From positions 63,986,001-64,050,000 of the forward strand of contig NC_086097.1 in NCBI RefSeq assembly GCF_963921235.1: a DNA stretch of 64,000 nt, in the 5' to 3' direction. Under the pieces are notes generated by a model. That model was not told the DNA's origin. It did no database searches and was given only the letters and a program-made list of their open reading frames with translations. Within the stretch, counting starts at the first letter, position 1; the number at the start of each line of letters is the position of its first letter. Shown here piece by piece: positions 1 through 64,000 of this stretch. The stretch comes from Mobula hypostoma (lineage: Eukaryota). A program made the translations under genes and the position numbers.

Positions 1-456
1 GGAATAAATGTAGAACGTCACTGTCACTATAAAACTTCAGTAACTTGTCTTTCTGTTTATTTAAATCATATACAGTGGTAGTTCCGACACTATTTTCTTC
101 AGTAAGACGCCGCGCAGACACACCACTATCAAGCTTCTGCAATAACTCCACTTTCTGCGTTATTGATAGAGAAGATTCCTTCTCTTTTTCTCATTGTTAC
201 CCATGGGGGTATCTGCAGCTCTTTTTGACATTTTTTCACAGTGAAATTAAACACAAAGTCAACAGTGAACACAAAATATCAGCAACCAGCAAATGCACTT
301 GTAACCAGTATGAGCGCTGAGCCACAACTGACATCTGGTGGCCTCTGCTAGTGCTGCCACGTCACACCTGAGTGATGTCAGCTGTTGGCGAAAAAAACTT
401 CGGTTTTCGGAGCTTTTTAAATTTCAGAATTTTGGATAAAGGAATGTGCACCTGTA
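1..456. mobile_element. End of a pogo/Tigger-like DNA transposon remnant
   Basis: Ends ...ttttggataaaggaatgtgcacctgTA; the reverse complement TA-caggtgcacattcctttatccaaaa resembles Tigger-type TIRs. Confidence 0.45.
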
Positions 457-576
457 GTAAGTTCTTTGAGCCAAGTTGAGAAAGGCACACATAAATGTAA
501 ACACACACTACAGTTAAAATAGACATCAACATTCAATTCTATATGGTGCCTAGGAAATACTATAAAGTAAAGGACA

Positions 577-765
577 GAGTTTCTCCCCACACCTTGTTTG
601 GCACATCAAACAGCAACCTTGCTGTTTCTTTAGCGTTTTGTCTGGTTTACGAGGCTGAGTTGCTGGCTGGACACTCAACACCGCACCGATGGAGAGCATG
701 CAAGGAGTCAGCCGGATTTGAACCTTGTTCCAAAGTCCGCATGCTAATACCACTGCACCACCGGC
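577..765 (-). mobile_element. Old tRNA-derived SINE
   Basis: Minus strand gccggtggtgcagtgg (A box) ... ggttcaaatcc (B box) ... gttgagtgtccagccagcaactcagcctcgtaaa, a core shared with the SINE at 37754. Confidence 0.65.
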
Positions 766-1475
766 ACAGGCTGGAAATACTATATGTCTAATTTATACTG
801 TATAGAGAAAAATACTTTAACAGATAATTTCAGTTGCTGTATTCAGTATGGTGTATGTGGTTTATTTGTGTCCAAATATCCGGACCTGCCTCTCGGTTTT
901 TTTGCACTACCTTACTTTCCATTTTTCTATTTTCTACTTATGATTTAGAATTTAAAATTTTAATATTTACTAATTTTTACTATTTTTACTATTTTTAATA
1001 TTTAATATTTGTAACCCAGGGAGTGGGAAGCGCAGAATCAAATATCGCTGTGATGTTTGTACGTTCTAGTATCAATAGTTTGGCGACAATAAAGTATAAA
1101 GTTTTATATGGGGTTGTACTCTTTCCAACAATCATCTATTGAATCAATTCTTAACTTGGATGCTGTTGCATATTAATTAGGCAAGCTAGACAGTTAAGAA
1201 CTACAGAGAGGTTAACAATGAGGTGTAGACTAGTGAAATTCCGTCAAGGGGTTACAGGTCTGTTAAGCAGCGTAGACAGTTTAAAATAGTTTGACCAGTG
1301 GGATGAAAGAAAGCTCTGCATTCCAGCCACGTGCAGAGTTGTGAATGGCAGGAGACGGTTGTGCAGAAGAAGAGAGAGCATCAAAGGAAAGAATAGTGAA
1401 TATGTTCATGCAACTTGAACACATCCCCATTCCTTAATCATTGTTAGATCCAAATCCTGGAACTCGATACCAACA

Positions 1476-1669
1476 CACATCAAAGTTGCTGGTGAACGCA
1501 GCAGGCCAGGCAGCATCTCTAGGAAGAGGTACTGTCGACATTTCGAGCAAGGGTCTTGGCCTGAAACGTCGACTGTACCTCTTCCTAGAGATGCTGCCTG
1601 GCCTGCTGTGTTAACCAGCAACTTTTATGTGTGTTGCTTGAAATTCCAGCATCTGCAGATTTCCTCGTG
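1476..1669 (+). mobile_element. Penelope-like terminal-repeat insertion with 5' inversion (fold-back)
   Basis: Inverted arms 1471-1544 and 1563-1636; 14-bp TSD ACTCGATACCAACA at 1462-1475 and 1670-1683; same sequence as the Penelope tail at 55340-55464. Confidence 0.8.
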
Positions 1670-1967
1670 ACTCGATACCAACAGCATTGTTTGAATACCT
1701 TCAGAAAGGAACTACAGTGATTAAGTATGGCAGCTCACCATTACCTTTTTGAGGGAAGTTGGAGATTGATGATATATGTTGGCCTTGCTTGTAGTATCCT
1801 TATCTTAAACATTGAGTAAATTTAATTGCTGTACTTTAAAATATATTTAAGTTATGGGCACTCTCACACTTGACTAAAGAAATCAGGCAGTAATTATTAT
1901 TAAGGGAATGCTCTCAACATTTTTTCCAGCATCTTTCAAGACATGGGTCATTAGAAGTCACCTATCA

Positions 1968-4634
1968 CAGCCTCCTGGTGAGGTTGAGATGGCATGCTAA
2001 TCGACCACCGCTCCCTAGCACACTCCTGGCTAACATTCAGTCCCTGGACAATAAGCTGTGCAAACCGTCGACCAGTGGGAAACAAAGGAATGTAATGTTT
2101 TGTGCTTCATGGAGACCTGGCTGATGGAGGAGATGGTGGATCACACCATCGAGCCTTTTCTGGGCGAACAGGGCTAAAAACCTCTCTGGGAAAAGTAAAG
2201 GAGATGGGGTATGCTTCATGGTCAATAATGCTTGGTGCAAGCCCCCAGAATATATATATGTCCTCAAATCCTTTTGTTTCCCAGATCTGGAGTACCTTGT
2301 GCTGCTGTGCAGACCTTTCTGGCTGCCTAGGGAGTTTACGGCTGTTATTATCACAGCTGTGTATATTCCACCACAGGCTGATACCAACCTGGCTCTCAAG
2401 GAACTCTACGAGACCGTCAGCACCCTGGAGTCTGCACACCCAGAGGCTGCCTTCATCATCGCCCGTGACTTTAATAGAGCATCGCTGACTAAAGTCTCTC
2501 CGAAGTGTCTCCACATCCAGGTGAGCAAAAGGTGAGGTAGCATACTCGACCACTGCTACTCTCCCTTCCATAACACTTACAAAGCACTCCTCCGCCCGCC
2601 GTTTGGAAAGTCAGATCACTCCTCCATCTTGCTTCTGCCGATGTACAGGCAGAACCTGAAACAGGAGGCGGCCATAGTTAAAACCTTGCACTGTTGGTCC
2701 GACCAATCGGTCTCCATGCGACAGGACTGTTTTGATGACATCAACTGGAATGTCTTCCATGATGAGCATGTCTCCAAGTTCACAGATGGGGTCACGAGCC
2801 TCATCTGGAAGTGTATCAAGGATGTTGTCCCCCAGAAATCGGTCAGGGTCTACGCAAACCAGAAACCCTGGATCAGCAGTTCCGTGCGAGCAGCACTCAC
2901 CACGCGAGACAGAGCTTTCGCTGCCGGCGACCACCAGGAACTCAAAAAATGCAGCTATGATGTGCAAAGTCATCAAGGCAGTGAAACAATAATACAGGGA
3001 CAAGATCCAGACACAATTCTCCACCAACAACACACACAGCTTACAGCAAGGTCTGCACACCATTGCAGACTTGAAAGCTAAGCGCAGTGTTGCTGCCTCT
3101 CTCCCAGATGAGCTAAATCGATTCAATATCGCCAACACTGAGCCCCCAAGGAGAGCAGCTGAAGTGACCTGCACCTTAGTCACCTGTGACGCTGAAGTAG
3201 GCAGGTGTTTCCAATGAGCGGACAGTCACAAGGCTACGGGATTGGACAGCATCCCACAGCGGGTACTCAGGATGTGCGCAGCACAACTGGCAGGTGTGTT
3301 TACAGACATTTTTAATCTCTCCCTCTCCCAGTGTAATTTCCATCCTGCTTCAAAACATCCACCATTGTCCCTGTACCTAAAAAGACCAAGGTAACATGTC
3401 TGAACGACTGGCGTCCTGTCACACTCACCTCAATAATAAGCAAATGCTTTGAGAGGCTGGTCAAGGACTACATCTGCAGCATGCTGCCACCCACACTGGA
3501 TCCCCTACAATTCACCTGCCGACCCAACCGATCGACAGATGACGCAATAGCCACAGCTCTACACATCGTCCTTACGCATCTGAAGAGGGATGCTGATGTG
3601 AGAATGCTGTTCTTGGGCTACAGTTCAGCATTCAACACCATAATTCCCTCCAGGCCCAACAAGAAGCTCAGAGACCTCGGCCTTCACCCTGCCTTGTGCA
3701 GCTGGATCCTGGACTTCCTGTCAGATCACCAGCAGGTTGTAAGAGTGGGCTCCCTCACCTCCATCCTTCTGACTCTCAACACAGGAGCCCCTCAGGGCTG
3801 TGTCCTAAGTCCCCACCTTTACTCTCTGTATACCCATGACTGTGTCACCACCCACAGCTCCAATCTGCTAATTAAATTTGCTGACGACACTACACTGATT
3901 GGCCTTATCTCAAATAATAAAGAGACAGCCTACAGACAAGAAGTCATCACCCTGACACAGTGGTGTCAAGAAAAGAACCTCTCCCTCAATGTCGCAAAAA
4001 CAAAGGAGCTGGTTGTGGACTTCTGGAGGAATGGAGACAGGCTAACCCCTATTGACATCAATGGACCTGGGATTGAGAGGGTGAACAGCTTTAAGTTCTT
4101 CGGCATACACACCACTGAGGATCTCACGTGGTTTTCCCCAAGTCCTAAGGAATTTCTACTGGGCCACAATTGAGCATCCTGACTGGCTGCATCACTGCCT
4201 GGTATGGGAACTGTACTTCCCTCAATCGCAGGACTTTGCAGAGAGTGGTGCGGACAGCCCAGCACATTTGTAGATGTGAACTTCCTACTATTCAGGACAT
4301 TTACAGAGCCAGGTGCGTAAAAGGGCCCGAAGGATCATTGGGGACCCGAGTCACGCCAACTACAAACTGTTCCAGCTGCTACCATCCAGAAAACGGTACC
4401 TCAGCATTAAAGCCAGGACCAACAGGCTGCGGGACAACTTCTTCCACCAGGCCATCAGACTGATCAATTCACACTGATACAATTGTATTTCTATGTTGTA
4501 TTGATTGTCCTGTTGTACACACTATTTATTATAAATTACTATAAATTGTACATTGCACATTTAGACGGAGATGTAACATAAAGATTTTTACTTGTGTATC
4601 TGAAGGATGTAAGAAATAAAGTTAATTCAATTCA
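1968..4634 (+). mobile_element. Rex1/Babar-type LINE, degenerate EN + RT
   Basis: Frameshifted ORFs: EN (LLCRPFWLPREFTAVIITAVYIPPQA) and RT ([28 protein letters not shown]); 3' UTR ends aataaagttaattcaattca. Confidence 0.85.
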
Positions 4635-4727
4635 TGATGTTTTCTGGCCTATTTGAACCTGTGTTGTACTGTCATTTCAATTATAGCATATTTTTTCCAA
4701 TTTAAATGTCTGTTACTTTTTGCATGT

Positions 4728-5550
4728 GCAGTTAATTTGGACACATTGGGAGCAGAATATTTTGACCCAATTAAGTGGCTGCTCCAATTTGCCAAAGTTT
4801 CATGGAAATAGTCGAAAAGGTATTTTTTTAAAAAAGACAAACTACAATTTAACTAACAAATCATGTATTTGAGTGAAATATAGAACAAATTAGAACACTA
4901 CCAATACTACTACAGTACTATAAAGCTGTGTATGAATTCCTAATAATTACCAACGCGGGAATTCATCCTATGTACACTACCATTTTCTTTTTATTTTCTG
5001 TAAATGAACAAAATCAGTGCAGACTCTTTAGTGCAGATAATGGACTGCCTTCATACAATGCTTTGGCAACTGCATCCTCCAAATCTTCATTTCATTGTAA
5101 CATTCAAGATGATTGTCAATACCTTCAAATTCTTCATAGTTTCTAATTTGTTGTAGTAGTGAAATCATTTCATTTTCACACCCAGCCATTTCTGGCAACT
5201 CCATGCCTTGAATGCTTGAAACCGCAGTGAGTAGAACAGTTTTGAGTTGTCTTGCTGCTTATTTCTTGCCAAATATCAGTGACAAAAATCACTGGTTTTT
5301 AAACACAAACATGTGGAACTGATGCTATTTTAAAAGCTATTCGCTGTAAGCACGGTTTAGTGTCCCATAGCCACTCAAGTGCATGCAACTGTTTGGCAAC
5401 AGTTTCCTGCCCCAATTAACAAGCATAGTGTCCCAAAAAAGTGAAGGGTGTCCTGACCTTTTTCTCAGTTGATTCCTGCTCTTTAAGAGTTGTCCCAAAT
5501 GAGCAGCTGCCCCGATTAACCAATGGCCCAATTAACCAGAATCCACTGTA
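4728..5550. mobile_element. pogo/Tigger-like non-autonomous DNA transposon
   Basis: Right end ...cccaattaaccagaatccactgTA with repeated cccaattaa subterminal motifs; degenerate left end gttaatttggaca...cccaattaag. Confidence 0.55.
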
Positions 5551-6944
5551 CGTGATTAGCTAAGGTGATGTTCAGTTGTCTTAGCCATGACTGATTTCTT
5601 TATTAATTTAGTTTAGTGTATTGTCAAATCAGTGTTGTTTTATACCATTGAAATGTGTCACATGTACTTTGGAATAGCCTTTATTAGCACATTTAGAATG
5701 AGTCATGTTACTTGCTTGGTAATACCCTACCTTTTGAACTTAAAGTGCGTAATAGACAGAAAGAAAGCACAGGATGATTCACTGTTTTATCAGGGCTTAG
5801 GAATCTTGATTTAGAAAATCCAGAGAGGAAAAAAATTTGGGTGTGTAGTCCATATCTTGTGACAAAACTAATTTATACACACTGCTTAAAATAACTTGTG
5901 TTGAAAAAACCATTATTACACAATTAACTTAAATTTATCATGTGCTTCATAATTGATTAATATTAAGAGCTCTATGCATTGTTGACATCTTCAGTGCTTT
6001 TATTCTGGTGTTTAAATTTTGGCAGTCAGGTTTTTATCTATTCATAGCATTGAACTTTAATAAGAATCACATATAGTAACAACAATTCTCTGTTACTTTA
6101 AATCTAGTTATGGTCCTCCTTGATCTCCATGCAATTTTTGCCAGCATCATTGATTGCCTTGTCTTACATTTCAATTGTGCATCTTAATGGAACTGCATTT
6201 GCACAGATTAACTTGCATTGAGTGTCTAAATTAGAAGGAGACATATCAGATTTTGAACTAATCTGTGAGTGTCCGCATAAGTCTTCTCCCGTTCTTCTTC
6301 ACCAAACACATCAGGAATATCTTTCTGTTTCATTCCTCTATCTATCAATCTTTGCCTTTCATCAATATTATTTACCTCTGCCATTACTATGAACATCAAT
6401 TCCACTTGATTTAGAGGTTCCATGTAAGAGCGAATTTCATTTTCTTAGAATTCTTTTAATAAAGAAAACTCTTCAATATTCCCTGGCAGATTTGTTAGTG
6501 ACTTCCTCACATTGAAGTTTTAACTTCAAAATAGAAACAATTTCTCCAGCCTTGGATCCAATAGCATTGTGGCACAATGTACATACAGTATAAGCTCACT
6601 GGATAGTGTTTGGAAAAAAAATACTGGAAATATAAATAGGGCAGCATTTGTGGAGGGCGAACAAGAGTGTCAGGTCAGAACCCTTTCTTCTGTTACTGAT
6701 TTGCATTTTTAAACTGTTTTTCTCTTTATGATGCTTTTTTTTAATAACACCATACAAACCATTCCATTCACTTCAGCAGCCAAGAGGAAAGCACACAACT
6801 GTCTGTACCACATTTGTTGATTCCTCTACTCTTTTTGTTGTTAGATAATTTGCCTTAAGATTCCATTTTTGATTGCATTTTATTTTCTGGACGGTATGCA
6901 TTGCAACGAAGTGTGTTCGAGAAAAATAAAGTAAATATTTAGGC

Positions 6945-7315
6945 TAGGGTATCCAAACAGGCAAACAGGTGCTGGTGGGTGCTTGAATATTACTGGAACT
7001 GGAAGATTTGAGTGAGCGGAGCAGCGCGTACTGTGTCAAACTCTCTTGACCTGTGCTTTGCAGATGATGAATTGCCCTTGGGATTTTCCACCATATGAGA
7101 ACTAAGGCTTTGACCTGCCACAGTAGCTGGCAGGTTGAGTTTTTACTATCATGGACAGTATTGGCTTTCTCACAAATCTGTCTGAATTTATCCTTCTCCA
7201 TTGCCACAGAGAGGCCAAACTCTGTTTGGAAGAACCAACATTTCATATTCCACTTGGGTCGCTTACAACCTTTTGCCTCAATGGATGCTGCTTGATCTGC
7301 TGAGTTCTGCATTTT
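6945..7315 (+). mobile_element. Old Penelope 3' fragment
   Basis: ttggaagaaccaacatttcatattccacttgggtcgcttacaacc and gatgctgcttgatctgctgagttc resemble the copies at 45830 and 54960. Confidence 0.5.
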
Positions 7316-7655
7316 TTAATGAGTTTAGTGCTGGGACATTTCCCTGAAGATCTCTTGCAGCACTATTCTGAGACTGGTATGATTGACCTGCAGCATCCAG
7401 AACCTCCACCTTTTATGCAGGGTAGAATTCCAGTCATTAGGTGTTTCCCCTCAATGTTCATTCACTTTGATCTCAGTATGGCCCCTTGATGCAGACTCTA
7501 CTAAATACTGTCTTTGTCAAGGTCAGTCATTGTTGTCTCCATTTCTGAAATTAGCTCTTTTGGTCTGTGTTTGGACTAAGGTTACAATGAGGCTTGGATT
7601 CAATTAGTCCTGGAAAACTCAAACTGGGGACCAATAAGCAAGTTGTTAGTGAGTA

Positions 7656-8130
7656 CGAGGGGTAATTGATAAGTTCGTGACCTGAGGTAGAAGGAGTTAA
7701 TTCTAGAAAACCTAGCACATTTATTTTTCCTACATTTACACACTTAGTCCAACAGTCGTGGAGCATACGGATCCCTTCTTTGTGGAAGTTGGCGCCTTGA
7801 ACCTCCAGAAGTGGTCCACAGCAGGGGTGATTGATAAGTTCGTGGCCTACGGTATAAGGGAATGAGTTATTAACTTCAAACTTTCTGCATTTTTCACTCA
7901 AAGAATGAAACTGCATGTGCATATAACAAGAGCTGTAATAAATCATCTCCTTCTACCTTAGGCCATGAACTTATCAATCACCGCTGCTACAAAGAAGGGA
8001 TCTGTATGCTCCATGGCTGCTAGACTAAGTGTGTACATGTAGGAGGGGACTATGTTGAAAAATAAATGTGCTAGGTTTTCTAAAATTGACTCCTTCTACC
8101 TTAGGCCACAAACTTATCAATCACCCACCG
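7656..8130. mobile_element. Tc1/mariner MITE with four TIR copies
   Basis: TA at 7654-55 and 8131-32; left end cgaggggtaattgataagttcgtg, right end cacaaacttatcaatcacccaccg; inner copies at about 7821-7860 and 7946-7988. Confidence 0.8.
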
Positions 8131-8136
8131 TAAATG

Positions 8137-8830
8137 CTATTTTGTAGCATTGTTGCCAATAATTGTGTAGTAACCAACTGGATTGGAATTGTCCTGAATA
8201 TTGTGAACAGGACATACCTTGGTATTTTTCCACTGTTTAAAGATACACCAGTGGAATAGCACAGCTAGTTTTGGGGCATAGCTCTTAAGAACTGCAGCTA
8301 GAATGTTGTCTGGTCCCATAAGCTTTGCTGCATCCAATGTTCTACTTTCAGTTTTAATAGCGTGTGAAACAATTGGGTTTGCTGAAGGCTGGCTAGGTGA
8401 GGATCTTGGGAAGAACCCATGTTGGAGCATCCACAGAGCACATCTAGCTGAACACGATTGTAAATGCTTCCACCTTGCTTTATGCACTCACATTATGGCC
8501 TAAGCTGATTGACCCGGTGCCATTGTAGACAGGAGTTGTAATATGATCTGCTGTTCATGGGAGTGCTTAGTTTATTATATTCCGGTCTGCTTTTGTTCCT
8601 TACAATTCACGTAGTCCCAGATTGGAACTTGGATAATTTGAGGCTTTTTGTAACACAGCCTGATACAGTGCTTGCTCTTCTGCACCTCACACTAACCAGG
8701 ATTAACTTCTTGGCCTGATTGCAATGATAGTGAGGGAAATGCCAGGCCAAGGGGTTACAGCTCAATGTAGGATATAAATTTGCTGGTCCATAGCATTTCA
8801 TGAATTCTCACTTTTGAGCTGTCAGATCTG
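8137..8830 (-). mobile_element. Old CR1/L2-group LINE fragment
   Basis: Minus ORF LDAAKLMGPDNILAAVLKSYAPKL...KVCPVH..DNSNPVGY resembles the RT N-terminal region. Confidence 0.55.
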
Positions 8831-10082
8831 TTTTGAATCAGATTGTGCATTCAGAATGCAGAAAGAAATGTGAAGATCACAAAGTATTTGAACATGATAA
8901 TAATTTTAAATCGAAGCTGATAAGGGACCTGATCTGGTTAATCCTAATTAGCACTATTATAGTGATACATGTTACAATGGGGATGTCATCACTCTTAAGC
9001 CCAAGGACATTTGGTGTCATCTAGCCTTTGCTGCCCAATCTTAACCTACATCTAGTCAAATTCACATATCAATAATAAGGTTACTGTTATATTGTTCCCC
9101 AGCATCTTCAATTTAAGATTCCATCATGCTCAAGTCATTTTGTGATCCTAAACGTTCTCCTCTGCATAGCTTTCCATCCTTGCCCACACCCAGGAACTCA
9201 GCACTTTTCCAACCCCTTGACTTCTTGTATTGCTTCCTAGATATATGGAAGAATTTAAACTTCTCCATGGGGGGCATCAAGAACACATGTATATGTTTTC
9301 CATCGTGCATTCTGAAAATAATTCCTGATATCTGGAAAACATAATCATTCCTGGCCTCTCCATACCCAGCACATTCTTTCCCAGGCTGGAAGCCATGTCA
9401 TTTTCATCTTTTCTTTTTCTGAGACACTGAATTCAAGACTTCAGTCTGATTATCTGGTTTTCATACACAGGTTAATTACTTAGTGCCTTGTGCTTTACTC
9501 GGGTAATAGTAACTAGTCAGTAATTCACACCATTTTATAGAAAACAGCAAGACCAATCTTTTAAGTTAGCAAAATAATGAGATTGACAGACCTGCGTTCA
9601 GTTGTAATTATCTGAAGAATTTATAAACTTGATTTTTTTTATTCACCAGGAATCAATGACAATGATGGTTGAACTCCCTGAAAGATTTTTTTTCAAATTT
9701 TCATGTATGGATGTTTAGAATGCATTTAACTCTGTTTATTTGATTGCATCACCATTCATGCAAGGTTTGTATTGCTTGACTGGTATTTCCATTCTTTTAG
9801 TGATTAAAGGATACTGAATTAGGTGTTGGTTTCCCCACTTATGACTTCCAGAGGTGGGTGTATAAAAATACGTTGTAAAGATTGCATTATAGAAATTAAG
9901 AGTGAACCAAAAGCAGTTGGTGTAATGGCAATTGTGCCAATTAAATAATCTCTATTGTTAATGTATTTTGCATTATTCTCCAGCGGTTGTTGTTCCTTCT
10001 CTTTGTAACATTCACACACACTGCACTTCATATCTGTAATATCAGGCAGTAAAATTTAGTGAAATTTAATGCTTCATCCTTA

Positions 10083-11570
10083 TATAACCATATAACAATT
10101 ACAGCACGGAAACAGGCCATCTCGGCCCTTCTAGTCCGTGCCGAACACTTACTCTCACCTAGTCCCATCTACCTGCACTCAGCACATAACCCTCCATTCT
10201 TTTCCTGTCCATATACCTATCCAATTTTTTTTTAATGACATTGAACCTGTCTCTACCACTTCTACTGGAAGCTCGTTCCACACAACTACATCTGAGTAAA
10301 GAAGTTCCCCCTCGTGTTACCCCTAAACTTTTGCCCCTTAACTCTCAACTCATGTCCTCTTGTTTGAATCTCCCCCACTCTCAATAGAAAAAGCCTATCC
10401 ACGTCTACTCTATCTATCCCCCTCATAATTTTAAACATCTCTATCAAGTCCCCCCTCAATCTTCTACGCTCCAAAGAATAAAGACCTAACTTGTTCAACC
10501 TTTCTCTGTAACTTAGGTGCTGAAACCCAGGTAACATTCTAGTAAATCTTCTCCGTGCTCTCTCTATTTTGTTGACATCTTTCCTATAATTCGGTGACCA
10601 GAACTGTACACAATACTCCAAATTTGGCCTCACCAATGCCTTGTACAATTTTAACATTACATCCCAACTCCTATACTCAATGCTCTGATTTATAAAGGCC
10701 AGCATACCAAAAGCTTTCTTCACCACCCTATCCACATGAGATTCCACCTTCAGGAAACTATGCACCATTATTCCTAGATCCCTCTGTTCTACAGCATTCC
10801 TCAATGCCCTACCATTTACCATATATGTCCTATTTTGATTAGTCCTACCAAAATGTAGCACCTCACGCTTATCAGCATTAAACTCCATCTGCCATCTTTC
10901 AGCCCACTCTTCTAACTGGCCTAAATCTCTCTGCAAGCTTTGAAAACCTACTTCATTATCCACAATGCCACCTATCTTAGTATCATCTGCATACTTACTA
11001 ATCCAATTTACCACCCCGTCATCCAGATCATTAATGTATATGACAAACAACATTGGACCCAGTATAGATCCCTGAGGCACACCACTAGTCACTGGCCTCC
11101 AACCTGATAAACAGTTATCCACCACTACTCTCTGGCATCTCCCATCCAGCGACTGTTGAATCCATTTTACTACTTCAATATTAATACCTAACGATTGAAC
11201 CTTCCTAACTAACCTTGCTTGTGGAACCTTGTCAAAGGCCTTACTGAAGTCCATATAGACAACATCCACCGCTTTACCCTTGTCAATTTTCCTAGTAACC
11301 TCTTCAAAAAATTCAATAAGATTTGTCAAACATGGCCTTCCACACACAAATCCATGTTGACTGTTCCTAATCAGACCCTGTCTATCCAGATAATTATATA
11401 TACCATCTCTAAGATTATTTTCCATTAATTTACCCACCACTGACATCAAACTTACAGGCTGATAATTGCTAGGTTTACTCTTAGAACCCTTTTTAAACAA
11501 TGGAACTACATGAGCAGTACGCCAATCCTCTGGCGCCATCCCTGTTTCTAATAATATTTGAAATAGTTCT
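10083..11570 (-). mobile_element. Young 5'-truncated CR1 LINE with a 417-aa open RT frame
   Basis: PEDWRTAHVVPLFKKG, SGVPQGS, KYADDTK, RPNLEYCVQFWSP; ATATAACC-type repeat tail at the left end. Confidence 0.93.
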
Positions 11571-12376
11571 TAATATTTCTAATATTAGGAATATTATATT
11601 CTTTAATATTTCCTAATATTAAGGAATATTTGAAATATTTCTTAATCTTGACAAAGACATTAGGATTACATTGTCTTTTAAGTTTAAAGCTAAAACATAA
11701 TTTTGGAGATGATATTCTCATCACTGATAAGAAAATTGACAAACAGTAATGTGCAATCTGCAAAAAAGAAGACAAACTGTAAAGAAAACGATTGCTGAGA
11801 TCATGGGTTGCAAAGGGTCTTTGTAACTGAGTCTGTAGCTCCTAGAATTGGTTCTGAGTAGTGGTGAATGAAGTTATCCACACCACTTAAAGTGCTTGAT
11901 GACTGTAGGGTAATAACTCTTCCTGAACCTGGTTGTGTGGTACCTAAAAGGCTTCTGCACCTCCTAGAAGAGCATTCGTGAGGTCTTTGATGATGGATGC
12001 TGCATTCTTGTGGCAATTCTGTGTAAATGTACTCCATGGTGCAAAAAGAAAAGAGAAATATTAAGCAGTTTCTTAATTTTTTAAGATGAATAAGTTGCCA
12101 TACCTAGATAAAATATATCTTGGGATATTAAAAGAAGGAACTTTAACTTCACTAGTGGCAAACAATTGGAATTCATTCTAAGGACAGGATTGATCTTTCA
12201 TTTAGAAAGTTGCAGTTTAATCAGATATAGTTGGCAATAATTTATTAAAAGAACAGCATGTCTGACTAATATATAAATCCGGCTAAGGAGTTAACATTGG
12301 GCAAAAAGAGTCTAGCATTTAATGTAATTTGGATGCATTTAAACAAGGCTCTTGTAAAGCATTCATGTGGAATGTG

Positions 12377-13150
12377 TTAAAGAACGTTGTGACCTAGTGT
12401 CATGGCAACAACCTTTCCCTCAATGTCAGCAAAACAAAAGCAGTAGTTGTTGACTTCAGGAAGGAGGGCAGTGGATGTACTCCTGTTTACGTCAATGGTG
12501 CAGAAGTTGAGAGGATTGACGGCTTTAAGTTCGTAAGTGTGAATATCAGCAATAGTTTGAATAGTTTGTCCTGGTCCAACCACATTGTCACTATGGCAAA
12601 GAAAGCTCACCAGTGCCTCTACTTCCTCAGGAAGCTAAAGAAATTTGTCCTCTCCTTATTGACCCTCACTACTTTTTATCAGTGCACCATAAAAAGCATC
12701 CTGTCTGGATGCATCATAGCTCTGCTAATGACCACAAGGAACTTCAGACTTGTGGATACAGCTGAACACATTGCAGAAACCAGCTCCGCCTCCATGGACT
12801 CTGTCTATACTTTTTGCTGTCTCAGTAGAGCAGCCAGCATAATCAGAGATTTTAAGCAATCCAGATGTTCTCTCTTCTCCCCGTGCCATTGGGCAGAAGA
12901 TACGAAAACCTCAAAGCACATACCAGCAGATTCAATGTCAGCTTCTATCCTATTGAACAGTTCCCTAGACTGATAAAAGAAACACTTGACTTTATAATCT
13001 ACTTCGCTATGTCTTTGCACCTGCATTAGACTTTCTGTGTAATACTTTATTATGCACTCTTATGTTCTACCTTGTACTACCACAGCACTGTTAAAATGAA
13101 TTGATCTGAATGGGCGGTATGCAGGACAAGTTTTTCAATGTACTTTATGA
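12377..13150 (+). mobile_element. Old Rex/Babar LINE 3' fragment
   Basis: LSWSNHI...KKAHQCLYFLRKLKKF...IKSILSGCI. Confidence 0.75.
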
Positions 13151-15271
13151 CAATAATCTACCAATTTACATGGCTGGTGACCATTTTAGTGCAAGCATAT
13201 CGGATCCAAGGGAGAATTTAATAAATTATATCCAAAATTAGTTCAGTGGCAAGAAACAAAGGATAATGATGGTTTAGTATTGTATTTGTGACTGGAAGGC
13301 TCTTCCTTGTCCTGAGAACTGCAACACAGCACATGATCCCTTATATATTTATGATAATCACTTGTATGTACAGCAAGTAATAAACTACAGTTTGCAGATG
13401 ATACAAAAATTGACCACATCCCCAACACAGTCCAAAATATAACCAGGAATAATACTGTAACTGGAAAATAAGAGAATAGCAATGATGATTAACTTTTTTT
13501 AAAGCATATCCTCTATATACTAAAAACTTGGCATTGGGTTACTTAATACAGTTGCATCCCCCCTTTTAAGAATTTTGTGATTGAATTAATTGGACCCCCA
13601 TTTGACCGACACTGTAGTTTTAAAGGATCTGCATACCTCACAGATCTGTCTCAACTCGGCATGGGCCAAAATCATAATGCTCCAGTTCAATTTGAGGTCT
13701 CAAAAACTGCAGTAATCAGTTAAAGCTTTGAAATGTTTTTCATTTCTTTGTTTCATTATATATTATATATTCATCAATATTTGAGTTACTGGCTGTCTTG
13801 TCAAAGTTTTGCGTCAATGGAATTTTTGGAAAGTGTTGATGACATTAAGTCATATCAATTTTTGTAAAATATTTGAGTCTCCAGAATGCAAAATATCTGC
13901 ATCTTCAGTTTTGACCAGTTTTTAAAGCAAGTATTAGCATGCAATAAAAGTAGTCCAACACAGGAACTAAAGATTAGCACAGGAGGTTTATTTATCACCC
14001 ACACAGGATCTTTCAGAGTCTAGGGGAATTTTTTTGCTGATGTACTTTTTTCCATTGAATTATTTTACCATGTTTAAAAATTTTATTAAATCAAACATGG
14101 ATTTTGTTAATTGTATATTTAATTCCTCTAAAGGAAAGATGTTACATGTTTGGGAAGAAGGGTTGCTCTTTTAGGTTTACTGAAGATTAGTGAAACGAAC
14201 TGTGCTGTGTACTGTAGAAACGTACTCCACAGAAAGCGGCCGTTCAGCTCAACAAGTCTATTCATCTGTCTCGCTTAATCCCACTTTCCAGTTTTTGCCT
14301 CATAGCCTTGTAGGTTAGAGCATATCAAATGTTTGTTTATGCTCTTTTTTTAAAAAAGAGGTTAGCAATAATAGCACTGGCCCTTCCTACAGCATGTGCT
14401 CTCGTACAGAAAAATGGCACTGTCCTCAAACTGATAACATTTGTTGTTGAATTTCTTTAGTTTTCATTTTAAATTGCACCAGTTTCATTGTTACCTTGTG
14501 CTGACTGAAATATTGATAGCTTCCCACACCTTTAATCAGGGGCTTTCACTATCTAGAATGACAAAGATAAAAAGTCCAAGTTTATGAGAAGGACAAACAA
14601 CTTTAAATGTGTGGGATGGTGTTAAGAGCAAAATGTAGATTTTTTTAATGCTATATGTTTCAATTTTCGTTTTCATTTTAAAAGATGTTTAATCAGCCAC
14701 TTAAGTTGTAGCTGTTTTAATTTGCCATATAAATGAAAAATTTTAAACTGCAGATGATGGAAATCTGAAAGAAAAACAAAATATTCTGGTAGCTCCCAGC
14801 AGATTATAAACTTGAAATCTTAATTCTTTTTCCAGAGATGCTGCATGATGTGTTTTTTTGAAAAAAAATCCACCATTTTCTGTTTTTGTCTTTTTACGTA
14901 CATACTCCAATTTTATGATAACTGCAGGAAGAATTTTTTTGTCTTGCATCATGTTGGTTGTATATAATGTTTCATCATGTGCACTTCCTAACGTTTTGAG
15001 ATCATTATGAGCAAATCGTGAGATATTAACCCATAAGTGGATTCCATTGCATTTTATACATTGTGGTAAAATGCTACCATTCTAATCAAGGAAATGGCCA
15101 CATGTGGACAATAATATGGTGGGGTGGTGGCGAGTGCTATGGAGGAAGAGGGTGGTGCTTAGAATGAATGAAAAAGCAAACATATCTACTTTTCACTTTG
15201 CCTAGCTACAAATGTTAGTGAGTTGACCCATAAGCTTGCTTAATTTGATTATGGATTAAAATAGATAAAGA

Positions 15272-15997
15272 AAAGTGCAGTAGAACAGAGGGATCTAGGA
15301 ATAATGGTGCATAGTTCCCTGAAGGTGGAAACTCATGTGGATAGGGTAGTGAAGAAAGTTTTTGGTATGCTGGCCTTTATAAATCAGAGCATTGAGTATA
15401 GGAGTTGGGATGTAATGTTGAAATTGTACAAGGCATTGGTAAGGCCAAATTTGGAGTATTGTGTACAGTTCTGGTCACCGAATTATAGGAAAGATGTCAA
15501 CAAAATTGAGAGAGTACAGAGAGGATTTACTAGACTGTTACCTGGGTTTCCTCTCCTAAGTTACAGAGAAAGGTTGAACAAGTTAGGTCTTTATTCTTTG
15601 GAGCGTAGAAGGTTAAGGGGAGACTTGATAGAGGTATTTAAAATTATGAGGGGGATAGATAGAATTAACCTGGATAGGCTTTTTCCATTGAGAGTAGGGG
15701 AGATTCAAACAAGAGGACATGAGTTGAGAGTTAAGGGGCAAAAGTTTAGGGGTAACATGAGGGGGAACTTCTTTACTCAGAGAGTGGTAGTTGTGTGGAA
15801 CGAGCTTCCAGCAGAAGTGGTTGAGGCAGGTTCATTTAAAGTTAAATTGGATAGGTATGTGGACAGGAAAGGAATGGAGGGTTATGGGCTGAGTGCAGGT
15901 CGATGGGACTAGATGAGAGTAAGCGTTCGGCACGGACTAGAAGGGCCGAGATGGCTTGTTTCCGTGCTGTAATTGTTATATGGTTATATGGTTATAT
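15272..15997 (+). mobile_element. Young CR1 3' fragment, same family as 10083-11570
   Basis: 202-aa ORF nearly identical to the C-terminus of the 417-aa ORF; ttatatggttatatgg tail. Confidence 0.93.
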
Positions 15998-16614
15998 AAA
16001 ACTTGCATTTAGGTTATATTCAGGCCATGCCAATGTGTGGTAAAGTCAATGAATTACTTCTGAAGTGTCGTCCTTCTTATAAATTGCTTAGAACAAACCC
16101 CTACCATAAGCCATGTGATGGTGGTCAAATAATCTGATTATTTGAAATGTTGGTTGGAGAATATTAAAGTAAGGAAATCAATTGAAATAATTGACTAAGG
16201 ACAATTCCCCTTATTTTCTTCAAAATTGTTTCATACAATCTTTTGCATCCACCTGACACAATATATGGGATTACAATCTAATGTTTCACCAGAAAGACTA
16301 CACTTCCAACAGCAAATATTGAGCACTTGTTAAGATTTTTCCCAAAAGTTAGCTTTAGCTAAGTAGAATTGATGTTTATGAAAAGCGATAGAAATGGCTT
16401 ATGTCCACATTCTAGAAATCTGATACTGGAAATGTTATGTTTCTTGGTTTAGAGTTGTATAATGTAAAAAGTTTAGTCCTTAGAGTTTCTGATATTCAAC
16501 TGTTTATCATTAGCTGTTGTATTTAAGTTGGCAGCATGCAGCATTTTTCTTCAAAATTGTGTAGGTACATATAAAATAATATCAATCAAAAAGAAAAGTC
16601 AACACGTCTTAGTA

Positions 16615-18050
16615 TTCAAAAGTTCAAAGTTTACAGTAAATTTATTATCAAGATACTTATATCACCCTATACAACCCTGAGATTCATTTTCTTGCGGGCA
16701 TACTCAATTCCAGATAGAATAATAACCATAATAGAATCAATGAAAGACTGCACCAACTTCGTCATTCAACCACTGTGCAAAAGATAACAAACTGCAAATA
16801 CAAAAAGAAAGAAAGAATAACAATAAATGAATAAGCAATAAATACTGAGAACATGAGATGAACAGTCCTTCAAAGTGAGTCCATAGGTTGTGGCAAGTGA
16901 AGTTATCCCCTTTGGTTCAAGAGCCTGATGGTTCGGTGTAGTAACTGTTCCTGAACCTGATGGTGTGAATCAAGAGACTCCTTTACCTTCCTGATGGCGA
17001 CAGCAAGAAGAGAACACATGTAGAGGTGCTTAATATTTCTGACCCTCTCCATCTGTCATCCTGTGATGAGGATTGGCTCGTGGACCTCTGCTTTCCTTCC
17101 CGAAGTCAATAATCAGCTCCTTGATCTTGACGGCATTGAGAGAGAGGTTCTTGTTGTGGCACCACTCAATCAGATTTTCAATCTCCCTCCTATATGCTGA
17201 TTTGGCCAATGACGATGATGATGTCAGCAAACTTAAATATGGCATTGGAGCTGCACTTAGTATAAATGAGTAGAGCAGGGGCTAATCTCACAGCCTTGTG
17301 ATGCACCTGTGCTGATGGAGATTGTGGAGGAGACATTGTTGCCAATTTGAACTGATTGGGGTCTACAGCTGAGGAAATCAGGGTTCCAGTTGCTCAAGGA
17401 GGTATTGAGGCCTCGGTCTAGGAGCTTATTGATTAGTTTTGTGGAGATGATAGTATTGAATGCAGAGTTGTCATTAACAAAGAGCATCCTGATGTTGACC
17501 TGTTGTGACAGTAGTCAAAACTGGAGCGAATCCAAGTCACTTCTCAGGCAGGAGTTGACAGATTCATCCCCAGCCTCTCAAAGCACATCATTGCAGTGGA
17601 TGTAAGTGCTACTAGACGATAGTCATTAAAACAGGTTACCACGTTCTTCTTGGGCACCAGTAGGCACAAGTGAAGTCTGCTTGAAGCAAGTGGGTACCTC
17701 AGACTGCCGAAGCGAGAAATTAAAGATCTCAGTGAGCACTCTAGCCAGCTGATCGGCACATGTCTTTAATACCTGGCCATGTACCCTGTCTGGGCCCTGT
17801 GCTTCTCATGGGTTCACCCTCCTGAAGGCTGCTCACACATCGGTCAGGGAGATTGAAGGAGCTGTGGGAGTTCATGATGGTTCCACCATGTTTTGACGGT
17901 CAAAGCGAGCATGGAAGGCATTGAGCTTTAACTGGAAGCGAAGCCCTGTTGTTGCCCATGTCACCTGATTTGACTTCTTAAGACATGATGGCATTTAAAC
18001 CTTGCCACATCTGTCGAGCATCCTTTATTGAATCAAGTTTAGTCCGACCA
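16615..18050 (-). mobile_element. Degenerate Rex/Babar LINE
   Basis: Minus ORFs NDYRLVALTSTAMMCFERL, SAFNTII, AYRREIENLIEWC; 3' UTR similar to 53830-54480. Confidence 0.75.
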
Positions 18051-19729
18051 GTACATTCATAGGGAGTGTTCATTTCCATTTGCTATAGAATCATAAGTAG
18101 TGGTTTTTGGGTTATTCCCTTGCCCTTTATCTATAATGTTGAATTTCCTTATTCTTTTCAAGCCAAAACTGATCCATTTTTCATTCAGTGGAAGGTTTGG
18201 GACTTACAGAATCACTTGCTGTGCAAGGGAGATCAGAAAATGGCAGAATCAGTACTGGTAGGACCTATGCTTGTGGTTGGTGAGTGGTGGACAGGTCAGC
18301 TGCATTGCAGAGGCCCTAGTGACAACATGGTCAAAATCCAACTGTATCCATATCATTGTTGCATGAAGGAAGTCATTGGAGAAAAGTACTGATAGGTATG
18401 AAGCAGCCTCTTTATTCAACAAAATACGATGCAGCATCAAACAGAAGATGCTTTTGGTGGGAACATCTACCTATGCCCAGCACTACACACATTTTATATG
18501 CTAAAGATCAAAAAAATTCAGGACAATTCAAACAAATCCATTTTTACAATGCCCTCTTGAACTATACATATAACCATTTAAAATGTCTGGATCTTCCCAC
18601 CATCACACCCAAAACAAGTGCTAATACCTGTCGCATCTGTGCAGCGAAATGTTGATTGGACTCATGCATATGCAGACATTCAGCTAAGTGCATGTTTCCT
18701 GTTCTGTCTGGTCTGTGATTCAAGGCTTTTAGGAACCTATTGTTCAGAGCCGCACTAAAGTCAAATCCACAATCCATATTCAGATCTAAAGGCCGAGGTT
18801 ATCCACTAAGTGTGCTAAACCCAAAAATCGCTCTAACAGTCCCTCCTCATGGACCTCCTGGACAAAAATAAATTTGTATCAGGAAATGTTGACCTTAAGG
18901 AGGACCTATTTAAATAGGCCAGCAGAAATGCCCTGCCTCGGAATCCCCCCCCCCCCCATTATTTTGAATGCATCTGTATCTACATCTACCCTATCATCCC
19001 TAATTGCTACCTACAAAATACTAAACAGAGAGATTGTTCCAGAAATTTGAAGAATGGTCTTCAGAAATACAGCTTTGTTCGTAAGTCTGTTGCCTCCTTC
19101 CCTGCTGGCCGATTGCAGTTTAATCACATTCCTTGTCTGTACCCCTTCATTCTCTGGTAGCTGAAACTCTCTCTTCCAGGGACAGCAGCAAGGTAAGTGC
19201 ATCAGGCTTACAGGCCCTCTCATCAATGGAAGGGGTTGGGGTGGTCTCTATCCGAATGACTGCAAGGGCCTCCCCCCAGTGGCACCCCCTTCCAAAATGT
19301 CCAGTCAATCACTGGCCTGTCTACTGAAAGGACCCGGCTCATTTGTATTCACTCCCCATTCAGGCTGGGGTGATTGCCTTCAGATGCCATGTGCAATCTT
19401 CCTCTGTCTGCCTTGCCATCAGTTGTGAAACCTGATGTCTCTGATGTAACCTAAATCCCACTCCATCTATTTTCCCCAATATCTTTTCTATGTTAATCAA
19501 CTAATCATCTACTTCCAGCAACCAGCCTTCATTACATGGGTTTCTGTCACGCTGTTGGTGTCTTCTGCCTTTGCATTTTGCTGTGGGTATGTTTCCATCA
19601 ACTGTGGTCAGGCCTGGTGTGGCTGGCTGATGTTCATCTCCTAGGTTCTCTGAAATTACATGGTTACTGGGTACATTTGATCCCCCACTCTGTCTTTGGG
19701 GCCAACAAGAAGGTGAGTCATACAGTTTA

Positions 19730-20351
19730 ATCTGAGTTCAGTGTCTCCACTGGCTGCCTCACTGAGTCTGCACACAGACACAGGTGTCACTTGTTAAAAG
19801 TACCATCTGTGATCCTATCCATCTGGGGGAAAACCCTACCCTTTCTGGCAGCACCCTCACCATGGGTGACTATCCCCTTTCCTTCTGGCTCTCCCTGATC
19901 AGCAATGTGCTGCTGTTTTGCTCGGTCCTTCAACACTTTTAAGTTGTTTACAAAGGTCTTTCACATACTGTGTCATTCTATCCCTGTAAGCCCCAGGCTC
20001 CCCACAGCCTGTAATTACCCCATAATGGAGTCACATTGCTCACCCCATCAATAGGGGCTGCGACTTACTGTGCAGTTTGGGGATTGCTCGCTATGTTATC
20101 AGGATTCCTGGTAATACATCAACCCATGTCTTTCCTGTCTCGGCTATAGCTTTGCCTAAGGCATTCTTGATTGTTCGGTTCATCCTTTCTACCATTCCTG
20201 AATTCTGAGGGTGGTAGGGTACTTGGAACTGTTGTTGAACCCCTAACAGTCGGCACATTTCCTTCATCACTTTCCCTGTGACGTGCTCCTGATCCAAGTC
20301 CACCTGGACTGGAGTTCGCCACCTTGGGGGGATTTTCTGGTCTCGAATCCG
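19730..20351 (-). mobile_element. Endogenous retrovirus integrase fragment
   Basis: VQVDLDQ...[35 protein letters not shown]...WVDVLP, then MVRVLP..FSPRWIGSQMVLLT; compare MLV YRPQSSGQVERMNRTIK and EPRWKGPYTVLLT. Confidence 0.8.
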
Positions 20352-21419
20352 TGCACTTATTTCAAAAAGTCAACAATTATACCAGTGCCTAAGAAGAATA
20401 ATGTGAGCTGCCTTTATGATTATTGCCCGGTTGCACTCACATCTACAATGATGAAATGCTTTGAGAGGTTGGTTATGACTATACTGAACTCCAACCTCAG
20501 CAAGGACCTGGACCCATTGCAATTTGCCTATCGCCACAATAGGTCAACAGCAGATGCAATCTCAGTGGCTCTCCACACGGCTTTAGACCACCTGGATGAC
20601 ACAAGCACCTATGTCACGATGCTGGTTCATCGACTATAGCTCAGCATATAATACCATCATTCCCACAATCCTGACTGAGAAGTTGCAGAACCTGGGCCTC
20701 TGTACCTCCCTCTGTAACTGGATCCTCAACTTTCTAACTGGAAGACCACAATCTGTGCGGATTGGTGATAACATCTCCTCCTCGCTGACGGTCAACACTG
20801 GTGTACTTCAGGGGTGTGTGCTTAACCCACTGCTGTACTCTCTCTATACCCATGACTGTGTGGCTAGGCATAGCTCATATATGGTACGATCTATAAATTT
20901 GCTGATGATACAGCCACTGTTGGTAGAATCTCAGATGGTGACAAGAGGGCATAAAGGAGTGAGATATGCCAGCTAGTGGAGAGGTGTCGCGGCAACAACC
21001 TTGCACTCAACGTCAGGAAGATGAAAGAGCTGATGGTGGACTACAAGAGGATAAGATGAAGGAACACATACCAATCCTTATAAAGGGATCAGAAGTGGAG
21101 AGAGTGAGCCGTTTCAAGTTCCTGGGGGTCAAGATCTCCGAGGACCTAACCTGGTCCCAACATATCAATGCAGTTATAAAGAAGACAAGACAGCAACTTT
21201 TCTTCATTCGGAGTTTGTAGAGATTTGGTATGTCAACAAATACACTCAAAACTTCTATAGATGTAGTGTGGAGAGCATTCTGACAGGCTGCATGACTGTC
21301 TGGTATGGGGGGGGAGGGGGCTACTGCACAGGACCAAAAGAAACTGCAGAGTGTTGTAAATTTAGTTGGCTCCATCTTAATTAGCAGCCTACAAAGTACC
21401 CAGGACATTTTTAAGGAGC

Positions 21420-24396
21420 AAGAGGATAAGACGTGAGAGAATAGGACCAATCAAGTGTGGCAGTGGAATAGTGTGTATGGAACCAGAGGAGGTAGTGGAG
21501 ATACTTAATGAATACTTTGCTTCAGTATTCACTACGGAAAAGGACCTTGGCGATTGAAGGGATGACTTACAGCGGACTGAAAAGCTTGAGCGTATAGACA
21601 ATAAGAAAGAAGATGTGCTGGAGTTTTGGAAAGCATCAAATTGGATAAGTCACTGGGACCCAATGAAATATACCCTAGGCTATAGTGGGAGGTGAGGGAG
21701 AAGATTGCTGAGCCTCTGGCAATGATCTTTGCATCATCAATGGGGACGGGAGAGATTCCGGAGGATTGGAGGGTTGCTGACGTTGTCCCTTATTCAAGAA
21801 GTTGAGGATGCCATAGTCTACCTGCTGAACCATGTCTACGCCCACCTGGACAAGCCAGCGAGCACTGTGAGGGTTATGTTTTTTGACTTCTCCAGTGCGT
21901 TCAACACCATCCACCCTGCTCTGCTGGGGGAGAAGCTGACAGCGATGCAGGTGGATGCTTCCCTGGTATCATGGATTCTTGATTACCTGTCTGGCAGACC
22001 ACAGTACGTATGCTTGCAACACTGTGTGTCCGACAGAGTGATCAGCAGCACTGGGGCTCCACAGGGGACTGTCTTGTCTCCCTTTCTCTTCATCATTTAC
22101 ACCTTGGACTTCAACTACTGCACAGAGTCTTGTCATCCTCAGAAGTTTTCTGATGACTCTGCCATTGTTGGATGCATCAGCAAGGGAGATGAGGTTGAGT
22201 ACAGGGCTATGGTAGGAAACTTTGTCACATGGTGTGAGCAGAATTATCTGCAGCTTAATGTGAAAAAGACTAAGGAGCTGGTGGTAGACCTGAGGAGAGC
22301 GAAGGTACCGGTGACCCCTGTTTCCATCCAGGGGTCAGTGTGGACATGGTGGAGGATTACAAATACCTGGGGATACGAATTGACAATAAACTGGACTGGT
22401 CAAAGAACACTGAGGCTGTCTACAAGAAGGGTCAGAGCCGTCTCTATTTCCTGAGGAGACTGAGGTCCTTTAACATCTGCCGGACGATGCTGAGGATGTT
22501 CGAGTCTGTGGTGGCCAGTGCTATCATGTTTACTGTTGTGTGCTGGGGCAGTAGGCTGAGGGTTGCAGACACCAACAGAATCAACAAACTCATTCAGAAG
22601 GCCAGTGATGTTGTGGGGATGGAACTGGGCTCTCTGACGGTGGTGTCTGAAAAGAGGATGCTGTCCAAGTTGCATGCCATCTTGGACAATGTATCCCATC
22701 CACTACATAATGTACTGGGTGGGCACAGGAGTACATTCAGCCAGAGACTCATTCCACCGGGATGCAACACAGAGCGTCATAGGAAGTCATTCCTGCCTGT
22801 GGCCATCAAATTTTACAGCTCCTCCCTTGGAGGATCAGACACCCTGAGCCAATAGGCTGGTCCTGGACTTATTTCCTGGCATAATTTACATATTACTGTT
22901 TAACTATTTATGGTTTTATTACTATTTATTATTTATGGTGCAACTGTAACGAAAACCAATTTCCCCTGGGAGTAATAAAGTATGACTATGACTACTAAGA
23001 AAGGGAGTAGAGATAGCCCAGGAAATTGTAAACCAGTGAGTCATACTTCAGTGGTTGGTAAGTTGATGGAGAAGATCCTGAGAGGCAGGATTTATGAACA
23101 TTTGGAGAGGCATAATATGATTAGGAATAGTCAGCATAGCTTTGTCAAAGGCAGGTTGTGCCTTACGAGCCTGATTGAGTTTTTTGAGGATGTGACGAAA
23201 CACATTAATGAAGGTAGAGCAGTAGATGTAGTATATGTGGATTTCAACAAGGCATTTGATAAGGTACCCCATGCACAGCTTATTGAGAAAGTAAGGAGGC
23301 ATGGGATCTAAAGGGACCTTGCTTTGTGGATCCAAAATTGGCTTGCTCACAGAAGGCAAAGAGTGGTTGTAGATGGGTCATATTCTACAATGGAGGTCGG
23401 TGACCAGTGGAGTGCCTCAGGGATCTGTTCTGGGACCCCTACTCTTCGTGATTTTTATAAATGACCTGGATGAGCAAGTGGAGGGATGTGTTAGTAAACT
23501 TGCTGATGACACAAAGGTTGGGGATGGTGTGGATAGTGTGGAGGGCTGTCAGAGGTTACAGCAGAACATCGATAGCATGCAAAACTGGGCTGACGAGTAG
23601 CAGATGGAGTTCAACCCAGGTAAGTGTGAGGTGGTTCATTTTGGTAGGTCAAATATGATGGCGGAATATAGTATTAATGGTAAGACTCTTGGCAATGTGG
23701 AAGATCAGAGGAATCTTGGGGTCCGAGTCCATAGGACATCCAAAGCTGCTGCACAGATTGGCTGTGTGGTTAAGAAGGCATATGGTGTATTGGCCTTCAT
23801 CAACTGTGGGATTGAGTTCAAGAGCCAAGAGGTAATGTTACAGCTATATAGGAACCTGGTCAGACCCCACTTGGAGCACTGTGCTCAGTTCTGGTCACCT
23901 CACTGCAGGAAGGATGTAGAAGCTATAAAAAGGGTGCAGAGGAGACTTACAAGGATGTCGCCTGGATTGGGGAGCATGCCTTATGAGAATAGGTTGAGTA
24001 AACTTGGCCTTTTCTCCTTGGAGCGGTGGAGGATGAGAGGTGACCCGATAGAGGTGTATAAGATGATGGGAGGCATTGATCGTGTGGATAGTCAGAGGCT
24101 TTTTCTCGGGGCTGAAATAGCTAACATGAGAGGGCACAGTTTTAAAGTGCTTGGAAGTAGATACAAAGGAGATGTCAGGGGTAAGGTTTCTACGCAGAGA
24201 GTGGTGAGTGCGTGGAATGGGCTACCAGCGATGGTGGTGGAGGCAGATACAATAGGAACACTTGGATAGATACATGGAGCTTAGAAAAATAGAAAGCTAG
24301 GGGTGACCCTAGGTAATTTCTAAAGTAAGTACATGTTTGGCACAACATTGTGGGCCAAAGGGCCTGTATTGTGCTGTAGGTTTTCTATGTTTCGAT
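21420..24396 (+). mobile_element. CR1 LINE (21420-21800 plus 22997-24396), degenerate
   Basis: [31 protein letters not shown]; ttttctatgtttc tail; flanked by GAGC TSD. Confidence 0.9.
21801..22996 (+). mobile_element. Young Rex/Babar LINE nested in CR1
   Basis: FFDFSSAFNTI, GAPQGTVLSP, KFSDD; tatgactatgac tail; AAGAA TSD at 21796-21800 and 22997-23001. Confidence 0.9.
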
Positions 24397-24795
24397 GAGC
24401 GTTGTCTCAGAAAGGCAGTGTCCATTATTAAGGACCTCCAGCACCCAGGGAATGAATGCCCTTTTACTCACTGTTACCATCGGGTAGGAGGTATAGAAGC
24501 CTGAAGGCGCACACTCAGCGATTCAGGAACAGCTTCTTCCCTTCTACCATCCAATTCCTAAATGGACATTGAACCTGTGAACACTACCTCACTTTTTAAA
24601 TATATATTATTTGTTTTTTGCATGATTTTTAATGTATTCAATATATATGTTGTATATACATACTGTACTGTAATTGATTTACATATTTTTTATTTCTTTT
24701 TCCCCTTCTATATTATGTATTGCATTTAACTGCTGTTGCTAAGTTAACAAATTTCACGTCACATGCCGGTGATAATAAACCTGATTCTGATTCTG

Positions 24796-25962
24796 ACCTC
24801 TTCATATAATTTTTCTAAACTGTAGTAGTTTCTTCCTGCACACTTGCAATTTCAATTGCCTCTTGTCCCTCTGCTGCCTTCTTCACACTGATGTCTGCCC
24901 ACTCATTTCCTCTCTGCTCCTTACGCTGCCCTCTCTGGTGAGCTTTTACTTTAATTACTGCCACCTCTGCTGACAGACTCACTGCTTCAAGCAGTTGTTC
25001 TATTAAGTGCCTGTGCTGAATACATGCACCTGTTGAGGTTACAAATTCCCGTCGTGCTTATGCCATCAGATAATCATTCACCACCCCGAGGGCATACCGG
25101 CTGTCTGTGTGTGTGTATATATACTTGTCTGCCTTTACTGTAGCTCAGTGCTTCTATCAGGGCTACCAGTTCTACTACCTGAGCTGAGCAACCCCCGGCA
25201 GTGCTCCTGAAGATAATTCTTCACCTGTTTCCTTTACTACAACTCACCCCATCTGTGGCTTCCTGCCTATGTACCTCTGAGACCCATCTTTAAAAATTTC
25301 CTCTGCTTCCCCTTCCAGAGGTGTTTCCTTCACACTGATATCATCTTCCTGCTCTATTTCCATTTGGCACTCGTGAGCCTCCCCCTGTTAGGATGGTGCT
25401 TGCAGGATTCATTCCAGTGTCCCTAACTATCGTGACTGACTTGTCTTTGGGGATGAGAACCAGCTCCCAAAGCTGCCCTCTGCTGTTGGTGGCTGCTCTC
25501 AGCCTCCCTGTATTCAGGAGCTCTACAATGGTATGGGCTGTGTGTAGTATGACTTGTCCCATCATTACGACTTGCACTGCCCACACGGTGCAGTCTAAAG
25601 CTGCTACACAGCGGGGAAGTCCTGCTGCAATGGGTGTCTGTTTCATTGCCTTCTTGTGTCCTCATCGTTCTGCACCACTACTGCATTATAATACCCTCCC
25701 TCATTGCTGCTGTATAGGTGAAAGGGGTGAGCCACATCTGGTATCCTAGTGCAAATGCAGAAACTAGGGCTTCCTTGATATCTGTAAAAGCCTTTAGCAC
25801 CCCCCCCCCCCCCACAATTACCTTATGTGCATCTGCACATCTCAAAGCAGGGCAGGATTGTGCAGCTGTACTGTGTAGTGTCACACAAGTTCCTGTCTCT
25901 AACTTTTTGGGGAAGAGCAATTTCCAAGCTTGTACTTTGGTTCTCTGGAGAGTGCAGGGCAT
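24796..25962 (-). mobile_element. Endogenous retrovirus pol fragment (RT thumb, tether, RNase H)
   Basis: KAFTDIKEALVSAFALG; PIAAGLPRCVAALD...GQVILHTAH...NPAS; FKDGS...SAQVVELVALIEAL...TDSRYALG...IKVKAHQ...RGNEWAD..VKKAA (with frameshifts and stops). Confidence 0.8.
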
Positions 25963-27230
25963 GGAGAAAGAGAAGATAATATGCTTTTACAAAGTGAAGA
26001 GAATATGAAGTGAAAATTGCCAAGCTGCAAACTTCGAAATGGGAATATGAAGGGGAGAGATTGAAGAGGCAGAATTGTCTCCTCTCTCAGTCTCTGTTGT
26101 ATTTGTTTTTGTGATTGTGTGTCTAGGAGTCATTGGAACAGATCTTATTTTGCCCCAGAAATTGCTACCTACTTGCACAACACCACACTGTTTGCCAAAG
26201 GTCCATTTTCATTAGAAACCCAGCAATGAATGCAGCATTGGGTTGTCTTAACACAGGCAGCCATTTGTATTCACAGAGCCCTTTTGAGCACCAGAAAGGC
26301 CCATCTGCCCAGTTCCATAGACTTTCAACATTGTCATTGTGATCAAGATCATTGAAGCTTTGTGAATGTCTTTGACAATAACGAGCATTCTGCAAAAATC
26401 AGCTATATTAAAGTTTAAAGTATATAGGTAAATAATAATGGTATCTTTAAATTTAAAACTACATCAATATAGTAACTTTAAAAAAACACTAAAACAAAAT
26501 AAGTACTGAAAACATTACTCCAAACACTAGCGTCAGGGACTGCCATACTTGTACCAGATTTAACCTGGCACAGATTCAGGGAGCTTTTCAGCTCAAGAGC
26601 TAGAATGCCTGTGGAAGATTTTGCAACCTTGTTATATTCCTTGAAGAGTTCATCAGAGAAGCACAGGGCAGGCAGAAGATATCACTGCCAATTTAGACTG
26701 AATCCAGTACTGGAAACTTGGACTCCAAGAATGTTCCTGGCGTTAGTGTCATGACTTACCCATGTGCCCATAAATATCCTGCCACTATAAACTTTTGTGT
26801 ATTTTTAAAATCAAGTTAGTGATGGAAAGAGGAGAAATTATCATGTCAAAAGCACAGTCATGCTACAATCCAGCATTTGGTGTTAGTATCAAAGCATACC
26901 ATTCTGAAGTTGGAACATTTGGTTACATACTCCTTTTAACTTCGGTCAAGGACCAAGCAATTCTAGATTTCAAAATAACAATGAAAAATAAGGGTTCTCA
27001 TTCTTTTTAATCATATTTGATTATTTGCCAACATTTACCTGAAATCCCTGTTGCCATAGTGACAACCCCATTGATTTACCCTGTAGATTAGAGTAGAAAA
27101 GGTAAATTAAGCTCACTTTTTTCATATTTTATAAATTCTCCTCAGGTGACTGCAGGGTTCTATTCATATAAATTGTTCATAAGCCAGAAAGTTCACAGGT
27201 TAGAATTGCAGCTCCAGATGAAGTTCACAT

Positions 27231-27242
27231 CCCCCCCCCCCC

Positions 27243-27275
<33 letters not shown>
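27231..27275 (+). repeat. poly(C) plus (CA)n microsatellite
   Basis: A C run followed by about 15 CA units. Confidence 0.9.
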
Positions 27276-27277
<2 letters not shown>

Positions 27278-27972
27278 CAGGAGATGCTTGCAGCCCCACA
27301 GCAGCCAACAGATCTATTCTACTGGTCTCCCAAACAAACGTACAGGCTGTACTTCAGACAGGTGTAGGGGAAACCTGTACTTTATTGCAATATTTTTATT
27401 TATCAGAGTCTAAATGTGTTTTAAGTTCACTTAGTTTCTATTTATTTAAATCAATCTTGTATGTAAAACTCTTCCAATATTTAGCAGATTTTGATGGAAG
27501 GTGAGTCTCCATCTCCCCGCTTGCCTCCTATCAGGACATATTGTGCCTTTCAAGATCCTACAAAGTGTTTCACTGCCAATGAATTACCTATCCTTGGAGT
27601 CATTGAAAAATCTGGAAATATAGTGGTCTTCTGCAAGAGACAGTTACAAAATAATATATCTTATATTTATTTGGATTATTTCCTTTTTTCACAAGCAGGG
27701 ATTTTCCCAAAAATATACGAAGGATTTTTGTAAAGATTTAATAGGAAGAAGAGTGTGAACTGATCTTACTAGCAGTAAAGGAGCTTGACATTCATTACTC
27801 TGAAGCCTTTGTTAGTTTTGTAATGCCCATTGTCATGTTTCAACAGTATCCCTATCATAATTAATTGTTTAGCAGAAGACAACTTAAATATACATTTGTA
27901 TGCAAATATAGAAGAATGTTTACATTAAATATGAAGCTTTAACTTTATTAATTTGCAATGTTTTTCAAACAG

Positions 27973-28121
27973 CTCCTTGACGTAGTTTCTCATCTTGCCC
28001 GACAAAACTTGCGTATCCTTGTCCTTGGGCGCAGGCACATGTTGAAAGGAACACGGAACTGGGACAAGGGCCATATGGCTGCCATACAGAAATATGCGGA
28101 CTGCTTCTTTACCTCAAATAT
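27973..28121 (+). CDS. PRORP: PRORP (mitochondrial RNase P catalytic subunit) internal coding exon, 149 nt
   Basis: Acceptor tttttcaaacag, donor gtaagt. Translates [49 protein letters not shown](I), matching the human PRORP segment [24 protein letters not shown]...CFFADDI. Confidence 0.95.
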
Positions 28122-28748
28122 GTAAGTTAAGTTTTAAAGTAATAAGTAAAAAGGAAAATTTCAGAAAAAGCTATCACCCCATCTTAGCATAAAGAATTTA
28201 ATAATTTCCAATACCAGAGTTAAAAGAAAGGTAAAGAAGGGTTGTTGGATTAATCATGCCTGTCTAATCAAGAAAACATGGTGGAGTGGGGCTATGTTTT
28301 CAGCTCTTTCAGACAGCTGGTACAGGGCAATGAGCCAAATGATTTTGTTCTTCTAAGTATAGTTTTGAAGTAATTATAAGACTATAAGACCATAAGATAT
28401 AGGAGCAGAATTAGGCCATTTGGCCCATTGAGTCTGCTCTACCATTTCATTATGTCTGATCCAATTTTCTTCTCAGCCCCAATCTCCTGTCCGCTCCCCA
28501 TAGCCCTGACCAATTAAGAAACTATCAATCTCTGCCTGAAATATACATAAAGACTTGGCCTCTGCTGCTACCTTCCACTGAATTCCACAGAATCTTCACT
28601 CTCTGGCTGAAGAGAATCCCTCTCATCTCCATCTAAAAGGATGTCTCTCTATTCTGAGGCCGTGTCCTCTGGTCTTAGACTCTCCCACCACAGGAAACAT
28701 CCTCTCTACATCCAATCTATCAAGGTCTTTCACCATTCGATAGGTTTC

Positions 28749-29547
28749 GTTTTTTTGTAATTTATTTTTTATTGAATTTCATCATCAAACAAACATTTCC
28801 ATAAGAAGTATTTCAGATACTGTACATATATATCATATAATCATATTTGTCACAAATCTCCACATAACATTTATCTGAGGTATACACTTATAGAAAGGAG
28901 AGGAAAGAAAGATCAATCAAAAGAAGAAAACTATGTACAGAGTAGGAAGTGATTTTTTTTTTACAACATATTCATTGACTTGTGAGAATAAAATCAGGCT
29001 TATGAGGTGTTATGTAGTTAAACCATTTTTTCCAGTATGAATAAAATTGTTCCAGCATATGATCAACAGATGCTGTTATCTTCTCCATTTTGTAAATGTC
29101 CATTGTAATTTCCATCCATACATTTAAAGTTGGGCTCTCCTGTGATAACCATTTCCTGGTAAGGGTCTTTTTACCAGCCACCAAGCTGTACATTCATTAA
29201 ATATTTATCTCTTTTCAACCATTCTTGAGGTATATACCCAAAATATAGGGTCTTACTCTCTAAGGGTATTTCACATTTAAAGATGTCTTGTAGGGCATTA
29301 TGTATCCCACTGCAATAGTTTTTGCTAACGGGGCATTCCCAGAAAATGTCATAATGGTTTGCATTTTGATTTCCACAATTTCTCCAGCAAACAGGGGGGT
29401 TACTATCATAATGGGATTTCTGAGAGGGTGTAATAAAATATCTTGTTGAGTTTTTCCACCCGAACTCCCTCCGTTTCTGTGAACTGGTACACTTCCATTG
29501 ATACCTCCATATTATTGTCCAGTCTTCCTCAGATATTATTATTATTT
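28749..29547 (-). mobile_element. L1/Tx1 3' fragment nested in CR1
   Basis: CWRNCG..NANHYDIFWEC zinc knuckle; poly(T) at left; TSD GATAGGTTTC at 28739-28748 and 29548-29557. Confidence 0.88.
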
Positions 29548-29935
29548 GATAGGTTTCAATGAGGTCACCCCTCATTCTTCTGAATGCTGGTGAATACAGG
29601 CCTAGAGCCACCAGACACACCTCATATGACAAGCCCTTCTATCTGGAATCATTTTCATGAACTTCCTTTGAACTCTCTCCAGTTTCAGCACATCCTTTCT
29701 ACAATAAGGGGCCCAAACCTGCTCAAAATACTCTGAGAAAGGCCTCACCAGTGCTTTCTAAAGTTTCAACATTACATCCTTGCTTTTATATTCTAGTCCT
29801 CTTGAAATGAATGTTAACATTGCACTTGCCTTCCTCACTGCAGATTAACCTGCAAATTAACCTTTAAGGGATCCTGCACAAGGACTCCCAAATCCTTTTG
29901 TTTCTCGGATTTTTGTATCTTCACTCCATTTAGAA

Positions 29936-30109
29936 CAGGGATCCCCAACCCTTTTTGCACCGTGGACCGGTTTAATATTGACAATATTCTTGCGGATCGG
30001 CTGACAGCGGGTGGGGGGTGTTCAAGTTCAACAGTGCGTGATGGGGAATGAGGAAAGGTGCAGCTGACTCAAATCATATCGTTTCCTCGACAGTGGTTGG
30101 GGACTACTG
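29936..30109. mobile_element. hAT (Charlie-like) MITE
   Basis: TIRs cagggatccccaac / gttggggactactg; perfect 8-bp TSD ATTTAGAA at 29928-35 and 30110-17. Confidence 0.88.
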
Positions 30110-30494
30110 ATTTAGAAAATAGTCAACCCTATCATTTCTTTTGCCAAAGTGCATGGCCATACACTTTCTGACACTGGATACCATCTGCCATTCTTTGCCC
30201 ATTCCCCTAATTTGGCTAAGTCCATGTGTAGCCTCTCTACTTCCTCAAAACTACCTGCCCTCCACCTATCTTCATATCGTCTGCAAACTTTGCAACAAAG
30301 CCATCAACCCCTTCATCCAAATCATTGACATAAAACGTAAAAAGAATCAGTCCCAACACAGACCCCTGTGGAACACCTCCAGTCACTGGCAGCCAGTCAG
30401 AAAAGGCTCTCTTTATTCCCATTCTTTGTCTCCTGCCAACTAGTCATCGCTTTATCCATGCCAGAATCTTTCCTATAATACCATGGGTTCATAG

Positions 30495-31148
30495 TCATAG
30501 TCATACTTTATTAATCCCAGGGGAAATTGGTTTTCGTTACAGTTGCTCCATAAATAATAAATAGTAATAGAACCATAAATAGTTAAATAGTAATGTGTAA
30601 ATTATGCCAGTAAGTTATAAAATAAGTCCAGGACCAGTCTATCGGCTCAGGGTGTCTGACCCTCCAAGGGAGGAGTTGTAAAGTTTGATGGCCACAGGCA
30701 GGAATGACTTCCTGTGACGCTCAGTGCTGCATCTCGGTGGATTGAGTCTCTGGCTGAAGGTGCTCCTGTGCCCGCCCAGTACATTATGTAGTGGATGGGA
30801 GACATTGTCCAAGATGGCATGCAACTTAGACAGCACCCTCTTTTCAGACACCACCATGAGAGAGTCCAGTTCCACCCCCACAACATCACTGGCCTTACGA
30901 ATGAGTTTGTTGATTCTGTTGGTGTCTGCCACCCTCAGCCTGCTGCCCCAGCACACAACAGTAAACATGATAGCACTGGCCACCACAGACTCGTAGAACA
31001 TCCCCAGCATCGTCCAGCAGATGTTAAAGGACCTCGGTCTCCTCAGGAAATACAGACGGCTCTGACCCTTCTTGCAGACAGCCTCAGTGTTCTTTGACCA
31101 GTCCAGTTTATTGTCAATTCATATCCTCAGGTATTTGTAATCCTCCAC
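30495..31148 (-). mobile_element. Young Rex/Babar 3' fragment, same family as 21801-22996
   Basis: Near-identical peptide ESVVASAIMFTVVCWGSRLRVADTNRINKLI; tcatagtcata tail; CATAG TSD. Confidence 0.9.
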
Positions 31149-33245
31149 CATAGCTTGTTAAGTAGCCTCATGTGTGAAAATCCAAATACGCAGCATCAAC
31201 CAATTCTCCTTTGTCTATCCTATTTATTATTTCTTCAAAGAATTCCAGGGAAAATTTTCCCTTGAGGAAACCATGGAATTACAGCCTATTTTATCATGTG
31301 CCTCCAAGGATCCTGAGACCTCATCCTTAATAATCGACTCCAACACCTTCCCAGCCACTAAGGTCAGACTAACTGGCCTACAGTTTCCTTTCTTCTGCCT
31401 CTCTCCCTTCTTGAAGAGTGGAGTGACATTTGCAATTTTCCAGTCTTCCATAACCATTCCAGAATCTAGTTATTCTTGAAAGATCATTACTAATGCCTCC
31501 ATAATCTCTTCAGCCACCTCTTTCAGAATTCTGTGGTGTACACAATCTGGTCCAGGTGACTTATCTACCTTCAGACCTTTCAGCTTCCTAAGAACCTTAT
31601 GTCTAATTAATCTAACTTCACACACTTCATGCTCCTTGACACCTGGAGCTTCCACCATACTGTTAGTGTCTTCCACGGTGAAGACTGATGCAAAATACTT
31701 ATTCAGTTCATCCGCTATTTCGTTGTCCCCCATTACTACCTCTCCAGCTTAGTTTTCCAGAAGCCCAATATCCATTTTTACTTCTCTTTTACACTTTATG
31801 TATCTGAAGAAACTTTTGATGTCCTCTTTAATATTATTGACTAGCTTACTTTAGTGTTCCACTTTTACCTTCTTTTTAGTTGACTTCTGTTGGTTTTTAA
31901 AACCTTCCCAATCCTCTAACTTCCCACTAATTTTTGCTCTATTTTGTGCCCTATCTTTGGCTTTTATGTTGGCTTTGATTTCTCTTGTTAACCATGGTTG
32001 TGTCATCTTTCCTTTAGAATACTTCATATATATATCATGTGCCTTCTGAATTGCTTCCAGAAATTCCAGCCGTTGCTGTTCTGCTGTTATCCCTGCCAGT
32101 GTTCTTTTCTAATCAATTGTAGTATATTTATGTTTTTCAAAATTGAGTCCTTTCCATGACTTCTTAATTGTTAACTTTTGGGAATCCTGCCTCAAGTTCC
32201 TATTATCAACTTCATTTCTTATAACTACTAGTTCATTTCGTTAAGTTAATATACTGAATAATTTTAAACCATTAATGTATTCTAATAGTATCATTAAGAA
32301 ATATCTCTTGATTCAGTAATCTTACTTGCCATCATCCATTTAAAAGATAACAAAAGAAAGAAATTGAAAAGTGAATTTATTTTTACACATCCATCCTGTA
32401 GTCTCAATCATAATGGTAAGTATCTGCTGTTTTAGCAAATTTAGGTATACCTTGGTTGTCTGAATTTAGCTTTAGAAATAAGGTCACTCACTGAAGCCTC
32501 ACAGTTATTTACTGCTTTACAGAAGTTATTTCCTATTGTCTGATATAATAGATAGTGAGCATTACATTGAAAATATTCAGTAATCTACTGTATGTTGGAT
32601 CTCTATTCTATTGGGGGGAAAGTGAGCACTGAGTTTTAAGTAATTATTTGGTACAAACAGTTCAAATTTTGTGCATTATTGGGTCTTTCAAAAAAAAGTA
32701 GGGTGTGGGGTGACCTAATAGACATCTTTAAACTGATAAAAGAATTCGATATTGTATATTGAGAGAGTGTTTCTATTTGTGGAAGGGCATAACTAGGTTC
32801 CATTAATGCACTGTAGTCCCCATAAAATCTAATAGGGAATTTAAATGATCTTTTTTTCCCCAATGAGTGGTACCAATGTCAGACATAGTCTCAGGTGAAA
32901 TCGTTGAAGTGAACGCTATAGATGCCTAAAAGGCTCAAAAAGCATGTAGAGGGCCAGGCCGATAGATGGAGATGAGAAAAAATGGGAGAAGATTCACATG
33001 GAGCATAAATACTGGTTAGGCTAATTGGCCTGTTTTTGTTCTGTATTTAAAACATCAATAAAGAGTATACTTGTCCATCTGAAGAACTCATATTTAATGT
33101 GAAAACATGCTGATACTATTGAAATAGTATCTCTCTTACTATCTTTTTGTTGGTTTACATTCTTTGCAGACATCCTGTTCATGTTGGGCTGATCTTGTCT
33201 GTTTTAATTGAATCCAAAATTGTTTCCCTTCAGAGAATTGCAGAA

Positions 33246-34380
33246 AGTCAAGTCAAGTCAAGTCAGGTCAAGTTTATTGTCATTTCGACCATAAACTGCT
33301 GGTACAGTTCACAGTAAAAACGAAACAACGTTCCTCCAGGACCCTGCTGCTACATGAAACAACACAAAACTACACTAAGTGAGACAACAAGGCTACACTA
33401 GACTACGTAAAACAACATAAAAACTACAATGGACTACAGAGCTACACAGGACTACATAAAGTGCACAAAACAGTGCAGGGCAGTACAATAAATAATAAAC
33501 AAGACAATAGGCACAGTAGAGGACAAATTACAATATAATAATAAATGATGTAGATGTCAGTCTAGACTCTGAGTATTGAGGAGTCTGATGGCTTGGGGGA
33601 AAAAACTGTTGCACAATCTGGTCGTGAGAGCCCGAATGCTTTGGTACCTTTTGCCAGATGGCAGGAGGGAGAAGAGTTTGTGTGAGGGGTGCGTGGGGTC
33701 CTTCACAATACTGTTGGCTTTACAGAGCAGCACGTAGTGTAAATGTCTTTAATGCAGGAGGAGAGACCCCAATGATTTTCTCAGCTGACCTCACTATCCG
33801 CTGCAGGGTCTTGCAATCCGAGATGGTGCAATTCCTGAACCAGGCAGTGATGCAGCTGCTCAGGATGCTCTCAATACAACCTCTGTAGAATGTGGTGAGG
33901 ATGGGGCGTGGGAGATGGACTTTTCTCAACCTTTGCAGAAAGTAGAGATGCTGCTGTGCTTTCTTGGCTATGGACCTGGTGTTGAGGGAGCAGGTGAGAT
34001 TCTCCACCAGGTGAACACCAAGAAATTTGGTGCTCTTAACGATCTCAACAGAGCAGCCGTCAATGTTCAGCGGAGAGTGGTCGCTCCGTGCTCTCCTGAA
34101 GTCAACAACCATCTCTTTTGTTCACATTCAGAGACAGGTTGTTGGCTCTGCACCAGTCTGTTAGCTGCTGCACCTCCTCTCTGTATGCTGACTCGTCATT
34201 CTCGCTGATGAGACCCACCACGGTCGTGTCATCGGCGAACTTGATGATGTGGTTCAAGCTGTGTGTTGCTGCACAGTTGTGGGTCAGCAGAGTGAACAGC
34301 AGTGGACTGAGCACACAGTCCAGGGGGGCCCTGTGCTCAGTGTGATGGTGTTGGAGATGCTGCTCCTGATCCGGACGGAT
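33246..34380 (-). mobile_element. Rex/Babar LINE 3' fragment
   Basis: (AAGTC)n tail; LSPLLFTL, KFADDTTVVGLI, KKAQQHLYFLQRL. Confidence 0.85.
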
Positions 34381-34911
34381 TAGAGGTGTGAATCAAGAGG
34401 CTGCATGTTTCCTGAATGACTTGACATTGCTCAATAAAGACCAACGTTTAAAATGTGTAACAAAGTAACTTTCCCTCCTAAATCATCTCAGATTTGCCTG
34501 TTGTTGAGCAATCTAGCAGTGCAGCTTTCTGGATTAACACATGAAAGTCGTGTGTCTTAGCTTTGTACAAGCGGATCTAATATCCACAAAATCCTGAACT
34601 ATATGTAGCACTAATCTACAACCACCACCTTTTGAATACAATTCCACAAAGCTAGATTGCATGTGAGAGATTTAATTAATGTCTTCTATCTAATTAATTG
34701 CTTCTAAGATACCACAGGGAGAGGAGAAAAAATTTACACAAGATCATAAGGCTAGCTAATTGACCTTCAAATTGACCATTACTGAACAGAAGCTAAATTT
34801 CCATTTTCCCCCTATTTGGAATGTGGAATATGCTGCAACAAAGATATTTGTGAATGTAGATACTATGTGATCTAATAAGGGCTTGTTTTGTTTTGCTTTC
34901 TCTCGATCCAG

Positions 34912-35107
34912 ATCAGAAGATGACCCTTTTCTCTTATATGCAACAATACTTTCAGGCAATCACTGTAAATTCCTTAGTAGAGACCTCATGAGGGATCATA
35001 AAGCTTGTATGCCTGACGAAACCACCCGGCGCCTGTTCTTCAAGTGGCAACGTGGACACCAGCTTGTGCTGTCAGGTTGTAATCCAGGGCACAAGATGAA
35101 ATTTGAG
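34912..35107 (+). CDS. PRORP: PRORP penultimate coding exon, 196 nt (NYN nuclease catalytic aspartates)
   Basis: Acceptor tctcgatccag, donor gtggga; phase continues from the previous exon (AT|A = Ile). Encodes [65 protein letters not shown] with intact DD and RDLMRDH motifs. Confidence 0.95.
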
Positions 35108-35369
35108 GTGGGAGCACACACTGACTTAATTTAGAAGTAAAGAATATGATGCAACCTTCTTGCATAGACTGGGAGATAGTAGGTTGCAAATGATTCTTTC
35201 AAGGGAAAATACGTAATATATTGAGCTCTAATGCGAAAAGGCAATATATTCTGAAAAGAAGTTTTGCATTTTAAACATAAATTTGAAAAAATTGAGATTA
35301 ATATTAATGTTGAGAATGCTAAGATTTGTTTTCCATTGATATTCAAATTGAAGATTGTAGCTAAATAGA

Positions 35370-35885
35370 AAAAAAGAAAAATTTGAAATGCAATGCTAAA
35401 ACTAGTTAGGCCACATTTGGAGTATTGTGGCCTCATTAGAGGAAATATATCGAGGCTTTGGAGAGGTTTACCAGGATGCTGCCAGGATTAGAAGGCATGT
35501 GCGATAAGGAGATATTGAACAAACTTGGGTTGTTGTCTCTTGGGTTGTTGCCTTTGGCATAGCAGAGGCTATGAGGAATCAGATTTAAAAGATTATGAGA
35601 GGCATAGAGCCAGTATCTTTTTTCCAGGGTTGAAATGTCTAATATCAGAGGGCAAACGTTTAAGGTGAGAAGGGGTAAGTTCAAAGAAGATTGGCAAGGC
35701 AAGTTTTGTACACACAGAATGTTTGGTGCCTGGAATGCACTGTCTAGAATGGTGGCGGAGGCAAATAAGATTGGGGCATTCACGAGGCTGTTAGATAAGT
35801 ACATGAATGTGCAAGGAGAATGCATTAGTTTATCTGGGCATTAGATTATTAATTTAATCCTGTGCTATACTGTTCTGTGTTCTAT
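35370..35885 (+). mobile_element. Old CR1 3' fragment
   Basis: aggccacatttggagtattgtg, aggtttaccaggatgctgcc and a ctgtgctatactgttct tail. Confidence 0.7.
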
Positions 35886-36838
35886 AAAGTCTTGGAAAAT
35901 ACTCAGCAGATCAAGCATCGCCTATGCAGAGAGAAAACAGTTAATAAAAAGTGTTAGTAAATGGATCAGAATGCTCTTAAATCTGAAACCTGACACCAGT
36001 ATCTCTTGTCCTTATTTGATGGAAGCTGTTGAAAGGATAAGTACCCCACCCAGTCCTGAGTTGCAGGTTTGGTAACTCAAGTATTTTAATAATTTAACGC
36101 CTTCAAATTTAATCTACTTTACAGGTTGTACATTTCTGATGAAAGATCATTAACCTGAAATTTTATTCTGTAATCAACCTAAGTCCAAACATCTAAAAAA
36201 CCCTCATAGTTATCTTCAGCTGGAATTTGCTGGCCAAGTGGCCAATATTACTCAACTGCCATGAAGCTTGAGCTCCCCACAATTGTTTAAGTCCCAAATC
36301 TGCAGGCTACTCTCTGAGTTTTGCCAGCTGTATTTCAACATTAGACTGCTTGTGGGAATTGAAAATGCAGCAGTTCCCCAGCCTATCCGCTTCTGAATCT
36401 GCTTTGGATTAATGCTCTTGCATGAACTGCAGACCATGTCATCCCATGTAGAGCTTTGTCTGAAAGAACAAGAGTGTGCCGTAATTACTTTCTACATTTT
36501 GAATAATTTTTCTGTTTATATTGTTTATTTATGTACTTCAGAGTTTCCTTTTGTTCAAGATACTAAAAAGTATTGTGGTTGTATTCTACTGGCAGGATAA
36601 AAATACAAAATCTCTCTGTTAATTGGCCTAATAATATTTTTTAAAACGTTTGCTAAACTTCTGATAATAGTTTATAAAGTGCAGACTGCTTGTATTAAGT
36701 ATTTGCATATTGATTAAACATTATCATATAAAAAGAATGAACTTCACATTTTCCTACCAAAAATATTTGTTATAATTTATAATATTGAGTTTGTTTCAAC
36801 ATTACGTGACAATTTTTAACATTTATTTTTCTCTGTAG

Positions 36839-36970
36839 GTCATACCAAATTATGACACAATAGTGCAGTCAACAAAAAATACTTGGCACATACCATATGA
36901 AGAAGAAGGAGTGGAGAGAAGCTCCTGTGAAGTTCCACGTAAATGGTTGTGTCTTCAAAAGCGTAATTGA
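36839..36970 (+). CDS. PRORP: PRORP last coding exon, to the TGA stop
   Basis: Acceptor ctctgtag. Encodes [43 protein letters not shown], matching the human C-terminus (YDTVVQ..WHIPY..CEVP.KWLCL). Confidence 0.95.
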
Positions 36971-37170
36971 GGAGACAGTAGTGGAGGTATTGCATGAATA
37001 TTGTAGATTTAGTTTTTAAAGAATTGGTTTATATTTAGAACATTTTCTTTGGCCACATTGAAATGTTTTTTTCTTATCCATTTTTTCTTCTAGAAATATA
37101 ACAGCACCATGTCAACATAGTGGCTTACAGTTATCCTTAGCAAATCACTCTGGATGAGTTAATTCTGGAA

Positions 37171-37234
37171 AATAAATAGTTATTTTGAGTTTATCATTTA
37201 CTGTTGTATACACTCATTAATCAAATCAAATAAA
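37171..37234 (+). terminator. PRORP: Candidate PRORP polyadenylation signals
   Basis: AATAAA at 37171-37176 and 37229-37234, 200-260 nt after the stop and before the next TE. Confidence 0.5.
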
Positions 37235-37511
37235 ACAATATCTCTGCAAACAATGAATTGGATGTTTTTACGCGCACACACACAGAGTAGTCATTTTTGT
37301 AGTAATTCACTTCTGTTTAACCTTCTTCAGCATTTCTTTTTCAAGCAGTTGTCTAATTTCCTTTCAAACTCAATGTTAGATTTTATATCAACAATTTTCA
37401 ATTTTTATCAGGTTTAACATTTGGCTAGCAGACACTTTCAGGGTGAAGACGTACTTATAACTGGAGAGGCCGGAACAGTTTTTATCAGGAGAACTGGTTA
37501 GATTACCATTT

Positions 37512-38155
37512 CAAGTCAAGTCAAGTTTATTGTCACTTAACTATGCATGTATACCGTCAAACGAAACAATGTTTCTCCAAACCAGTGTGTAAAGCACAGT
37601 AGTACACATAACACAAACAAGCCACAACAGCAGATGGATTACATAAAAATAAGCAACTAAAGTGCATAAATTATATATTGGAAGGTACAGAACAGATTAA
37701 CCAGTGACACTTTGAATGCAGTGCGGCAGGCAGTTCAAAAGCCTAATGGCCTGGGCCGGCTGGTGGCGCAACGGCGCCGGACCGGGAGCGGAGGTTCCCG
37801 GGTTCGAGGTTGGTCAAGTCCGCTCCCGAATGCGCTTTCCGTCCGTGCCGGGTTGAGTGTCAAGATCGCAACTCAACCTCGTAAAGTGGAGGGAAAATGC
37901 TGTGAGGGTGTCTGTGTGGAGAGTGGCGCACCATGCGGTCTCTCTCGCTCCGCACCTTGTGGAGGCCATGGGGGGGGACGTTATCTCAGACGCACATGCG
38001 CGGATGCGCATGCACGCAGGCACATGCCAAGAAAAAAAAGCCTAATGGCCTGAGGAAAGAAACTGTTCCCCCATCCTGACCATTCTCGTTTTTATGCTTT
38101 GGAGTCTCCTTCCTGATGGTAGAAGGTCAAAGAGGATGCTAGATGGATGGGTGGG
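37512..38155 (-). mobile_element. Rex/Babar 3' UTR fragment hosting a SINE
   Basis: caagtcaagtcaagtttattgtc tail like the one at 33246; continues after the SINE (aactgttcccccatcctgacc). Confidence 0.65.
37754..38035 (+). mobile_element. Young tRNA-derived SINE with A-rich tail
   Basis: A box tggcgcaacgg, B-box-like ggttcgagg, many intact CpGs; 17-bp TSD AAAAGCCTAATGGCCTG at 37737-37753 and 38036-38052. Confidence 0.85.
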
Positions 38156-38169
38156 ATGATTATCTAGAG

Positions 38170-38249
38170 CAGGAGTTCCCAACCTTTTTTATGCCATGGA
38201 ACAATACCATTAAGCAAAGGGTCCATGGACCACATGTTGGAAACCACTG
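38170..38249. mobile_element. 80-bp hAT MITE
   Basis: TIRs caggagttcccaac / gttggaaaccactg; TSD ATCTAGAG / ATCCAGAG. Confidence 0.75.
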
Positions 38250-38592
38250 ATCCAGAGTATGAATTCTTAAAAGATTTCCAGATACTTTCTGATACAGATG
38301 GCATCCTATTGAAATAGTCTCTGTCTTTACGCAGGAGATACAAGTGGGTGCTAATGCTGGAATTTGGAGCATAGAACGATCTCCTGGAGAAATTCAGCAG
38401 CTCAAGCAGCATCTGTGGGGAGAGGGGAATTACCGACACTTTTGGTCAAAACTGTGCCTTCAAACATTAAAATAATTCAATTAAATGTAAGAGACTTGGA
38501 TTTCCATGCAAAAAGTCATTATCAGTCCTTGCCTTTTGTGAATGCAGATAGATCTCTCTCAGAATCCCCTCCAGTAACTTTCCTGTATGATT

Positions 38593-38830
38593 TGTAACTC
38601 CAAAACATAAAACTATTTGAAAGAAAAACACAGGAGCCCAGGGAAAAGTGTCTCTATTTCGTTATACTTTCGTGAGGCACACACATACTTGTGACGTTTT
38701 GGCGTAACGATGTATGGATTCACACACTTTTACATGTAATATGTAATTAATTGTGTAAACAAAAAATGCTTAATGAAACAAAATGTTTACAATATTATTC
38801 AAATGTTACTGCAGTATTAAACAGTACTCT
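38593..38830 (-). repeat. Putative Gypsy LTR (3' copy)
   Basis: Diverged direct repeat of 46305-46769 (shared tttacaatatta.tcaaatgttactg..a.tattaaa); adjacent ctcttccctc would be a polypurine tract on the minus strand. Confidence 0.45.
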
Positions 38831-41140
38831 TCCCTCAACTGAAATATGTAGCATATTGCTCCCTAGTCATATATTTTTTCTCACCCCTTATGTGTATTTT
38901 CCCTCAATCCCAGGTCCTTTACTAGAGGCCTGTCCTCTTCTGGACCGAGATGTCAGATGTTGTTCCCGGGATTTGTTGGAGCCACGCTCCCAGTCCAGGT
39001 GTCACAGCTCCAACTACTCCTATCTCCCCTGGGATTACTCTAGCTTTAACCTTATACATCCTTTCTATCTGCTCTTTCAAGCCCTGGTATTTCTCCAGCT
39101 TCTCATATTCTTTCTTCCTGGTGTTAATGCCATTCAGGATTGCCCCATCTATTACTATTGCTTTCTTCTATTCCCATGTTCAGTATTAGTATGTCTGGTT
39201 GGTTAGCCAGTACCTGCTTATCACTCTTTATTCGGAAATCCCACAGGAGCATGGCCCTATCATTCTCCACTACCTTCTCGGGTGGTTCCCATTTGGACTT
39301 GTGAGTGTCCAATCTATACTCAGCATAGATGTTCCTGTACTAAATTCCTGCAACTTGGTAGTGCTGTTCAGTGTATGTCCCTGCCTGCATCTTTCACCTT
39401 GCTACTATGTGCTAGATAGTTTTAGCGGATTCCTTGCAGTCTGCGTTTTGGATCTTGTCTGGTGTGATAGATCCCTGCTTCTATTGCTAACATGCTCAGC
39501 GCCTGTTCTGGTGCAGCCATGAGCAGCAGCTCTGTGCTGTCCCTCAGCCCTGCCATTTCCAGCCATTGGTAGGTCTTTCTTATGTCAGGCACCGCTGATA
39601 TCGGGCGATGGCACATCCCGCGCAGTGGCTTGTCTTGCCATGGCCTCTGGTCCTCTGGCTGTGCTTCACCCACTTCCATTTTCATGTCCCCTGCCTGCTG
39701 TCTGAGGTATTTCCCCAGCAGGTTGCCCTTAGGGGCCATCTTCCTGACATACTCTGGGATGTTTCAATACCTAAGTCCCTGTCCTCCTTTATTCTGGTGG
39801 TGTACAGTTGATCGACCTTGGACTTTGGATGGAATCCTCCCTGTATTTTTAGTAGTTTCTGGGTATTGATGTCAGCAGCTTCCAGTTCATTTCTTGGCCA
39901 ACACACTATTGCGGCTGGGTATCTGATGACTGATAGGGCGAATGTCTTGATGGCTCTGATCTCGTTCTTCCCATTCAGCTGGCTTTTTAGGACCTGTCTC
40001 ACTCTTTGGAGTTACTTGGATGTTGCAGCCTTCTTTGTGTCCTCATCATGGTTTCCATGCGTCTGCAGGATCCCCAGGTATTTGTAGCTGTCCTGCACAT
40101 CTGGTATGTGGTCGTCAGGTAACTCAACTCCTTCAGTCTTGATGGGTTTGCCTTTTTCACTACCACCCGGCTGTACTTTTACAGTCCAAATTACATCCCG
40201 ATGTCTCTGCTGTACACCCTTGTCAGATGGATTAGTGAGTCAATGCCTCTTTCATCTCTGGCATACAGCTTGATGTCATCCATGTACAGGAGGTAGCTGA
40301 TGGTCACTCCACTCTTGAACCTGTATCCATATCCACCCATCTGAGATGATCTGGCTGAGGGGGTTCAAGCCTATGCAGAGCAGCAGTGGGGATAGTGCAT
40401 CACCCTGGTATATTCCACATCTGATCGTCACTTGTGTTGTTAGCTTTGAGTTAACTTCTAGCGTTCTCCTTCAATGGCCCACTGAGTTCTTGATGAAGGC
40501 CCTTGGTGTCTTGTTGACTTTGTACATTCCAGGATCCATATATGGGGCATTTCGTTGTATGCTGTCTGGTGGTTGATCCAGGCTGTGCTTAGGTTGGTTT
40601 ATCTGGTCTTGGAGTCTCACTTGACTGCTTTGTCTGCCAGCAGTTGGTACTTGAGCCTCTGGTTCCATTACCAATCCCCCTCTGAGCAGGGCTCAGGAAT
40701 TTGCACACATATTCCTTCAGTTTGGCGGTTATGATGCCTGATGTTGTTGACAGGCAGGTTATAGTCTGGCTGGTGTTGCTCTTTGTGAGGATCCTTCATT
40801 ATGAGTACTGTGCTTCCTGTCAGGGTGGGAACCAGCTTCAAGTAGCTGGTTCATTTGAGCTGCCAGTCATGTACATAATGCTGTTAGTTTCTTCAGCCAG
40901 TAGGTGTGGATCATGTCAGGGCCAGGTGATATCCACACTTGCTACCTATTGCTTGACCTCTACTGCTGTGACAATGATTGGTTCTTCCTCTGAGAGATCG
41001 CAGATGCTTACTTGTAGATCTTTCAGGCAGTGTTAAGTGATGCTTCATTCTCCTATATACCCTTCGGTATTCCTCAGTTGCTGTCTTGGTTGGTTGAGGT
41101 ACTGGCATATTGTTGCTTTGGAACTGTGCAAATACTTTAA

Positions 41141-43757
41141 GAACATAGAACATAGAAAACCTACAGCACAATACAGGCCTTTCGGCCCACAAAGTTGTGC
41201 TGAACATGTCCCTACCTTAGAAATTACCAGGCTTACCTATAGCCCTCTATTTTTCTAAGCTCCATGTACCTATCCAAAAGTCTCTTAAAAGACCCTATTG
41301 TATCCGCCTCCACCACCGTTGCCAGCAGCTCATTCCACACACTCACCACTCTCTGAGTAAAAAAAACTTACCCTGCCATCTCCTCTGTACCTACTCCCCA
41401 GCACCTTAAACCTCGTGGCAACCATTTCAGCCCTGGGAAATAGCCTCTGACTATCCACACAATCAATGCCTCTCATCATCTTATACACCTCTATCAGGCC
41501 ACCTCTCATCCTCCGTCGCTCCAAGGAGAAAAGGCTGGGTTCACTCAACCTGTTCTCATAAGGCATGCTCCCCAATCCAGGCAACATCCTTGTAAATCTC
41601 TGCACCCTTTCTATGGCTTCTACATCCATCCTGTAGTGTGGCGACCAGAACTGAGCACAGTACTCCAAGTAGGGTCTGACCAGGGTCCTATATAGCTGCA
41701 ACGTTACCTCTCAGCTCTTAAACTCAATCCTACGGTTGATGAAGGCCAATGAACCGTATGCCTTCTTAACCAACCCGCGCAGCAGCTTTGAGTGTCCTAT
41801 GGACACGGACCCCAAGATCCCTCTGATCTCCACACTGCCAAGAGCCTTACTATATTCTGCCATCTAATTTGACCTACCAAAATAAACCACCTCACGCTTA
41901 TCTGGGTTGAACTCCATCTGCCACTTTTCAGCCCAGTTTTGCATTTTATTGATGTCCCGCTGTAACCTCTAACAGCCCTCCACACTATCCACAACACCTC
42001 CAACCATTGTGTCATCAGCAAACTTATTAACCCATCCCTCCACTTCCTCATCCAGGTCATTTATAAAAATCACGAAGAGTAAGGGTCCCAGAACAGATCC
42101 CTGAGGCACTCCACTGGTGACTGACCTCCAGGCGGAATATGACCTGTCTACAACCACTCTTTGCCTTCTGTGGGCAAGCCAGTTCTGTATCCACAAAGCA
42201 ATGTCCCCTTGGATCCCATGCCTCCTTAATTTCTCAATAAGCCTTGCATGGGGTACCTTATCAAATGCCTTGCTGAAATCCATATACACTACATCTGCTG
42301 CTCTTCCTTCATCAATGTGTTTAGTCACATCCTCAAAAAATTCAAACAGGCTTGTAAGGCATGACCTGCCCTTGACAAAGCCATGCTGACTATTCCTAAT
42401 CATATTATACCTCTGCAAATGTTCATAAATCCTGCCTCTCAGGATCTTCGCCATCAACTTACCAACCACTGAGGTAAGACTCACTGGTCTATAATTTCCT
42501 GGGCTATCTCTACTCCTTTTCTTGAATAAAGGAACAACATCCACAACCCTCCAATCCTCCGGAACCTCTCCCGTCCCCATTGATCATGAAAAGATCATCA
42601 CCAGAGGCTCAGCAATCTCCTCCCTCGCCTCCCACAGTAGCCTTGGTACATCTCATCCGGTCCCGGCGACTTATCCAACTTGATGCTTTCCAAAAGCTCC
42701 AGCACATCCTCTTTCGTAATATCTACATGCTCAAGCTTTTCAGTCTGCTGCAAGTCATCACTACAATCACCAAGATCCTTTTCCATAGTGAATACTAAAG
42801 TATTCATTAATACTTCTGAAATGCCCAGTTTGCTGCCGCTGCTACTGTGTGATCGAGAATCTCCGGAGGGAAGGCCCCAAAATCCTTGGCTTTGCCTGCT
42901 GCTGGCAGCTGGGGCTAGGGTCGAAGCACTCGGCAGAGATGGTGCTCGGTGTCAGAGGGCTGGTCAGAGGTTCGAAATTTTCGGACGACTCAGAGTCGGA
43001 CTGTGGTTGGGCAAGACAGGGACAGTTTTCTTCTCCCGTCTGCATGAGATGTGGGATTTTTGAGAGACTTTGGACTTTTTTTACCGTGCCCATGGCCTGT
43101 TCTTCATCAAGTTATGGTATTGCTTGCACTGTTGTAACTATATGTTATAATTATGCGGTTTTTGTCAGTTTTTCAGTCTTGGTCTGTCCTGTGTTTCTGT
43201 GATATCACACCGGAGGAATATTGTATCATTTCTTAATGCATGCATTACTAAATGACAACAAAAGAGGACTGTGTGTCCTCATAATCTAATCTAATTAAGT
43301 CCCTCTGCTATTTCCTCCGGTTCCATACATACTTTCCCACTGTCACACTTGACAGGTTCTGTTCTTTCACATCTTATCCTCTTGCTCTTCACATACTTGT
43401 AGAATGTCTTGGGGTTTTCCTTCATCCTGCCCGCTGAGGCCTTCTCATGGCCCCTTCTGGCTCTCCTATTTTCCTCCTTAAGCTCCTTCCTTATAATCTT
43501 ATAGATCTCTAACGATTACCTAGCTCTCTGAACCTTTTGTAAGCTTTTCTTTTCTTCTTGACTAGATTTATTACAGCCTTTGTCCACCACAGTTCCTGTA
43601 CCCTACCATAACTTCCCTGTCTCACTGGAATGTACCTTTGCAGAACTCCACACAAATATCCCCTGAATATTTGCCACATTTCTTCCTTTCTTTTCCCTGA
43701 GAACATCTGTTTCCAATTTAAGCTTCCAATTTCCTACCTGATAGCCTCATAATTTCC
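41141..43757 (-). mobile_element. CR1 LINE nested in the R4-like element
   Basis: gaacatagaacatagaaa tail; [31 protein letters not shown]. Same family as 21420-24396. Confidence 0.9.
42811..43273 (+). mobile_element. Non-LTR element 3' end inserted in CR1
   Basis: Interrupts CR1 at attaa; GC/CpG-rich 5' part; (TAATC)n tail. Confidence 0.6.
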
Positions 43758-44019
43758 TGGTTCTTTGGAGAAGAGTACATTTGTTCACTTGGCCTCTGCG
43801 TCCTTAGTGTACTTCTGTGGTCCAGTAACCAGAGCTGTTAATTGTTGCCTGGCAGTTTCCAGAGCTTCGGCTATGGATGTACCCCTTTATTTCCTTAGTA
43901 GCTGAGATGAGTCTTTGGTCTTCCCACTTTTCTGCAGTTTAGTGAGTCTGTTGACCTCAGCCCCTGTAGTTTTCATCTTGGCTTCCAATTGTTGTCTCCG
44001 GGGTGGGGGGTGGGGGGTT

Positions 44020-45505
44020 ATAACAGTACTCTCCACTGTGCCGAGAAGTTGTAGTGGAGGCTATTGGGCACACATATGGTCACTTTGTAGCTGCATCCAC
44101 TACTAGCAAGAAATTTGTGCCCATAAATGGGCTGGCAAAATCCACATGAATCCTCTGCCAGGGCAATGTAGGCCATTCCCAGGAATGGAGAAGTGTTGTT
44201 CTTGGCATCTTCTGGATGTGTTGCCATCCCAAACAGTGCATGGGAAGCTGCTCAATCTGTTCATCTATCCCAGGCCACCAGACAAAGCTTCAAGCCAATC
44301 CTTTCATTTTGACCATGCATGTAGCTTCTGCAACACTTTCACTCTCAGCTTGGATAGTACAACTCTCAACCCCCACATAAGGTAATCTCCGCCAAGGGTA
44401 AGTTCATCCTGGCTCTGGTAAAGATGGAGGAAATTGAATTTCTGCTGCACATTCCAGCCATTTTGGGTGATCGTGTAAACTTGAGACAGTGTTCGGTCTT
44501 TTCTGATTTCCCTTTGGATCATCTCTGCTGTAATAGAGAGACTTTCGATTTGCATTCAGAAGAAAATATCAACAGGAGTGTCTTTTGTAAATTTGTTAGG
44601 TATTCCCTTTTCCAAGGGTAGAAGGGAGAATCCATCAGTATTTCCATGATTTAGCCATCCTCTTTAATACGATCTTGTGATTGCGTCTTCCAAGAAACAG
44701 TGCTCATCCCCACATTTGTGCTGCTGTTAGTCAAATAGCCTATCTGTGGATTGAAAATGGACACTAATAGTTGATGATCAGAAATGAAAGTAAACTCTTT
44801 CCCATACAGGTACTGGTTGAAATGTTTTACACCACAAACCAGATTCAAGGACTCTCTGTCAATCTGTGCGAAACTTTTCCCTGCAGCGGTAAGGGAAGGT
44901 GATGCAAAGTCCGTGGAGCATTCACTTCCATCACTCATGACGTGACATGGCTGCATCCATACCATAAGGCAAGGTGCCACAGGCCAGCTTCACTGGACAG
45001 CGTGGATCGTAATGTGTGAGTACAATGTCTGGCATCACCATTTCCTTTACCTCCTTACACTGCTTCGTCCATTGCCATTCTTTCCAGTCTGTAGTAATGT
45101 GTCCAAGTGGTGGAGCACAGTAGCCAGGTTTACTATAACCTGTTATAGTAACTGACAGATACTAAAAAGGACTGTGATTGTGACATGTACTGTGGCCTTG
45201 GGGATTCCAGCACTGCTTGAATTGCCTCAACACACTTGTGTATTTATTGTGCAGCAATAGTGTGACCACAGTAAGTGATATATGATGTAAAGAATTCACA
45301 CTTGCCATGTCATGCTCGGAGCCCATAACCTAAGTGTCTTTTTAACACTGTCCAGAGAGTTTGGAGATGTTCCTTGTCATCCTCATCAGTAACCATGATG
45401 TCATCCAGGTAACACTGAGTGCTTGGGCAGTCTTGCAACACCTGGTCCATTGGTTTATGCCAGAGTGCAGGTGCCGATGCTACTCCAGAAATAAGCCTTG
45501 GACAG
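44020..45505 (-). mobile_element. Gypsy LTR retrotransposon pol remnant
   Basis: GVASAPALW..MDQVL...CYLDDIMVT (RT); FAQIDRESL..VCGVKHFNQYLYGKEFTFISDHQ (RNase H); LMWGLRVV..KLRVKVLQKLH (integrase N-terminus). Confidence 0.82.
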
Positions 45506-46300
45506 ATACTTATCCTTGCAAGCAGAACGAGTGCCATACCTGCCCCTACACCACCTCCCTGACTACCATTCAGGGTCCTAAACAGTTCTTCCTGGTGAGG
45601 TGTCACTTCACCTGTGAGTCTGTTGGGGTTAATATTGTATTCGGTGCTCAGGTGTGGCCTCCTGTGTATCAGTGAGGCCCAAAGTAGACTGGGAGACTGC
45701 CAAGCACCTACGCTCCATCCATCAGAAAAAGCAGGATCTCCTGGTGGCCGCACACTTAAATTCTACTTCCCATTCCTATTCCGACATGTCAGTCCATGGC
45801 CTCCTCTACTGCTGCGATGAGGTCACACTCAAGTTGGAGGACCAACACCTTATATTCTGTCTGGGTAGCCTCCAACCTGATGGCACGAACATCAATTTTT
45901 GGAACTTTTTGTAATGCCCCCCAACTTCACCATTCCTATTCCCATTCCCCCCCCACCTCATTTCCTTACCACCTTCTGGTGCTCCTCCTCCTTTCCTTTC
46001 TTCCATGGTCTTCTACCCTCTCCTATCAGATTCCTCCTTCTCCAGCCCTTTATTTCTTTCACCAATCAGCTTCCCAGACCTTTACTTCACCCCTCCCCCT
46101 CCCCTGGTTTCATCTCTCTCCTACCACCTTTCTCCCCTCCCCCCACCTCCTTGTTCTAATCTTTATTCCGGTCCTAATGAAGGGTCTTGACCCAAAACGT
46201 CAACTGCTTTTTCTTTTCCATAGATGCTGCCTGTCCTGCTAAGTTCCTCCAGCATTTTGTGTGTGTTGCTTTGGATTTCTAACATCTGCAGATTTTCTCA
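45506..46300 (+). mobile_element. Penelope-like element 3' part (GIY-YIG region plus terminal repeat)
   Basis: YPCKQNECHTCPY...HFTCESVG, CGLLCISEAQSRLGD, LEDQHLIFCLGSLQPDG; pyrimidine tract; decayed ribozyme motif at 46171-46204. Confidence 0.82.
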
Positions 46301-46304
46301 TCTT

Positions 46305-46769
46305 TGATAAACATATCTATTTTGTTTTCCTTTAGAGAAGCGCACACGTATGACCTGGTACTGTAATGACGTACGCCATTCATGTACTTTTATATATACC
46401 GTGGACCACACACAGAAGTACAGTGGTTAACACAATGCTTTACAGTACAAGTGATCCAGGTTCAATTCCCACTGCTGCCTGTAAGGAGTTAATATGTTCG
46501 CCCTGTGACCACGAGTTTCCTCCCACAGTCCAAAGACGTACTAATTGACCGCTTAATTGGTGATTGTAGATTGTCCCGTGATTAGGCCAGGATTAAATCG
46601 GGAGAATGCTGGTCAGCGTGGCTCAAAGGGCTGGAAGGGCTATTCCACACTGTATCTCAATACATAAATACAAAACCCATAATGAATTATGTAAACAACA
46701 AAGAATTCTTCATAAAACAATGTATTTACAATATTACTCAAATGTTACTGAAATATTAAATACACAACA
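46305..46769 (-). repeat. Putative Gypsy LTR (5' copy) interrupted by a SINE
   Basis: Similar to 38593-38830; ends tacacaaca (TG start on the minus strand). Confidence 0.45.
46412..46672 (+). mobile_element. HE1-like V-SINE
   Basis: tRNA head (cagtggttaacac...ggttcaattcc), V-domain gtttcctcccacagtccaaagacgt, CR1-type tail aagggctggaagggc...ctgtatctc. Confidence 0.78.
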
Positions 46770-47439
46770 TTTCCCAGCAATAATGTTATGCTCACTGGTC
46801 CATAGTTCCTAATATGGTGTGTGCATGTTTAATGTTTGGGTCTCATAGCAGTTACTTTATGCCAAAAGATATTAAGCTAATTTTCAATTAAGACAGATTG
46901 CAATAATGTCCTGCCTTGAAGATGGTCAACTTTCTTGATAGGGTGTTCAGTACTTAGACACTTTCCAAGGAAAGTTATAATCTCAACTACAGAGCTTAAC
47001 TTCCAAATATGTATTTCATTCATCTTCAACAAGGTCACTTTATTTTTTAGTATTTGCTGTCTAATAATACAAATTGAGCAATGTCAGATTTACTCCCTGT
47101 ACTCTTAACAAAATGTTAGAACATTGTTTTAAACAGTTTGACCCTTCTAAACTGTGAATTGATTCTAATCATTATTTTGTGGAGATTATAGGTAAAAATT
47201 CTGAATGTTTGCCTCATGCTGTAAATAAAAAAGGAAGGAAAGTATTGGTGGCAATGCAAAGGAAGAGGAACCTTCAGTTAAGGAAATCAACTTAACCACA
47301 GGTGTTCTCTACAGTTTCAAACAGGAATGTGCCTGTTGGCTGGGCAGAAGTCAAAGACTGAAACCGTATTTTAATAAATTTTTTAAAAAACAATCCTCCT
47401 GCCATGCCAATTTCCCTTAATTTGGCATTAATTATTGCC

Positions 47440-50400
47440 TACGATAGTAGTCCAACCCTGGGGAAGGGGAGAGCTGTACAAGAGGGACTGGAGAGAAACC
47501 AGTATCTCGGCTGTGAGATCCGCTAATGCTGCTCGGGATGGTTTAAACTAGCTGTGCAGGGGACTGGGGACTGGAGCACCAGGTCAGTAAGTAAACGATT
47601 GAACAGGAAGTTAGATGTCAGGGATATTTATTTTTTGTGGTGTAATATATAATTGGTGTAAAAAATTATATTGTACTAATCTAAGTCGAACATTTATTGT
47701 ATTTGTCATACTGTCCAGACAAAGTCTTGACCAATTTATTTCATCAATATTAATATTCAGATCTGTTTCCCATTTTTGCTTTGACTTATAGGTTCCTTGT
47801 TTAATTGTCTGTTCTTGAATCAAATTATACATACAAGAAACAATTTTTTAAATTTTTCCTTTTTGAATTAAAATTTCAATTTCATTAGCTTTTGTATTAC
47901 ATTTTGTATTCTAATTGGTAACGTTTTATTGATCAAAATTGCTACTCCCCTCGCTTTTGAATTAAATGAGGCTGCAACAACATTACCCACCCAATAGATT
48001 AAATTCAAATATATCTGATAAATGTTTTCGGTGTAATCAAGAAATTGGTACTTTTCTACATTCTACTTAGTCTTGTTTTAAAATTCAACCCTTTTGGATA
48101 AATTTAAGAATCTTATTGGATCAAATTACTGGAATTCAACTTCCACATAACCCTGTATTATTTCTATTAGGCGATATTGAAGGGATAAAACCAAAACTTA
48201 AATTGAATAAATATCAAAAAGAATTTATAAAAATTGCATTGGTAGTAGCTAAGAAGACTATAGCAGTTACTTGGAAATCTGATTCGTATTTAAGTATGGA
48301 TCGTTGGAATAATGAAATGGCTAGTTCTATTCCACTTGAAAAAATTACTTATAATTTAAGAGATAATTATGTAACATTCTTGAATATTTGGCGCCCTTAT
48401 TTACAAAAGATAGGATGTCATATTTAAGTGCTCCGACAAAGAATTTGGTTACTTGGGGAAAGTAACGAATAATTATACCAAATTTATTTTGAATCCCATG
48501 GAGCGTGTGGAAACCTTCCAATACCCAGGCGGCTCTTCTTTTTTTTTTCTTTTTTTTCTTTTAGGTAGGTCTATATATGGGGGAGGGGAGGGTTAAGGGG
48601 GGGGGTAGATTTTATCTTTTCATGTATTCTTTTTGAAAATTTAATAAAAATTATATATAAAAAAAAGATGTCAGGGATAGTACTGATGGGCAAAATCGAA
48701 ATAACAAGGTATGATGGGACAGAAAATTTGAAGTGCATAATTTTAATGCTAGAAGTATTACAGGTAATAGTGATGAACTTAGAGCATAGAACAATAATGT
48801 TGTGGCCATTACAAAGACTTGGTTGAAAGAGGGACAGAAATAGGTGATTAATGTACCAGGTTTTTGAAGTTTTAGAAAAGATAGAGGAGGTAAAAGAGGG
48901 CGAAAGTTGCATTACTAATCAGCTGCACTCGGGATAAATATTAGAGGATGCAGACACTGAATCCATTTGGGTAGAACTCAAGAATAGGAAGGGAGCAATA
49001 ACATTGATAAGATTGTACTACAGACCACTCTGTAGTATCCTAGCAGAAAGGTTTACTAGTGCTGCACAGAGGGGTTTAAACTAGGGTTGCAAGGGGATGG
49101 GAACCAGAGTGCCAGAACAGATAGTGGAGAGGTTGTGGAAACAGTTTGCTAAGAGCTCGGACAAAGTCAGAAACCAAAAGGTTGAGCAGGATGCGACTAA
49201 TGTCCTGAGCTGCGTATATTTCAATGCGAGAAATATTGTAGGAAAGGCAGATGAACTCAGGGTGTGGACCAACACCTGGAATTCTGATATTGTAGCCACT
49301 AGTGAAACTTAGTTGCAGGAGGGGCAGGACTGGCAGCTCAATATTCCAGAGTTCAGTTGTTTTAGATGCGACAGAGTGAAAGGGTTTAAATGAGGAGGGA
49401 TGGCATTACTAGTCAGGGAAGATGTCAGGCAGCACTCAGACTGGAGAGCACGTCTAGTGATCATTAAGGGGGGAACTGAGAAATAAAAAAGGCATGACCA
49501 TGGTTAATGGGGCAACATTACAGACCACCCAACAGTCCGAGGGATTGGAGGAACAAATTTGCAGAGAGATTGCAAACTGTTGCAAGAAACATAAGGTTAT
49601 TATAATTAGTGATTTTAACTTTCTACATATTGACTGGGAATTCCATACTGTAAAAGGACAAGATGGGATTGAGTTTGTCAAATGTGTTCAAGAAAGTTTC
49701 CTTAATCAGCACATAAGAAGTCCCAATGAGAGAGTGTGTGATACTTGATCTGCTATTAGGGAGAGAGACAGGGCAGGTGGCAGAAGTTTGTGTAGGAGAG
49801 CACTTGGCACCTAGTGATTATAATGCCATTAGTTTCAAAGGAAATATCCGAAAAGATAGGTCGCATCTGTGGGTTGAGATTCTAAATTGGAGAAAGGCCA
49901 ATTTTAATGATATCAGAAAGGATCTGGCAAGTGTGGATTGGGACAGACTGTTTTCTAGAAAAAGTGTACTTGGTAAGAGGGAGGCCTTCAAAAGTGAAAT
50001 TTTGCAAGTACAAAGCTTCTGTGTGTCTGTCAGAATAAAAGGTAATGACAACAGCTGTAGGGGACCTTGGTTTTCAAGAAATATTCAGGCCCTGGTTAAA
50101 AAAAAGAGGTGCATAGCAGGTATAGGCAGGGTGGGAACAAATGCAGTGCTTATGGAGAATAAGAAATGCATGAGCACACTTAAGAACGAAATCAGGAGGG
50201 CTAAAAGAAGGCATGAGGTTGCCCTAGCAGATAAAATGAAGAAGAATCCTAAGGAATTGTACAGATGTGTTATGAGCAAAAGGATTGCAAGGGACAAAAT
50301 TGGTTCGCTGGAAGATCAGAATGGTAATCCATGTGTGGAGCCAAAATAGATGGGGGGAGATCTTAAATTTTTTTTTTACATTTGTATTTACGCAGGAGAC

Positions 50401-50935
50401 AGACACAGAATCTATTGAAGTGAGGCAAACCAGCGTCATCATCATGGACCCTATACAGATTACAGAGGCAGAGGTGTTTGCTGTCCTGAGGCAAATTAGG
50501 GTGGATAAATCCCCAGGGCCAGTGCAGAATTTGCAGAGGCCCTAGCAGAGATAGTTAAATTATCCATAGCAACAGGTGAGGTACCAGAGGATTGTAGGTT
50601 TATAAGATCGTATGAGGCATAAATAAACAGGGAGTATCTTTTTCCCAGGGTTGAAATATCTAATACCAGAGGGCATGCATTGAAGGTGAGAGGGGGTAGG
50701 ATCAAAGGGGATGTGATGGGTAAGTTGTTTTTACTCAGAGTGGTGGATACCTGGAATACACTGCCTGTTATGGTGGTAGAGGCAATACATTAGAGGCTTC
50801 TAAGAGATGTTTAGATAGGTACATGGATATGAGGAAGATGGCGGAATATGGACATTGTCTATGTAGGAGGAATTCGTTTTTGGGTTTTTAAAAATTTACT
50901 TTTTAGCTGGTTCAGCACAACATTGTGGGCTGAAG
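47440..50935 (+). mobile_element. Old CR1 fragments (ORF1 end/EN, EN-RT and 3' tail)
   Basis: CVYFNARNIVGKADEL, DFNFLHIDW, ILDLLLG, DKSPGP; internal deletion before the 3' tail. Confidence 0.75.
47627..48665 (+). mobile_element. 5'-inverted L1 insertion
   Basis: Inverted part 47627-47992, forward part 47993-48665 (CFRC..IGTFLHST.SC), AATAAA at 48643, A tail; 14-bp TSD AGATGTCAGGGATA at 47613-47626 and 48666-48679. Confidence 0.88.
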
Positions 50936-51299
50936 TTATTAATCCAACCTGGTCTATTGTGGTGGAAGCTAAAGTCAATACATTATGTGATCTAATTTTA
51001 ACGCACCCCTGAAGCCCAATCACTGATGCTGCTCCATTTGTCCTTGCTTCCAGCTCCAGGCCTAATCTTCCTTGGCCCCTTACCTCCAATTTTCTTTCTG
51101 TACATTGTTCATGATTTGCAACCTTCCCTACTTTCTCTACTAGCTCCACAAAGGAATAGTTTTTGCTTGTATTTATGTGTGTGTCTATTCTATCATGCAT
51201 GACACCTTGGCACAGTGCGTGGTGGATTTTGACTGCATGAGGCATCATGTAAATTGTTACATGTTTTCCTGTGCAGTGACATCAACCCTCTTCTCAATC

Positions 51300-51790
51300 T
51301 TCTTCAAAGTAATTAATGGATCCTATCAACAATCCCAATGGAGTTAGGTGCAGGTACAATATAAATAGAAATTATGTACCTTCATTATCTTCATCCCAAA
51401 ACCAAGATCACCTTTTCCTCAACCCATAATTCACAATACTTGATAATATTTGCATTTATGCAAATTCACATACCAAGCTTGAGATCAATGACTCATACAT
51501 GAAGATACAGGAAGATAGATATTTCAAAGATCAGGACTCACTACCAACCTACCCTACTGCACAATACTGAAGATAAATCAAAGAAAAAAACATGCAGAGC
51601 AGCATTGAGCAGTGTGGTTCACATTTTTCGACCACACTAAATCCTCAAACTCTTTCAACAATCAAAATCTTAAATGAGACCCTCGAAAATGTGAACCACT
51701 TCACATGTCTCAGGAGCCACCTCAGCAAGGCAGACATTGATAATATGAATCCCATAGAGCTATTGGGAAAAAATGACAAAAAACTTGGTC
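51300..51790 (+). mobile_element. Old RTE-like LINE fragment
   Basis: TIKILNETLENVNHFTCLRSHLSKADID resembles the RTE motif LE.V..F.YLGS.LS. Confidence 0.45.
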
Positions 51791-52709
51791 AAAATTAGAA
51801 GCTTTAAATATAGATATTGCTGAAAATACTAAGACCTATTGCCCATCACTAATTGCTCTTGAACTGAGGAGGTCAAAAGTCAACTGCATGGGTGCATTTG
51901 GAACCTCTTATACGACAGATGGGTAACAGATGTTTTTATCTGTGAACAAGATGATAACATATTTAATGTTATTGAAATTAGCTGTTTAAAAATATCCAGA
52001 TATATTAATTATTTAAACTTAAATTCCCCAGCTGCCAGGGTAAGGAGAGTTTAGACAGACAGGGTTTATTCTCACTTTAATCTAGGAGCTTGAGGGATCA
52101 CCTTGCAGAGGTCTATAAAATTCTGCAGATCAGAGATAGGATAGATAGTCAGAATCTTTTACCCCAAGGCAGGGGAGCCTAGAATTAGAAGGCACAGGTC
52201 TAAGGTGAGAGGAGATCTGAGGGGTTTTCCCACACAGGTGATCAGTAGCATGCTGTCAGAGGAAGTGTGGAGGCAGAAACAATTGCAACATTTATAGTCA
52301 GTATAGATGTGGTTCAAAAGGGCCCATTTCCTGTGCTGTACAGCTCTGTGATTCTAGTGTCACCTGCTATTTGGAACAGAGATCTTTGGTCCATGTTTGA
52401 AATCAGGGCTATAAATGATGTCTGGAGTTAAAACGATCCCAGTGGAATCCAAACTGAGCATCTGTGAATATATAAAATCTTATGTTTGAAAGAAAATTGA
52501 AGAAGCTACAGGAGAGAATTGTTAGGCCGGAAATCTAATTTTCATTTTAAAAGACATTAGGGTGCGTTTACATTAAGCCTTGGGATTCAGCATTCTCATG
52601 ACCCCTCTCTCCTGACACACCACTTGGAAAGTAAATACTCCCTTACCCGGTTCTTGACTTACAAGCAGTACTTTCTGCCCATTTCCAATTTTCTTTATTA
52701 TTAAATGTC

Positions 52710-53124
52710 ATCGAGCACTACACCACAGAAACAGGCTCTTTGTCCCATCTAGTCCATACCAAACTGTTAATCTGCCTTGTTCTATTGTCTACCACTTCCA
52801 GTGGCAGTTTGTTCCACCCTCATACTATCCTCTGAATGAAGAAGTTCCTCCTAAATGTTCTCCTTAAATATTTCACCTTTCATCCTTAACCTATGGCCTT
52901 TAATCCTAGTCTCACACAATCTTAGAAGAAAAAAGCCTGCTTGCATTTAGCTTATCTATACCCTTCATAATTTTACTTTATCAAATTTCGGCTCATTCTC
53001 CTATGCTCAGGGAAAGTGCTAACCTGTTTAACCTCTCCCCGGTAACTCAGGTTCTCAAGTCCCGGCGCATCCTTGTAAATGTTCTCAGTTTTATTAATAT
53101 CTTTCCTGCAGGTAGGTTCCCAGA
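52710..53124 (-). mobile_element. Old CR1 3' fragment abutting the PSMA6 promoter
   Basis: Similar to the CR1 tail at 10083 (acagaaacaggc, gaagaagttcctcct, ctcaggttctcaagtccc). Confidence 0.7.
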
Positions 53125-53412
<288 letters not shown>

Positions 53413-53466
53413 TAAGAGGCGCGCATCCGATCCCGGCGCGGCTCTGGGCTCAAGGCCTAGTTTCTA

Positions 53467-53477
53467 TGCTCAGTCAT
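53467..53477 (-). promoter_or_regulatory. Consensus antioxidant response element (ARE) in PSMA6 intron 1
   Basis: TGCTCAGTCAT on +, ATGACTGAGCA on -, fits RTGACnnnGCA. Confidence 0.55.
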
Positions 53478-53624
53478 GCCAGGCCCGGGGCTCGGGTTTG
53501 GCTCCTGGGCAACTTTTTTGGGATGTCGGCGGGCGTCTGGTGCTCCTTATGACTGTGTGGAAAAAGTCAGGCTGTAAGAACGAAGCATGGCGGATTTAAT
53601 GGCGATCGGATTTAAATGTCATGA

Positions 53625-53774
<150 letters not shown>

Positions 53775-53825
53775 TAATTGGGTCTAGAACAGATTTTGAC
53801 TGGATTTGAGGTGGTGCTACTGGCT

Positions 53826-54485
53826 TAAAGTTCAAACTTCAAAGTAAATTTATTATCAAGTACATATATGTTACCATCTACAAAGCTGAGATTAATTTTC
53901 TTGCAGGCATACTCAGTAAATCTATTTTAGAATAATAACCATATAGAATCAATGAAAGACTGCATCAACTTGGGTGTTCAGCTATTGTGCAAAGGACAAC
54001 AAACTGCAAATACAAAAAGAAGCAATAACAAATAAGGGATAAATATTGAGAACAAGAGATGAAGAGTCCTTGAAAGTGAGTCCAAAGGTTGTGAGAACAT
54101 TTCGGTGCTGGGCCCTTTGGTTCAAGAGCCTGATGGTTGAGAGGTAATAACTGTTCCTGAACTGGTGGAGCAGGCCCTGAGGCTGATGTACCTTCTTCCT
54201 AATGACAACAACGAGAAGAGACAATGTCCTGGGTGGTGAGGATCCTGATGATGGATGCTGCTTTCCAGCGACATCGTTTCATGTTGATGTGTCAGTGGTA
54301 GGGAGGGCTTTACACATGATGGACTGGGCCGTACCCACTACTTTTTGTTGAAGGCCATTGGTGTTTCCATATCAGGCTGTGATGCAACCAGTCAATATAC
54401 TCTCCACTACACATTTATAGAAGTTTGTCAAAGTTTTAGATATCATGCTGAAACTTCACAAGCCCTGAATGAAGTCAAGGCGTCA
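53826..54485 (-). mobile_element. Rex/Babar 3' fragment in PSMA6 intron 2
   Basis: Closely similar to 16615-17020 (ttcaaagtaaatttattatcaag, ttcaagagcctgatgg). Confidence 0.75.
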
Positions 54486-54798
54486 TTATCTGTGAGGACC
54501 TAACCTGGAACACTAGAAAATTTTGGACAAGAAGAGGCCATTTGACCCAATAGAGCTTGCCAATTTCCAATTCACACAGCATTGAAATAACTATCAAGTT
54601 TAGATTTGAAAGTTTCTGGGGTACACTTCTCAACTACACAACTAGGTAGTTTCTTCCATGTGTCCACAACTCACTGTGTAAAGAAATGCTTCCTGATGTT
54701 AGTCTGAAATTTCCCTTTACTGGTCTGTCCTATGGCCCTGTGTCCTTGATGATGAATTAATTTTGAAGTAGCAACTGGCATCCAACTTACTTATACCC

Positions 54799-55464
54799 CC
54801 CGCAGACTGGGAGACCGCTTTGCTGAACATCTACGCTCTGTCCGCCAGAGAAAGCAGGATCTCCCAGTGGCCACACATTTTAATTCCACATCCCATTCCC
54901 ATTCTGACATGTCTATCCACGGCCTCCTCTACTGTGAAGATGAAGCCACACTCAGGTTGGAGGAACAACACCTTATATTCCGTCTGGGTAGCTTCCAACC
55001 TGATGGCATGAACATTGACTTCTCTAACTTCCGCTAGGCCCCACCTCCCCCTCGTACCCCATCTGTTACTCATTTTTATGCACACATTCTTTCTCTCACT
55101 CTCCTTTTTCTCCCTCTGTCCCTCTGAATATACCTCTTGCCCATCCTCTGGGTCACCCCCCCCCCCCGTCTTTCTTCCCGGACCTCCTGTCCCATGATCC
55201 TCTCGTATCCCCTTTTGCCTATCACCTGTCCAGCTCTCGGCTCTATCCCTCCCCCTCCTGTCTTCTCCTATCATTTTGCATCTCCCCCTCCCCCTCCAGC
55301 TTTCAAATCCCTTACTCACTCTTCCTTCAGTTACTCCTGACGAAGGGTCTCGGCCTGAAACGTCGACTGCGCCTCTTCCTATAGATGCTGCCTGGCCTGC
55401 TGCGTTCACCAGCAACTTTTATGTGTGTTGCTTGAATTTCCAGCATCTGCAGAATTCCTGTTGT
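54799..55464 (+). mobile_element. Young Penelope-like 3' fragment
   Basis: RRLGDRFAEHLRS...LEEQHLIFRLGSFQPDGMNIDF (GIY-YIG C-terminus), pyrimidine tract, terminal repeat; 12-bp TSD TTACTTATACCC at 54787-54798 and 55465-55476. Confidence 0.88.
55333..55368 (+). ncRNA. Minimal type I hammerhead ribozyme motif (Penelope-associated)
   Basis: ACTC-CTGACGA-AGG(GTCTCGG)CCT-GAAA-CG-TC^GACT: CUGANGA and GAAA core, 3-bp stem II, palindromic ACGU stem III, GUC cleavage triplet, stem I with one mismatch. Confidence 0.65.
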
Positions 55465-57019
55465 TTACTTATACCCTTAATGGTTTTGAACACTTCTATC
55501 ATGTCTCCTCTCATTCTATGTCTTCTTAGGCTAAAAGGATTGAATTCTTTCAATCCTTCATTGCTCATACCCCACAGACCTGGAATGAGTCTTGTCACCC
55601 TTCTCTGAGCTCTTTACAATGCTACCTGTTATGGTTTGTACAGCACTTTGGTCAACATGGGTTGTTTTTAAAAGTGCTTTATAAATAAATTTGACTTGAC
55701 TTGACTTCACATCCCTCACACAATATGGACTACAAAATTGTACACGGTGTTCAAGGTGTGGCTCACAAGCGTATTAAACAATTTAAGGAGAACATCTCTG
55801 GACTTGAACTCCATTGAGCACATTATATAGGCCAACATTCTTTCAGCCTTCCTGATTGCTTCTGTGCGGTGTCTAGATGTTGATCATGATGAGTCTATCA
55901 GGACGCCCAAATCCTGCTCATGCAGTGCACTTTCTAACTCAAGACCCTACATTGTATATTTATATCTTAATATTTCTTCTTCCTATATATAATACTTTAC
56001 GTTTACTTACATTAAATTTAATCTGCCATTTATCTGCCCACACCTGATTTTGTTCATTCTAGCTGTATTGATTCTGCTGCCTGAATGTTATCAGCCCATC
56101 TCCCTACTTTTGTGTCATCAACAGACTTTACTTGTTTATTTGTTACATGCTTATCCAAATCATTAATGTAAATTAAAAGCAGCAGTGGCCCCAAAACTGA
56201 TACCTGTGGAACCCCACTTTTAACATCTTCTAGGTGTGAAAATGATCCTTTCACCATAACTTGTTGTTTTCTCTTTATGAGCCAATTCGCACACATTACC
56301 CTAAACCTCTACCTCCTGTAATTTGATTACTAACCTCTTGTGGGATACCTTGTCAAAAACCTTCTGAAAGTCCAAATAAATTATATCAACTACTCTATTG
56401 TCATAAATTATAGTTGCCTCTTCAATAAAACTCCAGCATATTGGTAAAACATGATTTCCCCTTTCTGAACCCATGCTGGCTTTCTGCTAACATGCCTCTT
56501 CTTAGCTGCTTTTCCATCTCATTCTTATTATTGTTTCCATTATCTTACCTGCAATACACGTTAAGCTTACTGGCCTATAGTTATCAGGGTCACCCTTCTT
56601 GTATACCGGGACAACATTAGCCCGTTTCCAGTCTTTAGAGATTTCACCAGTTTTCACTGACTTGAAAAATACATATTAGGGATTTGTATATATAATCAGA
56701 CCTCTTTAAGTACCCTTGGATATATGTTGTCTGGCCCTGGAGATTTATTAACTTTCAACCTTTTCATCTGAAGCAGGACCTCAATTTCTAAGACCTCTAA
56801 GTCATTTAAAACAACCTTATTTTTCTCTACACTTACTAGCATATTGCTAACATTTTCAGAGGTGAATACTTTAGCAAAATATGAGTTAAGAGTATCTGCT
56901 GTGTCCTTCTCTGCGTAATTTAACAGCCCACTATTATTCATAGCACACTTAACTTCCTCCGTGACTTTTCTTTTAGTACCAAAGTATTGGGAAAGTTCTG
57001 TTGAGGTCAGTTTTAGTAT

Positions 57020-57642
57020 TATCAACAATATTAATGCAGCTATAAAGAAGGCAAGACAGAGGCTATATTTCATTAGGAGTTTGAGGAGATTTGGTTTGTC
57101 AACTAAAACACTTGAAAACTTCTACAGCTGTATTGCAGAGAGCATTCTGACTGGCTGATCACTGTCTGGTGTGGCGGGGGGGGGCGGCTACTGCACAAGA
57201 CTGAAGTAAGTTGCAGAAACTTGTAAAATTAGTTAGCTCCATCATGGGTATTAGCCTCCGTAATATCCAAGATATCTTCAAGGAGCGGTGCCTAAGGAAG
57301 GCAGCATCCATCATTAAGGACCCACACTAGCCAGAACATGCGCTCTTCTCAGTGTCACTCTAGGGAAGGAGGTACAGAAGCATGAAGGAACACACTCATC
57401 AATTCAGGAACAGCATCTTCCCCTTTGCCATCCCATTTCTAAATGGACATTGAACCCATGAACACTACCTCAGTACTTTTTTATTTGTGTTTTTTTTTGC
57501 ACTACTTATGTTAACTATTTAATAGACATATGTTTACTGTAATTCATTTTTTCTCTGTTGTTATTTATCATGTATTTCATTGTACTGCTGCTATAAAGTT
57601 AACAAATTTCACAACATCTGCTGGTGGTATTAAACTTGTTTC
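57020..57642 (+). mobile_element. Rex/Babar 3' fragment, same family as 20352-24795
   Basis: INAAIKKARQRLYFIRSLRRFG..TKTLENFY..AESILTG. Confidence 0.82.
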
Positions 57643-58317
57643 TGAAAAGTCTGCACACAGCACTGAGATCGGGATTGTTGGTGCTGTGAGTTCTGTTAGC
57701 TGCAGTGCTGTGTCTTCCTAAAGACGTGATTAAATTTGGAGACGAATATAAGGCCAAAATTTGAGAAGGATCAATGTTTGAAAGGGGAAGAGGTTGCAGG
57801 AATGGGGGAAGTAGGACGCCAGAGAGATTTGCAAATGATGAAAGTTTTAGGTATTGGAGCATTGTTTAACTTGGAACCAATACTGGTCAACAAGCAGTGA
57901 ATGGGACTTGGTGCAAGACAGGCAGTGGAAGTTTGTACTGTTTGATGTCAATGATAGAGGCCAATCAGGAGTACTTTGGATTGGTCAAATCTAGCGATAC
58001 AAAGGGTTGGACAGTGGTTTCAGGAGGAGAGGTCTGAGGGAGGGCAGAGTTTGCCTGTGTCATGGAAGTGGAGACAGATGTAATGAAGGCTTACACATGT
58101 AGTTGTCTCAGGAGAATTACGTTTTTCAAAAGAAATTCGTATCACGTTGGTTTAATGATAATATTTATCAGTTTGAGCAGAAGTATGTTAAAATTCCCAG
58201 GTCATTCTAAACTGAAATCCAGGTCAACAGTTCAAAGCAGAGATGGTCATAACCTTGCTTTACCCCTGTCTGAGAGAGTATTGATTCACTGTCACATTCA
58301 GTTGTACAATCTTGGAG

Positions 58318-58760
58318 CTAGTTTATTATTGTCACATGTACTGAGATACAGTGAAAAGCTTGACTTGCATATTGTTCATACAAATCAGTCATTATGCAGT
58401 GCATTGAGTTAGTGCAAGGTAAAACAACAGCAGAATGCAGAATAAAGTGTAACATCTATAGAGAAAGTATAATACAATTAGGCAAGAAGGTACAAGAACA
58501 TACTGAGATAGATTGTGAGGTCAAGAATCCCTCATATCATACTAGGGCACCATTTAGTAATCTTATAACAACCTGGTAGAAGCTGTCCTTGTGCTTGGTT
58601 GTACATACTTTTCGGGCTTTCATCTCTTCTGCCCAATAAGCGAGAGGTGGAGAATGTCCAGGGTGAGTGGGGTCTTTGATTTACTGAGGCAGAAAGAAGT
58701 ATGGACAGAGTCCACATGGAGGGGAGGTTGATTTCCATGATGTACTTAGCTAGGTCCACA
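58318..58760 (-). mobile_element. Old LINE 3' fragment
   Basis: gtttattattgtcacatgtac tail and tagaagctgtccttg, similar to other Rex/Babar 3' ends here. Confidence 0.55.
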
Positions 58761-58948
58761 GTTTTAGTTTGTAGTAGCTTTTCAGATCCAGAGGCAAGCT
58801 GTCTTTCAGAAACAAATCAAATCTTGCCTGTGTGAACGGTATCTGCATTATTGATCTAGCAGACGTGGAGAGTCATTTACATTATAACCTCTCTTGTTTC
58901 TTATTGTGTTTCTTCTTAACCTAATTGCTAGACTTTCTGTTTTCTCAG

Positions 58949-59030
58949 GATAAACTTTTGGATGCCAAAACAGTCACTCATCTTTTCAGAGTAACTGAAA
59001 AGATAGGATGTGTAATGACAGGAATGACAG
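58949..59030 (+). CDS. PSMA6: PSMA6 exon 3
   Basis: Acceptor ttttctcag, donor gtaata; [27 protein letters not shown](A), 82 nt. Confidence 0.96.
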
Positions 59031-59378
59031 GTAATAAACTTCCTGAAAAATATTGCTCCTCTTGGGTTGAGAACCTTCTGCCTAGATAGACTATTTTGTT
59101 ATTTGTTTTATAAGTGTGGAGTTTAGATAATTCAAGGTTTTAGAAACATGTCCGTGTGTTCCAATCAATAATTAATAAGATAGGCATAGTAGAGATTCCA
59201 AATATTACAAGCGTAAATTCAGAATGGTATTTCTTTCTGGTCTACAGGCTTTTCAAATCTGTGTTTGGTGCCACTTAACAGGCTATTTAATTGCTTCCAC
59301 TCGTTTCTCCATTGATTACGTCCAATATCTTGGCACTTTAATCCTTTAAATTTCTGAAGAGATAATCATGTTTCATAA

Positions 59379-59618
<240 letters not shown>

Positions 59619-59944
59619 TAATGCAACATGAGGCTATGCTTCAGACCATATCTTATAAGTTGTTCATCCATTACAAAGTGATAATCATGTTCTGTTCCAT
59701 CTGTTATTTTTCTAATTTATTTACTTTATTAATTGAGAAAGAGCAAATCATTAAACTAGGTAATTTTCCAATTTTTGCAAGGCCTAATGGATAACCTAGC
59801 AACCCTCATAGCAAAAAGATCACATTTGCACTTGGTTCAGTACTGAATCAGAAGATTTGTATGAACAGAGCATCTTTGACATCTTCCAGTTCACTGCAAC
59901 TAACTGCTACATTTTGAAGGCTAGTCAGGCTTTAACATATGGAA

Positions 59945-62900
59945 ATACACCAACCGGCAGGGATTGAACAAAAAGTGGTGTTATTCGCAGATGATGTTTT
60001 GGTCTATCTGAGTGAACCAGAAAAATCATTTATAGGATTGTTTACACTGTTGGATGACTTTGGGAAAATATCAGGTTATAAAATAAATGTAAAGAAAACG
60101 CAGGTTATGTCCCTAAATTATACACCATCCAAAAAATTGCAGGATACATACGATCTTAAGTGGGAAGCTAAATCATTAAAATATTTAGGAATAACCCTGC
60201 CGAAGGATCTTTCAACACTGTCACAGATAAATTATGGGCCATTAATCTCAGAGGTAAAAGCAGATATGCATAGATGGAATCTTATCCTCTTTTTAAGTTT
60301 AAATTCAAGGATAAATACTATAAAAATGAATATTCTTCCTCGGTTATTGTATCTTTTCCGTATTTTACCGGTGGAGGTGGATGATAATCAATTCAGGGAA
60401 TGGGACAAATGGATTTCCTGCTTCATTTGGCAAGGAAAGAAACCTAGAATTCGATATAACACCTTACAGTTAGGGAAGGAAGGAGGAGGTATGGTTCTTC
60501 CTTGCCTGAGAAATTATTTTTATGCCTCACAGATAACCCCTCTGTTATATTGGTGTAATAGGGAATATAAGGCTAGATGGAAGGAAATAGAATTTGGATT
60601 AGTTGACAGTTTTCCTCTACAGGCCTCAATAGCTGACAAAGGATTGATGGCCCAGTTGGAAAAATTTTAAAACAGTTGGATAAATCTTACATTAAAAGTA
60701 TGGCAGAAGGTGGTTAATTCATGTGGAATTAATAACATGTTAAAACTCTTTAGATGGTGTGCATATTGAACCAAATTGGTAAAGGTGCTGAGGAAGAGGA
60801 TTTCTTGGAATGTATGCGGGATGGTTTTTTGAACCAACGTGTCGAGGAACCAACTAGAGAGCAGGCTATTCTGGACTGGGTTTTGAGCAATGAGGAAGGG
60901 TTAATTAGCGATCTTGTCGTGAGAGGCCCCTTGGGTAAGAGTGATATTAATATGGTGGAATTCTTTATTAAGATGGAGAGTGACATAGTTAATTCAGAAA
61001 CAAAGGTTCTGAACTTAAAGAGGGGTAACTTTGAAGGTATGAGATGTGAATTAGCTAAGATAGACTGGCAAATGACACTTAAAGGATTGACGGTGGATAT
61101 ACAATGGCAAGCATTTAAAGGTTGCATAGATGAACTACAACAATTGTTCATCCCAGTTTGGCAAAAGAATAAATCAAGGAAGGTAGTGCACCCATGGCTG
61201 ACAAGAGAAATTAGGGATAGTATCAATTCCAAAGAAGAAGCATACAAATTAGCCAGAGAAAGTGGCTCACCTGAGGACTGGGAGAAATTCAGAGTTCAGC
61301 AGAGGAGGACAAAGGGCTTAATTAGGAAGAGGAAAAAAGATTATGAGAGAAAACTGGCAGGGAACATAAAAACGGACTGTAAAAGCTTTTATAGATACGT
61401 AAAAAGGAAAAGACTGGTAAAGACAAATGTAGGTCCCCTGCAGACAGAAACAGGTGAATTGATTATGGGGAGCAAGGACATGGCAGACCAATTGAATAAT
61501 TACTTTGGTTCTGTCTTCACTAAGGAGGACATAAATAATCTTCCAGAAATAGTAGGGGACAGAGGGTCCAGTGGGATGGAGGAACTGAGCAAAATACATG
61601 TTAGTAGGGAAGTGGTGTTAGGTAAATTGAAGGGATTGAAGGCAGATAAATCCCCAGGGCCAGATGGTCTGCATCCTAGAGTGCTTAAGGAAGTAGCCCA
61701 AGAAATAAGTGGATGCATTAGTGATAATTTTTCAAAACTCGTTAGATTCCGGACTAGTTCCTGAGGATTGGAGGGTGGCTAATGTAACTCCACTTTTTAA
61801 AAAAGGAGGGAGAGAGAAACCGGGGAATTATAGACCGGTTAGCCTAACGTCGGTGGTGGGGAAACTGCTGGAGTCAGTTATCAAGGATGTGATAACAGCA
61901 CATTTGGAAAGTGGTGAAATGATCGGACAAAGTCAGCATGGATTTGTGAAAGGAAAATCATGTCTGACGAATCTCATAGAATTTTTTGAGGATGTAACTA
62001 GTAGAGTGGATAGGGGAGAACCAGTGGATGTGGTATATTTGGATTTTCAAAAGGCTTTTGACAAGGTCCCACACAGGAGATTAGTGTGCAAACTTAAAGC
62101 ACACGGTATTGGGGGTAAGATATTGGTGTGGGTGGAGAATTGGTTAGCAGACAGGAAGCAAAGAGTGGGAATAAACGGGACCTTTTCAGAATAGCAGGCG
62201 GTGACTAGTGGGGTACCGCAAGGCTCAGTGCTGGGACCCCAGTTGTTTACAATATATATTAATGACTTGGATGAGGGAATTAAATGCAGCATCTCCAAGT
62301 TTGCGGATGACACGAAGCTGGGTGGCAGTGTTAGCAGTGAGGAGGATGCTAAGAGGATGCAGGGTGACTTGGATAGGTTGGGTGAGTGGGCAAATTCATG
62401 GCAGATGCAATTTAATGTGGATAAATGTGAAGTTATCCACTTTGGTGGCAAAAATAGGAAAACAGATTATTATCTGAATGGTGGCCGATTAGGAAAAGGG
62501 GAGGTGCAACGAGACCTGGGTGTCATTATACACCAGTCATTGAAAGTGGGCATGCAGGTACAGCAGGCGGTGAAAAGGGCAAATGGTATGCTGGCATTTA
62601 TAGCAAGAGGATTCGAGTACAGGAGCAGGGAGGTACTACTGCAGTTGTACAAGGCCTTGGTGAGACCACACCTGGAGTATTGTGTGCAGTTTTGGTCCCC
62701 TAATCTGAGGAAAGACATCTTTGCCATAGAGGGAGTACAAAGAAGGTTCACTAGATTGATTCCTGGGATGGCAGGACTTTCATATGAAGAAAGACTGGAT
62801 GAACTGGGCTTGTACTCGTTGGAATTTAGAAGATTGAGGGGGGATCTGATTGAAACGTATAAGATCCTAAAGGGATTGGACAGGCTAGATGCAGGAAGAT

Positions 62901-64000
62901 TGTTCCCGATGTTGGGGAAGTCCAGAACGAGGGGCCACAGTTTGAGGATAGATGGGAAGCCTTTTAGGACCGAGATTAGGAAAAACTTCTTCACACAGAG
63001 AGTGGTGAATCTGTGGAATTCTCTGCCACAGGAAACAGTTGAGGCCAGTTTATTGACTATATTTAAGAGGGAGTTAGATATGGCCCTTGTGGCTACGGGG
63101 GGTCAGGGGGTATGGAGGGAAGACTGGGGCGGGGTTCTGAGTTGGAGGATCAGCCATGATCATAATAAATGGCGGTGCAGGCTCGAAGGGCCGAATGGCC
63201 TACTCCTGCACCTATTTTCTATGTTTCTATGATACCGAATTCCTTCCCAACAGAGGAGATAAAAGATTTGAGCTATGGATAAAGAAAGGTCTTACAACCT
63301 ACCTCTCATTTATAGATAAAAGAGTATTACAAAGTTTCCAAATCCTGCAGGACAAACATGGCCTAGAACACAATGACTTTTTTAGGTACCTTCAAGTACG
63401 AAACTATGTTAACCAGAGTTGTAGATATACAGACCTATCAACAGTAGAATTAGAATTTTTCAAGATTCTGAATTCGGCTTGCAGTTCAATACCTAGTAAA
63501 TCAGTTTCTCGATTATATAATGCACTCTCCCATGCTAAAAATGTAAATACACTGTATATTAAAGAGAAGTGGGAGAAAGAAGCGGGGTTGGTACTTTCAG
63601 AGGAGGCTTGGGGGAAAATCTGCAGCTTTCAATGGTCCTCGACTAATTCTTTGACTTGGAGAGAACATTGTTGGAAATCATTATAAGATACTTCAAGACC
63701 CCATATCAGGAAAAATATAAAGATACAAACGTGACGTGTTGGAGAAGGTGCGGCTCCAAGGAGGCAAATCATTTTCATATTTTCTGGGATTGCCCTAAAT
63801 TAAGTCTATATTGGGAAGGTATTCATAGAACATTAGTTAAGGTACTTAGGTCCCAGATACCTCTGAACTTTGAGACGCTCTATTTGGGGCATGTATTATT
63901 TCTTGAACAGAAGGAAGATATAAAGTTGCTGCAGGCCCTCTTAGCGGCAAGTAAGAAATCAATCACTAGAAAGTGGCTAAATCCAATACCACCTACATTA
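59945..64000 (+). mobile_element. L1/Tx1 ORF2 (59945-60766 plus 63231 to the window end) interrupted by CR1
   Basis: LFADDVLVYL, FGKISGYKINVKKT, KYLGI, KMNILPRLLYLF, CWRRCG..EANHFHIFWDC; reads WCAY|DTEF across the CR1. Confidence 0.9.
60767..63230 (+). mobile_element. Young 5'-truncated CR1 nested in L1
   Basis: Long ORFs (336, 161 and 343 aa) broken by one frameshift and one stop; KFADD, RPHLEYCVQFWSP; ttttctatgtttctat tail; 3-nt TAT overlap at the junctions. Confidence 0.93.

What the first reader, a model, noticed from the sequence alone, without database searches (positions are those of the whole stretch)
19730..25962. Fossil class I (gamma/epsilon-like) endogenous retrovirus hidden under three layers of LINEs in a PRORP intron
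Seen: on the minus strand, RT-thumb, tether (PIAAGLPRC...GQ.ILHT.H...NPA), RNase H (DGS, SAQ.VEL.AL, TDSRYA, KVKAHQ, GNE.AD) and integrase (YHPQNSGMVERMNRTIK, PRW.G...VLLT) occur in correct pol order once the 20352-24795 LINE stack is removed. Established: a tether domain followed by a second RNase H with these motifs is typical of Retroviridae such as MLV, not of Gypsy elements. Inference: this is an old retroviral integration in a probable cartilaginous fish, antisense to the host gene; such ERVs are sparsely sampled. The unexplained flanks (about 18060-19730 and 25960-26400) could hold env, LTR or gag remnants.
Basis: partly seen in the sequence, partly recalled or inferred. Interest (0 to 1): 0.75.

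Follow-up and report, generated by a model that had tools for sequence, protein, structure and literature searches.

The report
Snakehead-type retrovirus fossil in ray intron
This is a dead, front-truncated copy of a many-copy retrovirus family in a ray-like fish genome, split by three nested jumping genes, and it most likely belongs to an already described old branch related to snakehead fish retrovirus and to turtle retroviral fossils, not to the gamma/epsilon group.

Summary
The fossil is real and retroviral, but the class label is probably wrong. Tether, RNase H and integrase lie in pol order on the minus strand around three nested LINEs. About 160 codons (zinc finger, first catalytic Asp) are missing at the LINE site, and no RT core, gag or 5' LTR remains. 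New here: a 3' LTR (18838-18357) after a purine tract; read data confirm its outer end and show a many-copy family in 4 of 4 runs laid. The 870 nt between pol and LTR has no env match, and other copies are collinear with it, so the family is likely env-less. Trees reject a place inside crown gamma/epsilon (AU p=0.0012). The closest published relatives are turtle ERVs listed in the clade Huo (snakehead-related) block of Xu et al. 2018. There is no RT here, so the clade call is indirect. Verdict: new ray member of a known lineage; modest interest. The scan noted other ERV fossils in this genome, but none matching this family by sequence.

The parts
25367..25797 (-). End of RT thumb and tether (degenerate first RNase H) of pol; the tether itself (25380-25646) is 89 codons without a stop; frame breaks in the thumb part
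   Evidence: tblastn to sturgeon ERV protein P0073: 46% over 92 aa, 86 bits; profile hits; frameshift-tolerant score 278, starting at 25785
24796..25366 (-). RNase H of pol (core 24872-25306) and linker, broken by stops and by two frame breaks near 25180 and 25110
   Evidence: PF00075 E 6.5e-8; PDB: top 9 of 11 hits are p80 RT/XMRV-type RNase H, best E 1.8e-11; 59% to Hypanus P0005, E 1.2e-36
20355..24795 (+). Three nested LINE fragments: outer (20355-21419 and 24397-24795), middle (21420-21800 and 22997-24396), inner (21801-22996). Outer and inner look Rex/Babar-type and the middle CR1-type (family names recalled). No duplication flanks the outer one; about 160 pol codons are missing here
   Evidence: RVT_1 in all three + frames and ALKBH8_N; self-BLAST of the halves; junctions; profile gap 795-952
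19905..20354 (-). Integrase core from just before the second catalytic Asp onward; 3 stops in 140 codons
   Evidence: profile iE 2e-34; 39% over 145 aa to eel ERV pol P0185; stop count
19711..19899 (-). Integrase C-terminal domain with GPY/F-like motif
   Evidence: 43% over 54 aa to P0007, whose matching part is PF18697 MLVIN_C; profile iE 6.7e-8
18861..19710 (-). 3' internal region, shared with other copies of the family; no env or accessory match; longest open stretch 78 codons
   Evidence: read depth and bridging contigs; best tblastn 23.9 bits against 316 ORFs of 57 loci, shuffles 21.9-27.3; no Pfam hit; 14, 14 and 20 stops in the three sense frames
18839..18860 (-). Purine-rich tract directly before the LTR (likely polypurine tract)
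   Evidence: 16 of 21 purines in 18840-18860
18357..18838 (-). 3' LTR, 482 nt, TGTT...AACA ends, AATAAA at 18416
   Evidence: sequence; loose ends with unrelated flanks at 18356 in 54 and 49 contigs, agreement 0.38 and 0.41; the inner boundary rests on sequence features only
27970..28122 (+). PRORP coding exon (host gene), first one found downstream of the element
   Evidence: PF16953 88-138, E 3.3e-13
34913..35077 (+). PRORP coding exon
   Evidence: PF16953 139-191, E 4.3e-25
36839..36961 (+). PRORP last coding exon
   Evidence: PF16953 205-242, E 5.2e-12

Best explanation
This is one dead, 5'-truncated provirus of a many-copy endogenous retrovirus family of rays, likely of clade Huo (snakehead-retrovirus-related) and likely env-less. 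Shown: the 3' half of pol, an 870-nt 3' region, a purine tract and a 3' LTR on the strand opposite PRORP; three LINEs nested in pol; loss of about 160 pol codons at the outer LINE; no gag, protease, RT core or 5' LTR in the window. Inferred history: an ancestral retrovirus entered the ray germ line; a lineage with a short, env-free 3' region then multiplied inside cells, as LTR retrotransposons do; one copy landed antisense in a PRORP intron, an orientation purged less often (established pattern, recalled); a 5'-truncated LINE inserted into pol with a target-site deletion; two more LINEs inserted in turn; the 5' half was deleted and the rest decayed. It does nothing now: it cannot encode RT or an active integrase.
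For: One element: the eel full-length pol P0185 is the top scorer on the integrase core (102 bits) and, among pols holding both domains, on RNase H (107 bits), of 37 proteins compared; tether, RNase H and integrase rows, placed separately, fall at the same level of the tree. Outside class I: AU p=0.0012 against crown gamma+epsilon; integrase outside the 33-row class I+II group (94/91); RT of the proxy P0185 outside the 29-row class I+II clade (100/99) and with the snakehead-size virus when foamy viruses are left out (97/93). Published placement: in the 452-entry data set of PMC6001957 the window's tether motifs AALDC (3 hits) and LLNTG (1 hit) occur only in turtle ERVs ch_my_ERV12, ch_pi_ERV20 and ma_te_ERV13 (28 of 43 residues identical by eye); these and An_an_ERV1 (whose passage matches P0185 by eye) are tips in the block labelled Clade Huo. 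Many copies: depth 363-7550 over all 25 bins of 18324-20348 against 12 in the flank in run X1, similar in the other 3 runs. Env-less: four overlapping contigs of other copies, about 83-88% alike, chain across 18810-19917 with no large insert; no env match.
Against: The window has no RT core, and ERV classes are defined on RT; the proxy P0185 is only 34-39% identical. With foamy viruses as root, thumb-tether-RNase H trees put the window's group at the base of the class I side, apart from the snakehead group (89/92; SH-aLRT 98 under the mixture model); a clade with the snakehead group is merely not rejected (p=0.21). The Huo label is read from the text order of tip names in a figure I could not see. 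The best PDB RNase H matches are gammaretroviral, though the PDB hit list held no snakehead-like entry. Summed contig depth is not a copy number; the loose-end table was cut (3490 rows not shown), so env-bearing copies may exist. The bridging contigs come from three different organisms. In amphibians and fish, high-copy ERV lineages selected for having Env mostly kept it (10.1101/2021.11.23.469661).
Confidence: 0.7

Rival explanations
1. A stem or basal class I (ERV1, epsilon-like in the broad sense) retrovirus: the earliest branch on the class I side rather than a member of clade Huo.
For: Foamy-rooted thumb-tether-RNase H trees join the window's group to the class I side (89/92; 98). It has a class I-like tether end (NPA) and a GPY/F-like integrase tail, listed as present in ERV1 and absent in ERV3 and ERV4 (PMC4299795).
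Against: Crown membership is rejected; the RT proxy lies outside class I+II; the nearest published tips are in the Huo block. PMC4299795 notes that some snakehead- and Ovex1-related ERVs also carry the GPY/F-like motif. Foamy RNase H has a separate origin (PMC7947760), so it is a poor root for this region.
Confidence: 0.17
2. An ordinary env-bearing provirus family; this copy or its subfamily lost env by deletion, and the 870-nt region is a decayed remnant of env or of an accessory gene.
For: Snakehead-size virus L016 has a 1134-codon ORF and a 3' ORF after pol. The region has open stretches of 69-78 codons. The read tables were cut.
Against: No env similarity above shuffles; related copies are collinear across the region.
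Confidence: 0.3
3. Two different LTR elements, brought together at the LINE stack.
For: No duplication flanks the outer LINE and about 160 codons are missing. No read or contig evidence links the two sides. The first integrase search returned only 4 proteins, of a neighbouring group.
Against: Same strand, correct order, a gap that fits a deletion, the same best full-length relative for both sides and matching tree level.
Confidence: 0.05
4. A Ty3/Gypsy retrotransposon or a lokiretrovirus.
For: Lack of env; automatic names such as 'transposon opus' or 'Gypsy integrase-like' on some relatives; lokiretroviruses also have a dual RNase H.
Against: The integrase row sits among 46 retroviral rows, split from 2 Gypsy-motif rows at 100/100. 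The proxy RT is split from 4 Gypsy-motif rows at 100/99. The two lokiretrovirus passages seen have a different tether.
Confidence: 0.02

Closest known systems
Turtle ERVs ch_my_ERV12, ch_pi_ERV20, ma_te_ERV13 (Xu et al. 2018, PMC6001957; S2 Data passages and S2 Fig tip list seen)
   Same: Tether about 65% identical by eye (28 of 43 residues); the only entries of that data set with the two motifs searched; listed in the clade Huo block with whale shark Rh_ty_ERV4 and eel An_an_ERV1.
   Different: Host is a ray, not a turtle. Their RNase H, integrase and env status could not be compared. None of the five little-skate entries held the motifs searched.
Unnamed fish ERV proteins: Hypanus sabinus XP_059837178, Scyliorhinus torazame GCB67037, Pristiophorus japonicus P0008, Acipenser ruthenus RXM94928, Pimephales promelas XP_039541434
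   Same: Group with the window's tether and RNase H in every tree; 59, 41, 39, 33 and 39% identical to the RNase H read. The Hypanus protein is probably the same family.
   Different: All are partial gene predictions under automatic names; none has an RT core.
Snakehead retrovirus (SnRV; locus L016, identified by its 10,688-nt length, recalled)
   Same: Nearest exogenous virus to the RT proxy; defines clade Huo.
   Different: Distant (long branch); has env and a 3' ORF; its tether lacks the NPA end seen here.
Epsilonretroviruses (WEHV-1 pol P0083, source-named) and gammaretroviruses (MLV type)
   Same: Same pol layout; RNase H 35% identical to WEHV-1; best PDB matches; GPY/F-like tail.
   Different: Placement inside their crown is rejected.
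Env-less ERVs that spread by retrotransposition (Magiorkinis et al. 2012; title seen in reference lists only, content recalled; MuERV-L, search listing)
   Same: Short pol-to-LTR interval and many copies.
   Different: Described mostly in mammals; here the mode of spread is inferred, not shown.

Membership tests
Retroviridae (vs Metaviridae) | Tether followed by a second RNase H | tested here: met
Retroviridae (vs Metaviridae) | Pol groups with retroviruses, not Gypsy | tested here: met
   integrase tree 100/100; RT by proxy 100/99
Retroviridae (vs Metaviridae) | LTR with TG...CA ends, poly(A) signal and purine tract | tested here: met
   3' LTR only
Retroviridae (vs Metaviridae) | env gene | tested here: not met
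   no match in the 870-nt interval; env loss is common in ERVs, so this does not exclude the family
Class I ERV (gamma/epsilon; clades Jin, Mu) | RT groups with gamma or epsilon viruses | not testable with these tools
   no RT core in the window; the proxy P0185 falls outside
Class I ERV (gamma/epsilon; clades Jin, Mu) | Thumb-tether-RNase H inside crown gamma+epsilon | tested here: not met
   AU p=0.0012
Class I ERV (gamma/epsilon; clades Jin, Mu) | Integrase in the gamma+epsilon group | tested here: not met
   outside the 33-row group, 94/91, just under the starred level
Class I ERV (gamma/epsilon; clades Jin, Mu) | GPY/F-like motif after the integrase core | tested here: met
   not exclusive to class I
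Class I ERV (gamma/epsilon; clades Jin, Mu) | 4-bp target-site duplication | not testable with these tools
   5' LTR absent from the window
Clade Huo (snakehead-related) | Nearest classified relatives belong to clade Huo | tested here: met
   motif look-up and tip order in PMC6001957 supplements; the figure itself was not seen
Clade Huo (snakehead-related) | RT groups with snakehead retrovirus | tested here: inconclusive
   proxy only: 97/93 without foamy viruses, unresolved with them
Clade Huo (snakehead-related) | Thumb-tether-RNase H forms a clade with snakehead retrovirus | tested here: inconclusive
   not rejected, p=0.21; not recovered in foamy-rooted trees
ERV3 and ERV4 (Chong et al. 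2014) | No GPY/F-like motif | tested here: not met
   motif present against Table 1 of PMC4299795
Lokiretroviruses | Loki-type tether; F-like env | tested here: not met
   tether differs from 2 of 144 supplement passages seen; no env; no loki sequence was in my trees
Ty3/Gypsy (Metaviridae) | Single RNase H directly after RT; Gypsy-type integrase | tested here: not met

The most novel reading that the evidence does not exclude
An undescribed, env-less family of the deepest orthoretroviral grade, between snakehead retrovirus and class I, spread by retrotransposition to hundreds of copies across myliobatiform rays, and its closest kin are turtle ERVs, recording a ray-turtle host jump. Such a family would give many dated copies of the lineage from which the class I tether, RNase H and integrase tail descend.
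Probability: 0.3. Interest if true: 0.45.

Novelty: new member of a known kind. Interest (0 to 1): 0.25.

Why it matters
The locus itself is genomic debris. Its value is as a pointer to a ray ERV family on a poorly resolved stretch of the retroviral tree, where class I-like tether and integrase features sit on a non-class I backbone. It also shows that these motifs cannot be used to call class I. If the turtle link holds, it adds a cartilaginous-fish case to the turtle transmission hubs proposed by Xu et al. 2018; if env loss holds, it adds a fish case of an env-less spreader. I found no paper on this family in batoids in 7 searches; repeat libraries such as Repbase or Dfam could not be searched and may already hold it.

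Tried and rejected
No whole genome is held, so copies could not be listed. The tether alone found nothing among 95 candidates. P0185 found nothing in viral contigs; the RNase H alignment found nothing in metagenome contigs (137 pattern matches, 0 confirmed). No read data exist for the RNase H side or the 5' boundary, so copy number and the true 5' end there are open. Env, gag or accessory remnants in 18840-19715, the LTR, 25960-28000 and 17950-18356: best scores 21.9-24.6 bits, within the shuffle range 21.9-27.3 (shuffles made for the 3' region only). No second LTR copy in the window. Thumb similarity in 25800-26500: scores 25-27 against shuffle means 27-30. The gamma-type best PDB hit was rejected as a classifier because the hit list holds few retroviral groups. 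The first RT tree carried a long-branch warning and was rebuilt with foamy, beta and Gypsy-motif rows. Rows were thinned by hand for the trees: 45 of 87 RT rows, 51 proteins, 30. No date is given: no host rate or LTR pair is available. The 3' region was not tested against the protein language-model atlas. PMC8227577 and PMC10435555 (passages) added nothing on this lineage.

Full report
Observation. The minus strand holds, in pol order, the end of an RT thumb, a tether, an RNase H and, beyond a 4.4-kb LINE block, an integrase core and tail. Four diagnostic motifs occur once each and never in 30 shuffles. Pfam gives RNase_H at E 6.5e-8 and rve_3 at E 2.6e-4. A profile of ten related pols maps the pieces to positions 458-794 and 953-1172 of 1177. 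So about 160 codons, covering the zinc finger and first catalytic Asp, are missing at the LINE block, and nothing upstream of the thumb is found; the only other LTR-type RT in the window is a separate fossil near 45,100-45,500. Pol similarity starts at about 25,795; 25,800-26,500 scores no better than shuffles.

LINE stack and host gene. The halves of the outer LINE match adjoining parts of one copy at 57,023-57,645 (78 and 72%), the halves of the middle LINE match adjoining parts of 41,149-42,810 (86%), and the inner LINE is 93% like a copy at 30,492-31,151. GAGC and AAGAA duplications flank the two inner insertions; none flanks the outer one, which fits a target-site deletion (mechanism recalled). 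Three PRORP exons (PF16953 positions 88-242) and two proteasome-subunit exons lie downstream on the + strand. The first PRORP exon found is internal, so the element is inferred to be intronic and antisense.

A 3' LTR and a many-copy family. After the integrase come 870 nt, a purine tract and a 482-nt stretch with TGTT...AACA ends and AATAAA 59 nt before its end. Contigs from 4 of 4 runs, of four organisms, cover the whole stretch; in run X1 depth is 363-7550 over all 25 bins from 18,324 to 20,348 against 12 in the adjoining flank, and 54 contigs leave the sequence at 18,356 into unrelated flanks. That fixes the outer end and shows a repeat family, probably of hundreds of copies, although summed depth is not a count. 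Contigs of other copies chain across 18,810-19,175, 19,065-19,370, 19,327-19,719 and 19,625-19,917 with no large insert. The interval matches none of 316 ORFs from 57 retroviral and retroelement loci above shuffle level and no Pfam family. I infer an env-less family or subfamily. Against this: the tables were cut, and the chain mixes organisms.

Relatives. The RNase H read matched 625 of 1.84 billion representatives at E up to 0.001. I looked up names for 30 proteins in all. The best hit is from the stingray Hypanus sabinus (59%, E 1.2e-36), then catshark (41%), minnow and sawshark (39%); a sturgeon protein matches the tether best (46%). The best full-length pol, P0185, clusters with an eel protein and scores highest on the integrase core and, among pols with both domains, on RNase H. 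This, with strand, order and gap size, supports one element.

Placement. References were WEHV-1 (source-named) and virus genomes from IMG/VR whose names I assign from recalled lengths and motifs. In RT trees the proxy P0185 groups with the snakehead-size virus (97/93) or, with foamy and Gypsy-motif outgroups, lies unresolved beside it, outside the class I+II clade (100/99). In thumb-tether-RNase H trees the window's two rows join the ray, shark, sturgeon and minnow proteins. Forcing this group into crown gamma+epsilon is rejected (AU p=0.0012); forcing it with the snakehead group is not (p=0.21); the free foamy-rooted trees make it the first branch on the class I side (89/92; 98). The integrase row lies in a polytomy with P0185, outside the class I+II group (94/91) and far from Gypsy (100/100). 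All three regions thus point to the grade between snakehead retrovirus and class I.

Comparison with print. In Xu et al. 2018 (PMC6001957: passages, section 7, supplement look-ups and the S2 Fig text seen), two tether motifs of the window occur only in three turtle ERVs among 452 entries; a third motif, from the RNase H, had no hit. By eye 28 of 43 tether residues are identical, more than to any database hit. These turtle ERVs, whale shark Rh_ty_ERV4 and eel An_an_ERV1 are listed after clade Shui and before clade Tu, in the block carrying the label Clade Huo. The paper defines Huo as related to snakehead retrovirus and including class III ERVs, with class I confined to Jin and Mu. Han 2015 (PMC4422223, part 1 of 2 read) and a review (PMC4977317, passages) report snakehead-like and epsilon-like ERVs in elephant shark. 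Wang and Han (PMC7947760, parts 1-2 of 4 and supplement passages) show that the dual RNase H is shared with lokiretroviruses. Chong et al. (PMC4299795, passages) note unclassified snakehead-related ERVs with a GPY/F-like motif. A mobulid genome preprint (passages) gives retroviral LTRs as 0.15-0.63% of batoid genomes. Supplements of the bioRxiv Env survey (passages and sections 6 and 8 read) could not be seen and may list this lineage.

How it worked. Shown: the anatomy, the nesting order, the deletion and the repeat status. Inferred: germ-line entry of a Huo-grade retrovirus, env loss, copying by retrotransposition, antisense insertion into PRORP, then three LINE insertions, loss of the 5' half and decay. 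The copy is inactive. Its age is undetermined; the nested LINEs at 86-93% identity to their siblings suggest it is old.

Verdict. The class I label is not supported. This is a new ray member of a published lineage, with two modest points worth following: likely env-less spread, and turtle ERVs as nearest published kin. Interest 0.25.

Noticed in passing
window 18017-18356: In organisms C and D (runs X10, X12) the single-copy flank contigs stop matching at 18345-18346, about 10 nt short of the LTR end; the X12 contig has 266 further letters not listed as laid. The site may be empty or rearranged in those species, while a contig of run X1 spans the junction with no differences.
   Followed up: partly
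window 44047-45800, minus strand: Separate decayed Gypsy-type LTR element (RT and integrase zinc-finger matches).
   Followed up: no
window 53658-59588, plus strand: Exons of a proteasome alpha subunit (PSMA6-like, name recalled) downstream of PRORP, matching the usual vertebrate gene order (recalled).
   Followed up: partly
window 38900-40700, minus strand: Decayed non-LTR element of a different type from the CR1 and Rex-like LINEs; strong AT skew.
   Followed up: no
P0002-P0004, P0208-P0210: Intact, unnamed snakehead-related pols from unnamed assemblies; the P0002 cluster has 47 members.
   Followed up: partly
L015 and L016 pol: Both carry long inserts in pol with two-histidine-like motifs: between protease and RT in L015, at the integrase start in L016; earlier scan notes describe such domains in ray ERVs.
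   Followed up: no
window 19536-19577 and 18705: Other copies of the family carry a 75-nt variant in place of 40 nt at 19536-19577 and a shared alternative LTR segment at 18705, hinting at subfamilies.
   Followed up: no

What the first reader, a model, noticed from the sequence alone, without database searches (positions are those of the whole stretch)
55333..55368. Minimal hammerhead ribozyme in a Penelope terminal repeat, sense to the PSMA6 pre-mRNA
Seen: CTGACGA (55337-43), stem II AGG/CCT, GAAA (55357-60), then CGTC^GACT, with stem I ACTC/GACT (one C-C mismatch). Stem III is the loopless palindrome ACGU, which can only pair in a dimer. Established: Penelope-like elements carry minimal type I hammerheads that cleave as dimers. 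Inference: the motif is transcribed within PSMA6 intron 2 and could cleave after 55364 only with a partner copy, in cis or in trans. A decayed copy (CTAATGA...AAAACGTC) at 46171-46204 and a truncated one at about 1549-1574 show that the motif is family-wide.
Basis: partly seen in the sequence, partly recalled or inferred. Interest (0 to 1): 0.7.

Follow-up and report, generated by a model that had tools for sequence, protein, structure and literature searches.

The report
Damaged Penelope hammerhead in PSMA6 intron
This is a real copy of the tiny self-cutting RNA motif that Penelope-type jumping genes are already known to carry, left by a shortened insertion in an intron of a proteasome gene of what is likely a ray; it carries a damaging change of its own and has no intact partner in the window, so it likely does not cut the host RNA and is ordinary.

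Summary
The motif is real at 55332-55369, the only descriptor match in the window (3 matches in 500 shuffles). It lies in the 3' pseudo-LTR of a 666-base, 5'-truncated Penelope-like insertion (54799-55464, 12-base target duplication). The endonuclease tail is 92% identical to a Mobula element with a Neptune-type linker. It is sense in PSMA6 intron 2. It fits the published minimal, dimer-type hammerhead (PMC4209133): a new member of a known kind. Corrections: stem II reads better one base shifted (bulged A55344, GGGU/GCCU). The stem I mismatch is this copy's own: 97-99.9% of family depth has G at 55334. It costs about 6 kcal/mol per copy in the predicted active dimer. The other two copies are broken and lie outside PSMA6. 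CpG decay hits core and loop at similar rates. The copy is most likely an inert relic. One weak lead: 4-5 of 12 listed rearrangement joints (31 in all) leave the family at the cut site, possibly a footprint of cleavage in vivo.

The parts
55332..55369 (+). Minimal type I hammerhead motif: stem I 5' arm 55332-36 (TACTC; family majority TAGTC), core CTGACGA 55337-43, bulged A55344, stem II 55345-48/55353-56 with loop 55349-52, GAAA 55357-60, palindromic stem III ACGT 55360-63, predicted cut after C55364, stem I 3' arm GACTG 55365-69
   Evidence: fits the consensus line of Fig. S3 in the PMC4209133 supplement
55334..55334 (+). Private C where the family has G; breaks the middle pair of stem I and also removes an AG that follows a pyrimidine tract
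   Evidence: table 3: G in 97.1, 98.4, 99.95 and 99.9% of depth in X1, X2, X9, X16 (shares computed)
54799..55464 (+). 5'-truncated Penelope-like element, 666 bases: endonuclease tail, pyrimidine-rich 3' region, hammerhead, tail
   Evidence: joint 54786>55465 skipping 678 bases with 12 letters fitting on both sides
54787..54798 (+). Left target-site duplication (12 bases)
55465..55476 (+). Right target-site duplication (12 bases)
54801..55037 (+). C-terminal 78 codons and stop of the GIY-YIG endonuclease of the element's ORF
   Evidence: 72 of 78 residues identical to P0002; P0002 hits Pfam GIY-YIG weakly, E 4.6e-4, below the curated cut-off
55431..55464 (+). Optional 35-base 'tail' between the two family 3' ends (about 55430 and 55466), 66 and about 100 bases past the predicted cut
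   Evidence: table 7 (loose ends at 55466 in all four runs, at 55430/31 in X9 and X16); inverted arm of copy C ends at the equivalent of 55430 (pair I19); tail described in PMC8557442 and PMC11167929
53751..58948 (+). PSMA6 intron 2, the host intron (cut site 1,614 bases after the 5' splice site)
   Evidence: exon ends read; identity
45510..46300 (+). Copy B: older 5'-truncated copy of a sister subfamily (ends approximate, no target duplication found). It keeps the CX4CxxC linker codons; its hammerhead relic 46169-46206 has G5>A, G12>A and G1.1>A. It lies about 7 kb before the PSMA6 start codon
1476..1669 (+). Copy C: inverted plus direct pseudo-LTR pieces forming a long hairpin, flanked by a 14-base duplication (1462-75, 1670-83); neither arm has CUGANGA
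   Evidence: pair I18; z -16

Best explanation
The motif is the minimal, dimer-type hammerhead of a very abundant Penelope-like retrotransposon family, carried into PSMA6 intron 2 on a 5'-truncated insertion, and this copy is most likely an inert relic that does not cut the host RNA. Shown: the anatomy, the insertion limits and duplication, the family's G at 55334, and the lack of an intact second copy in the window. Inferred, for the active element: tandem pseudo-LTRs put two motifs on one transcript. Their ACGU palindromes pair, and each copy's 5' half (stem I arm, core, stem II, GAAA) cuts the other copy's GUC/GACU half, probably with help from the element's own protein. New copies are likely made mainly from uncut RNA, with reverse transcription starting 66 or about 100 bases past the cut site, which is why all three copies run on past 55364. 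After insertion the copy decays like any repeat. The G>C at 55334 is one of at least 6-14 differences from the family majority and cripples its enzyme half. Its substrate half (ACGUC/GACUG) is intact, so rare cutting by an intact partner in trans is not excluded, but such cutting would likely be too slow to affect splicing.
For: Descriptor match far above chance. Endonuclease tail 88% and 92% identical to Hypanus and Mobula ORFs. Target duplication, tail and an inverted pseudo-LTR, all Penelope hallmarks (PMC8557442 passages). 22,083 and 31,075 contigs of two DNA runs lay on the 89 bases around the motif (not a copy number). Private stem I break. Nearest-neighbour energy of the active dimer: family majority -11.9, with C55356 -17.1, one damaged copy -5.7, two damaged copies +0.5 kcal/mol; all lie far above the competing minimum folds. 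In native context the 5' side of stem II pairs upstream (p 0.96) and stem I is unpaired. CpG transitions in DNA runs X1/X2: core G8 4.6/5.1%, G12 5.4/3.2%, stem III 7-11%, C17 9.1/6.8%, loop II 8-11%, so inserted copies are not protected. Single motifs did not cleave and dimers did so weakly (PMC4209133). The Anolis motif needs protein, cleavage is not needed for insertion, and no RNA-seq reads ended at the cut (PMC11167929).
Against: Energies leave out tertiary core contacts and proteins, and the family-majority monomer also prefers an inactive rod, so folding alone cannot rule activity out. G8 and G12 show about half the CpG change of loop II (G12 is a CpG only in the C55356 variant), which might reflect some constraint. 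One search is blind near its ends (it misses 55334 and 55382, which one search lists), so core positions 55337-55341 were not assessed. PSMA6 runs on beyond 64000, so a downstream partner in cis is not excluded. Between copies A and B the motif (28 of 40 columns) is no better kept than the 3' flank (68 of 96), though better than the 5' flank (20 of 47) (one decayed pair).
Confidence: 0.85

Rival explanations
1. Trans-cleaved intron: the copy serves as the substrate half of a heterodimer with an intact family RNA, with or without the element's protein, and PSMA6 pre-mRNA is cut after 55364 often enough to lower or alter PSMA6 output when the family is expressed.
For: The substrate half 55360-55369 is intact, and the private change hits only the 5' arm. 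The family is very abundant. Protein-assisted cleavage is shown for the Anolis element (PMC11167929).
Against: Only 9 intermolecular pairs hold the cutting junction. The heterodimer is 14 kcal/mol above the two monomer folds. Slow hammerhead cleavage in an intron left splicing intact (PMC2995048 passages). No sign of selection on this copy.
Confidence: 0.07
2. Purged copy: the insertion was harmful while intact (it cut the intron, or offered a 3' splice site at AG 55333-34), and the G>C at 55334 was selected to disarm it.
For: One change removes both the central stem I pair and an AG behind a pyrimidine tract with branch-like CTTAC/CTCAC. The sister subfamily also has CCAG directly before TCCTGA (loose ends). 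In D. virilis the Penelope intron ends at helix I (PMC4209133). Retrozymes are depleted in Xenopus introns (bioRxiv 10.64898/2026.07.22.740005).
Against: With 6-14 differences from the majority over 666 bases (rows shown), one falling in the 36-base motif has about 28-54% chance. A second AG (55329-30) is left intact. Copies B and C outside PSMA6 are broken too.
Confidence: 0.05
3. Not a ribozyme: the motif is a protein-binding or promoter part of the pseudo-LTR that only resembles a hammerhead.
For: The motif is no better kept than the 3' flank between copies A and B. Craig et al. note that the role of these motifs is unclear (PMC8557442).
Against: Every core position, the bulged base, the palindrome and a 5-pair stem I are present in the family majority. 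Subfamily changes keep the pairs (U-G to C-G in stem I, U-G to U-A and G-U to G-C in stem II). Homologous motifs cleave in vitro (PMC4209133, PMC11167929).
Confidence: 0.03

Closest known systems
Minimal hammerheads (min-HHR) in pseudo-LTRs of metazoan Penelope-like elements (Cervera and De la Pena 2014, PMC4209133; Lunse et al. 2017, seen only as a reference entry)
   Same: CUGANGA plus one unpaired base, G-opened helix II, GAAA, two-base palindromic helix III, UH cut site, short helix I, U/C-rich 5' flank, mostly single copies from truncated elements; inverted second pieces nearby.
   Different: From a batoid fish; the part of their alignment I read has no cartilaginous fish and the supplement search found no shark or skate term (file 1 not searched). 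Helix II is short (4 pairs, G-U at 10.1-11.1 in this subfamily). This copy has a broken helix I.
Poseidon element of Anolis carolinensis (PAc; Frangieh et al. 2024, PMC11167929)
   Same: Hammerhead in the pseudo-LTR; two 3' ends about 35 bases apart some way past the cut site, defining the tail; copies run on past the cut.
   Different: PAc is Penelope/Poseidon clade and its ORF starts inside the ribozyme. This family has the Neptune-type CX4CxxC linker, and the ATGs at 55384 and 55421 run into a stop within the tail (read).
Non-LTR retrozymes (PMC7229834, listing only; bioRxiv 10.64898/2026.07.22.740005)
   Same: Type I hammerhead of Penelope origin.
   Different: Those are non-coding tandem repeats with a ribozyme in each unit; this is a single copy attached to an endonuclease remnant.
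Conserved intronic ribozymes (CPEB3 HDV-like; amniote intronic hammerheads; PMC6765202 passage)
   Same: Self-cleaving motif sense in a host intron.
   Different: Those are single-copy, conserved across species and able to fold alone (recalled). This is one of a huge repeat family, recent, damaged and dimer-dependent.

Membership tests
min-HHR of metazoan PLEs (family motif) | Core CUGANGA followed by one unpaired base | tested here: met
   CTGACGA + A55344 (consensus)
min-HHR of metazoan PLEs (family motif) | Helix II opened by G10.1 paired with a pyrimidine at 11.1 (mostly C) | tested here: met
   G55345-U55356 here; C in 19-28% of depth and in copy B; G-U also in published rows such as Latimeria(1) and Xenopus(1)
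min-HHR of metazoan PLEs (family motif) | GAAA, palindromic 15.2-16.2, no loop III, UH cut site | tested here: met
   GAAA-CG-TC at 55357-64
min-HHR of metazoan PLEs (family motif) | Short helix I of 3-5 pairs in the family majority | tested here: met
   G at 55334 in 97-99.9% of depth gives TAGTC/GACTG; sister subfamily CAGTC/GACTG (loose ends)
min-HHR of metazoan PLEs (family motif) | Located in the pseudo-LTR of a PLE | tested here: met
   300 bases after the endonuclease stop, before the tail
min-HHR of metazoan PLEs (family motif) | Self-cleavage as a dimer, not as a monomer | not testable with these tools
   needs in vitro assay; energies only
Cleavage-competent min-HHR (this copy) | Unbroken helix I | tested here: not met
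   2 pairs, C-C mismatch, 2 pairs
Cleavage-competent min-HHR (this copy) | Intact partner on the same transcript | tested here: inconclusive
   none in 53.3-64 kb; the rest of PSMA6 lies beyond the window and no genome is held
EN+ Penelope-like element | RT followed by C-terminal GIY-YIG endonuclease with CCHH motif | tested here: met
   seen in relatives P0002, P0004 (YIDD-type RT motif, VIYCVRCSRC..YIGET, two His; Pfam GIY-YIG weak); the window holds only the last 78 codons
EN+ Penelope-like element | Pseudo-LTR, optional 30-40 base tail, inverted 5' pieces | tested here: met
   ends at 55430 and 55466; inverted copy C
Neptune clade | CX2-5CxxC zinc-finger-like linker between RT and EN | tested here: met
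   CX4CxxC in P0001, P0002 and in copy B; definition from PMC8557442
Neptune clade | RT phylogeny groups with Neptune rather than Nematis | not tested
Non-LTR retrozyme | Tandem non-coding units each with a hammerhead | tested here: not met
   single motif attached to an ORF remnant
Conserved host intronic ribozyme | Kept at the orthologous place across species | tested here: inconclusive
   no listed contig of X1, X2, X9, X16 bridged an insertion junction with few differences (tables cut); only about 1-2% from the family majority, so recent
Rfam hammerhead families | Covariance model match | tested here: not met
   no hammerhead family at E up to 1 in the window; expected, since helix III is missing in a monomer

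The most novel reading that the evidence does not exclude
The family's ribozyme does cut in vivo, and cut RNA ends are captured by the element's reverse transcriptase: 4-5 of the 12 joints listed (31 in all; all five from run X1) leave the repeat at 55363/55364, the cut site, and rejoin upstream. If so, and if intact element RNA plus its protein can cut the substrate half of scattered copies in trans, the many sense-intronic copies in ray genes, this PSMA6 one included, would be latent cut sites switched on whenever the element is expressed. I put about 0.25 on the footprint alone and much less on the effect on host introns.
Probability: 0.07. Interest if true: 0.65.

Novelty: new member of a known kind. 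Interest (0 to 1): 0.13.

Why it matters
As it stands it matters little: one damaged copy of a described motif that occurs in thousands per genome in fish, coelacanth and frog (PMC4209133). The family is a convenient test bed, though. It is young and abundant, so whether Penelope hammerheads cut in vivo, and whether selection removes intact sense-intronic copies, can be settled by counting in one ray genome. In Anolis no RNA ends were found at the cut site (PMC11167929), so a genomic footprint of cleavage would be new evidence on an open question of Penelope transposition.

Tried and rejected
No whole genome is held, so the genome-wide copy search was not possible. Rfam gave no hammerhead hit; its mir-5681 hit at 1523-1584 (40 bits, gathering 88) is only the copy C hairpin. 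Exact motif patterns found nothing in metagenome contigs or viral contigs. The look-up of sequencing runs: no RNA holder listed; the runs marked 'RNA?' are guesses kept as contigs and cannot show RNA ends, strand or level, so RNA ends at 55364 were not tested. The joint 54786>55465 fixes the insertion limits but was not taken as an empty orthologous allele: the flank is itself a repeat and the listed pieces differ by about 10%. Of 29 metagenome loci with distant relatives, 4 reach the endonuclease; a relaxed descriptor found 1 minimal hammerhead in the 29 (L013, opposite strand) and none after those 4 endonucleases, so they gave no covariation set. Pfam missed the 78-residue endonuclease piece; the blank for exon 1 was my frame slip. 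A cis partnership with copies B or C was rejected: both are broken and lie before the PSMA6 start. One joint at 55364 (letters AACAT) is probably CpG decay with a true end near 55367, hence '4-5'. Lunse et al. 2017 is not held and was not read. Searches 'Penelope + hammerhead + elasmobranch' and 'Penelope + transposable elements + stingray' gave 0 papers; 'Penelope + hammerhead + cleavage site + template switch' gave 3, none on this point by title or abstract start. The library lacks most subscription papers, and Repbase and Dfam were not available, so this is no proof that the family is undescribed. No structure or complex prediction was run.

Full report
Observation. The letters are as described. 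A minimal type I hammerhead descriptor finds exactly one match in the 64 kb on both strands, at core position 55337, against 3 matches in 500 dinucleotide-preserving shuffles. A more relaxed descriptor also finds only this one. Rfam has no hammerhead match at E up to 1, as expected for a motif without helix III. The host gene is PSMA6 on the + strand: coding exon 1 53332-53407, exon 2 53656-53750, exon 3 58949-59030, exon 4 from 59434. Exon 4 hits Pfam Proteasome (E 1.1e-10) and human alpha type-6 at 48 of 49 residues. The motif is sense in intron 2, 1,614 bases after the 5' splice site. Two PRORP exons lie upstream on the same strand (27952-28122, 34871-35131, which scanned 148 of 177 plus-strand frames).

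The element. The motif sits in a 666-base insertion, 54799-55464, between 12-base target duplications; contigs that skip it join 54786 to 55465 with 12 letters fitting both sides. Its first 234 bases encode the end of a GIY-YIG endonuclease. Of 75 candidates, 16 proteins matched; the best are from Hypanus sabinus (88%) and Mobula hypostoma (92%, 72 of 78), so the host is likely a ray (inference). These relatives carry an RT, a CX4CxxC linker and the CCHH endonuclease motif (Pfam GIY-YIG weak, E 4.6e-4), which by PMC8557442 (passages) points to the Neptune clade; I built no tree. Family copies end at about 55466 (loose ends in all four runs) and at 55430/31 (X9, X16) (24 of 3,145 rows shown), that is 66 and about 100 bases past the predicted cut. 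This matches the optional 30-40 base tail of Penelope-like elements (PMC8557442, Fig. 2 legend) and the two internal start sites of reverse transcription in the Anolis element (PMC11167929, parts 1-2 of 4 read). Copy C is an inverted-plus-direct pseudo-LTR pair with a 14-base duplication, a typical Penelope 5' structure; its inverted arm stops at the 55430 end and neither arm has CUGANGA. Copy B is an older sister-subfamily copy with G5, G12 and G1.1 changed to A. Both lie before the PSMA6 start.

The ribozyme. The motif fits the published consensus for minimal hammerheads (PMC4209133, parts 1-2 of 4 and part 2 of 3 of supplement file 2 read; file 1 could not be searched). With the published register, A55344 is unpaired and helix II is GGGU/GCCU around CUCG. 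The C-C mismatch is this copy's own: G stands at 55334 in 97.1-99.95% of depth in four runs, giving a 5-pair helix I. A sister subfamily seen in the loose ends differs on both sides of the motif but keeps helix I as CAGTC/GACTG. Against special conservation: copy A versus B identity is 28 of 40 columns in the motif, 68 of 96 in the 3' flank and 20 of 47 in the 5' flank. Between 55342 and 55373 all 12 listed variants at 3% or more are transitions at CpG-type sites, and they hit core, stem III and the cut site about as often as loop II, G8 and G12 about half as often. That is neutral decay of inserted copies; selection would act only on the active line. One search did not list 55334 or 55382, which one search lists, so it is blind near its ends and says nothing on 55337-55341. 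Whether organisms A and B are the window's species is unknown (word shares 0.60-0.66), and depth is not copy number.

How it works. In the double hammerhead each active site joins one copy's 5' half (helix I arm, core, helix II, GAAA) to the other copy's GUC/GACU half (established topology, PMC4209133 Fig. 1; built). Nearest-neighbour energies of that fold: family majority -11.9 kcal/mol, with C55356 -17.1, one damaged copy -5.7, two damaged copies +0.5; the competing minimum folds are -25 to -35 (no tertiary or protein terms). In its own flanks the copy is predicted to pair 55344-48 with 55318-22 (p 0.96 for 55344-47) and to leave helix I open. The private change spoils the enzyme half but not the substrate half, so the PSMA6 RNA could in principle be cut by an intact partner, held by only 9 pairs. 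Published motifs of this kind do not cut alone and cut weakly as dimers. The Anolis motif cuts only with the element's protein, cleavage is not needed for insertion, and no RNA-seq reads ended at the site. Slow hammerhead cleavage inside an intron left splicing intact, whereas a fast ribozyme stopped it (PMC2995048, passages). Among the rows shown the copy differs from the X1 majority at 14 places (6 at over 90%), so one hit in a 36-base motif has about 28-54% chance and needs no selection. Verdict: a relic, likely inert (0.85).

Leads. First, table 5c, 5 of 12 listed joints (31 in all) leave the repeat at 55363 or 55364 and rejoin upstream; one is probably CpG decay, leaving 4. All are from X1, at low depth. 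They could be template jumps onto cleaved RNA ends (inference), or an artefact of the alignment. Second, the family has a pyrimidine tract and AG ending at 55334, in both subfamilies, where D. virilis Penelope has its intron end; splicing there was not tested.

Novelty. New member of a known kind. Three paper searches found no description in rays, which does not show that none exists. A preprint reports retrozymes in one cartilaginous fish (bioRxiv 10.64898/2026.07.22.740005, part 1 of 5 and passages; its supplements are closed and may name the family). PMC6765202 was read in passages and PMC2377424 as abstract only. Earlier notes of this scan report the same family many times in this genome; they are unchecked and are not counted as support. 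Interest 0.13.

Noticed in passing
window 1462-1683: Small Penelope insertion made only of inverted and direct pseudo-LTR pieces: a near-perfect hairpin of about 135 bases (-111.8 kcal/mol, z -16) with a 14-base target duplication; probably in a PRORP intron and a possible source of double-stranded RNA. It explains the weak Rfam mir-5681 hit.
   Followed up: partly
window 55363-55364 (table 5c, run X1): 4-5 of 12 listed rearrangement joints leave the repeat at the predicted cut site; possible footprint of cleaved RNA ends used in template jumps.
   Followed up: partly
window 55311-55334: Branch-like CTTAC/CTCAC, pyrimidine tract and AG ending at the 5' arm of helix I in both subfamilies; may be the 3' splice site of a Penelope intron, as in D. 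virilis. This copy has lost that AG but keeps CAG at 55328-30.
   Followed up: no
window 27952-28122 and 34871-35131: Two exons of PRORP (protein-only RNase P, Pfam PF16953, E 5e-14 and 7e-27) on +, upstream of PSMA6; the last exon was not located.
   Followed up: partly
window 7211-7310: A fourth, older family remnant: endonuclease tail joined almost directly to the tail region, with the hammerhead deleted.
   Followed up: no
L013, about 1570-1620, minus strand: Another minimal hammerhead (7-pair helix II, 4-pair helix I) opposite to a Penelope-type RT match in a metagenome contig.
   Followed up: no
P0004, P0005, P0007: Hypanus gene models named after host genes include long pieces of this element's ORF; either annotation errors or exonised copies.
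   Followed up: no
window 44654-45762, minus strand: Copy B is inserted in a decayed LTR-retrotransposon-like pol fragment (RT-like YLDD motif in the translation; label from recall).
   Followed up: no
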